Shown here: piece after piece, positions 1 through 64,000 of the stretch | Layout: each line of letters starts with the position of its first letter | How positions within the stretch are numbered: the first letter of the stretch is position 1 | NCBI GenBank assembly: GCA_964016885.1 | Contig: OZ024743.1 | Span: 189,100,001 to 189,164,000, forward strand | Length of the DNA stretch: 64,000 nucleotides | Direction: 5' to 3' | DNA from: Eledone cirrhosa | Taxonomy: Eukaryota | Translations under genes and position numbers: made by a program | The notes under the pieces: model-generated | What the model saw: the letters and a program-made list of their open reading frames with translations, nothing else | Told to the model about the DNA's origin: nothing | Databases searched by the model: none

Positions 1-1578
1 TATTGATTAATTTAAAGAATGAAAGAGATAGTTTTGTACTAATCGAGGCATTAAAAATAGGATTATACCAGATATACTTTCTACAACGTGATTTATTTGG
101 TGGTGAACTTCTATTATTAGTATGTCTGGTAGTATAGTGTGTGTGTGCTTGTGTTTTAGTCCCCCGGTTACGTATACCTTGATTACGTGTAGAGCTATGT
201 GTGTTGTGGAAATTACTATCGATGTATTCTATTGTATCCCGGTGGTCAGCATTCCTTAATGCATTATTGTAGTATTCAGCATGTTCGCTAAAAATATCAG
301 AGTTAGACGATAGGCGAGAGATTCTAAGAGAAATACTCCGGGGAACTGATTTGATCATGGAGAGTGGGTGGTTAGAGTTAAAGTCAATATACGTAAGGTT
401 CTCATTTACCTTGTGGAAGGGTCGTATCTGTCCGGTATTTAAATTAAGAGTTACGTCCAGAAAGTTTACTACCTTAAGATTGTATTCGTATGTTATTTTT
501 AGGCCCAGTTCACTAAAAGATTTTCTAATATTTTTCCGTAGCCTTTCAAGATTTTGGTTATTCAAGTTATTAACTAATAAGAGCCCGTCATCTCTATATA
601 TCCCCCCCTGTAGATTACTAAATCTACTATGTAATATGTGGGCTATGTAAATTCCCACGAGATCCGTGACCTCCGCCGAGTCGTTGGAACCCATGGTAAT
701 ATCGAAATTTGTGGGTCTGTCCTTACGTTCCCAGTAGCAGTTATCGAACTTAATAATGGTTTTTCTAGCCTCGAGAATAATATTAATTTCTTCCTCCGTT
801 AGGTCGGAATTGGCCTTAGCAAACGATAGGGCCTTACGTAAAGTGCTTGGTGAGATGGAAGAGTAGTATTCGTCTATGTCAAATTGTATAAACTTAGATT
901 TATTCTTATTCTTAACATTATTAAACCAGCGAATTGCTTCGCTAGTGTTGCCCCATAATTTAATTTCAATTTTCTTTTTCACTTGAGTTATTACTCTGTC
1001 AAGTATATGTTTACTAATTTTCCCTATGTCTGATTTAGAAGGGCATATAAGTCTAATCTTAGGGTTAGAGTCAAAATTTACCTTATGGTCCTTCAGGTTG
1101 AAGGTGGGGGTAGCGGGTATAATCGGCTCGGTTCTATCGTCTATCTTGAGATTCTTTACCACTTTGTATGCCTCGTTGTTAATATTTGCTAGCGTAGTTT
1201 CATTTGTTTTTCTATATTTTTTGTGTAGTTCGTTGCGTATGAAGTTATTATACGTATCGATATCCATGGTATACACGTTAGAAGTCTTGTCAGCTTTCAC
1301 AACAATTCCATTGGTATTTTGCAATCTTCGGAGTAGTGCTTTCATGTTGTTCTGCAGCTCATTATTTCTATGTCTGTTGAACTTAATGTTCATGGTAGTT
1401 TTCAATAAGTCCTGTTCGAAAGCTTCGAGGTGAGGGTTTGTAGGTGGGTTTTTACATGATTTAAAACCATATGATTCAGACGAGTGATTGGCGCGTCCTT
1501 TATCGAAGTGGAAAGCTTTCCATCGTACACGCCGAATGAAGTCGTTACTGCGTTGAATCATACTGAGAATATATTCCC
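1..1578 (-). CDS. PLE reverse transcriptase, clade 2 (Hydra-like); frame appears open to the left window edge, 5' end truncated at a TA tract
   Basis: Minus-strand translation: REYILSMIQRSNDFIRRVRWKAFHF ... VVKADKTSNVY ... MGSNDSAEVTDLVGIYI ... GIYRDDGL ... NFLDVTLNL ... YIWYNP. The ATG at 1561 is in the same frame as the codons at the window edge. Confidence 0.85.
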
Positions 1579-1629
<51 letters not shown>

Positions 1630-1642
1630 TATATAATTATAA

Positions 1643-1673
<31 letters not shown>

Positions 1674-1680
1674 AATATAT

Positions 1681-2525
1681 TTCGTTTCTGAATTTGTTTA
1701 GCAAAATTCTTTATCTGAAAACGTGTGTTGAAACCGATATTGTTATACTTTGGGAGGGTCATGTTGCCAATAAGAACCACACGCACCAGTTGCTTTCACT
1801 TCAATTTGTTATAATAAATTTATAAATTTAGGAATTTATAAATTTCCGGTTGGTTGGTTGGTTCCACAACCAGATGATTGTTTATATATTGTGAAAGTTC
1901 TTTCGTCACGCATTCTGTGACCTCTTCAGTGACTGGGGATTCTTTTCTTTGTTTTTCTGCCTCTCCTTTGTTCTGTCCTACGCCATCTTGTTTTTGTGTG
2001 TGTTGTGTGCTTAGTTTGCGCATGTGTTACATCAAGGTGTCTGTGTGTGTTTATATTTGTTTATTTATTTGTTTATTTACATCATACTGGTTGGTTGCTT
2101 GTTCTATGTGCGTGTGTGTTTTCATTTTGTCCTTAATTGTAAGTTGTGATGTTGCTGTTCCATTCATGTTTTCTATTTAATTTTGGTTGGAGTTCATTTA
2201 TGTTTATTGCTTCTGTGATTTGTCTAAACATTGCGTCTTTTCTGTGTGTAGATTCTATTTTTATTTCAATGTTCTCTAATTTACCCTTATGTTCTATTTT
2301 AGCATGTTGGTAGAGTACACATGATTCTTTACTATCTTGAAGGTCTCGCCAGTGTTCATTTATCCGTTCCACTATACTACGAGCTGTCTCACCTATGTAC
2401 ACTATATTCTTATTTCTACATTGTCCTTCAGTACATCTTATGCTATATATTACATTTCTAGTTTTACAGTTAATATGGGGGCTTCATTTACAGATGATAC
2501 TTTTCTTATCTATACAGGGAGGTCT
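1681..2525 (-). mobile_element. PLE family A 3' fragment (GIY-YIG end + 3' UTR + tail)
   Basis: ORF 2133-2402 YIGETARS...RQITEA matches the C-terminus of 37634-40774. HHR-like core at 1890-1934. Abuts a TA tract at 1681. Confidence 0.9.
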
Positions 2526-2531
2526 GTCAAA

Positions 2532-3412
2532 GAAATGAAATTTCGTTTCATTTTTTCCATTTATCGTTTTCCGTACCCCGGCCGATTAACTCACTCGATA
2601 TGCACATTAGGCTGCTCAGCCGTTAATATGCATAAGGAAAGTATATACTTTCAGACGTTCAATCATCTGGCAGGAAGGTATACGTTGCTGACGATAGCTA
2701 ATAAGCTTGAAACTAGTACAGCCTTCCTTTGTCAGTGTTGAACATATGAGCAACGATGGTTGCTAGACACTGTACGGCTTAATTCGGGATGTTTGTTTAC
2801 AAACACAGCGAGCATTATTATAAATGTTCGGTGAATCCATACGTACATATATATATGTGTGCATGTATGTATATATATATACATACTACTGTACGTCTGT
2901 ATACATATATGTATGTACGTATACAAACTTATATTTAAGTAACAGCCGTACTAAGAGTGAGAAATGAAATTTCGTTTCATTTTTTCCATTTATCGTTTTC
3001 AGTACCCAGACCGATTAACTCACTCGATATGCAAACTAGGCTGCTCAGCCGTTAATATGCATAAGGAAAGTATATACTTTCAGACGTTCAATCATCTGGC
3101 AGGAAGGTATACGTTGCTGACGGTAGCTAATAAGCTTGAAACAAATACAGCCTTCCTTTGTCAGTGTTGAACATATGAGCAACGATGGTTGCTAGACACT
3201 GTACGGCTTAATTCGGGATGTTTGTTTACAAACACACCGAGCATTACAATAAATGTTCGGTGAATCAATACGTACATATATATATATGTGCGCATGTATG
3301 TATGTATATATATATACATACTGCTGTACGTCTGTATACATATATGTATGTACGTATACAAACTTATATTTAAGTAACAGTGTACTAAGAGTGAGAAATG
3401 AAATATCGTTTC
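2532..3412 (+). repeat. Tandem ~430-bp repeat (2 units + start of a third), retrozyme-like
   Basis: gaaatgaaat(t/a)tcgtttcat recurs at 2532, 2961 and 3395. Each full unit carries an HHR motif. Confidence 0.85.
2667..2736 (+). ncRNA. Type I hammerhead ribozyme with extended, bulged stem I
   Basis: GTTG-CTGACGA-T-AGCT(AATA)AGCT-T-GAAA-CTAG-TA-CAGC. Stem III palindrome ACTAGT, GUA cleavage triplet. Outer helix CTGGCA-GGAAG / CTTCC-TT-TGTCAG. The second copy (~3096-3165) has A9G and stem III changes. Confidence 0.85.
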
Positions 3413-3558
3413 ATATATATATAAATATATATATCAATGAATATATATATAAATATATAAATATATATATATATAATTATATATAAATATATAAATAAAT
3501 ATATATATAAATATATAAATATATATATATATAAATATATAAATATATATATATATAA

Positions 3559-3611
<53 letters not shown>

Positions 3612-3882
3612 AATATATATATATAAATATATAAATATATATATATATATATATAAATATATATATATATAAATATATAAATATATATATATATGTATAT
3701 AAATATATATATATATATATATATAAAAATATATAAATATATATATATAAATATATATATATAAATATATAAATATATATATATATATATAAATATATAT
3801 ATATAAATATATATAAATATATAAATATATAAATATATATATATATAAATATATATAAATATATATAAATATATATATATAA

Positions 3883-3913
<31 letters not shown>

Positions 3914-3968
3914 AATATATATATATAAATATATAAATATATATATATATATATAAATATATAAATAT

Positions 3969-4017
<49 letters not shown>

Positions 4018-4064
4018 AATATATAAATATATATATATATATATATATCTAAATATATAAATAT

Positions 4065-4135
<71 letters not shown>

Positions 4136-4196
4136 AATATATATAAATATATAAATATATATATAAATATATAAATATATATAAATATATATATAT
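3413..4196. repeat. (TA)n/(TAAA) microsatellite, representative of many tracts (e.g. 12392-12733, 14943-15225, 27778-28016, 42325-43485, 52970-53345, 57250-57843, 58500-59655)
   Basis: Direct inspection; these tracts produce the spurious YIYIYI ORFs. Confidence 0.98.
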
Positions 4197-6245
4197 GTTA
4201 TAAGAATCAAAGTTCTGTTCAAATAATGTATATGCTTACAATTGTTTCCTCCAAACCGAGGTTTGAATTCTTGGGAGCAATTTATTAATGAATGATCACA
4301 TATATGACCTCCTTTTCAACCCAAGAGACATACAGATACATATGCAAATATTGTCGCTTGGTGGGTCGACATCCATTATAACATTTAGCGTGGCAGTATA
4401 CATTTAAAGTTTACATTCATATCAAAAGAGGATAAAATTAAAAATTAAAGTTAAACTACAACATGAAATTAATGCGATAGGATAGTCAGAGGCAGTTAGG
4501 GTGTGTAATAGTTACACGTGTGGCAAGCACGTGTGTCTTATTTATATAATACTATAGTGCGGCAGGGTGTTACATGTAATACAAGCACTTTAAGCAGGTA
4601 ATCAAGAGTATTAAGGGGGTTGAACTGGTAATGTATCTCTTATATGAATATTATAGAAGCTTGTGTGTAGAGAAATATTATAAATATTAAAAATATTAGA
4701 AATGTGTAGCAAAGCGATGATATGGTTTTCGTGTACAGCACCATTATCACAGTCCGGAGAGCGTAATATCTAAATTATAGGCCCCTCACATAATCCTCGA
4801 CGGTTCAATATTGGACGTTTGATGATTCTGTTAGAGTATCATAGTTTGTTGGTCTTTAGTCCAATATAGCAGGTTGTCTAAGTTGCGAGAATCAACATCG
4901 TATTATTTTCTGAAGTGTGTGTGTAACTAAGGGGAGTTTATGCGTGAGGGGAGGTAACTCACTGATTTCTATAACTAAATATACATTAAATGGTGTCTCA
5001 AAATAGTCCCTATCTTATATGGTTATAGACTGTTTCTAAAAATTTAAAGTGTCTTATCTATAATGTAGTCTATCAAGAAGTATTAAAGGTGTTCATATTA
5101 GGGGGAATATCCTCCATTATAGAGTGCCACAATTGAATATTTCACACGAAGAGCCAGATCTCCAAATCAATGATCATTGTAATTGTAGTCTACTCGTAGA
5201 ACCTGGCAGGGTTATTATAGAATCACTTCTATATATAATAATTCCTGGTAAGCTCTGGGTAAGCATGTCAGATTGGATGTCAAAGTTAACTATCACTAGG
5301 GTAGACCAGAGGTCAATCCTCACTTACCATGTCACTAATCGGACCATCAATTCATACATATATGTACAACTCATACGCCACTTGCATTTCATTCACTGCA
5401 CTCAGCATATAGGTTATATAGCTCATCAATGTTACTAAATTAATTAGTCTTCCACTTATCCAACGATGGCACTCCATCCACAGAACGCTAACAGTACAAT
5501 CAATTCATGGCTTAAATTTTACATTAATTATATAGTGGTGTAATGTAGTTCAAGCAATTGAAGGCACTCACACCGAAAGTAGATGTACAAAGGGGTGTTC
5601 CTACTGTAAAGGGTTCTAGAGGGATGCCACTATTTGTGTTATATTGCATCAATGAGTGTGGGGATGTGGTATAAGGTGTGCCCTTAGGGTTTGATGCTAG
5701 AGGTGGTGCCTGGTTCAAGTCTGACATTGCTATATATTGGGTTTAAAGTTTTGGAAGGAATGTCGGAAGCGGTGCTGGCAAGACGCTAACACTCAGATTT
5801 TTTGTTAAGTAGGTTATGGTTAGAGAAGATAATAGTATGGGTCTCTAGTAGACAGAGGTTACAAAATTTATTAGGTGGTTTGTACGAAGTCGCGCTACCT
5901 ATCACTTCCCATTTAAGTGGGTAAGATTTATTTTTAGTTTTTAGATAGTGTATGTAGCTAGATAGTGAGGTGGAGTTGGCTAGACTGTGTTTTTTGAACG
6001 AGTGGATGCGCGAATTATATCTGGTTTTGAAGCAGTTAGAATTGGAGCCTACATAGATTTCTGAAGAGTTGCTAGTTGTGACGGTGCATGAGTATATGAT
6101 ATCCTTGATTAAGCATTTTTTATCTAAAGGGCAGGTTCTATTTGCTCTACAGTTACAATTATTCTGGGTCTTAGTCTGTTGGTTTAAATGTTGTGTAGAA
6201 GTCCTAGAGGGATATCACTATTTGTGTTATATTGGATCAAAAAGT
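4197..6245 (-). mobile_element. Clade-2 (Hydra-like) PLE 3' part: GIY-YIG domain plus long 3' UTR with a degenerate HHR
   Basis: Minus ~6165-5820: NCNCRANRTCPLDKKCLIKDIIYSC...IYVGSNSNCFKTRY...TSLSSYIHYLK...LKWEVI...FCNLCLLE. Degenerate HHR at 4233-4279 (TGCT-CCCAAGA-stem-GAAA-CAATTG-TA-AGCA). Confidence 0.8.
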
Positions 6246-6550
6246 AAGGTTTCCTCCCAAGTTGTTGGGCCTCTGGTCTGCTCTGTCTCTTAGTATACCG
6301 GTCTACTATTTGTCTAATCTTATTTCTAGCTATGGTGAACTGTGCCTCTGTCTCGTCATCTATTTGTTGTGGTATGCAAACTCTTTTATTAAAGGGTAAC
6401 CTCGTAGGATAGATATTACCCATCTTATATGTTTTGTCAGCTGGGTTGAAAAAAAGTTTCTCTAAGGGGTTGTCATTATATCTATCGTCATAGTTGTGTG
6501 TGTTGCTATTATTGTTATTATAGTTGTGTGTGTTGCTATTATTGTTATCA
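6246..6550 (-). mobile_element. Inverted internal fragment of PLE family B
   Basis: Reverse complement of ~7330-7580 continuing into the sequence at 9736+ without the LTR insertion (RPEAQQLGRKP). Confidence 0.9.
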
Positions 6551-7580
6551 TCGTGAAACGAAATACGCCCGAAACGAATGCAATAGGCATTTCAATAAGA
6601 AATTAGAATAGATGAATGAGAAAAAACTACAAGAAAGGAAAATAGAATATTCTCAAAAATACCCAGGTAACATCAACAATATCCGTATGACTGATGTAAA
6701 ACTACCGGAAGAATTTACCTATGACCACACAGTAAATATTTATGGGAACACTTTAATCCGTGAACAAGAACAACAAATCCTGCAGCTACCACCAAAATTT
6801 GCCATCTACAAAACGATTAACCCTATTGAGTGCAAAACGGAGCTGGAAAAGTGCTTCACAAAAATACGTTGGAATGCAAAAGTAAACAACAACAACAATA
6901 ATAACGGTAGTAGTAATATAAACAATAACTCTGAGTATAGAAATAACAGCCATAACAATAACAATAGCAGGAGAGTGAGAAATAGTAATAATGGTAATAA
7001 TACTAACGATAGACAGAACAACAACAACAACCACAATAATAATAATAATAATAGAAACATTAACCACAGACACAGCAGCAGAGACCACAGTAGTAATAAC
7101 GGTAACAATACGAACAACAACAACAATAACCACAGTGGTAATAATGGAAATAATACATGTAGCAACATTAATGATAGACACAACAAAAACAAGAAACATA
7201 ACAAAAGTAACAACCACAATGGTAGAAATAACAGTAACAACAACAATAACGGTGAAGTAAACAACAATACATCTAGCAATCATAACAATAATAATAATGC
7301 TAATGATAGGAACAACAACAACCACCAATATAACAATAATAGCAACACACACAACTATGACGATAGATATAATGACAATCCCTTGGAGAAACTATTTTTC
7401 AACCCAGCTGACAAAACATATAAGATGGGTAATATCTATTTTACGAGGTTACCCTTTAATAAAAGAGTTTGCTTACCACAACAAATAGATGACGAGACAG
7501 AGGCACAGTTCACCATAGCTAGAAATAAGATTAGACAAATAGTAGACCGGTATACTAAGAGACAGAGCAGACCAGAGGCC

Positions 7581-9731
7581 TGTAGCAGGAGTTGCCTCCC
7601 TTGTTGTGACACTCACATCCCCAATAGATTAACGCTCTCTAGACAGGATGTAGAACCTTTCTGTAACTTCCGGTCAGAACCCTACAAAGCTAACAACTTT
7701 AAGTTCTCTCTCTCTCATTCAACTTTCCGGCGCCTGGCCTCTCATTCGCCCATTTCGGTCAGGCGCCTCCTGGCTTTCGCCAGGAGTCATGTGTCAGGCG
7801 TGTGTAACCCTGGCAACCAAGCGGTAACTAATAACTTTGTTTCATTCTCTCATCTATTCATTGACATGTCAACTATACTGTTCTATATATCCACAAATTG
7901 TTAATTAAATATTATACACACAAACCACGTCTCCTTGTTACATTCATACACACCAGTAATTTGTTATAAGTGGTGACCCCGACGTGATACGAACACGCAG
8001 CCGTTCATTGTTATAAGTTGTGACCCCGAAAAAAGAAAAAATAGCAGAATCTGGTGTTGTGTGAGTAACATTACGAATACACAGCAACATTTTATTGACA
8101 AACTATGAAAATACGCAACCAAGAAACGAACACACCACGCACATGTGAAATTCGCGTTCAGACAGACTTTTTCTCTCACGCATCAACTAACTGTCGCATT
8201 TCACGATATATATATATATATGTTTCTCGTTTCTTACAACGAACACTTTAAAAACAAAAAAAAACAAAAAATTAGATTTTTTTTTAAAAAACATTACAAC
8301 AGGAACATTTATTTTCGATGAACCTCAACCATTGCCTTTTTTTCATCGTTTTCTTCATCGTTCAAGTTTTTTTTCAAAGTTCACACAAAAAATAAAAGAA
8401 AAACAAATTGAACTCGCCATATTTGTTATGCTAAGTGAAGCCTTTCTTTCTTTTTTATCATTATCACTTTCACACACACATTTTGTCCAAAATGGCTGCC
8501 AACGACCTGTTGCATTATCATTTTCGCGCCATTTTCTCGCGCATTAGAAATAACTTTTTATCAACTTAACCATGTTTTGGCACGTGTAGGATTCTCGATT
8601 CACGGAGATATTTCGACTCACAGAGATAGCCGTACGCCAGGGATAAGGTTTCTCGCCAAGGATTCTCCAGCCTTAAGCTATATTCTCCTATTTGCCGGTT
8701 TAAAAATTTACCACGTAAATTTGCCGTTGAAAACTGCGCATTTATTCAGAATGCTTATTTCTTTGGTCGCTGGCCTCTTGCCCCTTCCAGGTCAACGCAT
8801 TCTCAACATCGACCATCAACTTCGGCTGTTATTTCTAGCACTTTGCGCAACTCATTTTTTCTGAAAAAAATTTTTTTACTGTGAATTTAAACATCGGATA
8901 CGCTCACTCTGCGAGACAACAACATCAACAGCAACACAGCTTCATCAACAACCAAAACCAGCAGAACAAGCCAGAGAATTTATTTTTGCAGCACTCTTCC
9001 TGTGAGAAAATCCATTCGGAGGTTGGAAATTTCACAATATACCACAGAACAGAAACCACCTGCATTCATTCTCTGGAACACACTTTCTTTCCTGCTGTCA
9101 TGTGATTGCACACCTGTGAACTATATTTTGTATATTTGAACTTTGAGCTCTTTTCTAACTTTATTACATTGTATCTTTGGGTGATGGATAGATAGATGTC
9201 CAGTCGTTCTCTGGCCAAGAGCGGTTGGCTACCTTGATGTCTATCATTGATTTTTGCAAACATTATTTTATTTATTTTTATTTTTTTCGTAATTTTCATG
9301 CCTGTTACAACATTCTCGCCAACTTGTTACATACATATTTCATTCGATTTTTATATTTTAAAAATCTGGCGGAAAGTAATGTAGCAGGAGTTGCCTCCCT
9401 TGTTGTGACACTCACATCCCCAATAGTTTAACGCTCTCTAGAAGGAAGTAGAACCCTTTCTGTAACTTCCGGTCAGAACCCTATAAAACTAACAACTTTA
9501 AGTTCTCTCTCTCTCATTCAACTTTCCGGCGCCTGGCCTCTCATTCGCCTTTTCGGTCAGGCGCGAGTAACCCTGGCAATCAAACGGTTACTAATAACTT
9601 TGCTTCATTCTTTCATCTATTCATTGACATGTCAACTATACTGTTCTATATATCCACAAATTGTTAATTAAATATTATACACACAAACCACGTCTCCTTG
9701 TTACATTTATACACACTAGTATTTCGCATTA
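7581..9731 (+). mobile_element. Non-autonomous LTR retroelement (Gypsy-like), LTRs 7581-7968 and 9380-9731
   Basis: Direct repeats starting TGTAGCAGGAG. The 5' LTR ends TGTTATA (decayed TGCTACA). GGCC target duplication at 7577-7580 and 9732-9735. Purine-rich GGCGGAAAGTAA precedes the 3' LTR. No convincing ORF in the 1.4-kb interior. Confidence 0.9.
7971..7988 (+). promoter_or_regulatory. Primer-binding site for tRNA-Trp
   Basis: TGGTGACCCCGACGTGAT, 2 nt after the 5' LTR; 18-nt complement of the eukaryotic tRNA-Trp 3' end. Confidence 0.92.
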
Positions 9732-12142
9732 GGCCCAACAACTTGGGAGGAAACCTGTAGAAGGCTCGGTTAGCCTCAAGAAGCGCACAAGGGATGGTGA
9801 GGTAGTATGTCTACCCACGGATAAGTCTGGTAGGATGTCAATAGATAGCATGCCGAACAACATCAAGGCTATGCAACCCCACATCACCAACACGAGCGAA
9901 ATTGCACAGCAAACACATGATGGGAGAGAGAAAATCTTCAACGCTCACATGATGATGTGGACTGACAACCTAAAGCCAAGCAGACGCACTGCCAACAACT
10001 TCCAGGCGTCTAACAATGGCATACCACCCATGTATGGGCTCCGCAAAGACCACAAGACAGTCGACGACCCGACAACAGGACCACCAACAATACCCGTATG
10101 CGGAGCTAATATAGCTAGCAACTACATTATCTCCTACTTCCTCTCAATGGTTATACGTCCCATAATCAAGATGTCCCCAGATGTATGTGACAGTACAGAG
10201 GACCTCCTCAGCAGAATCAGTGAGTGCAACAAAAACAGGAACCTATCCAACTGTATAATAGGCAGCATGGATGTGGTATCACTGTACCCATCCATTAACA
10301 TTGATTTTGCTTGGAAAAATATGTGGAGTTGATCATTTAGAGTGAGGTGGAGATCTGCAACGTCGACACAGACGAACTGGGCCTCCTACTTAGACTAACT
10401 ACGACACTGACTACCTAGACAGCCATGACCTTAGACGTTTCTGCCCTAGTAGACCCATAAGAGGTAGAACCCCCACCATAACCTCAATGGCAAAAAAGAC
10501 TCCCATGGAAAGGTGGATTGGATGGACCAAAGCTATACGGACCCCCCAAAACAATGATCAGGTAAGAAAAATGGTCGCACATGCACTAGGGGCTAGTATC
10601 AAAACTACCCTCAAGGGCCACATATTCAAGTTCAACGAGAAGATCTACACCCAAAATGAGGGAGCAGCCATTGGCGTCAGCATAGCTGGTGATGTTGCCA
10701 ACCTTTTCATGGTATGGTGGGAAAGGAGACTTAAAGATCTCCTTAATGAGAGCTCCATAGACCACATCATGTACTCTCGTTACGTAGACGATATCAATAT
10801 AGTTATAAGAACATCCCCACTAGAGAGCACTAACAAGTTTGATTTAGAACGTAGCACAATGGAAAGCATCCAGCAGATGACTAATTCCATACACCAGAGA
10901 ATAACTGTAACTATCGACTTCCCTTCCAAACACCCTAACAATAGACTACCTGTATTAGACACAGAACTCTGGATTAACACTATAGACGAGAGAGCCCAAA
11001 TTCTCCACTCACACTATGCTAAACCCATGGCCTCCAAATACCTGATACTTAAAAACTCAGCAATGTCCAGTAGTGCTAAGTTTAATATTCTGATCGCAGA
11101 TTTGGTACGAGTGATGAAGAATGTGTCCCGCATGTGCGACCCAAGAGAAATGGAAAGACACATCCAACACTTCATCAACCGCATGCAGTTCTCTGGCTAC
11201 AACCAAAGAGACAGGGTCAAAGTATACGAAGGAGCCATGGAGAAGTATAAGACCATCATAGAACTGGACATGCAAGGAATTTGCCCATTATACAGGAGCA
11301 AATCATGGAATAGCTTAGATAGGGCTAGACATAAGATAGGGAAAGCCACCTCATGGTGCGACAACCAGAGATACCAGAGTGTCATGTTTGTGGACGCTAC
11401 CCCTGAAGGGAAATTAGCTAACCAGTGTAGAAAGGCCCTGAGAAAGACCCACTTAAAAATTAAGGTGGTAGAAAAGCCAGGAACAACCAACCCTTTTAAG
11501 AAAACCCACTGTACCAATAGGAAATGTATCATATGTAAGGTAAACACCCGGATAAACTGTAAAACTAGAAACGTAGTCTATAGTATAAGATGTACAGAGG
11601 GTACTTGCAGAAACATGACAACAACATACATAGGTGAGACAGCTCGTAGCATAGGTGAAAGGATTGACCAACACTGGGGGGAACTAAAAGGACGAAAAAA
11701 CTGGTCAGTACTATACGAACATGCTAGACAACAACATGACGGTAACATAGACAACATAGAAATTAGAATAATATCTAAACATAGAAATGACCCAGCAGAT
11801 AGGCAAATCAGAGAGGCCAGTGAAATAGAAATTAGAAGGCCAAGACTAAACAGAAAGAATGAATGGTATAACAACAACATCCAAACAAACAACACTGACC
11901 TAAGAGAAGTATAAATAAGTAAATAAAATAAAATAAATAAATAAATAAATAAATACATACACAAGCACATAAACACACACTAATCACCCATCACACAGCA
12001 AACAAAACACTATACACACACGCAAACGCATGCGCAAAGAAGACAAAATAAAATAAACAAACAAGCAAATAAATAAATAAATATATAGACAGACTGAATA
12101 AAAATGGCGTAGACATACAATACAACAGGAGGAAACAATAAC

Positions 12143-12184
12143 ACCACTGACGATGTTGCAGATGTGCAACGAAAGATTTATGAT
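12143..12184 (+). ncRNA. Minimal type I HHR in the family B PLE 3' UTR
   Basis: CTGACGA-T-GTTGCA(GATG)TGCAAC-GAAA-GATT-TA; stem I imperfect (ACCA/TGAT). Minus-strand copies at ~29346-29387 and ~32889-32930 have A9C. Confidence 0.7.
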
Positions 12185-12403
12185 AAACTATATATATGTG
12201 TTTGTGTCTATATTGTATCTGTATTATTTTTGACCGTCGGTCAGTCAATGGCAACATTGAGGACCGAGTAAGTTAGATTACCGATATAAAAGACATAGAA
12301 GCGAGAAGCGAAAACCAACCAAACAGTGAGTGTGTTCTATTATTAATTCTGGCAATATTACACAAATATGACCCTCCCCAAGTATAACAATAAATATATA
12401 TAT

Positions 12404-12436
<33 letters not shown>

Positions 12437-12449
12437 AATATATAAATAT

Positions 12450-12504
<55 letters not shown>

Positions 12505-12523
12505 AATAAATATATATATAAAT

Positions 12524-12559
<36 letters not shown>

Positions 12560-12565
12560 GAATAT

Positions 12566-12624
<59 letters not shown>

Positions 12625-12695
12625 AATATATATGTATATATATAAATATATATATATATATTTAAATATATATATATATATATATATGAATATAT

Positions 12696-12733
<38 letters not shown>

Positions 12734-12734
<1 letters not shown>

Positions 12735-13248
12735 GTTAAAAGAATAGAGGTGTAACACACAAGTTATTATATATTGGTAAACGGAATAGAAAATGCTGAC
12801 AGATTGTTCACAGTTGAAAAATGGTTTAATTAGGAATAAAAGAGTATTAGTGATTGTATGGGTTAGTATTCAGTTGTGGTTTTAAGTTTTTAAGTTTTTA
12901 CCGGTTGCGCATTTCTAAATGCTTTTCAAAAATAATTTTGAGATAGAGTGTCCGTGCTGTTTGCTCTGATCTGATTAGTTTTGGGAATTCTACCTGTTTT
13001 TATGTTAAAAAAGTGGCTCCAGCGTTACTTTGGTGTTGCAAAATTTCTTGTGGTCAAAACAATTTTGATTGGTCGGTAGAGGTCATGTGAGTGTAAAAAA
13101 TTGATTTTGCGCCAAGACTGTTTTTATGTTAAAAAATTGGCTCCAGCAACAATTCTTGTGGTCAAAACAATTTTGATTGGTCGGTAGAGGTCATGTGAAT
13201 AAAAAATTGGTTTTGCGCCAAGCTTGAGAAATGACTCTTTCACAACAA

Positions 13249-13250
<2 letters not shown>
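12734..13250 (-). mobile_element. Non-coding repeat inserted in a TA tract (same family as 15226-15660)
   Basis: 12734-12972 nearly identical to 15226-15465. Internal motifs (aaaagtggctc, tttgattggt) are shared with 53529-55028. Confidence 0.75.
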
Positions 13251-13298
<48 letters not shown>

Positions 13299-13370
13299 TA
13301 GTAGTAGTAGTAAGGTGTTCGATGTTGTGATAATGGTTAGCAGCGATGTGTGTCAAATGGCTATTGAGAT

Positions 13371-13451
<81 letters not shown>

Positions 13452-13813
13452 GCAGAGTAATTCGTGGTGGCAGGGATGGTCAGTAAGAATGTGTCTGAAA
13501 GCAATGGGAGGTATTTTAGCATGTCAAAATATATTTTTCAGCTTTTGTCTTATACGGAGAAGTGCGTGTGTGTGTGTGTATATAAGTCTCTTTGTATGTT
13601 GATGTACGCGTGTGTATGTGTGTATGTATATATGTGTGTGGGGGGCGGGGACCAGTATTTTTTCCCCCTGGTAAAATGGTGTACATTATTCGATTTTTTC
13701 AGTAAAATCAGTTCTCTTAATAGAACATCAAAAATCTTAACAATAAAAGGTGTGAAATGATATTCACTATATATATATACACACATACATATTATATATA
13801 TATATAAATACAC

Positions 13814-13864
<51 letters not shown>

Positions 13865-13907
13865 AATACACATACATATATATATATAAATATATATATA
13901 TATATTA

Positions 13908-14905
13908 ATCATCATCATCATCATCATCATCACCGTTTTACGTCCGTTCTTCCACGCTAGCATGGGTTAGACGGGTTGTCCTGTTGTGGGCAGTGTCTGG
14001 TCGGCTGACCATGCCTTGCTCATACAGGAACTGATCTGGCTTGATTTCTACAGCTGGATGCCCTTCCTAACACCAACCTCATTTACAGTGAGTGCTGGGT
14101 GCTTTTTCGTGGCGCCTACACGTCCACTTTACAATGTGGGCTGGGTGCTTTTTTGCCGTGGCACCTCCACGACCACCTTGCGGTGGGGGGGGGGGCATAT
14201 TGTTTATATGCTTCAGCATGTACCCATGGGAGGTCGGGTACCCTGTATTACTGCGTGACGCCAGAAGTCACGGTCGTGTGTCATTGACTTTGAGAGGTGT
14301 AGTTGGGTAAGGTCGGCTTTTATCACCTCATCCCAAGTCATCTTGGGTCTCCCCACTCCGCGGTTTCCATCAACTTCTAGTGCTCTGCACCTTTTTATGC
14401 AGCTGTCATCCTTCATACGCATCACATGTCCATACCAGCGTAACCGCCTCTCCTGCACGCAGCATTTGATTCCTCTTATGCTCAGTCTCTCTCTCAATTC
14501 CTTTATGCTTTGTCGTTCACGTATATTACTGTTACACGTCCATCGGAGCATGCAGGCTTCGTTTCTCTCTAATCTACGTAAGTCTTCCACCTTCAGCGCC
14601 CAGGTCTCACTACCATGCAACATCGCTGTTCGGATACACGCATCATACAGTCTGCCTTTCATTCTGAGGGAGAAGCCTTTTGCAGCTAGCAGTGGTAGTA
14701 GTTCCCTAAACTTCTTCCATCCCGTTCTTACCCTAGTTATTGTACTTTCTGAGCACCCACCTCCGTTGCTAATTCGGTCACCCAGGTAGCAGAAGCTGTC
14801 TACTGTTTCTACAGGGCCCTCCCAGAGATTGGTGGTACTTGTTTCCTGTGGCTGTTTGCTTGCTGTTTCAGCACAGCTGCTGCATGTGAATCCTACATTC
14901 TTAAT
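13908..14905 (-). mobile_element. RTE-clade LINE 3' end
   Basis: ORF 14213-14662 KGRLYDACIRTAMLHGSETW...RRLRWYGHVMR...RGVGRPKMTW is a typical RTE C-terminus. (GAT)n tail seen as (CAT)n at 13908-13931. Confidence 0.9.
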
Positions 14906-14942
14906 TAAGCTTCCTGAGATCCCGCTACATCTCTTGTGTAGT

Positions 14943-15000
<58 letters not shown>

Positions 15001-15034
15001 TATATATATAAATATATATATATAAATATATATA

Positions 15035-15120
<86 letters not shown>

Positions 15121-15154
15121 TATATATATAAATATATATATATAAATATATATA

Positions 15155-15222
<68 letters not shown>

Positions 15223-15225
15223 TAT

Positions 15226-15656
15226 AGTTAAAAGAATAGAGGTGTAACACACAAGTTATTATATATTGGTAAACGGAATAGAAAATGCTGACAAATTGTT
15301 CACAGTTGAAAAATGGTTTAATTAGGAATAAAAGAGTATTAGTGATTGTATGGGTTAGTATTCAGTTGTGGTTTTAAGTTCTTAAGTTTTTACCGGTTGC
15401 GCATTTCTAAATGCTTTTCAAAAATAATTTCGAGATAGAGTGTCCGTGGTGTTTGCTCTGATCTGAGCAAACAGCACGGACACTCTATCTCAAAATTATT
15501 TTTGAAAAGCATTTAGAAATGCGCAACCGGTAAAAACTTAAAAACTTAAAACCACAACTGAATACCAACCCATACAATCACTAATACTCTTTTATTCCTA
15601 ATTAAACCATTTTTCAACTGTGAACAATTTGTCAGCATTTTCTATTCCGTTTACCA

Positions 15657-15660
<4 letters not shown>
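15226..15660. mobile_element. Fold-back (palindromic) element with unequal arms
   Basis: 15262-15458 is the reverse complement of 15465-15660; the left arm has ~35 extra nt; TA tracts on both sides. Confidence 0.85.
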
Positions 15661-15740
<80 letters not shown>

Positions 15741-16046
15741 GGGCACAAAACTTTAATGAAAATTTGTTCACGTGACAGCCATAATTTCATTTATAACCAA
15801 CCAAAAAAGCATTCGTGAACCTCCTTTTTTCAAGTAAAAAGAAATTCAAATACTCATATATGAAAAAACAACCTGTGACAACTATTGTAACGCGAACTGG
15901 CGCGAAATTTATTATAATTATTGACAAACCAATCAAATTACTTCTCGAAAAACCTGGCATTTCGAGCCACTTTATCCATATAAAACAAGTAACATTCAGA
16001 GACCAACCAGATGTGAGAAAAACCACAGACCCTCCATCTCAACTCA

Positions 16047-16084
16047 CCTTTTGAAAAGCAGAAGAACTGCGAAACCGGTAAAGG
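16047..16084 (+). ncRNA. Type I HHR variant with U3-A8 core
   Basis: CCTT-TTGAAAA-GCAG(AAGAA)CTGC-GAAA-CCGG-TA-AAGG. Other copies: 32070-32107(-), 32179-32216(+), 35614-35651(-), 35723-35760(+), 52687-52724(-), 52795-52832(+), 53603-53640(-, mutated), 54853-54890(+). Confidence 0.75.
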
Positions 16085-16563
16085 AACCAAATAAATATAT
16101 ATATTTTTTTAAAAAATAATACTCCAGTTGCATTTTCGATTTCATCTCTTTTTCTGTCTCTCTCTCTCTCTTTCTCTCCCCCTCTCTCTCTCTATATATA
16201 TATATAAATATATATATATATAAATATATAGATATATATTCAAAAAACAAACAGCGAAGGACGCGTTCCGCACTTGTCCGACAGACAACCTTTTCCCCCA
16301 CCCCGGAAAAACCCCCAGTTGATGGATGTGAATCCGAAATATATAGGGACTATTAAATTTCTCCCAAGGTAACTCTCTCTTGTGTTGTTATTTTTATTTC
16401 ATCCTTTATACTCTTCCCTTCATTCTACACATCTCACACATCTTATACACACCACGCATCTCAACGTACACCCACTTACATCTCTCTCTCCACCACCGGA
16501 CCTTGTTACCCGGAGATTTACCTATTTGCATTGTCGAGGCTTCCAAACGACTTAAAGATATAT

Positions 16564-16596
<33 letters not shown>

Positions 16597-16598
16597 AG

Positions 16599-16675
<77 letters not shown>

Positions 16676-16679
16676 GTAA

Positions 16680-16751
<72 letters not shown>

Positions 16752-16788
16752 ATATATAAAATCAAAAGAGGGTTGAAAGGGTTCCGTG

Positions 16789-16859
16789 TATTTTATTATG
16801 CGCATTTCAAAAACAAATATCATCATGCAATAACATTTGTGTTTTCATCAGATAAAATA
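16789..16859 (-). ncRNA. Type I HHR with long stem II
   Basis: TATTTTAT-CTGATGA-AAACACAAATGTTATT(GCAT)GATGATATTTGTTTTT-GAAA-TGCGCA-TA-ATAAAATA. 8-bp stem I, palindromic stem III ATGCGCAT. Confidence 0.88.
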
Positions 16860-17303
16860 AGAAGACATGATATGAAGGTTAAAAAACACTTGTGAATAGT
16901 GCAGTTTAAAATCAACATATGAAAAGTAGTTTTAGATTGATGTGTGATATTGGGAAACAAATATTAGTTGATGGGGGGGATGAAAAAGGGGAGGAGATGA
17001 GAGTAAAAAGTGGAGGGGGAGGAGTAGAATGAGGAAGGAGGAGATAGGAGGAGAGATGGGTGATAGAGAAAGAGAGATAGCTTTTATAACTGAGAAAAAT
17101 ATATTGTTTTACATAGAGAGGTTGAAAAACAGTTGGAAGATAATATATAAATTAAAAGATTTGAAAATTAACGAAGAGTAAAATAATGTTTAAAAAAAAT
17201 CTTTTTTTCCCAATATCACACATCAATCTAAAACTACTTTTCATATGTTGATTTTAAACTGCACTATTCACAAGTGTTTTTTAACCTTCATATCATGTCT
17301 TCC

Positions 17304-17374
17304 TATTTTATCTGATGAAAGCACAAATGCTATTGCATGATGATATTTATTTTTGAAATGCGCATAATAAAATA
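17304..17374 (+). ncRNA. Type I HHR (partner copy of 16789-16859)
   Basis: Same core, stem I and stem III; a few substitutions in stem II. Confidence 0.82.
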
Positions 17375-18810
17375 CATGGAATTCTTTTAACCCATCTTTT
17401 GATCTTATCTGTTAGAACACGAAAAGTGTGAAACACAGAATGTTCACTTTTCGTGTTCTAACATATATGCCTAGCTTCTTTAAAAATTTTTCGGGGATAG
17501 CCGTGGTGGTGGTGATCGTATGTCATTGGCTAATTTTCAACCAATCAGAGTACCTCTCTCTATATCTCTTCCACTGTTACTTACGCCTGTTTCTCTCTAT
17601 CTGTTCCGTCTCTATATATATCTCTTACTCTTTCGCTTTGCACTCCTCCCCTTCAATACCATCTCTCCCCCTCTCTATATATTTGTTACTCTATCGCTGC
17701 ACGCTCCTCTCCTTCAATATATCAATTACACACGCTTTACACTCCTTTATCCCCAGCGCCCCTATATATACACCCCCCTCTCCCGCATCTATATTTTAAT
17801 GTACCGTTGCACCGTGAATATATGTGTCTATATATATATACATATATATTGTATATACACATTCATGTATGTGTATACACATTCATGTATGTATATACAC
17901 TGGTTTTATGTGTGTATTGTAAATTTGTACTGTTAAAACACGAAACTAACATTCGATTGACACTTTGATTACCTGTACAGGCAATAGTTATTAGAATGCT
18001 GTTGAAGTGTGTATATATTTTGGGGGGACATCCTGTATATACACACATTATATATAATACAATAAACAGATAAATACACACATATATATATGAGCCTATT
18101 TAATTATAAATATTGTGAATTTTTAACTCAGTTCAATTATATATATAAATGGCTTCTACAGGACTAGAACTGTTTCATTCGAAAGAAATCATCATAATAT
18201 TGAGAGGGGGGACTAGATAAAATATTTCAAATCAAATGTGTATAAGTTATAAGTTAAAATGTATAAATAGAGACGATAGTGGAGGTATATCTGTTTAGTG
18301 GAACAGTAGACGATAGAATTAAATACAGACGAGAATCTCCCTTTAATGAAACAGCAGACGATAGAATTAAGGCAATTTAAATTTTAAGCATTTGCATTTT
18401 TGCCTTTCATCGTTACGGGGTCGATAAAATAAAGTACCAGTAATACACTGTCACTAGACGACTTTCAAATTGAATTGTTGGTTCCATTTCTTTAGTATTT
18501 TCAATTGTAGTTATCTACTTAAAAAGCGTTACACGGTTAGAGACATAATTCGTAAGTTATATCTTCCCTATTAAACCATTGCATTATTTCGCCTACAATA
18601 GAACAAAAATGAAATGTTCTTTAAAGAAACAGGAATATAACTTTATAAAAAAAAAAGTTGCATCCGCTTCTTTTATCATTGATAATTTTTTCGTTTTAAT
18701 ATTAATTGTTTTTTGTAGTTGTTTATATTAAAAATCTTACTGTAATATTTACTTAAACGAAGGCAAACATCTAAACTTATAGATTAATCTTGAGCGAAGG
18801 ACTAGATAAA

Positions 18811-18850
<40 letters not shown>

Positions 18851-19304
18851 GATAATTTAATATATCAACTAACATAAGCGCACAGATGCACGCCCATGCC
18901 AGCAAATACACAGGTTATGTCATAGTACCTAGGTGGTTCAATGCAGGAGAATGCAGAACAATAATATAAAGGACGTAAAATAAGAAAATATTTTTTTAAA
19001 AAAATTTAAAAAAAAATTCTTTTCTTACTTAAATTTTCACTCCAACTAATTAGTTTCTGCAATGGGATAAAGACAGTTACGTAATCCAACTGTCGAGAAT
19101 TCATTGCGTCATCAGGAAGTCTATTCTCAGTTAAGTCTCCAGGCAATGCGCGGACACTGGCGGCTCATATAAAAATAATAATAATTCGGTAGATCGAACA
19201 GCTTGCGAGGACTGGATTCTATGTACCGAAATTCTCACTGCTTCAAGTCAAATGGCCGATTCTAAAGAATCAATCACGTGACACAGAGGCTAGTTAGAAG
19301 GAAT
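18851..19304 (-). repeat. Inverted, permuted partial unit of the 559-bp array
   Basis: Reverse complement of array sequence; HHR at 19039-19120(-); starts at a TA tract. Confidence 0.92.
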
Positions 19305-22295
19305 GAGCCGCCAGTGTCCGCGCATTGCCTGGAGACTTAACTGAGAATAGACTTCCTGATGACGCAATGAATTCTCGACAGTTGGATTACGTAACTGTCT
19401 TTATCCCATTGCAGAAACTAATTAGTTGGAGTGAAAATTTAAGTAAGAAAAGAATTTTTTTTTTAAATTTTTTTTAAAAAAATATTTTCTTATTTTACGT
19501 CCTTTATATTATTGTTCTGCATTCTCCTGCATTGAACCACCTAGGTACTATGACATAACCTGTGTATTTGCTGGCATGGGCGTGCATCTGTGCGCTTATG
19601 TTAGTTGATATATTAAATTATCTATATTTATCTCCAAATCACTGATTTGTCGAGCAAACTTGTCAAAACCACTTCTAAAAAAATTTTTTTTGGGGTGTTA
19701 GTAGGCGTCAGTCATCTTACCATCCCATTCCTTCTAACTAGCCTCTGTGTCACGTGATTGATTCTTTAGAATCGGCCATTTGACTTGAAGCAGTGAGAAT
19801 TTCGGTACATAGAATCCAGTCCTCGCAAGCTGTTCGATCTACCGAATTATTATTATTTTTATATGAGCCGCCAGTGTCCGCGCATTGCCTGGAGACTTAA
19901 CTGAGAATAGACTTCCTGATGACGCAATGAATTCTCGACAGTTGGATTACGTAACTGTCTTTATCCCATTGCAGAAACTAATTAGTTGGAGTGAAAATTT
20001 AAGTAAGAAAAGAATTTTTTTTTAAATTTTTTTAAAAAAATATTTTCTTATTTTACGTCCTTTATATTATTGTTCTGCATTCTCCTGCATTGAACCACCT
20101 AGGTACTATGACATAACCTGTGTATTTGCTGGCATGGGCGTGCATCTGTGCGCTTATGTTAGTTGATATATTAAATTATCTATATTTATCTCCAAATCAC
20201 TGATTTGTCGAGCAAACTTGTCAAAACCACTTCTAAAAAAATTTTTTTTTGGGGTGTTAGTAGGCGTCAGTCATCTTACCATCCCATTCCTTCTAACTAG
20301 CCTCTGTGTCACGTGATTGATTCTTTAGAATCGGCCATTTGACTTGAAGCAGTGAGAATTTCGGTACATAGAATCCAGTCCTCGCAAGCTGTTCGATCTA
20401 CCGAATTATTATTATTTTTATATGAGCCGCCAGTGTCCGCGCATTGCCTGGAGACTTAACTGAGAATAGACTTCCTGATGACGCAATGAATTCTCGACAG
20501 TTGGATTACGTAACTGTCTTTATCCCATTGCAGAAACTAATTAGTTGGAGTGAAAATTTAAGTAAGAAAATAATTTTTTTTTAAATTTTTTTAAAAAAAT
20601 ATTTTCTTATTTTACGTCCTTTATATTATTGTTCTGCATTCTCCTGCATTGAACCACCTAGGTACTATGACATAACCTGTGTATTTGCTGGCATGGGCGT
20701 GCATCTGTGCGCTTATGTTAGTTGATATATTAAATTATCTATATTTATCTCCAAATCACTGATTTGTCGAGCAAACTTGTCAAAACCACTTCTAAAAAAA
20801 TTTTTTTTTGGGGTGTTAGTAGGCGTCAGTCATCTTACCATCCCATTCCTTCTAACTAGCCTCTGTGTCACGTGATTGATTCTTTAGAATCGGCCATTTG
20901 ACTTGAAGCAGTGAGAATTTCGGTACATAGAATCCAGTCCTCGCAAGCTGTTCGATCTACCGAATTATTATTATTTTTATATGAGCCGCCAGTGTCCGCG
21001 CATTGCCTGGAGACTTAACTGAGAATAGACTTCCTGATGACGCAATGAATTCTCGACAGTTGGATTACGTAACTGTCTTTATCCCATTGCAGAAACTAAT
21101 TAGTTGGAGTGAAAATTTAAGTAAGAAAAGAATTTTTTTTTAAATTTTTTAAAAAAAATATTTTCTTATTTTACGTCCTTTATATTATTGTTCTGCATTC
21201 TCCTGCATTGAACCACCTAGGTACTATGACATAACCTGTGTATTTGCTGGCATGGGCGTGCATCTGTGCGCTTATGTTAGTTGATATATTAAATTATCTA
21301 TATTTATCTCCAAATCACTGATTTGTCGAGCAAACTTGTCAAAACCACTTCTAAAAAAATTTTTTTTTGGGGTGTTAGTAGGCGTCAGTCATCTTACCAT
21401 CCCATTCCTTCTAACTAGCCTCTGTGTCACGTGATTGATTCTTTAGAATCGGCCATTTGACTTGAAGCAGTGAGAATTTCGGTACATAGAATCCAGTCCT
21501 CGCAAGCTGTTCGATCTACCGAATTATTATTATTTTTATATGAGCCGCCAGTGTCCGCGCATTGCCTGGAGACTTAACTGAGAATAGACTTCCTGATGAC
21601 GCAATGAATTCTCGACAGTTGGATTACGTAACTGTCTTTATCCCATTGCAGAAACTAATTAGTTGGAGTGAAAATTTAAGTAAGAAAAGAATTTTTTTTT
21701 AAATTTTTTTTAAAAAATATTTTCTTATTTTACGTCCTTTATATTATTGTTCTGCATTCTCCTGCATTGAACCACCTAGGTACTATGACATAACCTGTGT
21801 ATTTGCTGGCATGGGCGTGCATCTGTGCGCTTATGTTAGTTGATATATTAAATTATCTATATTTATCTCCAAATCACTGATTTGTCGAGCTAACTTGTCA
21901 AAACCACTTCTAAAAAAATTTTTTTTTGGGGTGTTAGTAGGCGTCAGTCATCTTACCATCCCATTCCTTCTAACTAGCCTCTGTGTCACGTGATTGATTC
22001 TTTAGAATCGGCCATTTGACTTGAAGCAGTGAGAATTTCGGTACATAGAATCCAGTCCTCGCAAGCTGTTCGATCTACCGAATTATTATTATTTTTATAT
22101 GAGCCGCCAGTGTCCGCGCATTGCCTGGAGACTTAACTGAGAATAGACTTCCTGATGACGCAATGAATTCTCGACAGTTGGATTACGTAACTGTCTTTAT
22201 CCCATTGCAGAAACTAATTAGTTGGAGTGAAAATTTAAGTAAGAAAAGAATTTTTTTTTTAATTTTTTTAAAAAAATATTTTCTTATTTTACGTC

Positions 22296-22300
<5 letters not shown>
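19303..22300 (+). repeat. Tandem array of near-identical 559-bp units (5 full + partial), retrozyme-like
   Basis: atgagccgccagtgtccg at 19303, 19863, 20422, 20981, 21540 and 22099; ends in a TA tract. Confidence 0.96.
19351..19432 (+). ncRNA. Type I HHR, one per 559-bp unit (also 19911, 20470, 21029, 21588, 22147)
   Basis: ACTTC-CTGATGA-C-GCAATG..GACAGTT(GGATTACGT)AACTGTC..CATTGC-A-GAAA-CTAATTAG-TT-GGAGT. Palindromic stem III, GUU triplet. Confidence 0.82.
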
Positions 22301-22333
<33 letters not shown>

Positions 22334-22709
22334 GAAGAATGATAAAATTTCAAGCAAAGAGTTTAATTAGGTATATTTTGTAATATTATTAACTAATTAT
22401 TATAATTAACGCGCATATTTTGCTATCCTCAAACACGTTTACACATGGCATGAAATATAACTAATCCGAGATGGCTAGGTTTCATCTTCTAACTGGATAA
22501 ACGAAATCCATTATGTCTTGACAACAACATGAGGTAACATTATGTTATTCACAGACACACTTTGTACACTGTTCCATATCAGAATGTATTTCCTTCGTCA
22601 CATTCACAAACAGTATTGAAAATATGTTCTTCGGCAAATAAAAATGTTTTGTTCATAATATTTCAACTAGCGATTGCTCTACTTCACGCACGACCACCAT
22701 AAATTAATG

Positions 22710-22900
22710 ACCAGCTCAACACAAGTATTGGTAGAGCGTCAGACACCATGCTTTGCAGTATTGTTATGGTCCTTTGCATTCTAAGTTCAAATCCTGCCGA
22801 GGTTAACTTCGACTTTCATACTTACTAATTCGATAAAATAAAGTACCAGTAATGGACTGCCGTAATGGATTTGTGCCGAAAAATAGAAACACTATTAATG
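22710..22900 (+). mobile_element. tRNA-derived SINE, decayed (fragment also at ~18395-18452)
   Basis: A-box-like TGGTAGAGCG, B-box GTTCAAATCC, then a ...ctttcat...tcgataaaataaagtaccagt central domain resembling the conserved Meta-type SINE domain (recall, not searched). Confidence 0.7.
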
Positions 22901-23448
22901 TGCAATAAGAGCAAAATATAACGACATTGCTCAATTATTTTATCTAATGTTGTAATAACACAAGGAAATGTTGTTTGTGTATTTTTTTTTATATTTGCTC
23001 ATAGGCTTTTACAATTTCGCTCAGCCAACAACTATTAAAAAGTGAGTTGCTTAAGATAACAATTTAATCACAAATTGTTGCTATCTTTTAATACACTCCA
23101 ACAAGTCATCAAATTATGTACAATAAAAACAAATCTTATTAATTTGCTCAGGGAATATAAAGAAAATGTATATACACTGATAATTGCAAATGTATGTAAA
23201 TATTTTGTTTTTGTATTGTATATTTTATGTTTTCTATTATGTATAATATATTGATTTAATATTGATTGTTTTTTGTAGTTGTTTATATTAAAAGTCTGAA
23301 AATATTTTTATACATCTTACACTAATATTTATAAGATAATTTATAATAACAATTACATAATCTAATTACATTACAACGATAATTTATTATTAATATATAT
23401 CCTGTTTAACTAGAGTTATTACAAGCGTTGCCTTAAAAAAATATTAAA

Positions 23449-24403
23449 CTAGACATGAAAAATGCGCAAGCTCAAAAGTGCCACAGAATGTTATAATAAA
23501 CCTTCAAAAGTGTGGGACTAGAGTTGTTGCTAAAAAATATTGTAATCATTATATATCGTACATTCTGTGGCATCCTTTATAAAAATAGCTTAAACCAACG
23601 AAGCCTTTATTTTTACGCTATTTCACTTAGTTAATTCTTAGAGTGTAACATATAAAAATAAATACATCTATGTTTAATGTAATAACAGCTATAAATAATT
23701 ACGTAATATTATTATCATATACTCATAGTAACAAAATAATTGTGTTGAAACTTAATATGATGCTTATATGAACGATCAAATCTATAATGATAATTTCTTA
23801 AATATACTAATAGTAAAATAATTTAGTTATCTATTGTTACATTTTCATAGAACTATAATATTAACAATCGTATTGCATTATCAAATTTTTATCACTACAA
23901 ACTTTCATATTGGAATTACCTTAAGCCACTTATTATTACTTCGCTTTCGTACTTTTACAGCTGTAGATATTGCGCTGTATCTTATATCTAATATCAATAT
24001 CTCGTGGTAATTTGCATGAAGTGTAAAATAGGTTTATTAATAACTTTAATATGAAATGTATTATACAGGGCTGCGGAGTCGGTCAAAAATTGACTCGCTC
24101 CAACTCAGGATCCGATACTCCATTATTTCCTAAATTTCAGCTCCGCAGCTCTGTTATTATATTAATTAATTTATTTTATAGTTGTAAATCATATTTTTAT
24201 ATGTTACACTCTAAGAATTAACTAAGTGAAATAGCGTAAAAATAAAGGCTTCGTTGGTTTAAGCTATTTTTATAAAGGATGCCACAGAATGTACGATATA
24301 TAATGATTACAATATTTTTTAGCAACAACTCTAGTCCCACACTTTTGAAGGTTTATTATAACATTCTGTGGCACTTTTGAGCTTGAGCATTTTTCATGTC
24401 TAG
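23449..24403. repeat. ~220-bp inverted repeat pair around a ~520-bp spacer
   Basis: ~23449-23660 is the reverse complement of ~24192-24403. Confidence 0.85.
24066..24153. mobile_element. hAT-like MITE
   Basis: TIRs CAGGGCTGCGGAG / CTCCGCAGCTCTG; flanks gtattata / ttattata (7/8 match, 8-bp TSD). Confidence 0.7.
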
Positions 24404-24506
24404 TATATTATGTATACTCCAGTCCTACAAACTGTAGAGTGCTTTTTATCCGATATCTGCATTGCTTTATTGTACTACGATAAAACTCACCTCCTACATA
24501 TATATA

Positions 24507-24552
<46 letters not shown>

Positions 24553-24566
24553 TATATATATATATC

Positions 24567-24685
24567 AGTCATATGTGGAGCGTGGAGAACAATAGCGTGC
24601 AAAGACAAAACCACGTAAATGGTATAGCAGAAGTCGTGTGGTTTTGTCTTTGCACGCTATTGTTCTCCACGCTCCACATATGACT
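24567..24685. repeat. ~47-bp perfect-arm hairpin at the start of a repeat beside a TA tract
   Basis: agtcatatgtggagcgtggag...aaaaccac / gtggttttg...ccacatatgact; followed by a degenerate ~135-bp tandem duplication. Confidence 0.85.
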
Positions 24686-25180
24686 TATTATCTTCGTTTT
24701 TTCGTTCATTGCCAGAGAACGTCTCTATGCACCACTTAGAGAACATTAGTCTACGACCTCTTTTATACCATAAACGTGGTTCTGTCCTTGCACGTAATTG
24801 TTTTTCACCGCTCCTATTAATGACGTATTATTCGTTTTTTCCCGTTCTTTGCCAGCGAACGTCACCATGAACCAAAGTATCGTCTTCCTGTCTTCCTCCG
24901 GTTGCAACGTTTTTTGAAATATCCAGTTCTGCGTTTACAGATTGACTTTGTTAGTTTCAGAAGATCCCGTTAAGGGTGAAAGCAGCGATTCTTTGCTTAA
25001 ACTTTAATCTGTTATTTTAATAAATATTTGCTCTACGGTTCTTATATATTTGATATATATTTTCCTTATCGAGCCCTCTCTGGATTTTAGTCTTCAATTT
25101 TATTATTATTACTATATATAAATATATATATATATATATAAATATATATATATAATTATATATTATATATTATATATATA

Positions 25181-25214
<34 letters not shown>

Positions 25215-25235
25215 AATATATATATAAATATATAG

Positions 25236-25650
25236 ATTTTGAGTATATGTTGGTTGTATACCAACACCTCAGTATGCAGGCTGGAGCACTCGACGAAGTT
25301 CGCAGGTTGGTTTGCTTACTCCGGAGTAATGTAATATAAAGTTAAATAAAAAGTCAAAAGTATAAAATTTAGCTTCGTTTATTACTGCTATATATATTTT
25401 AGTGACAGCCATCTTTGGCTGTGACCTCTTCAGGCAGTTTGAATTAGTATAGTATAGACAAGTACATATGTTGTTTAGGTGTATAATATTGTCAATACGC
25501 TGATATGCCCAGTTCCTGGTTGGGTTATGTACTTGTCTATACTATACTAATTCAAACTGCCTGAAGAGGTCACAGCCAAAGTTGGCTGTCACTGAAATAT
25601 ATATAGCAGTAATAAACGAAGCTAAATTTTAAACATTTTACTTTTTATAT
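25236..25650. mobile_element. Small fold-back HHR element (also 30408-30825 and 33952-34369)
   Basis: Inverted arms; left arm ~100 nt longer; TA flanks; no ORF. Confidence 0.85.
25556..25610 (+). ncRNA. Type I HHR (copies 30718-30772, 34262-34316; mutated minus copy 25384-25438)
   Basis: ACTGC-CTGAAGA-GGTCACAGCCA(loop)TGGCTGTCACT-GAAA-TATATA-TA-GCAGT; perfect 5-bp stem I. Confidence 0.9.
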
Positions 25651-25741
25651 ATAAAAATATATATATATCTATATAAATATAGATATATATATATATATAA
25701 ATATATATATATATAAATATATACATAAATATATATATATA

Positions 25742-25775
<34 letters not shown>

Positions 25776-26953
25776 AATATATATACGATATTAATAAATG
25801 GAAACTATTATAACAGTTTTAGTATAATTAATTAAGTAATTTAGTTAATATATGAAACCTGTCGATAAATCATTAGATTCCTTCACCTTTTTCTTTTTAA
25901 ACTTTCTTCCTAAATATAAACATAGATATAATAAACTACTCTAAAATGTCTATACTTCCAATGTCTTAAATAAAATATACGTAAGATAAATGTCTATACT
26001 AAATATAAGGATATCTGTAGATTCCTTGGGTTTTTTAAATATTTTAAATTTTTTAATTTTTAAAATTTTTTAATTTTTAAAATTTTGAAATTTTGAAATT
26101 TTAAATTATATTGATATAATATTTATTTAATTTTTATTTTTATTTTTATTTTTATTTTTATTTTTATTTTTATTTTTATTTTTATTTTTATTTATTTTTA
26201 TTAGTTTTGTTTTGATTCTGATAGCTTCTCATAATTTTCATAAGTCTACCCTTTCAATATCTTGATTGAAATATACGTAGGATAAATTTCTATACTAAAT
26301 ATATGAAACATATTATTTTAACTTAAGATACTCTATAGTGTTTTAAAGATATTTAATGCTTTGATATTTCTAGAATTCGTTTGTCCTTTTGACCATACTG
26401 ATATAATTATATTTCCAAAATATAATCCTTTGGTATTTTAAATTTATATTGTTATAATTATATTTCCAAAGTATAATCCTTAGTAATATATTGATATTTG
26501 ATTATCTCTATACAAATGTGTATGTGTGTATTAACATGCATATAAAAGTGTTATAGGTTTTTTATGATTGTATATATGTCTGTATCTATACATGAGCGAT
26601 GCGGGAAGACGCACGCAAATATTTATTTATACATATGTATGTGTATATGTATATATGTATATGTATATGTATATATGTATATATGTATATATGTATATGT
26701 GTGTGGGTAAGAGATATGTTGCCTAACCACGCAGTTTTGATTGCAGATATGCATAATTTTAACGGAATGTTAAATGTGTGAATGGTAATCATATATATGA
26801 AGACATGAATGTTAATCGTATATATTTATGTATATATACTGTGAACTTTTTATAACACAAGGAACGTATAGCAGTGATTAAGAGAAATCGTCTGCGTTTT
26901 GTATGTCTATATTGTTGACTTGAGTAAATATAACTTCTATTTTCAGGACGTGC

Positions 26954-26995
<42 letters not shown>

Positions 26996-27580
26996 CTTTG
27001 CCTAAGATACTGATTTCTCTAGAAATGTGTACATTTTGGATGATTAAGCCCAAATTTTGATATATTGATATCAAGTTTTAAACTAAACATATAGTCATTA
27101 TTAAACAATGTTTAATTTCTCATATTATATATCTATGTCCCATTCATGAATATTAATAATTATATTTTTATTATTCATTTCATATAAATTGTTAACTCAA
27201 CTTAATATGACATGACGTAAAGTTTTCATTATCTCCCCCTCTCTCTATATAATATTTTTCTCTCTCTTGAGTTTTTCTATCTCTCTGATGACTTAATATC
27301 TCTCTGTTGCTTTCCTCTGTTTTTCTTATTTCTTCCATTTTTCTTTTTTCTTTCTTTCCTCCTGTCTTTATTTATCTCTTTCTTTTTTCTCCATGCATTT
27401 CTCTCTCTCCGATATTTCTCCACGTTTTTTCTTTCTCTCTCTCCGTCTTTTTCTAATTGTCCTTAACACTATGACTTATTAAAATAATATAAACAACTCA
27501 CTATCCAGACGGCTTCCAAAAATAATTGTTGTATTTTAAAAGGGTACGTCAAAGCTTATTTGTAAAACTGTTATATATTG

Positions 27581-27645
27581 TATTTTGTCTGATGAAGGCA
27601 TACCATAATTTAATTTGGTATCCCTGAAATATGTATAATGAAATA
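27581..27645 (+). ncRNA. Type I HHR of an abundant small element family
   Basis: TATTTTGT-CTGATGA-AGGCATACCA(loop)TGGTATCCCT-GAAA-TATGTA-TA-ATGAAATA. Related copies start at ~43806(+), ~49139(-), ~55298(-), ~56830(-), ~57054(+), ~58389(+), ~59078(+), ~59990(+). Confidence 0.82.
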
Positions 27646-27776
27646 AATATGGTTTTATAAATATAGTTTCCATTTATTAATATCGTATATCTACTCCAAA
27701 TACTTGTCGAGTGCTTTATACCAGTTATAAAAATATTTACTTGTTGTATCCCAACAATTTTAAAGAGAACTTTTGC

Positions 27777-28018
<242 letters not shown>

Positions 28019-28805
28019 AATACAATATCGGAGAAAGCTTTTTAGCGATATTCCGGCCAAATTCCAACTCACTCAACAAACATTAGGAAATAAGTGATTA
28101 TATTCCCAATTATGTGTTCGGGGTGCTAACTAAAAGTATTGCGTGGAAAATTGGCTGTATTATTTCAAATGAGACATATCTAATATATCTCTTCCCAGAC
28201 GGACGTCTCGTTTCATTATAGGACTCCTACAATTTGGGTGAAATTATACTAATTTATGTAGCAGCTTGTATACCATTAATAGATATATATTCAAGTGGGC
28301 TCCTATAATTCATCAGTGGGTGCCCCAATAATACTAATATTGATAATCTAACCAACATCAGCATTTAGCGATAATCACTTTCTGTGCCTGAGGTATCTGT
28401 CAGGTAGCCAGTCCAGCAGTTCTGAAAGAAGTGCTCGAACTGATTCAAAAAATGAGGAAGTGAATTACCGCCAAAAAAAATAATACATGTACGTAACAAT
28501 GAACTCTGAAAGGAATTCAGGCCACATGCTAAGAACTCAATTGGAAATTGAAAAAATATCCATGTGTGTACAACATTTGATGATACACAGATATTTTCTC
28601 GGGCAAAATAACAGAATGATATATAAGCAACAATCAATATTCATATATAAAAAAATAAACAAAGAAATGCTAACCTTATACCTGGAATTTTTTTCAAATC
28701 TGCTGCGACAAGAATAAGTAAATAAATACAATATCGGAGAAAGCTTTTTAGCGATACTCCGGCCAAATTCCCAGTCACTCAACACTTTGTAAAAAAAAAC
28801 CTCAC

Positions 28806-28836
<31 letters not shown>

Positions 28837-28846
28837 AATATATATG

Positions 28847-28942
<96 letters not shown>

Positions 28943-28947
28943 AATAT

Positions 28948-28984
<37 letters not shown>

Positions 28985-28994
28985 TTAAATATAT

Positions 28995-29027
<33 letters not shown>

Positions 29028-29034
29028 AATATAC

Positions 29035-29083
<49 letters not shown>

Positions 29084-29092
29084 TATATATAA

Positions 29093-30364
29093 ATAGTTTT
29101 CCGAGGTTTTTTATATGAAATCGTGTGTCGAAACAAATATTGTTATACTTGGGGAGGGTCATATTTGTGTAATATTGCCAGAATTAATAACAGAACACAG
29201 TCACTGTTTGGTGGGTTTTCGCTTTTCGCTTCTGTGTCTTTTATATCGGTAATCTAATTTATTCGGTCCTCAATGTTGCCATTGACTGACCGGCGGTCAA
29301 AAATAATACAGATACAATATAGACACAAACACATACATATAGTTTATCAGAGTTCTTTCGTTGCACATCTGCAACAGCGTCAGTGGTGCTACTGTTTCCT
29401 CCCGTTGCATTGTATGACTACACCATTTTTATTTAGTCTGTCTATATATTTATTTATTTGTTTGTTCATTTTATTTGTTTGTTTGTTCATTTTATTTTTA
29501 TTTTTCTCTTCTTTGCGCATGCGTTAGCGTGTGTGTTTAGTGTTTTGTTTAATGTGTGTTCGTGATTGGGTGACTAGTGTGTGTTTATATGTGTTTGTTG
29601 TTATTGTGCTTGTGTATCTATATATTTATTTATTTATCTATTTATTTATTTATTTATACTTCTCTTAGTTCAGTGTTCTTTGTTAGGGTGTTGTTGTTAT
29701 TCCATTCATTCTTTCTGTTTAGTCTTGGCCTTCTAAGTTCTATTTCACTGGCCTCTCTGATTTGCCTATCTGCTGGGTCATTTCTATGTTTAGATATTAT
29801 TCTAATTTCTATGTTGTATATGTTACCGTCGTGTTGTTGTCTGGCATGTTTGTATAGTACTGACCCGTTTTTTCGTCCTTTTAGTTCCCCCAGTGTTGGT
29901 CTATCCTTTCACCTATGCTACGAGCTGTCTCGCCTATGTATGTTGTAGTCATGTTTCTGCAAGTACCCTCTGTACCTCTGATACTATAGACTACGTTTCT
30001 AGTTTTACAGTTTATACGGGGGTTTACCTTACATATGATACATTTCCTATTAGTACAGTGGATTTTCTTAAAAGGGTAGGTTTTGCTGATCAGGGATTTT
30101 ATAGTGGTTCCTGGCTTTTCTACCACCTTAATTTTTAAGTGGGTCTTTCTCAGGCCCTTTCTACACTGGTTAGCTAATTTCCCTCCAGGGGTAGCGTCCA
30201 CAAACATGACACTCTGGTATCTCTGGTTGTCGTACCATGAGGTGGCTTTCCCTAACTTATGTCTAGCCCTATCTAAGCTATTCCATGATTTGCTCCTGTA
30301 TAATGGGCAAATTCCTTTCATGTTTCAGTTCTATGAGTGTCTTATACTTCTCCATGGCTCCTTC

Positions 30365-30367
<3 letters not shown>
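29093..30367 (-). mobile_element. PLE family B 3' fragment with tail (frameshifted copy)
   Basis: ORF 29881-30321 matches the C-terminus of 10487-11914. Confidence 0.9.
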
Positions 30368-30401
<34 letters not shown>

Positions 30402-30832
30402 TATATATTTTGAGTTTATGTTGGTTGTATACCAACACCTCAGTATGCAGGCTGGAGCACTCGACGAAGTGCGCAGGTTGGTTTGGTTACTCCGGAGTAG
30501 TGTAAAATAAAGTTAAATAAAAGTCAAATGATTAAAATTTAGCTTCGTTTATTACTGCTATATATATTTCAGTGACAGCCATCTTTGGCTGTGACCTCTC
30601 ATATGACTCCTGTTCCCCAGTGAATTAACAACCCAGCAAGGAACTGGGCATATCAGAGTATTGACAATATCATACACCTAAACAACATATGTACTTGTCT
30701 ATACCATACTAATTCAAACTGCCTGAAGAGGTCACAGCCAAAGATGGCTGTCACTGAAATATATATAGCAGTAATAAACGAAGCTAAATTTTAATCATTT
30801 GACTTTTATTTAACTTTATTTTATAAATATAT

Positions 30833-30867
<35 letters not shown>

Positions 30868-30874
30868 AATATAT

Positions 30875-31246
<372 letters not shown>

Positions 31247-31271
31247 CGTATATATATATATTTATAAATAT

Positions 31272-31304
<33 letters not shown>

Positions 31305-31307
31305 AAT

Positions 31308-31342
<35 letters not shown>

Positions 31343-31361
31343 AATATATATATATATAAAT

Positions 31362-31394
<33 letters not shown>

Positions 31395-31422
31395 AATATA
31401 TATATATATAAATATATATATA

Positions 31423-31915
31423 CTAGCATTAAAGCCCGGCGTTGATCGGGGTCATTAAGTTACCAAAGTTAGGTTGCACCACCCATTTTACGGCAGCACT
31501 TTTTTGTCTGCCAGGCACTGGGTGAATGAATTTCAGACCAGGAAGCAGAAGCTGCGCCAGCAGTGACAATTGTATTTTCGCCTATGGATATTATCTCTGT
31601 ACAAAAAAGTTTGAAATTTATTGTTTCACAGTACTTGCGCAACACGCGTGTAGACGATGCCAGCCGAACAACAGAGCTGCGATGGAGTTGTTCTGCATGG
31701 TTGTCTGTGTTTTCTAAATTTAAGACAGTAGGTAGGGTTGTGATATGGCGGAGAGTTAGCTGTTGTTTCTAGCAGGTTTAGTGACCTCATAGAGGATATG
31801 TGTTTTCTAAATTTAAGACAGTAGGGAGTGGTGTGATAGGGGGGAGAGTTAGCTGCTGTTACTAGCAGGTTTAGTGACCTCATAGAAGATATGTTTTCTA
31901 AATTTAAGACAGTAA
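31423..31915 (-). mobile_element. Non-autonomous Helitron-like element (copy 34967-35460)
   Basis: Minus-strand end: CCCG..CGGG hairpin then CTAG|T; internal ~85-bp tandem repeats; 5' TC end not identified. Confidence 0.55.
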
Positions 31916-31996
31916 TAAATATATATATATATATATATAAATATATATAAATATATATATATATATATAAATATATATAAATATATATATATATAT

Positions 31997-32348
31997 AAAG
32001 AAAAAGAGATGAAATCGAAAATGCAACTGAAGTCTTATTTTTTTTAAAAATATATATATTTATTTGGTTCCTTTACCGGTTTCGCAGTTCTTCTGCTTTT
32101 CAAAAGGTGAGTTGAGATGGAGGGTCTGTGGTTTTTCTCACAGTGAGAGAAAAACCACAGACCCTCCATCTCAACTCACCTTTTGAAAAGCAGAAGAACT
32201 GCGAAACCGGTAAAGGAACCAAATAAATATATATATTTTTAAAAAAAATAAGACTTCAGTTGCATTTTCGATTTCATCTCTTTTTCTTTATACTTCCACT
32301 CGTGTAGGACACCTCGGTTATTTTTCATTTTGTAAAAAAAAACCTCAC

Positions 32349-32355
<7 letters not shown>
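31997..32355. mobile_element. Fold-back element with U3-A8 HHRs (also 35541-35898, 52613-52969)
   Basis: Palindrome centred ~32143; the right arm extends ~65 nt to ...cctcactttcta; TA flanks. Confidence 0.88.
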
Positions 32356-32379
<24 letters not shown>

Positions 32380-32389
32380 AATATATATG

Positions 32390-32485
<96 letters not shown>

Positions 32486-32490
32486 AATAT

Positions 32491-32527
<37 letters not shown>

Positions 32528-32537
32528 TTAAATATAT

Positions 32538-32570
<33 letters not shown>

Positions 32571-32577
32571 AATATAC

Positions 32578-32626
<49 letters not shown>

Positions 32627-32635
32627 TATATATAA

Positions 32636-33908
32636 ATAGTTTTCCGAGGTTTTTTATATGAAATCGTGTGTCGAAACAAATATTGTTATACTTGGGGAGG
32701 GTCATATTTGTGTAATATTGCCAGAATTAATAACAGAACACAGTCACTGTTTGGTGGGTTTTCGCTTTTCGCTTCTGTGTCTTTTATATCGGTAATCTAA
32801 TTTATTCGGTCCTCAATGTTGCCATTGACTGACCGGCGGTCAAAAATAATACAGATACAATATAGACACAAACACATACATATAGTTTATCAGAGTTCTT
32901 TCGTTGCACATCTGCAACAGCGTCAGTGGTGCTACTGTTTCCTCCCGTTGCATTGTATGACTACACCATTTTTATTTAGTCTGTCTATATATTTATTTAT
33001 TTGTTTGTTCATTTTATTTGTTTGTTTGTTCATTTTATTTTTATTTTTCTCTTCTTTGCGCATGCGTTAGCGTGTGTGTTTAGTGTTTTGTTTAATGTGT
33101 GTTCGTGATTGGGTGACTAGTGTGTGTTTATATGTGTTTGTTGTTATTGTGCTTGTGTATCTATATATTTATTTATTTATCTATTTATTTATTTATTTAT
33201 ACTTCTCTTAGTTCAGTGTTCTTTGTTAGGGTGTTGTTGTTATTCCATTCATTCTTTCTGTTTAGTCTTGGCCTTCTAAGTTCTATTTCACTGGCCTCTC
33301 TGATTTGCCTATCTGCTGGGTCATTTCTATGTTTAGATATTATTCTAATTTCTATGTTGTATATGTTACCGTCGTGTTGTTGTCTGGCATGTTTGTATAG
33401 TACTGACCCGTTTTTTCGTCCTTTTAGTTCCCCCCAGTGTTGGTCTATCCTTTCACCTATGCTACGAGCTGTCTCGCCTATGTATGTTGTAGTCATGTTT
33501 CTGCAAGTACCCTCTGTACCTCTGATACTATAGACTACGTTTCTAGTTTTACAGTTTATACGGGGGTTTACCTTACATATGATACATTTCCTATTAGTAC
33601 AGTGGATTTTCTTAAAAGGGTAGGTTTTGCTGATCAGGGATTTTATAGTGGTTCCTGGCTTTTCTACCACCTTAATTTTTAAGTGGGTCTTTCTCAGGCC
33701 CTTTCTACACTGGTTAGCTAATTTCCCTCCAGGGGTAGCGTCCACAAACATGACACTCTGGTATCTCTGGTTGTCGTACCATGAGGTGGCTTTCCCTAAC
33801 TTATGTCTAGCCCTATCTAAGCTATTCCATGATTTGCTCCTGTATAATGGGCAAATTCCTTTCATGTTTCAGTTCTATGAGTGTCTTATACTTCTCCATG
33901 GCTCCTTC

Positions 33909-33911
<3 letters not shown>
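32636..33911 (-). mobile_element. PLE family B 3' fragment with intact GIY-YIG frame
   Basis: ORF 33197-33865: CTNRKCIICK...NVVYSIR...YIGETARSIGERIDQH...RQIREA. Confidence 0.9.
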
Positions 33912-33945
<34 letters not shown>

Positions 33946-34376
33946 TATATATTTTGAGTTTATGTTGGTTGTATACCAACACCTCAGTATGCAGGCTGGA
34001 GCACTCGACGAAGTGCGCAGGTTGGTTTGGTTACTCCGGAGTAGTGTAAAATAAAGTTAAATAAAAGTCAAATGATTAAAATTTAGCTTCGTTTATTACT
34101 GCTATATATATTTCAGTGACAGCCATCTTTGGCTGTGACCTCTCATATGACTCCTGTTCCCCAGTGAATTAACAACCCAGCAAGGAACTGGGCATATCAG
34201 AGTATTGACAATATCATACACCTAAACAACATATGTACTTGTCTATACCATACTAATTCAAACTGCCTGAAGAGGTCACAGCCAAAGATGGCTGTCACTG
34301 AAATATATATAGCAGTAATAAACGAAGCTAAATTTTAATCATTTGACTTTTATTTAACTTTATTTTATAAATATAT

Positions 34377-34411
<35 letters not shown>

Positions 34412-34669
34412 AATATATATTTGCCTAGTTACACCCTCTGGATATTTAGCTCCTTTATTTGCCTAGTTACACCCTCTGGATATTTAGCTCCTTTATTTGC
34501 CTAGTTACACCCTCTGGATATTTAGCTCCTTTATTTGCCTAGTTACACCCTCTGGATATTTAGCTCCTTTATTTGCCTAGTTACACCCTCTGCATATTTA
34601 GCTACTTCATTTGCCTAGTTACACCCTCTGGATATTTAGCTCCTTTATTTGCGTAGTTACACCCTCTGG

Positions 34670-34786
<117 letters not shown>

Positions 34787-34811
34787 CGTATATATATATA
34801 TTTATAAATAT

Positions 34812-34844
<33 letters not shown>

Positions 34845-34847
34845 AAT

Positions 34848-34882
<35 letters not shown>

Positions 34883-34901
34883 AATATATATATATATAAA
34901 T

Positions 34902-34934
<33 letters not shown>

Positions 34935-35892
34935 AATATATATATATATAAATATATATATATATACTAGCATTAAAGCCCGGCGTTGCTCGGGGTCATT
35001 AAGTTACCAAAGTTAGGTTGCACCACCCATTTTACGGCAGCACTTTTTTGTCTGCCAGGCACTGGGTGAATGAATTTCAGACCAGGAAGCAGAAGCTGCG
35101 CCAGCAGTGACAATTGTATTTTCGCCTATGGATATTATCTCTGTACAAAAAAGTTTGAAATTTATTGTTTCACAGTACTTGCGCAACACGCGTGTAGACG
35201 ATGCCAGCCGAACAACAGAGCTGCGATGGAGTTGTTCTGCATGGTTGTCTGTGTTTTCTAAATTTAAGACAGTAGGTAGGGTTGTGATATGGCGGAGAGT
35301 TAGCTGTTGTTTCTAGCAGGTTTAGTGACCTCATAGAGGATATGTGTTTTCTAAATTTAAGACAGTAGGGAGTGGTGTGATATGGGGGAGAGTTAGCTGC
35401 TGTTACTAGCAGGTTTAGTGACCTCATAGAAGATATGTTTTCTAAATTTAAGACAGTAATAAATATATATATATATATATATAAATATATATAAATATAT
35501 ATATATATATATAAATATATATAAATATATATATATATATAAAGAAAAAGAGATGAAATCGAAAATGCAACTGAAGTCTTATTTTTTTTAAAAATATATA
35601 TATTTATTTGGTTCCTTTACCGGTTTCGCAGTTCTTCTGCTTTTCAAAAGGTGAGTTGAGATGGAGGGTCTGTGGTTTTTCTCACAGTGAGAGAAAAACC
35701 ACAGACCCTCCATCTCAACTCACCTTTTGAAAAGCAGAAGAACTGCGAAACCGGTAAAGGAACCAAATAAATATATATATTTTTAAAAAAAATAAGACTT
35801 CAGTTGCATTTTCGATTTCATCTCTTTTTCTTTATACTTCCACTCGTGTAGGACACCTCGGTTATTTTTCATTTTGTAAAAAAAAACCTCAC

Positions 35893-35933
<41 letters not shown>

Positions 35934-35939
35934 TATATG

Positions 35940-36041
<102 letters not shown>

Positions 36042-36046
36042 AATAT

Positions 36047-36181
<135 letters not shown>

Positions 36182-36207
36182 GTATATATATATATATATA
36201 AATATAC

Positions 36208-36256
<49 letters not shown>

Positions 36257-36332
36257 TATATATAAATATATATATTTATATATATATATATATAAATATA
36301 TATATAAATATATATATAAATATATATATATA

Positions 36333-37599
36333 TTTCGTTTCTGAATTTGTTTAGCAAGATTCTTTATCTGAAATCCTGTTTTGAAACCGATATTGTTATA
36401 CTTTGGGAGGGTCATGTTGCCAATAAGAAACACACGCACCAGTTGCTTTCACTTCAATTTATTATATATTTATAAATTTATAAATTTACAAATCTACAAA
36501 CTTATAAATTTCTGGTTGGTTGATTGGTTCCACAACCAGATAGTTGTTTATGTATAGTCATAGTCCTTTCGTCACACACTCTGTGACCTCTTCAGTGACT
36601 GGGGATTCCTTTCTTTGTTTCTGTGCCTTTCCTTTCTTCCATCCTACGCCATTTTGTTTCTGTGTGTGTGTTGTGTGCTCAATTTGCGCATGCGCCACAT
36701 CCGGGTGTCTGTGTGTGTTTGTGTTCATTTATCTATTTGTTTATTTATTTATTTATTTATTGTTGTTTGGTTGTTTGTTCTATGTGTGTGTGTGTTTTCA
36801 TTTTGTCCTGTGCGTGTTTTCATTTTGCCCTTAATTGTAAGTTGTTTGTTCTATGTGTGTGTTTGTGTGTTTTCATTTTGTCCTGTGTATGTTTTCATTT
36901 TGTCCTTAATTGTAAGTTGTGATGTTGCTGTTCCACTCATATTTTCTATTTAATTTTGGTTGTAATTCTTTTATGCTTACTGCCTCTGTAATTTGCCTAA
37001 ACATTGCATCTTTTCTGTGTGTGGATTCTATTTTTATTTCTATGTTCTCTAATCTACCCCTGTGTTCTATCCTAGCATGTTGGTAGAGCACAGATGATTC
37101 TTTATTATCTTGAAGGTCTCGCCAGTGTTCATTTATTCGTTCTCCTATACTACGAGCTGTCTCACCTATGTACACTATATTTTTGTTTCTACATTGTCCT
37201 TCAGTACATCTTATGCTATACACTACATTTCTAGTTTTACAGTTAATATGGGGGCTTATTTTACAGGTTATACATTTCTTATTTATACATGAGGGTCTTT
37301 GGAACGTGTATGTCTTGCTAATAAGTGTTTTTACGGAGGTACCTTGTCTTTCTACTATCTTAATATTGAGTTTATGTTTATTTAGGGCCCTTCTAAATTT
37401 GTAGGCTAGTTCGCCTCTAGGGGTTGTATTGATGAACATTACACTCTGGTATTTATTGCTATCATACCATGAGTTTATTCTATTGGCCTTGTTCCTAGTT
37501 CTTTCAATTCTATTCCACACTTTGCTCCTATACAAGGGGCAGGTCCCATTTATGTCATTATTTACCATTTTTTCCCATTTGGTTCTGGCTCCTCTATAC
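36333..37599 (-). mobile_element. Inverted 3' copy (pseudo-LTR-like) of PLE family A with tail
   Basis: Reverse complement of 40081-41212 plus ~50 extra nt; ORF 36906-37568; HHR at 36556-36600. Confidence 0.95.
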
Positions 37600-37633
37600 C
37601 AATAGATATCCCGACAAAATTGACGGTATCAAC

Positions 37634-40600
37634 ATGGCCGACACCTCATTATCAGAAGAGTTCAACAACAAAAATACCAACATTTATGGGAACACGGAAA
37701 TAGATAATAATGAAATGTCTGTGTTATGTCTGCCGCCCAAATTTGCGACATTCAAGAAGGTAAATATGATTAGTTGTCTGTCAGAAATAGAAAAATCATT
37801 TACAAAACTACGCTGGAGCATCAAAAACAAAAGCAACAATATACGCAAACACATATACAACACACATCCCAACAACAACATACACACAGACACAAACAAC
37901 AATAACAACAACACACACATCAACAACAACAACAATAGCAACATACCCAGCTACAACAACAACATACACGCAGACACAAACAACAATAACAACACACACA
38001 ACAACGATAACACACACGGAGACAACAACAATACACATCAACAACAGCACACATCAACAACAACAACACACACGCATTCAATGCCTCTCACCGCCACCAC
38101 AATCTTAACAAACACACAGACACAGAAAACAAGTAATAACAGTAGCACAGAAATCAGAGAAATAAGGGAAAGTAATAGGATTAAAAGGAAAAGGAGATGG
38201 GAGACTAAGGACAAAGAGAATAACCAAGACGAACACACAGACACACAAAATAGGGTAGATAACAACATTGAGCCAGTGGAAAGAGACAGGAGTAATTATG
38301 AGAGACATAGAAACAACCATGAGGCTGTTGGTGGAAATAGAAATAGAAACAACACAACTAACAATAACAATAGCACTAGTACACATAAAGCAGCAGCCTG
38401 TAACTCTCCGTTTTATAATCCCTCCGATAAATCATTCGACCTGCGACGAGTCCACGCCACGACTTTACCATTTAACAAACGCACGCAGTTGCCGTCGCAG
38501 GTCGATGAACAAACAGAAGCACAATTTAGTATAGCTAAATCCGAACTTAGAAATATTATAGAACAGTATAGCAAGAAGCATAATAGAATAGAGGCCCAGC
38601 AACTGGGAGAAAAATCTGCAAATGGCTTGCGTAAGCTCATGCAGCGCTCGCGTAATGGAGAGATAGCATGCTTTCCAACAGACAAGTCTGGCAGAATGTC
38701 GGTTGACAGCCTGCCAAACTACATACAGGCAATGCAATCCCACATCACTAACACAAGAGAGGTAACACCACAGGAGCATGAGGATAGAGAAAAAGCCCTC
38801 AATGCCCATATGGTGATGTGGACGAATATAATGCAGCCCAACAAAAGGACTGCCAACAACTTCCAGGCCTGGAACAATGACGTGCCGGCGTTGTATGGGC
38901 TTCGAAAAGACCATAAAACGGGCTGGGACCCTGTCGCGGGACCACCAACACGGCCAGTCTGTGGAGCTAACATTTCTAGTAACTACAGACTGTCCTACTT
39001 CCTCTCCCTGATCATACGCCCCATCATTGAGATGTCCCCAGATGTATGTGACAGCACGGTGTACCTCCTCAGCAGAATCGGCGCGGGTAACCGATCTGGG
39101 GACCTAACAAACTGCATAATAGGCAGTATGGATGTTGTGTCCCTGTATCCATCTATTGACGTGGATTTTGCTGTGGAGAAATGCGTAGAAATGATCAGCG
39201 AGAGCAAGGTTGAGTTTCGTGGGATTGATACCAGTGAGCTGGGACTTCTTCTTAAGCTTACCCATAGTAATAGTTACCTAGACACTTATGACCTGTGCCC
39301 TACAAGACCAGCAAGAGGCAGACCACCTACCATTACCTCAATGGCCAAGAAAACCCACACAGATAGATGGAACGGGTGGACCAGAGCCATACGGACACCC
39401 GAAAACCACGATGAACTGAAGAAAATGATTGCACATGCAGTAGGGGCCAGCATAAAATTAACCCTTAAGGAACATATGTTCAAATTTAATGGTAAAACAT
39501 ATGCCCAAGAGGAAGGAGCAGCCATTGGTGTTAGCATTGCAGGCGACATAGCTAACTTATTCATGGTATGGTGGGACAGTAGACTTAAACAAAAATTTAA
39601 AGAACAATTAGAAGACAGCTTAACGCTGATAATGTACTCCCGCTACGTAGATGATATAAACATCGTAGTTAAGACACCCCCACTAAAGAACTGTCAGGAA
39701 CTAGAGAAAAACACAATGGACATCATCCAGCAAATAGCAAACTCCATCCACCAGAGCATTAGAGTTACTATAGACTACCCAAGTAGATACGCCAACCATC
39801 GATTACCTGTACTAGACACAGAGCTCTGGTTAGATACCATTAACAACCAAAAACAAATCCTCCATTCCCATTATGCCAAACCCATGACTTCCAAACATCT
39901 GATCCACCGAAACTCGGCCATTTCGGACCATACCAAAATCAACATACTGATTGCGGATTTGGTACGGGTGATGAGAAATGTGTCCCGCATGTGCAACCCC
40001 GAAGAACTAGAGAGACACATACAACACTTCATCCACCGTATGCAGTTCTCTGGCTACAATCAGAGAGATAGAATCAGAGTGTATAGAGGAGCCAGAACCA
40101 AATGGGAAAAAATGGTAAATAATGACATAAATGGGACCTGCCCCTTGTATAGGAGGAAATTTTGGAATAGAATAGAAAGAACTAGGAGCAAGGCCAATAG
40201 AATAAACTCATGGTATGATAGAAATAAATACCAGAGTGTAATGTTCATCAATACAACCCCTAGAGGCGAACTAGCCTACAAATTTAGAAGGGCCCTAAAT
40301 AAACATAAACTCAATATTAAGATAGTAGAAAGACCAGGTACCTCCGTAAAAACACTTATTAGCAAGACATACCCGTTCCAAAGACCCTCATGTATAGATA
40401 AGAAATGTATAACCTATAAAATAAGCCCCCATATTAACTGTAAAACTAGAAATGTAGTGTATAGCATAAGATGTACTGAAGGACAATGTAGAAACAAAAA
40501 TATAGTGTACAAAGGTGAGACAGCTCGTAGTATAGGGGAACGAATAAATGAACACTGGCGAGACCTTCAAGATAATAAAGAATCATCTGTGCTCTACCAA

Positions 40601-40774
40601 CATGCTAAGATAGAACACAGGGGTAGATTAGAGAACATAGAAATAAAAATAGAATCCACACACAGAAAAGATGCAATGTTTAGGCAAATTACAGAGGCAG
40701 TAAGCATAAAAGAATTACAACCAAAATTAAATAGAAAATATGAGTGGAACAGCAACATCACAACTTACAATTAA
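37634..40774 (+). CDS. PLE family A polyprotein: RT + Cys-rich linker + GIY-YIG endonuclease (5'-truncated at the inversion junction 37600)
   Basis: PTDKSGR, YGLRKDHK, TRPVCG, SMDVVSLYPS, GAAIGVS, YSRYVDD, LPVLD, HYAKP, VVY...YKGETARS. The upstream frame NRYPDKIDGIN aligns with family B KYPGNINNIR, so the ATG is internal. Confidence 0.96.
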   Translation: MADTSLSEEFNNKNTNIYGNTEIDNNEMSVLCLPPKFATFKKVNMISCLSEIEKSFTKLRWSIKNKSNNIRKHIYNTHPNNNIHTDTNNNNNNTHINNNNNSNIPSYNNNIHADTNNNNNTHNNDNTHGDNNNTHQQQHTSTTTTHTHSMPLTATTILTNTQTQKTSNNSSTEIREIRESNRIKRKRRWETKDKENNQDEHTDTQNRVDNNIEPVERDRSNYERHRNNHEAVGGNRNRNNTTNNNNSTSTHKAAACNSPFYNPSDKSFDLRRVHATTLPFNKRTQLPSQVDEQTEAQFSIAKSELRNIIEQYSKKHNRIEAQQLGEKSANGLRKLMQRSRNGEIACFPTDKSGRMSVDSLPNYIQAMQSHITNTREVTPQEHEDREKALNAHMVMWTNIMQPNKRTANNFQAWNNDVPALYGLRKDHKTGWDPVAGPPTRPVCGANISSNYRLSYFLSLIIRPIIEMSPDVCDSTVYLLSRIGAGNRSGDLTNCIIGSMDVVSLYPSIDVDFAVEKCVEMISESKVEFRGIDTSELGLLLKLTHSNSYLDTYDLCPTRPARGRPPTITSMAKKTHTDRWNGWTRAIRTPENHDELKKMIAHAVGASIKLTLKEHMFKFNGKTYAQEEGAAIGVSIAGDIANLFMVWWDSRLKQKFKEQLEDSLTLIMYSRYVDDINIVVKTPPLKNCQELEKNTMDIIQQIANSIHQSIRVTIDYPSRYANHRLPVLDTELWLDTINNQKQILHSHYAKPMTSKHLIHRNSAISDHTKINILIADLVRVMRNVSRMCNPEELERHIQHFIHRMQFSGYNQRDRIRVYRGARTKWEKMVNNDINGTCPLYRRKFWNRIERTRSKANRINSWYDRNKYQSVMFINTTPRGELAYKFRRALNKHKLNIKIVERPGTSVKTLISKTYPFQRPSCIDKKCITYKISPHINCKTRNVVYSIRCTEGQCRNKNIVYKGETARSIGERINEHWRDLQDNKESSVLYQHAKIEHRGRLENIEIKIESTHRKDAMFRQITEAVSIKELQPKLNRKYEWNSNITTYN

Positions 40775-41004
40775 GGACAAAATTAAAACACACACAGGAC
40801 AAAATGAAAACACACACACACATAGAACAAACAACCAACCAACAATAAATAAATAAATAAATAAGCAAATAGATAAATGAACACAAACACACACAGACAC
40901 CCGGATGTGGCGCATGCGCAAACTGAGCACACAACACACACACAGAAACAAAACGGCGTAGGATGGAAGAAAGGAAAGGCACAGAAACAAAGAAAGGAAT
41001 CCCC

Positions 41005-41049
41005 AGTCACTGAAGAGGTCACAGAGTGTGTGACGAAAGGACTATGACT
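41005..41049 (+). ncRNA. Minimal type I HHR in the family A 3' UTR (copies 36556-36600(-), 55960-56004(-), 56458-56502(+), 57963-58007(+), 1890-1934(-))
   Basis: AGTCA-CTGAAGA-G-GTCAC(AGAGTGT)GTGAC-GAAA-GGAC-TA-TGACT. Confidence 0.9.
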
Positions 41050-41207
41050 ATATATAAACAACTATCTGTTTGTGGAACCAACCAACCAACCAGAAATTTA
41101 TAAGTTTGTAGATTTGTAAATTTATAAATTTATAAATATATAATAAATTGAAGTGAAAGCAACTGGTGCGTGTGTTTCTTATTGGCAACATGACCCTCCC
41201 AAAGTAT

Positions 41208-41299
<92 letters not shown>

Positions 41300-41301
<2 letters not shown>

Positions 41302-41960
41302 GAATGTATATATAGTGTAATTTGCAATACACTGTATGCTTAATAAAAAGCATTTTGAAAACCTTATGCTATTGTTTTAGAGTAGTGACAGACTCACTTA
41401 CTTTAATTTCAGCAAACATAGGGAGATAAAGCTGACAAGGCCTTGTTTCTGCATTTATTGATGCCTATCAAAGCAAACTACTCCTCCCGTTTGCTGAGAA
41501 TCTGGATGTTTTGGTTCTTATAGAATTCTAGTAAATAATCAGGAACTGATTATACAGAGCGGTTGCCGGTCAAGCAGAAATTAAAAATTAGAATTGTTGC
41601 TCTGAAATAGCTATATATATATATATATATATATGAATGTATATATAGTGTATTTTGCAATAAAGTGTATGCTTAATAAAAAGCATTTTGAAGACCTTAT
41701 GCTTTTGTTTTAGTGTAGTGACAGACTCACTTACTTTAATTTCAGCAAACAATAAATGTAGAAACAATAAATGCAGAAACAAGGTCTTGTCAGATTTATC
41801 TCCCCCTTTTTGCTGAAATTAAAGTAAGTGAGTCTGTCACTACTCTAAAACAATAGCATAAGGTCTTCAAAATGCTTTTTATTAAGCATACAATGTATAG
41901 CAAAATACACTATATATACATTCATATATATATAGCTATTTCAGAGCAACAATTCTAATG
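41300..41960. repeat. Direct + inverted copies of a ~120-bp unit
   Basis: 41300-41418 repeats at 41633-41750 and is inverted at 41808-41925. Confidence 0.8.
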
Positions 41961-41966
41961 TTTATA

Positions 41967-42305
41967 TCATCATCATCATCATCATCATCAACGTTTAACG
42001 TCCGTGTTCCACGCTTGCATGGGTTTGAACGGGGGTAGTCCCACTTGAGGCAAGAGTGATTGTCTTGCTCGCATAGGACTGTCTGGCAGGTTTTCTACAG
42101 TTGGATGCCCTTCCTAACACCAACCACATTTACAGTGTGGGTCTGGGAGGTTTTTACCGTGTTGCCTACACGGCCACGTTACAGCGTGGACTGTGTGTTT
42201 TTTTGTCGTGACACCTACACGATCTCATTTGTTTCGGCCTGGATGGTGTGGCACCAACACAACTTTACATAGAACGGGGTGGCGTGGATGGGTTGGGGGT
42301 GGTGG
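41967..42305 (-). mobile_element. RTE-type 3' UTR remnant (a longer decayed copy at ~60458-61400)
   Basis: (CAT)n then gtttaacgtccg...ggatgcccttcctaacaccaacc, as at 13908-14100. Confidence 0.75.
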
Positions 42306-42337
42306 GACGGGGGGGGGGGGGGGTATATATATATATT

Positions 42338-42506
<169 letters not shown>

Positions 42507-42514
42507 ATATATAT

Positions 42515-42547
<33 letters not shown>

Positions 42548-42618
42548 TATAAATATATATATATATACATATATATATAAATATATATATATTTATAAAT
42601 ATATATATATATTTATAA

Positions 42619-42651
<33 letters not shown>

Positions 42652-42726
42652 AATATATATATTTATAAATATATATATATATAAATATATATATATAAAT
42701 ATATATATATATAGAAATATATATAG

Positions 42727-42803
<77 letters not shown>

Positions 42804-42804
42804 A

Positions 42805-42906
<102 letters not shown>

Positions 42907-42945
42907 AATATATATATATTTATAAATATATATATATATTTATAA

Positions 42946-42976
<31 letters not shown>

Positions 42977-42988
42977 AATATATATATT

Positions 42989-43104
<116 letters not shown>

Positions 43105-43143
43105 AATATATATATATTTATAAATATATATATATATTTATAA

Positions 43144-43176
<33 letters not shown>

Positions 43177-43195
43177 AATATATATATTTATAAAT

Positions 43196-43276
<81 letters not shown>

Positions 43277-43366
43277 TAAATATATAAATATATATATATA
43301 TAAATAAATATATATATATATATAAATATATATATATATAAATATATAAATATATATATATATAAC

Positions 43367-43403
<37 letters not shown>

Positions 43404-43441
43404 AATATATATGTATAAATATATATGTATATAAATATATA

Positions 43442-43481
<40 letters not shown>

Positions 43482-43703
43482 TATCACGATAAATTAACGG
43501 AGGCATAGGCCCTCGTTATTTCCTGTAAATAATGTGCTCAAAGGAGAAGAGATCCTGAGCTCTTTAAAATACATTATGTTGAGAAGGTAACACACCAGAG
43601 AGAGATATACCTTATTACCTTCTCAACATTTTGTTTGTATTATTGATAACGCACTATATATCTCTCTCTGGTGTGTTACCTTCTCAACATATTGTATATA
43701 AAT

Positions 43704-43734
<31 letters not shown>

Positions 43735-43999
43735 AACCTCTTCAAATGAAGTTGATGTTTATTACGGTATGTCGAATATATTTATCTATAAAACTGTTTA
43801 TATTGTATTTTGTCTGATGAAGGCATAGTATATTGTTAATATGATATCCCCGAAATATATATAATGAAATAGATATGGTTTTATAAATATAGTTTTCCAT
43901 TTATTTAATATTGTAAATATACTCCAAATATTTGTCGAGTGCTTTTATATCAGTTATAAATATTTACTAGTTGTAACCCAACAATTTTAAATATAACTT

Positions 44000-44035
<36 letters not shown>

Positions 44036-44049
44036 TATATATATATATG

Positions 44050-44092
<43 letters not shown>

Positions 44093-44099
44093 AACGATC

Positions 44100-44294
44100 G
44101 ACTTTCGTCAAATCGGACCGAGAAAACAATGTTTCCGTTGGTCTTTCCACTTGCTAATACTATCTATCGGTCGCAACTCCAGGTAGAAGGAGCAACGTGA
44201 AATAAAGTGTCTTGCTCAAGGACATAACGCATCGCCTGGACCAGGAATCGAACTCACAACCTTACGATTGCGAATCCAATTCCCTAACCACTCA
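44100..44294 (-). mobile_element. tRNA-derived SINE with CORE-like domain
   Basis: Minus: GTGGTTAG A-box, GTTCGATTCC B-box, then tgtccttgagcaagacacttta. Confidence 0.75.
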
Positions 44295-44309
44295 CATATA
44301 ATAGGTATT

Positions 44310-46178
44310 GAAGTTTCCGTTGAAAATTGAAAAAGTCATAGGAGTGAAGAGTGCTCTATGTAAGTACCAGAGCAAAAATTTAATGTATAAAAAAAAAATA
44401 CAATATAATTACCTCATTACCAGAGGTTTCCTGAATAAGACGAATACGAAAGAAACGTCTTCATTCTTTCGTCGGAGGAGGCAATATAAAACATAGTGAA
44501 ATATTTGGAAAGTTTCCTCAAGAAATGCAAAAAAAAAAAAAAATATATATATATAAATAAAGATAATGCAATAGACATATAAAATATCTAAAAAAATGTT
44601 GAGGAAAGATAATTAGGTTTGTATGTATGTACAAATGCGTGTGTATAGTGAAAATGTGTGCGTAAATATATGTATGAGGGCAAGTATATCTGTGTATACG
44701 TAACCACAAACACAGATACGATATGAGTGTCACGTATACAGAAAAACAGGGTATTAGATACATTATAAGAATATGAAGGCACGCGTATAAACACACACAC
44801 ACGCGCGTACACTTATATGCAGAAGAAAAAGAGGTAAGGGAGTGTAATAGTTAAAAGAAAGTGTCATTCTCGATATATTTATAAAAATGGGACAATAATT
44901 TAGAAAGAAAAAATGTTTAAATGAAAGAGAAAGTAGTCAAATAACACTAGAGAAGAGCAAAGGAAAGAAAAGAAAACAAACAAGGTACAAGATTACATAC
45001 ACATATATCTATAAGAAACATATATCTATAAATATGTGCACAGGATGCACATATATATATACATACATATCGCCCCATGTATATCTAATCACACGTACGT
45101 ACGTGACTGTATACACATACATACATACACATATATATATAAATATATATATATATACATACGCACACATACACATCCATACATGCAGTACGTACACACA
45201 TACATACACACATACATACACTCACGCACATTGACCCGCTTACACGCACACACATAAAAATAAGAATGTAAAGAAACATAGATGTAAAAACACAGATATA
45301 AAAACACACATACATACACATATATATATACACGCACGCGCGCGCACATACGGAGGCGTTCGTGTACATATACAGAAAGTATACACACATAAAGACGCTC
45401 AGACACATAGATACAGGGTGTAAAAACAGCCTTATGAATAAGTGAGTACAAATATAAAAATTTAAAATTGGCTGCGAAATAACAGAAAATATCTGGAGTG
45501 GAAAACGCAAGTGACATGTTTAATCAGGTAGTAAAGAAAATAGGGAAGTAAAAAGTGGAAAGTGAAGATATTAGGTAAGTGAATCGGAGAATAAAGGGGG
45601 GGGGGTTACTGGTGGATGTGAAATAAAAATAAAAATAAAAATAAAATCAATAATAAGGTTAAAAATGAAAGTAAATCAGAAAGAGTAGTCTTTAAAGAGA
45701 ATAATTTAAGTGAAGAATAAGAGCTTATGGAGGATAAGTATCTGAAAGTGTGTTAAGTTTATATGAGCTGGAAAGCAAGTGTGATTTCATATGTGGGCAA
45801 CTGATGAAAATTTCTGTCTTTGTGTTTAGGCAGGTCTTTGGTGATTTAAGGATTTGCAAAATCCAATATTTTTCATTTATACAGAGCGTGCATTTTCTTG
45901 TTCCTCTTGCATATTCTTTAGATTGGTTCAAAATTGACCAATCCAATTTATATTGGATACCTTGGTCTTTCAAATCCCATATTCTGCTAGCCATAGCTGT
46001 TGTGAATCTTTTTTCTGGATGTTGAAAGGATGCGACATGTGAGTAATAACGCGTTTTGAATTTGTCTTGCGTCATACCGACATATCGTTCACTGGTGGCT
46101 GGTTGGTTTTTGCTGATGGTTGTCATTTTAGCCGCATATACAATGGCTTTGGTGTTGCATTTACTTTGTAATGGGTAT
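44310..46178 (-). mobile_element. Clade-2 (Hydra-like) PLE 3' part: GIY-YIG + long 3' UTR with a degenerate HHR
   Basis: ORF 45725-46126 RYVGMTQDKFKTRYYSH...IWDLK...CTLCINEK. HHR-like at 44412-44481 (CCGACGA...GAAACCTCTGGTA). The left boundary is approximate. Confidence 0.75.
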
Positions 46179-47850
46179 TCACTTTTGAAGCTCCCGCATC
46201 AAATCCTCTGCCTCCTTCACTGTATTTGTCACCAAAACTATGTCGTCGGCAAATTCAGCATCCGATACCTTTTTCGCCCCAACTCTCCTGCTCTGAGCCG
46301 GTGCTACAGTAAAGCCAGAGTCCTGGTGTTTCTCCAGTGCAAGGCGCATACAATAGTCCACTACGATGATAAAAAGGTAGGGAGCCAATGTATCTCCCTG
46401 AAGCACTCCAGCCAGTATCTCAAAGAACTCTGTTATCCCATCAGGTGTAATGACTTGGGCTTTGGTGTTGGTGTAGAGCAGTGATATCAGGTCCACTATC
46501 CTCTTGGGGATTCCATAAGCCTGTAAGATCTTCATCAGGCAGTAACGGTCCACAGAATCAAAGGCCTTCCTAAAGTCAATGAAAACCATGACCGCAGGAA
46601 GGCACTTTGCTCTAGCTCCCTCTAATATCCTCCTCAGCATCAGGATGTGACTGGTGGTTCATCTACCCTCTCTGAAGCCGTTCTGGTTGTCCCTGAGCTT
46701 CTACTCCATCTCAGGCTGGATCCTGTTAAGAATCATCCTTTTGAGGGTCTTTGCCACAAGTGACGTCAGTGAGATCCCCCGGTAGCTGTTAGTGTTAGAG
46801 AGATCTCCCTTCTTTGGCACTGGGATGATGTTACTGATCCTCCACTGATTCGGGGCAACTCCTTTCTCCAGTGCCCCGTTACAGAACCCCAGGATGATAT
46901 CATCAAAATCACACCTCTTCATCACCTCTGATGCCACTCCATCTTCTCCATGAGCCTTGCCCTCCTTGATCTTCTTCTTGGCTCTCTGAAGCTCCTCTCT
47001 GGTGAAGGGCTCTGTCTCAACATCCAGTTACTCAATCAGCCGCCTGATCTCCCCAGTGCTCTGGGCTGTGGAGGATGGCTCTCCTAGTAAGGTCCTAAAA
47101 TGGTCTAGCCATTTCCTCTTCCTATCCTCGGGCCCCGTTCCCTGGATCTGACTCGAACACCTTCTCTTCCTCCCTGTGATCTCGTTGATGATCATCCAGC
47201 TCTCCTTACATCCATATCTGCCAACCGCTCTCTCCACACTTCTGATCTTCTCTATCAGTGCCTCCTCTCTGACCTCAGTGTAAGCGGTACAGAGCTCTTC
47301 CCTCATCACCTCCACAGTCTCCATCCTCTCCTCCGTAGGATCAGCATAGAATTGGTCCCTGGCAGCTTTCAGGTGTTCTCTGGCTGCACACACTTTTGGG
47401 TTTGCAGAGCTGACGTGCTTCCCTTTATTCTTTTTCCTCGGCACCAGGGTTTCACTTGCTTCCGCCACTGCATTGGTGAAGTGCCCGTACCTCCTCGTCA
47501 AACTCTCCTAAGTCCATCCAATCTCTCTCTCCTCTGACTCTCCACACAGAGCACTAAACCTGTTTCTCACTTCCACTGTGAACCTCTCCTGTAGCTTATC
47601 ATCTTCCTTGAAAGCTCCCCAGTCATAGATTGTTCTCCGGGGCTGAGCCTTGCTCTTTCTTAAGCTCACGCGGACCTCACTCATAACAAGCCGGTGGTCA
47701 CTACCCAGTGTACTGAAATAGCTGTATGGTTACGTGTTCAGAACACTATTCCGCCACTTTTTCCTCACCAGAATGAAATCAATCTGGGACTTGGACAGGT
47801 GCATATCTGAGATGTAGGTCCACATCTTCCCCAGATTCTTCCTAAACCTG
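46179..47850 (-). pseudogene. LINE (RTE-like) RT region with stops
   Basis: IIPVPKKGDLS...YRGISL, FIDFRKAFDSV, GVLQGDTLAPYLF, EFADDI. Confidence 0.92.
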
Positions 47851-48809
47851 GGTATGACATTAAACTACATCCAGTGGCAAGGCTCCAGTTCGGGAGTTCA
47901 GGAGATGTGGGGAACGTGGAGTTACCCCTTAGTTGTCATGACTCCCAGGTCTACCCTGGCCCGGGGTGGTAGTACCTGTTAGGGCTCCATTTATGGGTTA
48001 AATAACTACCTTATTCGAGTGGCGCCGGTAAGGTATTGTCAGCCATTGAAAAGAAATATGGAGAGTCGATCTAACAGCACTAGGGTTAGAGCCCCTAATT
48101 ACACTGTCAAGGAGCAGCCTGGTCGTTATGACTCTGCTGGCTTAGAACCACAGAGAGGGCCAGTGGATGATGGATCAGCTGTCTCTGAGACAAATATAAA
48201 GAATGCAGTTTTGTCCTGCAGAAGAGCCATCAAAATGGGCACTTTGAATGTGAGGACTATTCGGACGCTGGAGAAGAGAGAGGAGTTGGGGCATCTGTTA
48301 GAGGCGAGTGGTATACAGATACTTGCGATCCAAGAACACAGGATTCTACACAATGAGCCCGTGAGGAGTGTGATGATTGGGAAGAAGAGCCAGCTCATCA
48401 CTACATCGGCAGTGAAGAACACAACAAATGCTGCAGTAGGAGGAGTGGGTTTTGTGTTCAGTGCAAAAACCAATCTGTTGGTGAGGGAAATAATGCCTAT
48501 CTCCCCGCGAGTGTTGAGGGTGACCTTCAATGGAAACCCAAGACTGACAGTCATCTCAGCCTAAAGTCCAACCGAGGGGGACAGCGATGTGAATGCGGAA
48601 GAGTTCCATGAGGAGGTGTGTAGAGCTGTCAACACCACTCAGACACACAATATCCTGCTTGTTTTGGGGGACTTCAATGCACACCTGAGTAAGGAGGGCA
48701 GTGAAGATCCTTGCTGGTACTTCCATAACAACACCAACCGAAATGGAAGACTACTGAGAGACACCCTGCTGGAGGCGAACTTGATGGCGACCAACCTAAG
48801 GTTTAGGAA

Positions 48810-48813
<4 letters not shown>
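47851..48813 (+). pseudogene. Inverted 5' part of the same LINE: 5' UTR + AP endonuclease
   Basis: [33 protein letters not shown]. Ends aggtttaggaagaat, the same 15 nt at which the minus part begins. Confidence 0.9.
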
Positions 48814-48891
<78 letters not shown>

Positions 48892-48947
48892 ATAGCATAT
48901 ATATATATAGCAGGGAAAAAGTGGACGTAAAATGAAATTAAATGAAA

Positions 48948-48993
<46 letters not shown>

Positions 48994-49038
48994 TAAATAT
49001 ATATAAATATATATATATATGTATATAAATATATATAT

Positions 49039-49071
<33 letters not shown>

Positions 49072-49368
49072 CATAAATATATATATATATATATAATAAT
49101 ATTAAATAAATGGAAAACTATATTTATAAAACCATATTTATTTCATTATATATATTTCGGGGATATCATATTAACAATATGCTATGCCTTCATCAGACAA
49201 AATACAATATAAACAGTTTTATAGATAAATATATTCGACATACCGTAATAAACATCAACTTCATTTGGAGAGGTTTACGCTAGCAGTGTTTGTCGAGTGC
49301 TTTTATATCAGTTATAAATATTTACTAGTTGTAACCCAACAATTTTAAATATAACTTTACATATATAT

Positions 49369-49399
<31 letters not shown>

Positions 49400-49410
49400 C
49401 ATAAATATAT

Positions 49411-49441
<31 letters not shown>

Positions 49442-49470
49442 AATATATATATATATAAATATATATATAA

Positions 49471-49557
<87 letters not shown>

Positions 49558-49632
49558 TATATATAAATGTATATATATATATATTATATAAAAAATAAAC
49601 AAAGAAGCCTTCAATTCATCAAAAATCTTTAT

Positions 49633-49677
49633 TTACTGACAATATTTCGTCCCATTAATAAGGTCTCATCAGAGCAA
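49633..49677 (-). ncRNA. Type I HHR
   Basis: TTGCT-CTGATGA-GACCTTATTAATGGGAC-GAAA-TATTG-TC-AGTAA; GUC triplet; one stem II mismatch. Confidence 0.75.
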
Positions 49678-50888
49678 GGAAAATGACAAGAAGTATTAAC
49701 GGCCAAAACAAGCCAAAACTCAGAAGAACAGCTAATGGGTATTTATGAAAATTTGGGAAAATTATCATGGAAAGATATGCTAAATCTAATAGGGTGCATT
49801 TGTAAATAAGGACTATAGGGCAAGAGAGCAGGTAAGACATTAAACAAACCCACGTTAGAAGTACAATATAAGTCTGATACTAGAAATACAACATGGTAAT
49901 ACAATGTGAGAATTATAATATACAATACAATACAATAGATAATACAGAAATAAACCTTAATATATATATATATATACATCCACACCCACTCTGACACATA
50001 TATATATACACATTTACACATACACATAAAAACACAAATATAAATATAAGCATTATAATAGAATAATCACCCTGACGGTATGATTAAATAATACCAAAAT
50101 CAATGAAAATAATATATTGACAATAAAGAAATATATAAAAATTCATCCTACGTATCATGTAAAGTCAACTAAATGTGTAAAAAATATAATGTATTTCACA
50201 GGGTAGAAAATAATAATACCATATAATAATATAAAGTCTGGTGGAAAAATATATATAAATATATATAATAGACAATAAATATACGGAGATATAGGCAGTT
50301 TAAATCCATATAATATTACACATTAATATTTCAATACCGGACACATACTTATAATTCAACTCAATGTATTTCAACTCAATGCATGCATGTGTGCGTGCAT
50401 TGTATGCATGTATATTGTATATATATATATATATATGTATATTGTATGCATGCGTATTACATTGTGTGTATGTGTATATGTGACATGTATGTGAATATAT
50501 GTATGTATGCGTATGTATGTGTGTGAGTGTATGATGTGTGTATATATGTGTATATGTATGTATACTTTTCTGTAGAAATCCTCTCTATATGTGGTGTGTG
50601 GCACGAATTCCTCCTATAATACTCTTCTTTGAGAGGAGCACGATATGCAGAGTAACACATATATATTGTCGAAGTTGAAACTGAGAACCACCACCCCTCC
50701 TGCTGACCCAAATGTTTACTGAGGACCAGAACACAATTCTCCGCAATATAAGAGAGAAATGCGCTTGCCGGACTATTGATGACCATAACATCACATTCCA
50801 AGGTAATGGCAAAACACAGTGAATGCTATGCACGACCAGAACATCACAACATGCACATCTGAGCAACACAGATATAATATCAATAGGC

Positions 50889-51203
50889 GAATCAACTGAA
50901 TTTTTTGAGTTGAAATACATATGGATATGTGTCTGTGTGTATCGGACACACGTACACATAAAGAAGCTGCTGACCTAAATGTACCTGTCATGCCTGTCTG
51001 AATTCCTAAGGGAATTTTCGGCCAGTTGCTGTCTTGACCGATTGTAGTACCAGTGGGTGAATCAATTGAGTTTTTTGAGTTGAAATACATATAAATGTGT
51101 GTCTGTGTGTGTCGGACACACGTGTACACATAAAGAAGCTGCTGACCTAAATGGCCTGTCTGAATTCCTAAGAGAATTTTCGGTCAGTTGCTGACTTGAC
51201 CGA
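50889..51203 (+). repeat. ~170-bp tandem duplication
   Basis: gaatcaa..ttttgagttgaaatacatat... at 50889 and 51059. Confidence 0.85.
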
Positions 51204-52402
51204 TTAAGCCCACAATTACTACGTAGCGGTTCTTGCACGTGACTGCTGGACCCGGATGAAACGTAGACGAAGAATTTCCTTGCGTACCGTTTTGTACCAC
51301 AGATGCGATCTCACCCTGCCTCGTTAATGTTCTATCGACATCAAAGTTCAACGTTCGGGCTAATAGAATTGAATCCAACCACCAACAACATAGCTGGATG
51401 ACCGATAATCACACCAAACCGGAGTACTGTGATCCTTGTGATTTCGAGATATACAACCACTGACACTGTTACGAAGACCAGAAAACCATACTCCATAATA
51501 TTGATCCAAGTGATTGATTTTTGCGGCCAAAAGAACACCACACACATATTGAACTAGGAATATTGGATCCTCCGTCAATGTCCGGGTGAGCAAAAATAGA
51601 TTCCTATCTGCATTGGAATTTACGAACTTGTGCATCTGCTGTGGTGTCAAAAACAAACGCGCATGACAGCACAGATAAACAATGGACTATGCCACGTGGC
51701 TTGAACCTGTAAGTGAATTGAAGGTTCTGTAACTCTGATACACAGATTATTTATTATTAAGATGTATAAATTTGACATAACTATTATCATCTTATATTCT
51801 CTCAACTAATTACATTTGATCATATTTCTCTATCCCGTTTTCTCCCCCCATAATTATAATATTTTTATTTTTATTTGAAAAAATCGGTTTTTTTACATTG
51901 TTTTCCCCTCCAAATATTCGCTTATATTTCTTTAAATATTCTCTATATATTTTTTAACATATATATTTTTTATCTTTATTATTTCCACTTTTATCCTCCT
52001 TTATATTTTACCTTATTCTTACTTTTATACCTTGTTATAGTGTAATCTTCCCCATGCCTTATTATACATTACTAATTATAGATTATTATTATTACTCTTT
52101 TTCCATTTCTAATTACCTCATGTACTTTCTCCTCCGTTATATATATATATATTGTATGCCCTTTGTGTTTGTGTAGCCTCTGCACACCCTCTGCACCATA
52201 CTATCGACGCCACCCCATCTATGGTTCAGCTAACCACTCGACTCCCGGGAATGAATATGACCGCAGCTAGTAAACAAGGACCCACACCCCACCCTCCCGC
52301 ACCAAAATTATACTTATCGCCCCCTACTTTTGCTCTTTACTCTCTTTACTCTTTCTTCTTGAATGTTTGGTTGGGAGAGTCCATAACACAAATCAAACCC
52401 CT

Positions 52403-52460
52403 TTTATAGCTCTGACGAATCCTACGGTTACGTAAGGAAGAAACATTGTAAGCCAATAAA
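52403..52460 (+). ncRNA. Type I HHR
   Basis: GCT-CTGACGA-A-TCCTACG(GTTA)CGTAAGGA-A-GAAA-CATTG-TA-AGC, extended by TTTAT/ATAAA; GUA triplet. Confidence 0.8.
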
Positions 52461-52513
52461 AGTTTTTTGATGTTGTAGACGCTCTTGCGTTCTTTATCAT
52501 AAATATATAAAAT

Positions 52514-52614
<101 letters not shown>

Positions 52615-52963
52615 AAGAAAAAGGGATGAAATCGAAAATGCAACTGAAGTCTTATTTTTTTAAAAAATATATATATTTATTTGGTTCCTTTACCGGTTTC
52701 GCAGTTCTTCTGCTTTTCAAAAAGTGAGTTGAGATGGAGGGTCTGTGGTTTTTCTCAGATGTGAGAAAAACCACAGACCCTCCATCTCAACTCACCTTTT
52801 GAAAAGCAGAAGAACTGCGAAACCGGTAAAGGAACCAAATAAATATATATATTTTTAAAAAAAATAAGACTTCAGTTGCATTTTCGATTTCATCCCTTTT
52901 TCTTTATACTTCCACTCGTGTAGGACACCTCGGTTATTTTTCATTTTGTAAAAAAAACCTCAC

Positions 52964-53048
<85 letters not shown>

Positions 53049-53073
53049 TATATATAAATATATATAAATATAT

Positions 53074-53186
<113 letters not shown>

Positions 53187-53213
53187 AATATATATATATA
53201 TTTATAAATATAT

Positions 53214-53304
<91 letters not shown>

Positions 53305-53312
53305 TATATATT

Positions 53313-53345
<33 letters not shown>

Positions 53346-53450
53346 TTCGTTTTTGAATTTGTTTAGCAAGATTCTTTATCTGAAATCGCGTGTTGAATCT
53401 GATATTGTTATACTTTGGGAGGGTCATGTTGCCAATTAGAAACACACGCA

Positions 53451-53528
<78 letters not shown>

Positions 53529-53530
<2 letters not shown>

Positions 53531-55028
53531 AAGAAAAAGAGATGAAATCGAAAATGCAACTGGAGTCTGATTTAAAAAAAATATATATATATTTATTTGG
53601 TTCCTTTACCGGTTTCGCAGCTCTTCTGCTTTTCATAAGGTGAGTTGAGATGGAGGGTCTGTGGTTTTTCTCACATCTGGTTGGTCTCTGAATGTTACTT
53701 GTTTTATATGGAAAAAGTGGCTCGAAATGCCAGGTTTTTCGAGAAGTAATTTGATTGGTTTGTCAATAATTATAATAAATTTCGCGCCAGTTTGCGTTAC
53801 AATAGTTCTTCAAATAAGAGGGGGGGGGGTTGTCACAGGTTGTTTTTTTCATATATGAGTGTTTGAATTTATTTTTACTTGAACAAAGGGGCTCACGAAG
53901 GGTTTTTTTTGGTTGGTTATAAATGAAATTATGGCTGTCACGTGAACAAGTTTTCATTAAATTTACGTGCCCTTATTTGGAAATCCATTCTGTAGCCTTT
54001 TTAGAGAATTTTATGATAAGTGAATGATAATGGTTAAGAGAAAGGGATGGGAGAATTGATCTGGTTCAGTGAATATGGTTAGTTCGCTGGGGTATCAGAA
54101 TTCAGATTTTCTATTGAATAAAAAAAGTAAAGATATGTATGTTTATTTGTGTGTGTGTGTGTGTGTTGTGTGTGTGTGTGTTTGAATTTCTTTACTTAAA
54201 AAAGGTGGCTCATGATGGATTTTAAAAAAAAGGTGGCTCACGAAGGCTTTTTAAAAAAAAAGGCTTCGTGAGCCACCTTTTTTTAAAGTAAAGAAATTCA
54301 AACACACACACACACAACACACACACACACACACACAAGCACACAAATACACATACATATCTTTACTTTCTTTATTCAATAGAAAATCTGAATTCTGACA
54401 CCCCAGCGAACTAACCATATTCACTGAACCAGAACAATTCTCCCATCCCTTTCTCTTGACCATTATCATTCATTTATCATAAAATTCTCTAAAATGGCTA
54501 CAGAATGGATTTCCAAATAAGGGCACGTAAATTTAATGAAAACTTGTTCACGTGACAGCCATAATTTCATTTATAACCAACCCCAAAAAAGCCTTCGTGA
54601 GCCCCTTTTTTCAAGTAAAAAGAAATTCAAACAATCATATATAAAAAAACAACCTGTGACAACCCCCCCCCCCTCTTATTTGAAGAACTATTGTAACGCG
54701 AACTGGCGCGAAATTTATTATAATTATTGACAAACCAATCAAATTACTTCTCGAAAAACCTGGCATTTCGAGCCACTTTTTCCATATAAAACAAGTAACA
54801 TTCAGAGACCAACCAGATGTGAGAAAATCCACAGACCCTCCATCTCAACTCACCTTTTGAAAAGCAGAAGAGCTGCGAAACCGGTAAAGGAACCAAATAA
54901 ATATATATATATATTTTAAAAATAATAGTCCAGTTGCATTTTCGATTTCATCTCTAATTCTTTATACTTTCACTCGTGTAGGACACCTCGTTTATTTTTC
55001 AATTTGTAAAAAAAACCTCACTTTCTAA
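53529..55028. mobile_element. 1.5-kb fold-back element, long form of the U3-A8 HHR family (one-armed copy at 15737-16155)
   Basis: ~720-bp inverted arms centred ~54255; right arm has the ~65-nt tail; no credible ORF. Confidence 0.9.
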
Positions 55029-55033
55029 TATAT

Positions 55034-55136
<103 letters not shown>

Positions 55137-55175
55137 AATATATATATATAAAATATATACATATATATATATATA

Positions 55176-55243
<68 letters not shown>

Positions 55244-55462
55244 TATATATATATAAATACGATATTAACAAATGGAAACTATATTTATAAAACCATATTT
55301 ATCTTATTATACATATTTCAAGGACACCACGTTAAATTATGGTATGCTTTCATCAGACAAAATACAATATAGATCAGTTTTATATATAAATATTGACATA
55401 CACTTAAAAAATGCAAACATTACTGTTGGAAGCTCAAGGATAGTATATATATATATATAAAT

Positions 55463-55539
<77 letters not shown>

Positions 55540-55548
55540 AAGATATAT

Positions 55549-55583
<35 letters not shown>

Positions 55584-55632
55584 AATATATATATATATAA
55601 ATATATATATATATAAATATATATATAAATAT

Positions 55633-55735
<103 letters not shown>

Positions 55736-55750
55736 AATATATATATATAT

Positions 55751-56643
55751 TTCGTTTTTGAATTTGTTTAGCAAGATTCTTCATCTGAAATCGTGTGTTG
55801 AAACCGATATTGTTATACTTTGGGAGGGTCATGTTGCCAATAAGAAACAACACACGCAACAGTTGCTTTCACTTCAATTTATTATATATTTATGAATTTA
55901 CAAATTTATAAATTTCTGGTTGGTTGGTTGGTTCCACAACCAGATAGTTGTTTATATATAGTCATAGTTCTTTCGTCACATACTCTGTGACCTATTCAGT
56001 GACTGGGGATTCCTTTCTTTGTTTCTGTGCCTCTCCTTTGCTCTGTCCTACGCCATTTTGTTTCTGTGTGTGTACTCTACCAACATGCTAAAATAGAAAA
56101 CAAGAGTAAATTAGAGAACATAGAAATAAAAATAGAATCTACACACAGAAAAGACGCAATGTTTAGACAAATTACAGAGGCAATAAACATAAAAGAATTA
56201 CAACCAAAATTAAATAGAAAATACGAGTGGAACAGCAACATCACTACTTACAATTAAGGACAAAATGAAAACACACACACACATAGAACAAACAACCAAC
56301 CAGTAACATGTAAATAAACAAATAAATAAATGAACATAAACACACACAGACACCCGGATGTGGCGCATGCGCAGACTGAGCACACAACACACACACAGAA
56401 ACAAAATGGCGTAGGACAGAAGAAAGGAGAGGCACAGAAACAAAGAAAGTAATCCCCAGTCACTGAAGAGGTCACACAGTGTATGACGAAATAACTATGA
56501 CTATATATAAACAACTATCTGGTTGTGGAACCAACCAACCAACCAGAAATTTATAAATTTGTAAATTTATAAATATATAATAAATTGAAGTGAAAGCAGC
56601 TGGTGCGTGTGTTCTTATTGGCAACATGACCCTCCCAAAGTAT

Positions 56644-56650
<7 letters not shown>
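55751..56650. mobile_element. Short family A PLE insertion: inverted tailed arm (55751-56072) + direct arm (56073-56650)
   Basis: Both arms match 40590-41212; junction inside ORF 56027-56257. Confidence 0.92.
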
Positions 56651-56694
<44 letters not shown>

Positions 56695-56787
56695 AATATA
56701 TATATATATAAAAATATATATATATATATAAATATATTTATATTTATAAGTATATATATATATAAATAAATATATATATATTTATAA

Positions 56788-57250
56788 ACGATATTAAATA
56801 AATGGAAACTATATTTATAAAACCATATTTATTTCATTATATATATTTCAGGGATATCATATTAAAAATATGGTATGCCTTCTTCAGACAAAATACAATA
56901 TAAACAGTCTTATAAATAGATAGATATGACATACCTTACAACTTCAACTTCCATTTAAAAAGTTGATTTGGTAATACCAAATCAACTTTTTAAATGGAAG
57001 TTGAAGTTGTAAGGTTATGTCAAATCTATCTATTTATAAGACTGTTTATATTTTATTTTGTCTGAAGAAGGCATACCATATTTTTAATATGATATCCCTG
57101 AAATATATATAATGAAATAAATATGGTTTTATAAATATAGTTTCCATTTATTTAATATCGTAAATATACTCCAAATACTTGTTGAGTGCTTTTATATCAG
57201 TTATAAATATTTACTCGTTGTAACCCAACAATTTAAATAAAACTTTGCAT
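56788..57250. mobile_element. Fold-back HHR element (family of 27581; similar at 59657-60097 and 49097-49341)
   Basis: Palindrome centred ~56974; right arm ~85 nt longer. Confidence 0.88.
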
Positions 57251-57286
57251 ATATATTTATAAATATATAAATATATATAAATATAT

Positions 57287-57359
<73 letters not shown>

Positions 57360-57390
57360 AATATATATTAATATATATATATAAATATAG

Positions 57391-57465
<75 letters not shown>

Positions 57466-57684
57466 TTATATATATATAGTTATATATAAAATATATATAA
57501 ATATACATATATATAAATATATAAATATATATATATATATAAATATATATATATAAATATATATACATATATATATAAATATATATATATAAATATATAT
57601 ATATACATATATATATATATAAATATATATATATAAATATATATATATATAAATATATATATATAAATATATATATATAATATA

Positions 57685-57770
<86 letters not shown>

Positions 57771-57773
57771 AAT

Positions 57774-57806
<33 letters not shown>

Positions 57807-57843
57807 AATAAATATATATATATATATAAATATATATATATAT

Positions 57844-58165
57844 TTCGTTTCTGAATTTGTTTAGCAACTGAGCACACAAACTGAGCACACAACACACACA
57901 CAGAAACAAAATGGCGTAGGATAGAAGAAAGGAAAGGCACAGAAACAAAGAAAGGAATCCCCAGTCACTGAAGAGGTCACAGAGTGTGTGACGAAAGGAC
58001 TATGACTATATATAAACAACTATCTGGTTGTGGAACCAACCAACCAGAAATCTATAAGTTTGTAAATTTGTAAATTTATAAATTTATAAATATATAATAA
58101 ATTGAAGTGAAACAACTGGTGCGTGTGTTTCTTATTGGCAACATGACCCTCCCAAAGTATAACAA
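57844..58165 (+). mobile_element. Minimal family A PLE insertion: ~24-nt inverted tail + ~300-nt direct 3' UTR
   Basis: ttcgtttctgaatttgtttagcaa joined to ctgagcacac...cccaaagtataacaat. Confidence 0.9.
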
Positions 58166-58168
58166 TAT

Positions 58169-58199
<31 letters not shown>

Positions 58200-59182
58200 A
58201 ATATATATATAAATATAAAAATATATATAAATATAAATATAAATATATATATAAATATATATATAAATATAAATATATATACAAATATAAATATATATAT
58301 ATATATGCAAAAGTTTTATTCTCCAAAAACAACGGTCAATTTTTAAAAGGGGTACGTCAATGTCTATTTATAAAACTGTTATATATTGTATTTTGTCTGA
58401 TGAAGGCATGCCATAATGTAACTTGGTATCCTTGAAATATATATATTGAAATAAATATGGTTTTATAAATATAGTTTCCATTTATTAATATCGTATATAA
58501 ATCTATATATAAATATAAAAATATATATAAATATATATATAAAAATATAAATATATAAATATATATATAAATATAAATATATAAATATATATATAATATA
58601 AATATATATATAAATATATATATAAATATAAATATATAAATATATATATAAATATAAATATATAAATATATATATAAATATAAATATATATATAAATATA
58701 TATATAAATATAAATATATAAATATATATATAAATATAAATATATAAATATATATATAAATATAAATATATAAATATGTATATAAATATATAAATATATA
58801 TATAAATATATATATAAATATATATATAAATATATATATAAATATATATATAAATATATATATAAATATATATATATAAATATATATATATAAATATATA
58901 TATAAATATATATATAAATATACATATAAATATAAATTCATATATAAATATATATATAAATATATATATACATATAAATATATATATAAATATATGCAAA
59001 AGTTTTATTCTCCAAAAACAACGGTGAATTTTTAAAAGGGGTACGTCAATGTCTATTTATAAAACTGTTATATATTGTATTTTGTCTGATGAAGGCATAC
59101 CATAATGTAACTTGGTATCCTTGAAATATATATAATGAAATAAATATGGTTTTATAAATGTAGTGTCCATTTTTTAATATCG

Positions 59183-59223
<41 letters not shown>

Positions 59224-59428
59224 ATATAAATATATAAATATATACATAAATATATATATAAATATAAATATATAAATATATATATAAATATATATATAAC
59301 TATAAATATATAAATATATATATAAATATATATATAAATATAAATATATAAATATATATATATAAATATAAATATATAAATATATATATATATATATACA
59401 TAAATATATACATAAATATAAATATATA

Positions 59429-59482
<54 letters not shown>

Positions 59483-59561
59483 AATATATACATATATATA
59501 TATATATAAATATACATATATATATAAATTTATATATATATATAAATATATATATATTTAT

Positions 59562-59646
<85 letters not shown>

Positions 59647-60098
59647 AATATATATATGCAAAGTTTTATTTAAATTGTTGGGTTAACAACGAGTAAATAT
59701 TTATAACTGATATAAAAGCACTCAACAAGTATATGGAGTATATTTACGATATTAAATAAATGGAAACTATATTTATAAAACCATATTTATTTCATTATAT
59801 ATATTTCAGGGATATCATATTAAAAATGTTATGCCTTCTAGTTGCATGCATTTCTTCTTTTTCTTCGTTTTTCTTTCTTTCTTTTTATAACTGTCCCTAA
59901 TATTTTTTCACTACCAAATCAACTTTTCAAATAGAAGTCGAAGTTGAAAGGTATGTCGAATCTATCTATTTATAAGACTGTTTATATTGTATTTTGTCTG
60001 AAGAAGGCATAACATAATTTTAATATGATATCCCTGAAATATATATAATGAAATAAATATGGTTTTATAAATATAGTTTCCATTTATTTAATATCGAT

Positions 60099-60136
<38 letters not shown>

Positions 60137-60194
60137 TAAATATATATATATATATATATAAATATATATATATAAATATTTATATGTATATATA

Positions 60195-60262
<68 letters not shown>

Positions 60263-60280
60263 TATTTACATATATATAAT

Positions 60281-60311
<31 letters not shown>

Positions 60312-60320
60312 AATATATAC

Positions 60321-60354
<34 letters not shown>

Positions 60355-61576
60355 AGCATATATATACATACAAATATATATAGCAGGGAAAAAGTGGACG
60401 TAAAATGAAATTAAATGAATATATATATATATATATAAAAATATATATATATAAATATCATCATCATTGTTTAACGTCCATTTTCCACATTTGCATGTGT
60501 TAGACAGGTTGTCACACTATGAGAAAGTTGGGTGAGCTAACCATGTTTTGCTCATATTGATCTGTATTTTGGCTTGGTTTCAATGGCTGGTTATCCTTCC
60601 TTACACCAACCACGTTACAGTGAGGACTGAGTGTTTTTGTATCATGACACTAAAACGACCATCTACTAGGATGTTCTGGGTGGTTTATTATCATATCACC
60701 AGTATAATTGCCTTACAACAGAGTGGACTGGGTACTTATTGTCGTTTCACCAGCATGAACATCTTACAGGGTGGACTGGATATTTTTTATATCACCTACA
60801 TGACTATCTTGCAGAGTTGACTTGTACTTTGCATTTAAGGGACCAACAGGATCACCTTATAGGATGCATTGAGTGCTTTTTTCTTCAAGCACAATCACTA
60901 TACAGGATGAACTAAGGAGTGTCTTGTGTCCCCAACATGAACACCTTATATTCTGGACTATGTTATTTTCTTATTGCAGTAACAGATCCCCATACGAGGA
61001 AAACTAAGTGTTTTATGTCCAGCTTTTCATGCTTGTATGCATGGGTTTAATAGGACAGAATAGTTATATCATGGTAATGAGTATGCAAGTTGTACATGAT
61101 GGTGATTAGTGGAACATTTAGCTGTTGAGGACTGTGTATTAAGACTGGGAGAGTGAATGTTGGAGGAGTAGGTAAAAGATTGGTGCAGACTAGTATCCTC
61201 TACATGTGTGTTTCATTACATGGGAAGGCCGGTCTTCTGCAGTACAGCATTTGTAAAATCCTGTGTCATCTTGTATGAGAGTTTTAATTGTGCAAGTTCA
61301 TCTTTTATCACTTCATCTCAAGCTTTCCTAGTTCTTCTTCTTCCCTAGCTTCAGTTAGCTTTGTGTGCAAAGCACCTTTTCATTCAGCCATTATTCCTAG
61401 TTTCTCTCTCAATGCAAATCTTAGTTTAATATCACTTCCAAGCATTATTTGAAAAAACACGTTTCACATTCAAAAGAACGTGCCTTTGGATGTTAACATT
61501 GTGTAAGTACATTATACTTGTATTTGAACAATAATTACAGCATATGGATTTATATCCTTTACCCATTTTACTTTTA

Positions 61577-62157
61577 TCTATATATTAATAAAAGTCTGTG
61601 ATTGTTTGCTTGGCTGTAATGTAATAAAGCCAAAAAGGCGCATAATGGAAACATACTTTGAAAGGAAGTTGCTCCTGAAATGGGAATACAAATGGAATAA
61701 AACAAGTTTCGCATAAATCGAAGCACGGGTTCCAGAGATATGGGGTTTTCTGGGTACCTTCATAGACAGAGCGAGAACAGGATAGAGGGAAAGATATAGT
61801 GGTTGTGAGAGAGTAGATTGAAAGAGAGACATAAAGAGAGGGAAATGAGACAGAGGAGAATGGGAGAGAGAGAGAGAGAGAGCTGGTAGGATATGAGTGT
61901 GTGTGTGTGTGTGTCTATGACCTGTGTATATAGATCACAGACACCCACATATATATATATGAACATACATATACATATATGTATACAAACACACATTTAT
62001 ATATATACATACACACACGTATATATATATGGCCTTCCAGTTTCATTTCACATTATATTTTAATTATTTTAATTATTTAAAAATTATTTTTAAGTAAACA
62101 CATCTTTTTTTAAATATTCTGAAGTGAACGTGACCCAATGGGTCACGGGTGGTCTAG
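61577..62157 (+). mobile_element. Non-autonomous Helitron
   Basis: A|TCTATATATTAATAAAAG start; CGTGACCC-AAT-GGGTCACG hairpin then CTAG|T end; no TSD. Confidence 0.8.
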
Positions 62158-62317
62158 TATAGATTAAATTCACAGTGATTCAATGCTTAACACTAACGCT
62201 TTTCTCAGCTTGTTTTTTATACCTCTCTCATATTTGCTATTGAACTCTGTGTGGCTTTGGTTGTTTTCTTAAATTTGCTTATCATTGCACGCCTCCTTGA
62301 ATTTTCCTTGTAGTCTG

Positions 62318-63700
62318 TGGGTGATATAAATTCCCACAAGATCAGTTACTTCCGCCGAATGATTGGAACCCACAGACTACAAGGAAAATTCAAGGATCTC
62401 CACGGTGGACTCTACCGTAGATGATGCGCTCCTATTAGTTAAGCATATGAATAACCAGAATTTAGAAAGGATGCGTAAAAATATTCGAAAGCTTTTTAAG
62501 GAACTAGGATTAAATATTACGTTTGAATATAACCTCAAAGAGGTTAATTTACTTGATGTAACTTTGAATCTCAATACAGAAACGATTAAACCGTCCCATA
62601 AACTAAATGAGAACCTTAAATATGTAAATACGGGTTCTAACTATCCACCCTCTATAATTAAATCCATCCCTAGAAATATTTCCCTTAGAATCTCCCGCCT
62701 GTCGTCCAACCAGCAAACCTTCAAAGAACATGCCGAATATTATGATGATGCACTTAGGAAGGCTGGACACCTAGATAATATAGAGTATATAGTCGACGAT
62801 CACCAAAATACCCAAAATAAATCTCATAGAGGTAGAAATAGCATAGAATCACCACCATACATACACTACCGCATTAGACACACTAATAGTCGCACACCAC
62901 CAAACAGAAGGCGATGTAAAGAGTATATATGGTACAACCCGGTCTATAACAACTCTATTAAAACCAATCTACCCTCATAATTCTTTCGATTAGTTAAAAA
63001 ACATTTTCCAACATCACATAAATATAATAAAATCTTAAACCCTAGCACTATTCGACTTTCATATTTAACCGCCTCTAATATTGAACAACATATAAAAATG
63101 CTTAACGAAAAACGGTTGTATAAACGCCTTCCAACACATAACAATACACCTTAAAACATCGGCTATAACATCACAAAACAACAAACAACATCCCGACCTG
63201 CCTAAGCAACCTCATCAACCCATCCATGATAATACAACAACGCAAAATTATAACTGTAACTGTGTCCAACCAGGAATGTGTCCGTTGAACAATCAGTGTC
63301 TTGAACGCAACATCATATACAAATGTACTATCGAATCGGGTAGCCAGAAGTGGTACTATATGGGGTCTACAGCTACCTCCTTCAAATCTCGCCTTTATAG
63401 ACATCGTTACTCGATAAAACATGAAAACCAGCGTTATGTAACAACACTTGCAGACAAGGCTTGGCAGCTGCGCGAAAATAACCAACAATTTAACTTAAAA
63501 TGGGATATAATAGTAGATGCCCCTGCATATACTCAAGGACAGGAATTTTGTAAATTGTGTAATATGGAATTATTTTGTTATGAAATCCAAAAATATTTTA
63601 TTAAATAACAGAATAGAGCGATCGTTATACTGTAACCATCGCTTGAAATCTACATTTTCATATTACAAACGCTACCAGGATTGAACGCCTGTATCTTTCT
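62318..63700 (+). pseudogene. Clade-2 (Hydra-like) PLE, decayed, with a short 5' inversion
   Basis: DDALL...VNLLDVTLNL...YIWYNP; then CPLNNQCL...YYMGSTATSFKSRL...CKLCNME. In-frame stops. 62318-62372 is an inverted GSNHSAEVTDLVGIYI fragment. Confidence 0.88.
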
Positions 63701-64000
63701 CCGTTTGATTGTCAAAATACATATTAACATTCTCTATTAGTCTTAATTCTATCAACTCTTCTATCTTTACCATTTAATATAAACTGCTATAGATAAAATG
63801 AGATTTTTTAATTCAATTCCCTAATGCATATACCAGCAGGCTCCCAGCATTGTTGTTATACAGTAGCAGTGAAAATCTCCCTCTTCCTTAATTGACACTT
63901 TATATCTGTATTAATACTACTACACCAAACAACCAGCCCTGTCTATTGTTTAATTGGTCAAATATAGATTAAAATAGGCACTCCCAAAAATTCTTATTTA

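What the first reader, a model, noticed from the sequence alone, without database searches (positions are those of the whole stretch)
1681..3412. PLE inverted arm fused directly to a tandem HHR repeat: a possible snapshot of trans-mobilisation
Seen: between two TA tracts, a tailed family A arm (1681-2525, minus) is joined within ~6 nt to the 430-bp HHR array (plus), which occupies the position of the normal direct arm. Inference: one integration event used both RNAs, linking this retrozyme-like RNA to family A RT.
Basis: partly seen in the sequence, partly recalled or inferred. Interest (0 to 1): 0.75.

Follow-up and report, generated by a model that had tools for sequence, protein, structure and literature searches.

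The report
Penelope arm abutting hammerhead-repeat dimer
A truncated copy of a Penelope-like retrotransposon lies head-to-head against two units of a 430-bp repeat with a hammerhead-like motif that itself inserts in Penelope style, but the junction likely arose from two successive insertions into one (TA)n tract, so it is not yet proof of a shared integration event.

Summary
Window 1681-2525 (minus) is a 5'-truncated family A Penelope-like element (PLE) arm with a 56-nt tail. Five filler bases follow (2526-2530). 2531-3412 (plus) is 2.05 units of a 430-bp repeat. Both 3' ends face (TA)n tracts.

The repeat has a complete hammerhead core but is far below Rfam's threshold (16.7 vs 52 bits), and unit 2 has a core mutation.

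The strongest result is family-wide. The 430-bp family shows the PLE insertion signature at 51 other loci: (TA)n at 3' ends, 5' truncation, head-to-head pairs, and a ~62-nt tail on one arm only. It is therefore very likely mobilised by PLE-type machinery.

The single-event reading is not shown:
- No other head-to-head A/430 pair occurs in 86 other loci.
- The index pair carries tail sequence on both arms, unlike 31 of 33 classifiable homotypic pairs.
- The repeat shares no 3' sequence with family A.
- Flush junctions between copies of different subfamily or age exist.

In its favour, the two parts are equally diverged, and two other direct A-430 fusions (head-to-tail, different breakpoints) exist.

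Odds: successive insertions about 0.5, one two-template event about 0.33.

The parts
1..1574 (-). 5'-truncated copy of a very young RT-encoding repeat ('Y'); a later, separate insertion at the same (TA)n tract
   Evidence: window 1250-1578 has 13 places at 100% identity and 755 first-look candidates; other copies continue ~245 nt past window 1574; minus-strand ORFs carry a YRDDG motif.
1579..1680 (.). (TA)n tract next to the 3' (tailed) end of the family A arm
1681..1736 (-). 56-nt 'tail' of family A (outer end of the arm)
   Evidence: arm positions 1-56 match 36334-36389 but not the direct end at 41215.; in L050 the tail is followed by ATAT and the A 5'UTR.
1737..2525 (-). Family A body, 5'-truncated: 3'UTR plus the last 129 codons (GIY-YIG-like region) of the ORF
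   Evidence: tblastn, ORF residues 917-1045 map to 2524-2138 at 76% identity..
1890..1936 (-). Family A minimal-hammerhead-like motif; here it carries a private G->C change in helix I
   Evidence: Rfam finds nothing for this motif.
2526..2530 (.). 5-nt filler GTCAA at the 5'-to-5' junction
2531..2962 (+). 430-bp repeat, unit 1 (starts at unit position -2)
   Evidence: 9 of 430 differences from the family consensus.
2670..2736 (+). Hammerhead-like motif of unit 1 (core CUGACGA...GAAA, loop CUAG, predicted cut after 2718)
   Evidence: Hammerhead_HH9, 16.7 bits, E 0.047, below the gathering score of 52. (descriptor hit 2688-2722; 0 hits in 40 shuffles).
2963..3396 (+). 430-bp repeat, unit 2; hammerhead core mutated (A9->G, loop CAAA)
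   Evidence: 17 of 429 differences from the consensus.
3397..3412 (+). Start of a third unit, i.e. the distal part of the 430 family's own tail, ending at unit ~19 instead of the usual 32
   Evidence: the end lies at unit 32 in 23 copies and at ~19-20 only here and in L088.
3413..4196 (.). (TA)n-rich tract next to the 3' end of the 430 arm

Best explanation
Window 1681-2525 (minus) is a tailed, 5'-truncated copy of a (TA)n-associated Penelope-like element, and 2531-3412 (plus) is 2.05 units of a 430-bp non-coding repeat with a hammerhead-like motif, joined 5'-to-5' through five filler bases; the junction likely arose from two successive Penelope-type insertions into the same (TA)n tract, with the TA between them lost, rather than from one two-template event. 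Shown: the anatomy, and that the 430-bp family integrates with the full PLE signature genome-wide. That signature comprises two alternative 3' ends beside (TA)n (untailed at unit ~400, tailed at unit 32), 5' truncation, tandem units, and head-to-head pairs with a short filler or microhomology and one tail per pair. Inferred: the 430 RNA is a non-autonomous, retrozyme-like template copied by a (TA)n-targeting PLE RT/GIY-YIG enzyme, with family A or a relative as candidate. One element inserted first. The second then primed in the flanking TA tract in the opposite orientation, and its 5' end was joined flush to the first element after the remaining TA was lost.
For: (1) The region is a nest of TA-targeted insertions. 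The window holds 55 TA tracts covering 9,724 nt. A third, much younger element (Y, copies 100% identical) abuts the same tract at 1574. (2) A and 430 copies often share TA neighbourhoods without being fused: L052 and L062 among 35 A-centred loci, and L022 and L103 among 51 430-centred loci. (3) Insertions often have no TA at their 5' junction. Of 7 solo A arms, 3 abut non-TA DNA directly (L046, L051, L062), 1 has only 16 nt of TA (L068), and 3 have TA (L056, L057, L061). (4) Concerted pairs are asymmetric. Among classifiable homotypic head-to-head pairs, 9 of 9 (A) and 22 of 24 (430) have one tailed and one untailed arm (L041 was read by hand as both-tailed). The index locus has tail sequence on both arms, as expected for two separate tailed insertions. 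(5) Flush head-to-head junctions between copies of different origin exist. In L047 and L059 the arms belong to different A subfamilies (98.8% and 95.7% to subfamily 1 against 96.7% and 92.5% to subfamily 2). In L049 the A(+) fragment is 88.8-93.1% identical to same-subfamily references, whereas the adjoining A(-) arm pieces are 97-99%. (6) No other head-to-head A/430 pair was found in 86 other loci. The exact junction is unique among the 40 scored of 576 candidates. (7) The 430 repeat shows no similarity to the A 3'UTR or tail: local score 27 against shuffles of 21.2 +/- 3.1, maximum 36.
Against: There is no TA at all between the two 5' ends, only 5 nt of filler. That matches homotypic pairs, whose gaps run from -11 to +31 nt. 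The 430 arm starts at unit -2, inside the cluster of native 5' ends (27 of 74 arm 5' ends lie in unit 1-60), so nothing was trimmed from it. Divergence from family consensus is alike: A arm 20/845 = 2.4%, unit 1 9/430 = 2.1%, unit 2 17/429 = 4.0%. The 5% difference between the two units fits two initially identical copies of that age. One both-tailed homotypic pair with 98.5% identical arms (L041) shows that a concerted pair can carry two tails. Two further direct A-430 fusions (L097, L049) and one PLE-X-430 fusion (L002/L043) suggest that cDNAs of the repeat and of PLEs do get joined. Samples are small and biased: each genome search scored only the best 40 candidates, with 1.5-kb flanks.
Confidence: 0.5

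Rival explanations
1. One integration event with two templates. The two DNA ends of one break in a (TA)n tract would each prime reverse transcription, one on a family A RNA and the other on a 430-repeat RNA. The two cDNAs would then be joined at their 3' ends, giving a head-to-head heterotypic pair. This would show trans-mobilisation of the repeat by the family A enzyme.
For: The architecture equals that of homotypic pairs: direct 5'-5' junction, 5-nt filler, both 3' ends in (TA)n. The divergence of both parts is equal. The 430 5' end sits at the native-end cluster. The 430 family clearly uses PLE-type machinery and the same (TA)n context as A. Other direct A-430 fusions with different breakpoints exist: L097 joins A position ~3568 to unit 21, and L049 joins A ~2114 to unit ~373. 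Each is unique among 40 scored candidates. Mixed-subfamily A pairs (L047, L059) could also be two-RNA events.
Against: No head-to-head A/430 pair occurs in 86 other loci, although head-to-head pairs are very common (59 other head-to-head junctions listed). If arms were freely drawn in trans, many such pairs would be expected. The index has tails on both arms, against 31 of 33 classifiable homotypic pairs with exactly one. There is no shared 3' end between the repeat and A. The other A-430 fusions are head-to-tail, which this mechanism does not produce. In L049 the fused A fragment is older than the neighbouring arm.
Confidence: 0.33
2. Secondary DNA-level rearrangement: a deletion or recombination within a larger nest (for example an A/A pair followed by TA and a 430 array) removed the intervening sequence and created the flush junction long after both insertions.
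For: Complex mosaics with internal jumps or deletions occur in this family: L049, L060, L072, L008, L027 and L037. TA tracts and inverted repeats are prone to breakage (established knowledge, not tested here).
Against: The 430 arm begins at a native 5' end, not at a random position. The filler is short, as at primary junctions. No remnant of a second A arm or of TA is present.
Confidence: 0.1
3. Assembly artefact: the A arm and the 430 array were joined wrongly because both are high-copy repeats.
For: PLE tandem/inverted structures are known to trouble assemblies (PMC8557442, passage seen). No listed Logan contig bridges the junction.
Against: The A arm carries private variants, and unitigs of single-copy-like depth (23 in X1, 15 in X2) cover 2493-2527 up to the junction. 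The window lies in a chromosome-scale contig. The junction has the same form as dozens of other pairs.
Confidence: 0.05

Closest known systems
Endonuclease-positive Penelope-like elements with (TA)n insertion bias (Neptune/Naiad/Hydra-type structures described in PMC8557442; passages read)
   Same: [quoted passage not shown] It has an inverted 5'-truncated copy next to the full copy and a tail present at one end only. It inserts beside (TA)n and has a hammerhead-like motif in the 3' region.
   Different: The tail is 56 nt, against the 30-40 bp quoted. The clade was not determined because no phylogeny was run. Pfam scores are below threshold for RT (23.3 vs 29.6 bits) and absent for GIY-YIG. 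The hammerhead-like motif is not recognised by Rfam.
Animal non-LTR retrozymes (PMC7229834, passages; bioRxiv 10.64898/2026.07.22.740005, abstract, section 14 and passages)
   Same: The repeat forms 430-bp tandem units, from 1.1 units to arrays of at least 20 units (C3:72.26 Mb). GC is 36.5%. It has a type I hammerhead-like motif with a 1-bp helix III and a palindromic CUAG loop, and a U-U pair at the base of helix II as described for axolotl HHR_Amex2. The monomer RNA is very strongly self-paired (z -7.6). It co-exists with autonomous PLEs.
   Different: Neither self-cleavage nor circular RNA was tested. The motif is far below Rfam's threshold. Arm 5' ends cluster at unit 1-60, not at the predicted cleavage site (unit 186/187), so a hammerhead-cut linear RNA is not the obvious template. 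The family shows PLE tails and inverted pairs. I did not find these described for retrozymes in the texts I could read; the preprint has 0 hits for 'tail', and 'inverted' and 'chimer' occur only in its reference list. No pLTR homology to a PLE of this genome was found (family A only).
Non-autonomous PLE derivatives such as the Chlamys-derived MRC1 (PMC8557442, passage)
   Same: Non-coding elements that form pLTR-like partial tandems and multicopy head-to-tail insertions.
   Different: Those share 3' ends with their autonomous partners. The 430 repeat shares none with family A, and its partner is unidentified.
LINE-1 twin priming and template-switch chimeric retrocopies (recalled from general knowledge; PMC2104539 seen only as a search listing)
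   Same: These offer mechanistic analogies: two primed ends for head-to-head arms, and an RT jump from one RNA to another for head-to-tail fusions (L097, L049, L002).
   Different: PLE arms overlap in sequence, so each contains the 3' end, which single-RNA twin priming does not give. No experiment exists for PLEs.

Membership tests
Penelope-like element (family A arm and its full copy at 36334-41215) | Reverse transcriptase domain | tested here: inconclusive
   Pfam RVT_1 scores 23.3 bits (E 5.8e-5), below the curated cut-off of 29.6. A YVDD motif is visible in the translation. The index arm itself holds no RT part.
Penelope-like element (family A arm and its full copy at 36334-41215) | GIY-YIG endonuclease fused to the RT (C-terminal) | tested here: inconclusive
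   Pfam gives no hit. BLASTP to the Pfam-positive GIY-YIG stretch of PLE-X (L002; 23.6 bits vs cut-off 22.6) gives E 1e-4 over 40 residues. PDB I-TevI matches at E 0.88. The index arm retains this region.
Penelope-like element (family A arm and its full copy at 36334-41215) | Inverted 5'-truncated copy, partial tandem (pLTR) and a tail at one end only | tested here: met
   (window copy). In 9 of 9 classifiable A pairs one arm is tailed and one untailed. A tandem junction with tail is seen in L050.
Penelope-like element (family A arm and its full copy at 36334-41215) | Hammerhead motif in the terminal repeat | tested here: inconclusive
   My own descriptor finds 4 A copies in the window and 0 hits in 40 shuffles. 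The motif is kept in 28 of 30 arms. Rfam finds none. The descriptor was written after seeing the motif.
Non-LTR retrozyme (430-bp repeat) | Short tandem repeats of about 150-450 bp, low GC | tested here: met
   430-bp units from dimers to arrays of at least 20 units; GC 36.5%.
Non-LTR retrozyme (430-bp repeat) | Type I hammerhead ribozyme in every unit | tested here: inconclusive
   All core bases are present in the consensus and in unit 1. Rfam Hammerhead_HH9 scores 16.7 bits against a gathering score of 52 and nothing appears at gathering level. Unit 2 has A9->G. The young family gives no covariation. A 66-nt fold is not better than shuffles (z 0.28).
Non-LTR retrozyme (430-bp repeat) | Self-cleavage and expression as circular RNA | not testable with these tools
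Non-LTR retrozyme (430-bp repeat) | Highly self-paired monomer RNA | tested here: met
   MFE is -140.4 kcal/mol against shuffles of -95.2 +/- 5.95, z -7.59, with 0 of 100 shuffles as stable.
Concerted PLE head-to-head pair (one event) | Direct 5'-to-5' junction with a short filler or microhomology | tested here: met
   5-nt filler; homotypic pairs show -11 to +31 nt.
Concerted PLE head-to-head pair (one event) | One tailed and one untailed arm | tested here: not met
   The A arm has the full 56-nt tail. The 430 arm runs past the untailed site (unit ~400) to unit ~19 of the next unit. 31 of 33 classifiable homotypic pairs obey the rule.
Concerted PLE head-to-head pair (one event) | Both arms of the same age | tested here: inconclusive
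   2.4% against 2.1% and 4.0% divergence from consensus. This is compatible, but both families have similar overall ages.
Concerted PLE head-to-head pair (one event) | Recurrence of the same heterotypic pairing elsewhere | tested here: not met
   0 of 51 other 430-centred loci and 0 of 35 other A-centred loci have it. Only head-to-tail fusions were found (L097, L049).

The most novel reading that the evidence does not exclude
The locus is a frozen two-template Penelope integration: one break in a (TA)n tract, one end primed on family A RNA and the other on the hammerhead-repeat RNA. That would be the first direct structural proof that an animal retrozyme-like RNA is reverse-transcribed by a Penelope enzyme in trans. 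It would also show that the two arms of Penelope insertions come from separate template molecules.
Probability: 0.33. Interest if true: 0.75.

Novelty: new member of a known kind. Interest (0 to 1): 0.5.

Why it matters
Who mobilises animal hammerhead-bearing tandem repeats (non-LTR retrozymes) is an open question. PLEs have been proposed on the grounds of co-occurrence, shared type I hammerheads and pLTR similarity (PMC7229834; bioRxiv 10.64898/2026.07.22.740005). This genome adds insertion-site anatomy. A retrozyme-like family carries the peculiar PLE hallmarks: a tail on one arm only, head-to-head truncated pairs, two alternative 3' ends beside (TA)n, and occasional direct fusions to PLE cDNA. 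That makes the hypothesis testable in a natural system. It also gives quantitative rules, such as the one-tail rule and the tail being the leader that precedes the 5' end in tandem copies. These rules constrain models of the still undefined PLE integration cycle. The index junction alone is not decisive.

Tried and rejected
- Rfam at gathering level on the whole window gave 0 matches.
- An Rfam E-value search of 1400-3600 gave no hammerhead. It gave only sub-threshold microRNA-like hits on the TA-rich hairpin of the unit.
- Rfam on the family A motif gave nothing.
- A fold of the 66-nt hammerhead stretch was not better than shuffles (z 0.28).
- No RNA holder was listed among the sequencing runs, so expression could not be examined.
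- Laying Logan contigs on 1690-3405 (X1, X4, X5, X7) and on 2430-2630 (X1, X2, X3, X9) was uninformative. Both families are massively repeated, unitigs are short, and no listed piece bridges the junction.
- Earlier findings of this scan returned nothing by place or by sequence.
- The exact junctions of the index locus, L097 and L049 were searched in the genome. Each was found only at its own place among the 40 scored candidates, so none is an amplified composite element.
- A search for similarity between the 430 repeat and the family A 3'UTR plus tail gave chance level.
- I first read L049 as one event using a single A RNA, because the inverted A piece lies inside the gap of the other arm. I rejected this because that piece is 88.8-93.1% identical to subfamily references while the arm is 97-99%.
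- Arm-to-arm identity in pairs could not separate one-RNA from two-RNA origins.
- Clustering loci by shared exact 150-mers over-merged young copies, so I counted independent loci by hand from the coordinates.
- A first script to call tail ends had a logic error and was redone.
- The flanking sequence was searched for a paralogous empty site. The left flank turned out to be another young repeat, so this gave no empty site.
- The organism and the PLE clade were not determined.
- bioRxiv supplements are closed and may hold relevant retrozyme/PLE details.
Full report
**1. What is in the sequence**

The stretch lies between two (TA)n tracts, 1582-1680 and 3413-4196 (TRF; sequence).

In-window BLASTN shows that 1681-2525 is a minus-strand copy of a repeat, 'family A'. 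The full copy of family A lies at 36334-41215. That copy has an inverted arm at 36334-37599 and a direct part with one long ORF (37635-40771).
- The ORF holds a YVDD motif.
- Pfam RVT_1 is sub-threshold at 23.3 bits against a cut-off of 29.6.
- The C-terminal region aligns with a Pfam-positive GIY-YIG stretch of another PLE of this genome (E 1e-4).
- It matches I-TevI faintly (E 0.88).

The index arm covers the last 129 codons of that ORF (tblastn, 76% identity), the 3'UTR, and a 56-nt extension at 1681-1736. The extension is also present on the inverted arm at 36334-36389 but is missing at the direct end 41215. This is the 'tail' that PMC8557442 describes as often present at only one end of a PLE insertion (passages read).

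A homology ends at 2525. Five bases (GTCAA) follow. From 2531 the plus strand carries unit 1 (to 2962), unit 2 (2963-3396, 95% identical to unit 1) and 16 further bases of a 430-bp repeat.

**2. The hammerhead**

- Rfam at gathering level finds nothing in the window.
- A permissive search of 2.2 kb also finds no hammerhead.
- Only a 91-nt search gives Hammerhead_HH9 at 16.7 bits (gathering score 52, E 0.047). Its alignment recovers CUGACGA, a 4-bp helix II, GAAA and a short helix III.
- By eye the motif is a type I hammerhead. Helix I is split by a bulge. A U-U pair sits at the base of helix II, a feature reported for axolotl HHR_Amex2 in PMC7229834. Helix III is 1 bp with the palindromic loop CUAG, and the cut is predicted after 2718.
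- A descriptor that I wrote after seeing the motif hits the 64-kb window five times on both strands: unit 1 and four family A copies. It gives 0 hits in 40 dinucleotide shuffles.
- Unit 2 has A9->G and would be inactive.
- The family is too young for covariation.
- Family A's own motif (CUGAAGA, a bulged G, GUCAC/GUGAC, GAAA) matches the 'min-HHR' features listed in PMC4209133. It is kept in 28 of 30 arms but is invisible to Rfam.
- The 430-nt monomer RNA, permuted at the predicted cut, folds far better than shuffles (z -7.59). GC is 36.5%.

'Retrozyme-like' is therefore a fair label, but cleavage and circular RNA remain untested.

**3. The 430-bp family behaves like a PLE insertion**

The window lies in a 3.0-Gb genome. 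The unit has 1,256 first-look candidates and an internal 176-nt piece has 287. I mapped 51 independent loci other than the index, counted by hand from the coordinates. The findings are:
- Copies range from 1.1 units to arrays of at least 20 units.
- The 3' ends lie beside (TA)n at two alternative sites. The 'untailed' site is at unit ~400 (...ACTTATAT). The 'tailed' site is at unit 32 of the next unit (...TTCCGTTTAT; 23 copies). The tail is therefore about 62 nt.
- 5' ends are variable but cluster. 27 of 74 arm 5' ends lie in unit 1-60, where 10 would be expected.
- Head-to-head inverted pairs are very common. Their gaps run from -11 to +31 nt.

One search lists 60 head-to-head junctions, one of which is the index. 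Among pairs whose two outer ends could be classified:
- 22 of 24 430/430 pairs have exactly one tail. The exceptions are one both-untailed pair and one both-tailed pair (L041, read by hand).
- 9 of 9 A/A pairs have exactly one tail. Those loci were chosen with a tailed query, so the informative point is that the partner is untailed.
- 12 430 pairs and 4 A pairs had an end fitting neither site. 10 pairs ran off the locus.

Tails assigned at random would give one-tail pairs only half of the time. Pairs are therefore mostly concerted, asymmetric events. This anatomy is the strongest evidence that the repeat is copied and integrated by PLE-type machinery. I did not find it described for retrozymes in three literature searches. 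The 2026 preprint has 0 hits for 'tail', and 'inverted' and 'chimer' occur only in its references.

**4. Is the index junction one event?**

Points in favour:
- It has the form of a concerted pair: flush, with a 5-nt filler and both 3' ends in TA.
- The 430 arm starts at unit -2, within the native-end cluster.
- Divergence from family consensus is alike: A arm 20/845 = 2.4%, unit 1 9/430 = 2.1%, unit 2 17/429 = 4.0%.
- Two other direct A-430 fusions with different breakpoints exist. In L097, A(+) up to ~48 nt before its untailed end is joined to unit 21 of a 1.9-unit 430(+) copy. In L049, an A(+) fragment 1946-2114 is joined to the last ~90 nt of a 430(+) copy.
- A different PLE ('X', with RVT_1 at E 1e-11 and GIY-YIG above cut-off) is fused head-to-tail to a full-length 430 5' end in L002/L043. 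The EN reading frame does not continue downstream.
- Each of the three junctions that I searched is unique among the 40 scored candidates.

Points against:
- None of the 51 other 430-centred loci and none of the 35 other A-centred loci has a head-to-head A/430 pair. The other fusions are head-to-tail, which two-ended priming does not produce.
- Both arms of the index carry tail sequence. The A tail is complete. The 430 arm runs to unit ~19, an unusual end seen otherwise only in L088. This is the minority state among concerted pairs (2 of 33 are not one-tailed).
- The repeat has no detectable similarity to the A 3'UTR or tail. Non-autonomous PLE derivatives described so far share 3' ends with their partners (PMC8557442).
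- Successive insertions into shared TA tracts are plainly frequent here. There are 55 TA tracts in the window. A third, 100%-identical young element abuts the same left tract. A and 430 copies are neighbours separated by TA in L052, L062, L022 and L103.
- 3 of 7 solo A arms abut non-TA DNA directly, and one more has only 16 nt of TA. Flush junctions therefore need no special event.
- Flush head-to-head junctions between copies of different subfamily (L047, L059) or different age (L049) exist.

Taking the two non-canonical homotypic pairs as a guide, up to about an eighth of flush pairs may be sequential. That rate is enough to expect an occasional A/430 pair.

**5. Verdict on mechanism**

I put about 0.5 on two successive PLE-type insertions, with the order unknown and the intervening TA lost when the second 5' junction formed. 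I put about 0.33 on one two-template event. About 0.1 goes to later rearrangement and 0.05 to misassembly.

The wider inference, that the repeat is a non-autonomous template of a (TA)n-targeting PLE enzyme, I hold at about 0.85. Whether that enzyme is family A is open. Shared target context and two direct fusions speak for A. The lack of a shared 3' end and the fusion with PLE-X speak against exclusivity.

**6. Side result on the tail**

In L050 the A tail is followed by ATAT and then by the A 5'UTR, the same sequence that precedes the ORF start in L058. In the 430 family the tail is the stretch just upstream of the clustered 5' ends. In tandem context the tail is therefore the leader of the next unit. 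Both the tailed and the untailed sites end in AU-rich words (..AATAT / ..GAAATAT in A..TTATAT / ..GTTTAT in the repeat).

From this I infer two things. The template RNA is terminally redundant. The TA-ended target DNA can prime at either site. Neither inference was tested.

**7. Limits**

- Every genome search scored only the 40 best of hundreds to thousands of candidates.
- Flanks were 1.5 kb.
- The samples favour well-preserved copies.
- The end classification is automatic and misread at least one locus (L041).
- No relatives' genomes and no RNA data were available.
- L1 twin priming is cited from memory only.

Noticed in passing
window 1-1574 (minus); L104-L113: A very young RT-encoding repeat ('Y'). 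Window 1250-1578 has 13 places at 100% identity and 755 candidates in the genome. The window copy is 5'-truncated at 1574 and abuts the same (TA)n tract. Minus-strand ORFs carry a YRDDG motif. It is probably an active element.
   Followed up: partly
L050:292-347 and L058:2785-3280; 430 family generally: The PLE 'tail' equals the leader that precedes the 5'UTR or 5' end in tandem copies. This suggests a terminally redundant template RNA and two alternative AU-rich priming sites (tailed and untailed).
   Followed up: partly
86 loci of the own genome: One-tail rule: 31 of 33 classifiable head-to-head homotypic pairs (A and 430) have exactly one tailed arm. This implies an intrinsically asymmetric concerted event.
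   Followed up: yes
L002:1-1500 / L043:5028-8701 (G000:C6:65.43 Mb): A different PLE ('X': RVT_1 E 1e-11, GIY-YIG above cut-off) with an inverted arm and pLTR. Its direct copy is cut inside the endonuclease and fused head-to-tail to a full-length 430 5' end (unit -18). This is either a template switch or a 5'-junction deletion.
   Followed up: partly
L097:1-2300 (G000:C4:19.76 Mb) and L049:1501-3484 (G000:C4:332.34 Mb): Two further direct family A-430 fusions, both head-to-tail with different breakpoints. Each is unique in the genome search. L049 is a mosaic in which an older A fragment lies between a younger A arm and the 430 piece.
   Followed up: yes
window 2839-2929 and 3268-3362: A long TA-rich hairpin inside each 430 unit gives sub-threshold microRNA-family hits in Rfam (for example mir-297 at 54.9 bits against 90). 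It dominates the very stable fold of the monomer.
   Followed up: no
window 9719-11867 (plus); 29868-30296 and 33232-33840 (minus): Other PLE-like ORF remnants 39-47% identical to the family A protein. The first is frameshifted. The latter two lie in a 3,544-bp duplication.
   Followed up: no
window 19303-22282: A 559-bp tandem repeat with five to six copies at 96-100% identity. Also a 38-bp minisatellite at 30760-31246 and 34304-34790.
   Followed up: no
window 37850-38500: The N-terminal third of the family A ORF is asparagine-rich low-complexity sequence. BLAST homology between A subfamilies often stops near ORF-proximal position ~1410-1480 of my reference.
   Followed up: no
runs X4, X5, X7: Contigs 95-99% like both family A and the 430 repeat occur in runs labelled as other organisms (B, C, E). 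Both families are therefore shared by several related taxa or labels.
   Followed up: no

Follow-up and report, generated by a model that had tools for sequence, protein, structure and literature searches.

The window analysed here is a stretch of 64,000 nt from Eledone cirrhosa (contig OZ024743.1). Its GC content ranges from 12 to 49% in 2-kb bins, and (TA)n repeats and retroelement fragments are abundant. Motif parsing, a copy scan and folding placed a candidate minimal type I hammerhead at 16047..16084 on the + strand, which we assign to repeat family A. Stem I is formed by CCTT (16047-16050) and AAGG (16081-16084), and stem II by GCAG (16058-16061) and CTGC (16067-16070). The core reads TTGAAAA, with U3 at 16051 and A8 at 16056. 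G12-A13-A14 occupy 16071-16073, the ACCGGT palindrome occupies 16074-16079, and A17 is 16080. The predicted cut lies between 16080 and 16081. This parse agrees with an earlier note on the same DNA, which had placed both stems, GAAA and ACCGGT in the same way.

Both strands of the window were scanned with up to 12 mismatches, and exactly nine copies were found, as the earlier note had counted. Five are on the + strand (16047, 32179, 35723, 52795 and 54853) and four on the − strand (32070, 35614, 52687 and 53603). The two-strand scan also bore out the claim that eight of the nine read TTGAAAA and that 53603 reads ATGAAAA. The copy at 52687 has an altered stem I (CTTT). The core test covered positions 3-9, G12-A13-A14-A15.1, U16.1, H17 and a Watson-Crick pair between 3 and 8; UUGAAAA, GAAA, U and A17 were present in eight of the nine window copies. 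Judged from its core, stem II and palindrome, the sequence reads as the hammerhead-type motif with a U3-A8 swap that had been proposed.

All copies had been described as lying in fold-back elements. This holds for eight of the nine, which form four pairs, while the focal copy is solo. It belongs to a tailless, 5′-truncated copy of the 3′ end and pLTR of a family A Penelope-like element (PLE), located at 15735..16155 (+) by BLAST to locus L075 and abutting (TA)n upstream. The head-to-head pair at 31994..32361 consists of short truncated copies with hammerheads at 32070-32107 (−) and 32179-32216 (+), and a tail of about 70 bp (32292-32361) on the + arm only. The pair at 35538..35905 (hammerheads 35614-35651 − and 35723-35760 +) is its duplicate. 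These two pairs count as one event because they lie within a 3.5-kb duplication, with 99.65% identity over 3.4 kb. The pair at 52611..52976 has a different junction (hammerheads 52687-52724 − and 52795-52832 +), and the longer pair, the "1.5-kb form", spans 53527..55034 (hammerheads 53603-53640 −, with A3, and 54853-54890 +); both have a + arm tail. The tail is thus confined to one arm in all four window pairs. The near-identical tandem duplication (3,544 bp, within 28750-35900) also holds 38-bp arrays at 30760-31246 and 34304-34790.

Three further U3-A8 motifs, overlooked earlier, belong to a sister family with GCAA in place of GAAA (12929 −, 15421 − and 15502 +). This family B was found by similarity within the window. 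It is represented by a head-to-head pair at 15216..15665, whose U3-A8 cores carry A13C (U3 at 15421 − and 15502 +), and by a 5′-truncated 3′ UTR and pLTR at 12724..13857 (−) with an A13C hammerhead (U3 at 12929).

Other retroelements were annotated in the window. Another PLE occupies 36831-41100, with an open frame of 1,091 codons (37499-40774) and an inverted 3′ copy (36831-37599). A canonical CUGAAGA hammerhead candidate goes with this element, at 41010 (+), 36595 (−), 57968 (+) and 1929 (−). A broken PLE at 6612-12200 is 61% identical to it and has an Asn-rich N-terminus and a canonical CUGACGA candidate at 12147; a related EN fragment lies at 33197-33868 (−). Putative hammerhead-like matches with canonical cores (CUGAUGA, CUGAAGA, CUGACGA) were also seen in other repeats, at 27585, 59082 (+), 55360 (−), 25557, 30719, 34263 (+) and 52420 (+). 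At least five identical 559-bp tandem units fill 19677-22500, where no hammerhead core was found. Other retroelement fragments (LINE-like RT, AP-endonuclease-like frames, PLE RT and GIY-YIG-like pieces) lie at 45725-48564, 14213-15037 and 62363-63608.

The exact 28-mer core pattern had 11,790 matches in the 3.0-Gb genome and none with the reversed control, so the motif is not a chance occurrence. A 22-nt probe near the 3′ end of family A had 16,942 matches. The family A motif with a canonical C3-G8 core had no genome match. The canonical core combined with the same palindrome had two matches, against 140 in the control, and the kinship of these two to the present elements is only putative. Contigs from four sequencing runs, two of which gave one contig each, contained no core variant at a 3% share. 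An Rfam covariance-model scan with E up to 10 returned only hairpin and microRNA noise, and no hammerhead family, among the matches listed.

The parent element was searched for by extending 14 long copies upstream, which led to an RT-endonuclease (RT-EN) ORF ending about 1.0 kb upstream of the hammerhead. The parent unit measures 4,719 bp from hammerhead to hammerhead at L075, where an inverted 5′-truncated copy, a partial tandem and a full-length unit follow one another. Its order is ORF1, then RT, Cys linker and GIY-YIG, and ORF1 starts 200 nt downstream of U3. At L073 an uninterrupted RT-EN frame of 775 codons encodes a CX4CX2C linker and GIY-YIG. Pfam placed GIY-YIG of family A above the cutoff (E 7.7e-6) and RVT_1 below it (E 2.1e-5); RVT_1 was above the cutoff in family B. 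No Pfam family and no Atlas match was found for ORF1. Every window copy of family A maps to the last 150-690 bp of the parent unit, with or without the tail of about 70 bp. The window PLE frames at 37499-40774 and 10394-11914 were rejected as parents, given their 20-31% identity and canonical cores.

The organization of the element corresponds to EN+ PLEs. RT is followed by a C-terminal GIY-YIG domain, and pLTRs from partial tandems, an inverted 5′-truncated copy, a one-sided tail and a pLTR hammerhead are all present at L075 and in the window pairs. PLEs are described as having partial tandems, inverted copies alongside and a tail on one side only (PMC8557442, PMC3846280). As in Neptune-type elements (PMC8557442, PMC3846280), the linker fits CX2-5CxxC (CX4CX2C by eye in the translations of families A, B and C), the GIY-YIG domain has two Cys and two His (CCHH), and the flanks are (TA)n or simple repeats. 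By its linker, EN residues and targets the element may be called Neptune-like. Neptune-type elements have one ORF and a 30-40 bp tail, whereas here ORF1 and RT-EN are separate, overlapping ORFs and the tail is about 70 bp. The Anolis Poseidon element PAc (PMC11167929) shares the pLTR hammerhead, two 3′ ends that define a tail and an uncut main template; its canonical C3-G8 core overlaps the start codon, unlike the arrangement here.

Families A, B and C each have an overlap of 67-88 nt between ORF1 and the RT-EN ORF, in the −1 frame. The overlap contains a conserved UUUUUUA in phase (U-UUU-UUA) in all three, near 4930 (−) in L073, near 1887 in L121 and near 4880 (−) in L180. UUUUUUA is a standard −1 slippery heptamer, and a frameshifted ORF1 is known for EN-minus Athena. 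The RT ORF has no Met before the conserved RT sequence, although the ORF1 C-termini diverge among the three families. RT is likely produced by programmed −1 frameshifting at UUUUUUA in these families. A search for a frameshift stimulator at the overlap found weak hairpins only and no H-type pseudoknot, and no longer fused ORF1-RT form was seen among 218 candidates, which is weak evidence. The Fig. 1 legend of PMC8557442 indicates that PLE ORF1 can be frameshifted, with no clade named in the text covered here. A text search of the literature found no description of a −1 overlap of ORF1 and RT at UUUUUUA in EN+ elements.

The earlier note had proposed a family with 360-bp and 1.5-kb fold-back forms. 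The copies are better described as truncated inverted insertions of the 4.7-kb PLE, with a continuum of lengths and differing junctions. Among the loci examined, the spacers of 32 inverted pairs of family A (<2.5 kb) ranged from 41 to 2,093 bp, the junctions differed, and the two arms of a pair carried the same subfamily marker, point changes aside. Fold-backs thus likely arise anew with each insertion, and the 360-bp size recurs because the 5′ ends of copies pile up. Replication of the 360-bp fold-backs as a unit, as a non-autonomous MITE-like or retrozyme-like family, is largely refuted and very improbable. Spacers do cluster, at 78-99 bp in family A (13 of the 32 pairs) and 80-86 bp in family B (4 of 10), as a replicating unit would predict. 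However, a self-replicating fold-back should have a fixed length and junction, whereas the lengths are continuous to 2 kb and the junctions vary from pair to pair; the arms agree in marker in both subfamilies, and solo copies share the same end point. Retrozymes are non-coding direct tandems with type I hammerheads and palindromic helix III in their repeats. The type I topology and the palindromic helix III are shared with them, but the copies here map to a coding PLE, are inverted or solo, and place the motifs of close pairs on opposite strands. For the same reason, one fold-back transcript cannot join its two motifs as a double hammerhead; it would carry a single sense motif, buried in a long duplex.

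Sister families were used to examine conservation. Looser patterns gave 237 matches (control 0), mostly mutated copies of families A and B, and a pattern with other stems II gave 3,543 (control 3). These searches yielded families C to G (L178, L180, L147-L196, L130, L131, L167-L173), with other stems II, A, U or C at N7, and ACCGGT in every case. Full RT-EN ORFs with 55-58% protein identity could be linked to families A, B and C; families E and F have RT fragments nearby at one locus each, and D and G have no tied ORF. Hammerhead identity among A, B and C is 0.83, 0.62 and 0.70, against 0.42-0.55 in the flanks (0.44-0.56 when shuffled), with an exception of 0.66 just upstream between A and B. 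Between sister families the core is a conserved island (hammerhead identity 62-83%) while most flanks are at shuffle level.

A hand-chosen alignment of 21 motifs showed 90.5% pairing in stem II, with double-sided changes at three of the four pairs; slid-partner controls paired at 31-40%. Stem I was paired at 75% only. N7 was A, U or C, and N17 was never G in the 21 motifs. Invariance of the core in this alignment is circular because the search patterns fixed much of it, and the apparent covariation of 3-8 rests on two canonical rows that are only putatively relatives. Inside the young family A, variability of the core (0-3.6%) was not clearly lower than that of the flanks (0-11%), and the outer pair of stem I was broken in about half of the copies (first 100 matches listed in both cases). 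Selection on the hammerhead fold is supported at the sequence level, since sister families at 55-58% identity keep the core and covary in stem II.

Family B had 6,271 genome matches, and 98 of the first 100 listed carry A13C, so its core departs from the consensus at A13. Its hammerhead otherwise covaries and keeps U3-A8 (also L116-L124), and its copies are nearly identical, which suggests recent activity. A fixed A13C was not found in any hammerhead family in the literature searched. Changes at A13 are cited in PMC4075628 as 10-100-fold inhibitory, and the parts of PMC2837043 and PMC3907566 covered here give only sporadic changes near A13. It can be argued that efficient cleavage is dispensable, because family B was amplified with A13C.

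Folding predictions point to a dimer. The monomer cannot form helix III because its loop has only 2 nt. The minimum-energy fold of the dimer is −20.3 kcal/mol, against −12.8 for two monomers, and contains both stems II, an intermolecular ACCGGU helix and swapped stems I, which is the skeleton of a double hammerhead. The 38-mer itself folds weakly (z = −0.94), and folding of a 121-nt stretch around it favours a competing pairing between the core and stem II regions. Published minimal hammerheads (min-HHRs) are described as inactive when monomeric and weakly active when dimeric (PMC4209133), and the Anolis PLE hammerhead requires the protein of its own element (PMC11167929). We expect that cleavage would be slow and dependent on dimerization and protein.

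The closest known systems include the Cercyon min-HHRs of Schistosoma mansoni (Cervera and De la Pena 2014, PMC4209133), where about 1,300 U3-A8 minimal hammerheads were reported through homology to the Cercyon PLE. The supplement of that paper gives the UUGAAAAA core in a full element, and opposite-strand hammerhead pairs 100-700 bp apart are also described there for PLEs. Thus neither a U3-A8 hammerhead in the pLTR of a PLE nor the opposite-strand arrangement is new. Like those min-HHRs, the present motif is type I, lies in a pLTR, and has a short stem I, G10.1-C11.1, a U3-A8 core and a palindromic helix III implying a dimer; most copies are truncated, and opposite-strand pairs occur. Unlike them, it lacks the extra nucleotide between 9 and 10.1, G10.1 following A9 directly, and has a 2-nt palindromic loop 3 (ACCGGU) and a 4-bp stem II. 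That nucleotide is typical rather than obligatory and is missing from some rows of Fig. S3 in PMC4209133. Further differences are its great abundance and uniformity (11,790 exact matches), a Cys linker in the host element and an A13C sister family. Natural hammerheads with the same compensatory swap (C3U/G8A) have been described, with in vitro activity cited (Perreault et al. 2011, PMC3088659). Their activity cannot be transferred to the present motif because this is a minimal motif of the dimer type, in which no loop-loop contact can be recognised.

The 5′ ends of copies were used as a record of the RNA template. Hand counting covered the 100 matches to the 3′ probe that were listed first; all lie on contig C1, and the sample is biased to young copies. 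In this sample, 50 of 100 copies had their 5′ end at −45 to −31 from U3, and at least 18 of these 50 ends lay directly against simple-repeat DNA. Palindromes at the junctions shift apparent ends by a few bases. In the window, this end site corresponds to 16006..16020 (+), CAGATGTG, with loose contig ends at 16008-16012. Family B ends at the same CAGAT motif, at the same position relative to its hammerhead, with 9 of 29 ends at −45 to −36. Judging from copy ends, either the RNA likely begins at this site or RT stops strongly there. Because the copies include the whole hammerhead, their templates were probably for the most part uncut. The literature search found no earlier description of copy ends piling up about 40 nt upstream of a PLE hammerhead.

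A second, weaker excess lies near the predicted cut. Three of the 100 sampled copies (first 100 matches listed) start at the first base past it. Genome-wide, 175 copies have their start within +28 to +30, as against 55 within +22 to +24, and 23 and 6, respectively, of 30 inspected per class were true truncations. The estimated true ends are about 134 and 11, a ratio of about 12 in which pattern capture and length were unequal. A hand count of the first 100 listed of 305 matches put 59 starts at +28 to +30, 16 at +31, 11 at +32 and 14 at +33. End density stays similar through +33 and further downstream, which makes a step rather than a sharp peak. Family B, taken as an inactive control, gave 96 matches, about 45 of them repeat-number variants (hand count, with no upstream control). 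This excess is only suggestive of an in vivo footprint of cutting; the step could also come from microhomology to (TA)n or from RT that stalls at stem I.

Very probably, a high-copy PLE carries the motif in its pLTR as a minimal type I hammerhead, which is predicted to cut slowly and only when dimeric, and the mirror-image pairs likely arose as by-products when the element inserted. On its sequence, it is a real, selected U3-A8 minimal hammerhead of a Neptune-like PLE, a known kind of which this is a so far undescribed member. The RNA would likely start about 43 nt upstream of U3, and the element protein would nick (TA)n DNA. By analogy with the Anolis PLE, and judging from copy ends, reverse transcription would be primed internally at two positions, one on each side of the tail. 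Where priming took place close to the RNA 5′ end, run-off copies of 150-220 nt would result, and joining of a second inverted copy head to head would give the 360-bp pairs; the 1.5-kb pairs and still larger ones would come from longer truncations. For cutting after A17, two RNA molecules would have to be held together through ACCGGU, probably with protein help, and perhaps a minority of templates is concerned. In the Anolis PLE, unprocessed RNA is the main substrate (PMC11167929).

We speculate that the same element may instead keep the motif as an RNA structure or a protein-binding site whose cutting is no longer meaningful, which is possible though rather unlikely. The A13C fixed in family B, at a position where changes are cited as strongly inhibitory (PMC4075628), would fit such a role, and so would the intact motif in most short copies and the finding that hammerhead mutants had no effect on Anolis PLE insertion in vitro (PMC11167929). 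However, N17 avoids G in all 21 motifs while N7 is free, as catalysis requires, and the roughly 12-fold step in ends past the predicted cut also speaks for cutting. A chance likeness to a hammerhead in an A/T-rich repeat end is hardly credible. The weak 38-mer fold and the Rfam result among the matches listed would agree with it, but the motif has the position expected in a PLE pLTR, the conserved island and stem II covariation extend across families, and the pattern with other stems II gave 3,543 matches against 3 in its control.

The motif as first reported adds little, given that U3-A8 hammerheads of PLEs and inverted pairs had already been published. PMC8557442 calls the function of hammerheads in PLEs unclear, and PMC11167929, which tested a single element, detected no ends cut in vivo. 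More tentatively still, the insertion ends may form a fossil record, in which most RNAs started about 43 nt upstream and stayed uncut, a minority were cut after A17, and an A13C sister spread to more than 6,000 copies. Such a natural experiment would show U3-A8 dimer cutting in vivo without transposition depending on it, in PLEs that make their RT by −1 frameshift. This genome contains several families with more than 20,000 related motifs between them, and one family has a fixed core change; the role of the PLE hammerhead thereby becomes testable from copy ends and a few assays.

What the first reader, a model, noticed from the sequence alone, without database searches (positions are those of the whole stretch)
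36333..41212. Shared asymmetric two-ended architecture: one tailed 3' end and one shorter 3' end per insertion
Seen: in family A the direct arm stops at ...aagtataacaat (41212, 56650, 58165) while the inverted arm runs ~50 nt further to ...(g/a)aaacgaa (36333, 55751, 57844; also 1681, 53346). The same rule holds with family-specific tails for family B (12391 vs 29093), 15226-15660 (~35 nt), 25236-25650 (~100), 31997-32355 (~65), 56788-57250 / 59657-60097 / 58306 / 58994 (~85), 43486-43697, and the 559-bp array (~120). Short ends fall at AT/TATA words. Known: PLEs often have inverted pseudo-LTRs with a short tail. Inference: two priming events per insertion, one at the RNA end and one at a fixed internal TA-complementary site, on opposite strands of a cut microsatellite.
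Basis: partly seen in the sequence, partly recalled or inferred. Interest (0 to 1): 0.78.

Follow-up and report, generated by a model that had tools for sequence, protein, structure and literature searches.

The report
Twin hairpins set Penelope insertion ends
These are insertions of Penelope-like jumping genes whose two mirror-image halves almost always end at two different fixed points, and in one lineage each point sits just before a copy of the same small hairpin motif, which likely tells the enzyme where to start copying on each strand of the cut DNA.

Summary
In five Penelope-like element (PLE) families, 139 of 141 classifiable head-to-head insertions pair one short end with one tailed end; independent neighbours are mixed 31 of 51 times. 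One-armed copies also occur (35 of 150 loci), and either arm can carry the tail.

Both ends are internal sites near the ORF start, as published for an anole PLE (PMC11167929). 'Tail at one end' is also known.

Not found in print: in the Hydra-type lineage (families D, E, plus G, H), a copy of one bulged hairpin lies 2-11 nt past each end, and hairpin spacing matches tail length. In distant relatives from metagenomes, 28 of 44 leaders carry two copies, and 10 of 13 readable ends fall 0-5 nt before one. Short TA microhomologies and roughly 13-14-nt target duplications fit priming from both target strands.

Family A, the finding's own element (Neptune-like), obeys the pairing rule but shows no such hairpin pair. 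This scan had noted a single copy of the hairpin in another genome.

The parts
36334..37599 (-). Family A inverted arm, 5'-truncated, ending at the tailed site (tail 36334-36393, codons about 9-28 of the ORF)
37595..41211 (+). Family A direct arm, lacking about 168 N-terminal codons, ending at the short site
37595..37599 (.). Head-to-head junction, 5-nt overlap shared by both arms
37595..40774 (+). Truncated RT plus C-terminal GIY-YIG-like ORF (the 1091-aa stop-to-stop frame starts at 37499, inside the inverted arm); Neptune-like motifs
   Evidence: no Pfam hit for this protein
41010..41038 (+). Hammerhead-like core in the pLTR (mirror copy 36567-36595 on the minus strand)
   Evidence: pattern match; no Rfam hammerhead hit
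41190..41215 (+). ORF start codon inside the pLTR up to the short site, with 4-nt TA microhomology
35899..36333 (.). (TA)n target array, left flank
41212..41314 (.). (TA)n target array, right flank
55751..56647 (.). Family A two-armed stump, tail left, short right
57844..58164 (.). Family A stump with a 24-nt tailed arm and a short-ended arm
1681..2525 (-). Family A one-armed tailed copy
53346..53454 (-). Family A one-armed tailed copy
9731..12392 (+). Family B (Neptune-like, sister of A) one-armed short-ended copy
29096..30365 (-). Family B one-armed tailed copy (duplicated at 32639-33909)
15227..15660 (.). Family C two-armed stump; ORF-bearing copy at L079/L080
25236..25650 (.). Family E (Hydra-type) two-armed stump; first hairpin 25288-25327 (minus); also 30409-30823 with hairpin 30459-30498
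31998..32354 (.). Family F two-armed stump (also 35542-35898, 52615-52969, 53531-55027); no ORF-bearing copy found
56788..57248 (.). Family D (Hydra-type) two-armed stump; first hairpin 57168-57187
59658..60097 (.). Family D two-armed stump; hairpin 59720-59739 (minus)
58307..58496 (.). D-like stump with a tailed arm of about 20 nt (also 58996-59185)
43486..43697 (.). Family G two-armed stump; hairpin 43536-43560 (minus); tandem copy with both hairpins at L287
18851..22298 (.). Family H 559-bp tandem array with an inverted tailed arm; both hairpins in each unit (e.g. 19514-19537 and 19631-19655)

Best explanation
Two-armed insertions of these Penelope-like elements carry one short and one tailed end because the enzyme likely cuts both strands of a (TA)n target and primes reverse transcription from both cut ends, at two different internal sites of the element RNA that in the Hydra-type lineage are likely positioned by two copies of one hairpin. 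Shown: two fixed ends per family, both internal to the element near the ORF start; one-of-each pairing; 2-7 nt TA microhomology at each site; 11-16-nt target duplications where readable; a bulged hairpin (RYUC-N...N'-UN-GARY) just 3' of each site, with spacing equal to tail length. Inferred: a staggered cut leaves two 3' overhangs; two RT active sites (probably a dimer) each dock on one hairpin and start a few bases 5' of it, at the best local TA match; the two cDNAs are then joined head to head. Least certain: that one RNA molecule serves both starts, with the downstream-primed strand displacing the upstream one. For families A, B, C and F the same twin priming is inferred, but what fixes their sites is not identified.
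For: Pairing 139 of 141 versus control 31 of 51. De novo, 217 of 226 TA-flanked inverted segments are offset by 25 nt or more (loci were picked around families A-F, so not a random sample). Read-through of the tailed site in tandem copies. Short-ended arm longer than the tailed arm in 28 of 84, by more than 300 nt in 12. Arms of one insertion are closer than arms of different insertions: A 0.018 vs 0.050, B 0.042 vs 0.058, D 0.008 vs 0.013, F 0.025 vs 0.033. Target duplications: 15 of 17 calls are 11-16 nt; three clear ones are 14 nt and overlap the element's terminal microhomology. Hairpin at the start of the tail in 31 of 60 tail clusters (shuffles 1.4, reverse strand 1), 4-11 nt from the short site in 27 of 31. 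Second copy after the tailed site in D, E, G, H and one more family by the strict rule, and near-matches by eye in three more. Hairpin spacing versus site spacing: 90/92, 99/96, 117/118, 83/88. Out of sample: 28 of 44 metagenome leaders have two copies (shuffles 0.045), and 10 of 13 readable ends lie 0-5 nt before one, 6 at the first and 4 at the second. Compensatory changes at 3 of 6 pairs. In vitro precedent: both strands cut and extended, two internal starts, predicted dimer (PMC11167929).
Against: No duplicated motif in A or B, so the hairpin cannot explain the finding's own element. Two true tail/tail insertions (L208, L225) and at least 35 of 150 one-armed loci. In the anole assay start sites did not differ between strands and were not homologous to the target. 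Central junctions show 2 nt or more of overlap in only 15 of 48, with gaps in 24. No excess of tailed arms stopping at the short site, as simple one-RNA collision would give (read). Arm similarity is weak in E (p 0.08), reversed in one B copy (L193), and could come from gene conversion. Only 9 of 25 insertions with informative flanks gave a duplication. The G-U strand test was flat (15 vs 18). The motif rule was refined after seeing the tails, and the hairpins were chosen as motif-bearing; only searches are out of sample.
Confidence: 0.7

Rival explanations
1. One reading: one priming event at the transcript's 3' end (tail) and one at an internal TA-complementary site.
For: Two ends, mixed pairing and TA microhomology are all real. 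A transcript from a tail-ended copy could stop near the tail.
Against: The tailed site is internal in tandem copies of seven families. It has its own hairpin 3' of it in the Hydra-type lineage. Longer TA runs go unused at 12 of 14 sites.
Confidence: 0.04
2. One priming event at the tailed site; the cDNA folds back and copies itself (or self-priming on an antisense template, PMC3846280), and the endonuclease trims the second arm at the short site ('EN-mediated resolution', PMC8557442).
For: Explains identical arms and mixed pairing with one RT. Near-equal arms in 18 of 84, some palindromic centres, and correlated arm extents (partly an effect of locus size).
Against: A fold-back copy cannot be longer than the strand it copies, yet the short-ended arm is longer in 28 of 84, by up to about 3.3 kb. 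One-armed short-ended copies exist. The same hairpin follows both sites, which suggests the same reaction at both.
Confidence: 0.12
3. Twin priming on two separate RNA molecules held by an asymmetric dimer, each RNA offering both sites.
For: No strand displacement is needed. Arm lengths vary freely, and occasional mismatched arms occur (L193, L225).
Against: Needs an extra asymmetry to give 139 of 141 mixed pairs. Own-partner arms are usually the closer match, even for rare D subfamilies.
Confidence: 0.12
4. Assembly or alignment artefact at microsatellites.
For: TA arrays in the window have a strong strand-biased impurity (309 vs 13), which may be read error.
Against: The same base-exact ends occur on many contigs, in non-TA targets with duplications and in other organisms.
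Confidence: 0.01

Closest known systems
PAc, the Poseidon PLE of Anolis carolinensis (Frangieh et al. 2024, PMC11167929; main text read)
   Same: Two internal RT start sites near the ORF start bound the tail; both target strands are cut and extended; AT-rich targets; predicted dimer; a stem-loop at the start region.
   Different: There the tail is 30-40 bp, starts are reported as non-homologous to the target and alike on both strands, and no pairing rule or repeated hairpin is reported. Here tails are 33-165 nt, sites carry TA microhomology, ends pair one-of-each, and a hairpin is duplicated.
PLE inverted pLTR with optional tail (PMC3846280, passages and Discussion; PMC8557442, passages)
   Same: Head-to-head inverted 5'-truncated copy; tail on one of the inverted pLTRs; pLTR plus tail covering the first codons; target duplications of 8-10 bp.
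   Different: Described as optional and explained by self-priming or nuclease resolution. Here it is quantified as near-obligate for two-armed copies, and simple fold-back is disfavoured by arm lengths.
Hydra clade of C-terminal EN+ PLEs (PMC8557442, section read)
   Same: Family D and its homologues show the listed protein motifs, hammerhead cores and (TA)n targets.
   Different: The family D unit is about 3.8 kb rather than under 3 kb. The paired hairpins are not mentioned in the passages read or found by the supplement term search.
L1 twin priming
   Same: Both target strands prime cDNA, giving an inversion joined in the middle.
   Different: In L1 the second start is variable and the arms do not overlap. 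Here both starts are fixed and both arms copy the same pLTR.
Non-LTR retrozymes as non-autonomous PLE derivatives (bioRxiv 10.64898/2026.07.22.740005, first fifth read)
   Same: The tandem G and H units look like pLTR-derived non-autonomous repeats and obey the same end rule.
   Different: My pattern found no hammerhead core in the window's H array. Both hairpins are kept in each unit.

Membership tests
EN+ Penelope-like element | Single ORF with RT and C-terminal GIY-YIG endonuclease | tested here: met
   RT hit on family B (below Pfam cut-off). Homologues named RT-domain proteins, one with PF01541. YxDD and GIY-YIG-like motifs read.
EN+ Penelope-like element | Partial-tandem pLTR that includes the ORF start | tested here: met
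   L004, L012, L240, L280, L321-L330
EN+ Penelope-like element | Inverted 5'-truncated copy with tail at one end | tested here: met
EN+ Penelope-like element | Hammerhead motif in pLTR | tested here: inconclusive
   Core plus stem II by pattern in A, B, D, E; no Rfam hammerhead hit; cleavage untested.
Hydra clade (families D, E) | RWK motif, no conserved GxKF/Y | tested here: met
   RWR in D, RWK in E; RW[KR]A in 73 of 120 homologues, 0 of 120 A homologues
Hydra clade (families D, E) | DKG modified to DKT | tested here: met
   DKT in D; 107 of 120 homologues; E copy reads DKA
Hydra clade (families D, E) | CxCX5C linker; CxxC and CxH around the conserved E and N | tested here: met
   All three in D; 105, 107 and 104 of 120 homologues
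Hydra clade (families D, E) | CCHH motif absent from the endonuclease | tested here: inconclusive
   Not seen by eye in D; no alignment to labelled references
Hydra clade (families D, E) | Generally short (under 3 kb) | tested here: not met
   ORF 742 aa but unit about 3.8 kb; the paper gives this as a tendency, not a diagnostic
Hydra clade (families D, E) | RT phylogeny groups with named Hydra families | not tested
   No labelled reference sequences were in hand
Neptune or Nematis clade (families A, B) | CX2-5CxxC linker before the endonuclease | tested here: inconclusive
   Degenerate in A (last Cys missing); present in 104 of 120 homologues
Neptune or Nematis clade (families A, B) | RT phylogeny | not tested
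   No labelled references; 'Neptune-like' rests on motifs only
DNA transposon / MITE with terminal inverted repeats | Symmetric terminal inverted repeats flush at both ends | tested here: not met
   217 of 226 offset by 25 nt or more; arm lengths vary copy to copy; ORF-bearing copies encode RT

The most novel reading that the evidence does not exclude
Hydra-type Penelope elements carry a tandem pair of protein-docking hairpins in their leader, conserved across distant animals, that load two RT protomers on one RNA molecule. A single RNA is then copied twice, onto both ends of a staggered double-strand cut. The tail is simply the distance between the two docking sites, and only tandem copies that keep both hairpins can seed new two-armed insertions.
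Probability: 0.45. Interest if true: 0.82.

Novelty: new variant of a known kind. Interest (0 to 1): 0.66.

Why it matters
How PLEs build their inverted pLTRs and one-sided tail is named as an open question in the papers read (PMC8557442, PMC11167929). A near-obligate one-of-each rule plus a defined, covarying pair of cis elements gives a specific twin-priming model. It can be tested with point mutants in an existing in vitro assay. It also gives a sequence marker for recognising short PLE stumps, which look like MITEs, in repeat annotation. PLE RTs are the sister group of telomerase, so an RNA element that sets the start of the template is of comparative interest.

Tried and rejected
Rfam scan of the window: only chance miRNA-type hits on the palindromes, no hammerhead. 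Search for the family F tail found nothing, and no F master was found. RNA evidence: no RNA holder listed, which is no evidence either way; no reads were laid. Dimer prediction for the family D protein was not available, so the dimer rests on the published anole model only. Duplicated motif in families A and B: none beyond a shared AATAT in A. Microhomology at the central junction: inconclusive. G-U strand test: flat, although the CUC/GAG stem forms in 112 of 125 folds. Link between TA-array impurity polarity and element orientation: rejected, since polarity is locus-wide and both orientations occur. Telomerase-like synthesis of the TA arrays by the element: not testable without empty alleles. 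Literature searches for a PLE dimer structure, PLE twin priming, Neptune initiation, a Hydra hairpin and post-2024 initiation work found nothing describing paired hairpins. The library lacks most subscription papers; Fig. S2 and the sequence file of PMC11167929 could not be read and may bear on whether the anole element has a similar pair.
Full report
1. Observation. Masking the TA arrays and comparing the window with itself shows many inserts between (TA)n arrays whose two ends are inverted copies of unequal reach. Every coordinate cited checks out within a few bases. The element at 36334-41211 is a 1.27-kb inverted arm joined through a 5-nt overlap to a 3.6-kb direct arm with a truncated RT-endonuclease frame. 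Its nearest named protein is from Octopus vulgaris, 68% identical. The family A tail is 60 nt. Some cited ends (1681, 53346, 12391, 29096) belong to one-armed copies and are not pairs.

2. Genome-wide test. I searched the genome with arm-interior queries for families A, B, D, E and F (30 loci each, best hits only, so biased to young copies) and fetched stretches of up to 10 kb for unresolved copies. Ends are sharply bimodal: in A, 20 at ATG+26 and 23 at ATG+86 of 57 aligned ends, and likewise in B, D, E and F. Of 144 head-to-head pairs, 138 were mixed, 4 same-type and 2 unclassified (eight A pairs came from tail-selected loci). Two same-type calls were mis-parses (a deletion inside the tail at L102, an internal junction at L240) and one pair was a duplicate. 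That leaves 139 mixed, 2 tail/tail and no short/short. Neighbouring copies separated by a TA array are 31 mixed and 20 same (Fisher p 2e-11). A family-blind scan of 321 loci found 226 TA-flanked inverted segments flush at one end, 217 of them offset by 25 nt or more. One-armed copies of either type remain common: 35 of 150 loci with 10 kb seen, 10 unresolved.

3. Both ends are internal. Tandem-junction copies continue past the tailed end. In A the sequence is the start of the ORF, so the short end is near codon 9 and the tailed end near codon 28; B is homologous, with its tailed end spread over several TA or AT steps. In C, D and E the tailed end lies in the leader about 30-60 nt before an ORF; in G and H it runs into the next tandem unit. 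This matches the anole element, where two internal RT starts bound the tail (PMC11167929), and the rotifer elements, where pLTR plus tail cover the first 22 codons (PMC3846280).

4. Signs of priming from both target strands. All 14 sites with a known template share 2-7 nt with (TA)n, 11 of them 3 nt or more where 7% or fewer of nearby positions would; longer TA runs nearby are unused at 12 of 14. Family E tailed ends abut CT runs in 9 of 25 cases against 3 of 376 for other ends, so the flank type follows the family's own site. Target duplications were called 17 times, 15 of them 11-16 nt; the three clearest are 14 nt and overlap the terminal microhomology, but only 9 of 25 insertions with informative flanks gave one. 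The short-ended arm reaches further 5' in 28 of 84 cases and the tailed arm in 38, which a fold-back copy of a tail-primed strand cannot do. Arms of one insertion are more alike than arms of different ones in A, B, D and F, weakly in E; gene conversion could mimic this. The central junctions are uninformative.

5. What fixes the two sites. In families D, E, G and H the same bulged hairpin follows both sites: a 4-bp stem RYUC/GARY, a 2-nt bulge starting with U on the 3' side, then a variable stem. Its spacing equals the distance between the ends: 90/92, 99/96, 117/118 and 83/88 nt. It opens the tail in 31 of 60 tail clusters (shuffles 1.4, reverse strand 1, shifted window 0), 4-11 nt from the short end in 27 of 31; this rule was refined after seeing those tails. 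The unconstrained outer pair is A-U 13 times and G-C 13 times of 32. The independent test used relatives from metagenome contigs at 32-38% protein identity (78 loci). Of 44 non-redundant leaders, 28 have two copies, 12 one and 4 none (shuffles with two: 0.045), spaced 55-92 nt. Of 25 second copies of a leader, 12 ran off the contig; of the other 13, 10 end 0-5 nt before a hairpin, 6 at the first and 4 at the second. An alignment of 22 chosen hairpins shows compensatory change at 3 of 6 pairs. Family D meets the protein diagnostics of the Hydra clade. Families A and B are Neptune-like by motif and show no duplicated element; C and F lack the hairpin as well.

6. Mechanism. Most likely the enzyme makes a staggered cut in (TA)n, and two RT active sites each start a few bases 5' of a docking element on the RNA, using a short TA match to seat the primer. 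One cDNA therefore lacks the tail and the other has it, and the two are joined head to head. Because each hairpin lies 3' of its start, the first is copied only into the tailed arm and the second is kept only in tandem copies. The dimer, the protein-hairpin contact and the use of one RNA for both starts are inferred; no binding, RNA or activity data were obtained.

7. Known and new. The inverted pLTR, the one-sided tail (PMC3846280, PMC8557442) and two internal starts (PMC11167929) are published. I found no report of the one-of-each count, of microhomology at both sites, or of paired hairpins (searches; passages of PMC4209133 and PMC13282606; supplement term search). Verdict: a real feature, a new variant of a known kind, interest 0.66.

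Noticed in passing
window, all TA arrays: Impurities in the TA arrays are strongly strand-biased (309 vs 13); other loci show the same locus-wide bias in either direction. Possibly long-read error or regional mutation bias; unrelated to element orientation.
   Followed up: partly
window 28812-32354 and 32355-35898: A 3.5-kb block is duplicated in tandem at about 99.9% identity, including its TA arrays: a recent duplication or an assembly artefact.
   Followed up: no
G000:C6:65207154-65228791; G000:C1526:115928-125737: Family A occurs as arrays of up to six full 4.27-kb units and as head-to-head full-length tandems; at least 150 junction copies, many with open frames near 1280 aa. Family D likewise has at least 150.
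   Followed up: no
window 37860-38400; L321 ORF residues about 480-500: Asn/Thr/His-rich low-complexity stretches inside the ORFs, as described for rotifer Penelope elements (PMC3846280).
   Followed up: no
family A pairs L212, L047, L203, L216; family D and F stumps: Many stumps have both arms stopping at about the same 5' point (about 260 nt before the short site in A, about 150 in D and F), which may mark the transcript start in the pLTR.
   Followed up: partly
   Followed up: partly
L079/L080, just left of the window: ORF-bearing copy of family C; C, F and a few 40-60-nt-tail families lack the hairpin but share short ACAC-type motifs after their ends.
   Followed up: partly
L321:6464-7813 (minus): A further intact-looking 449-aa RT plus GIY-YIG PLE fragment of another lineage.
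   Followed up: no
neighbouring copies facing tail to tail: Mixed ends are in mild excess (20 vs 8) among independent neighbours facing each other across a TA array; unexplained.
   Followed up: no
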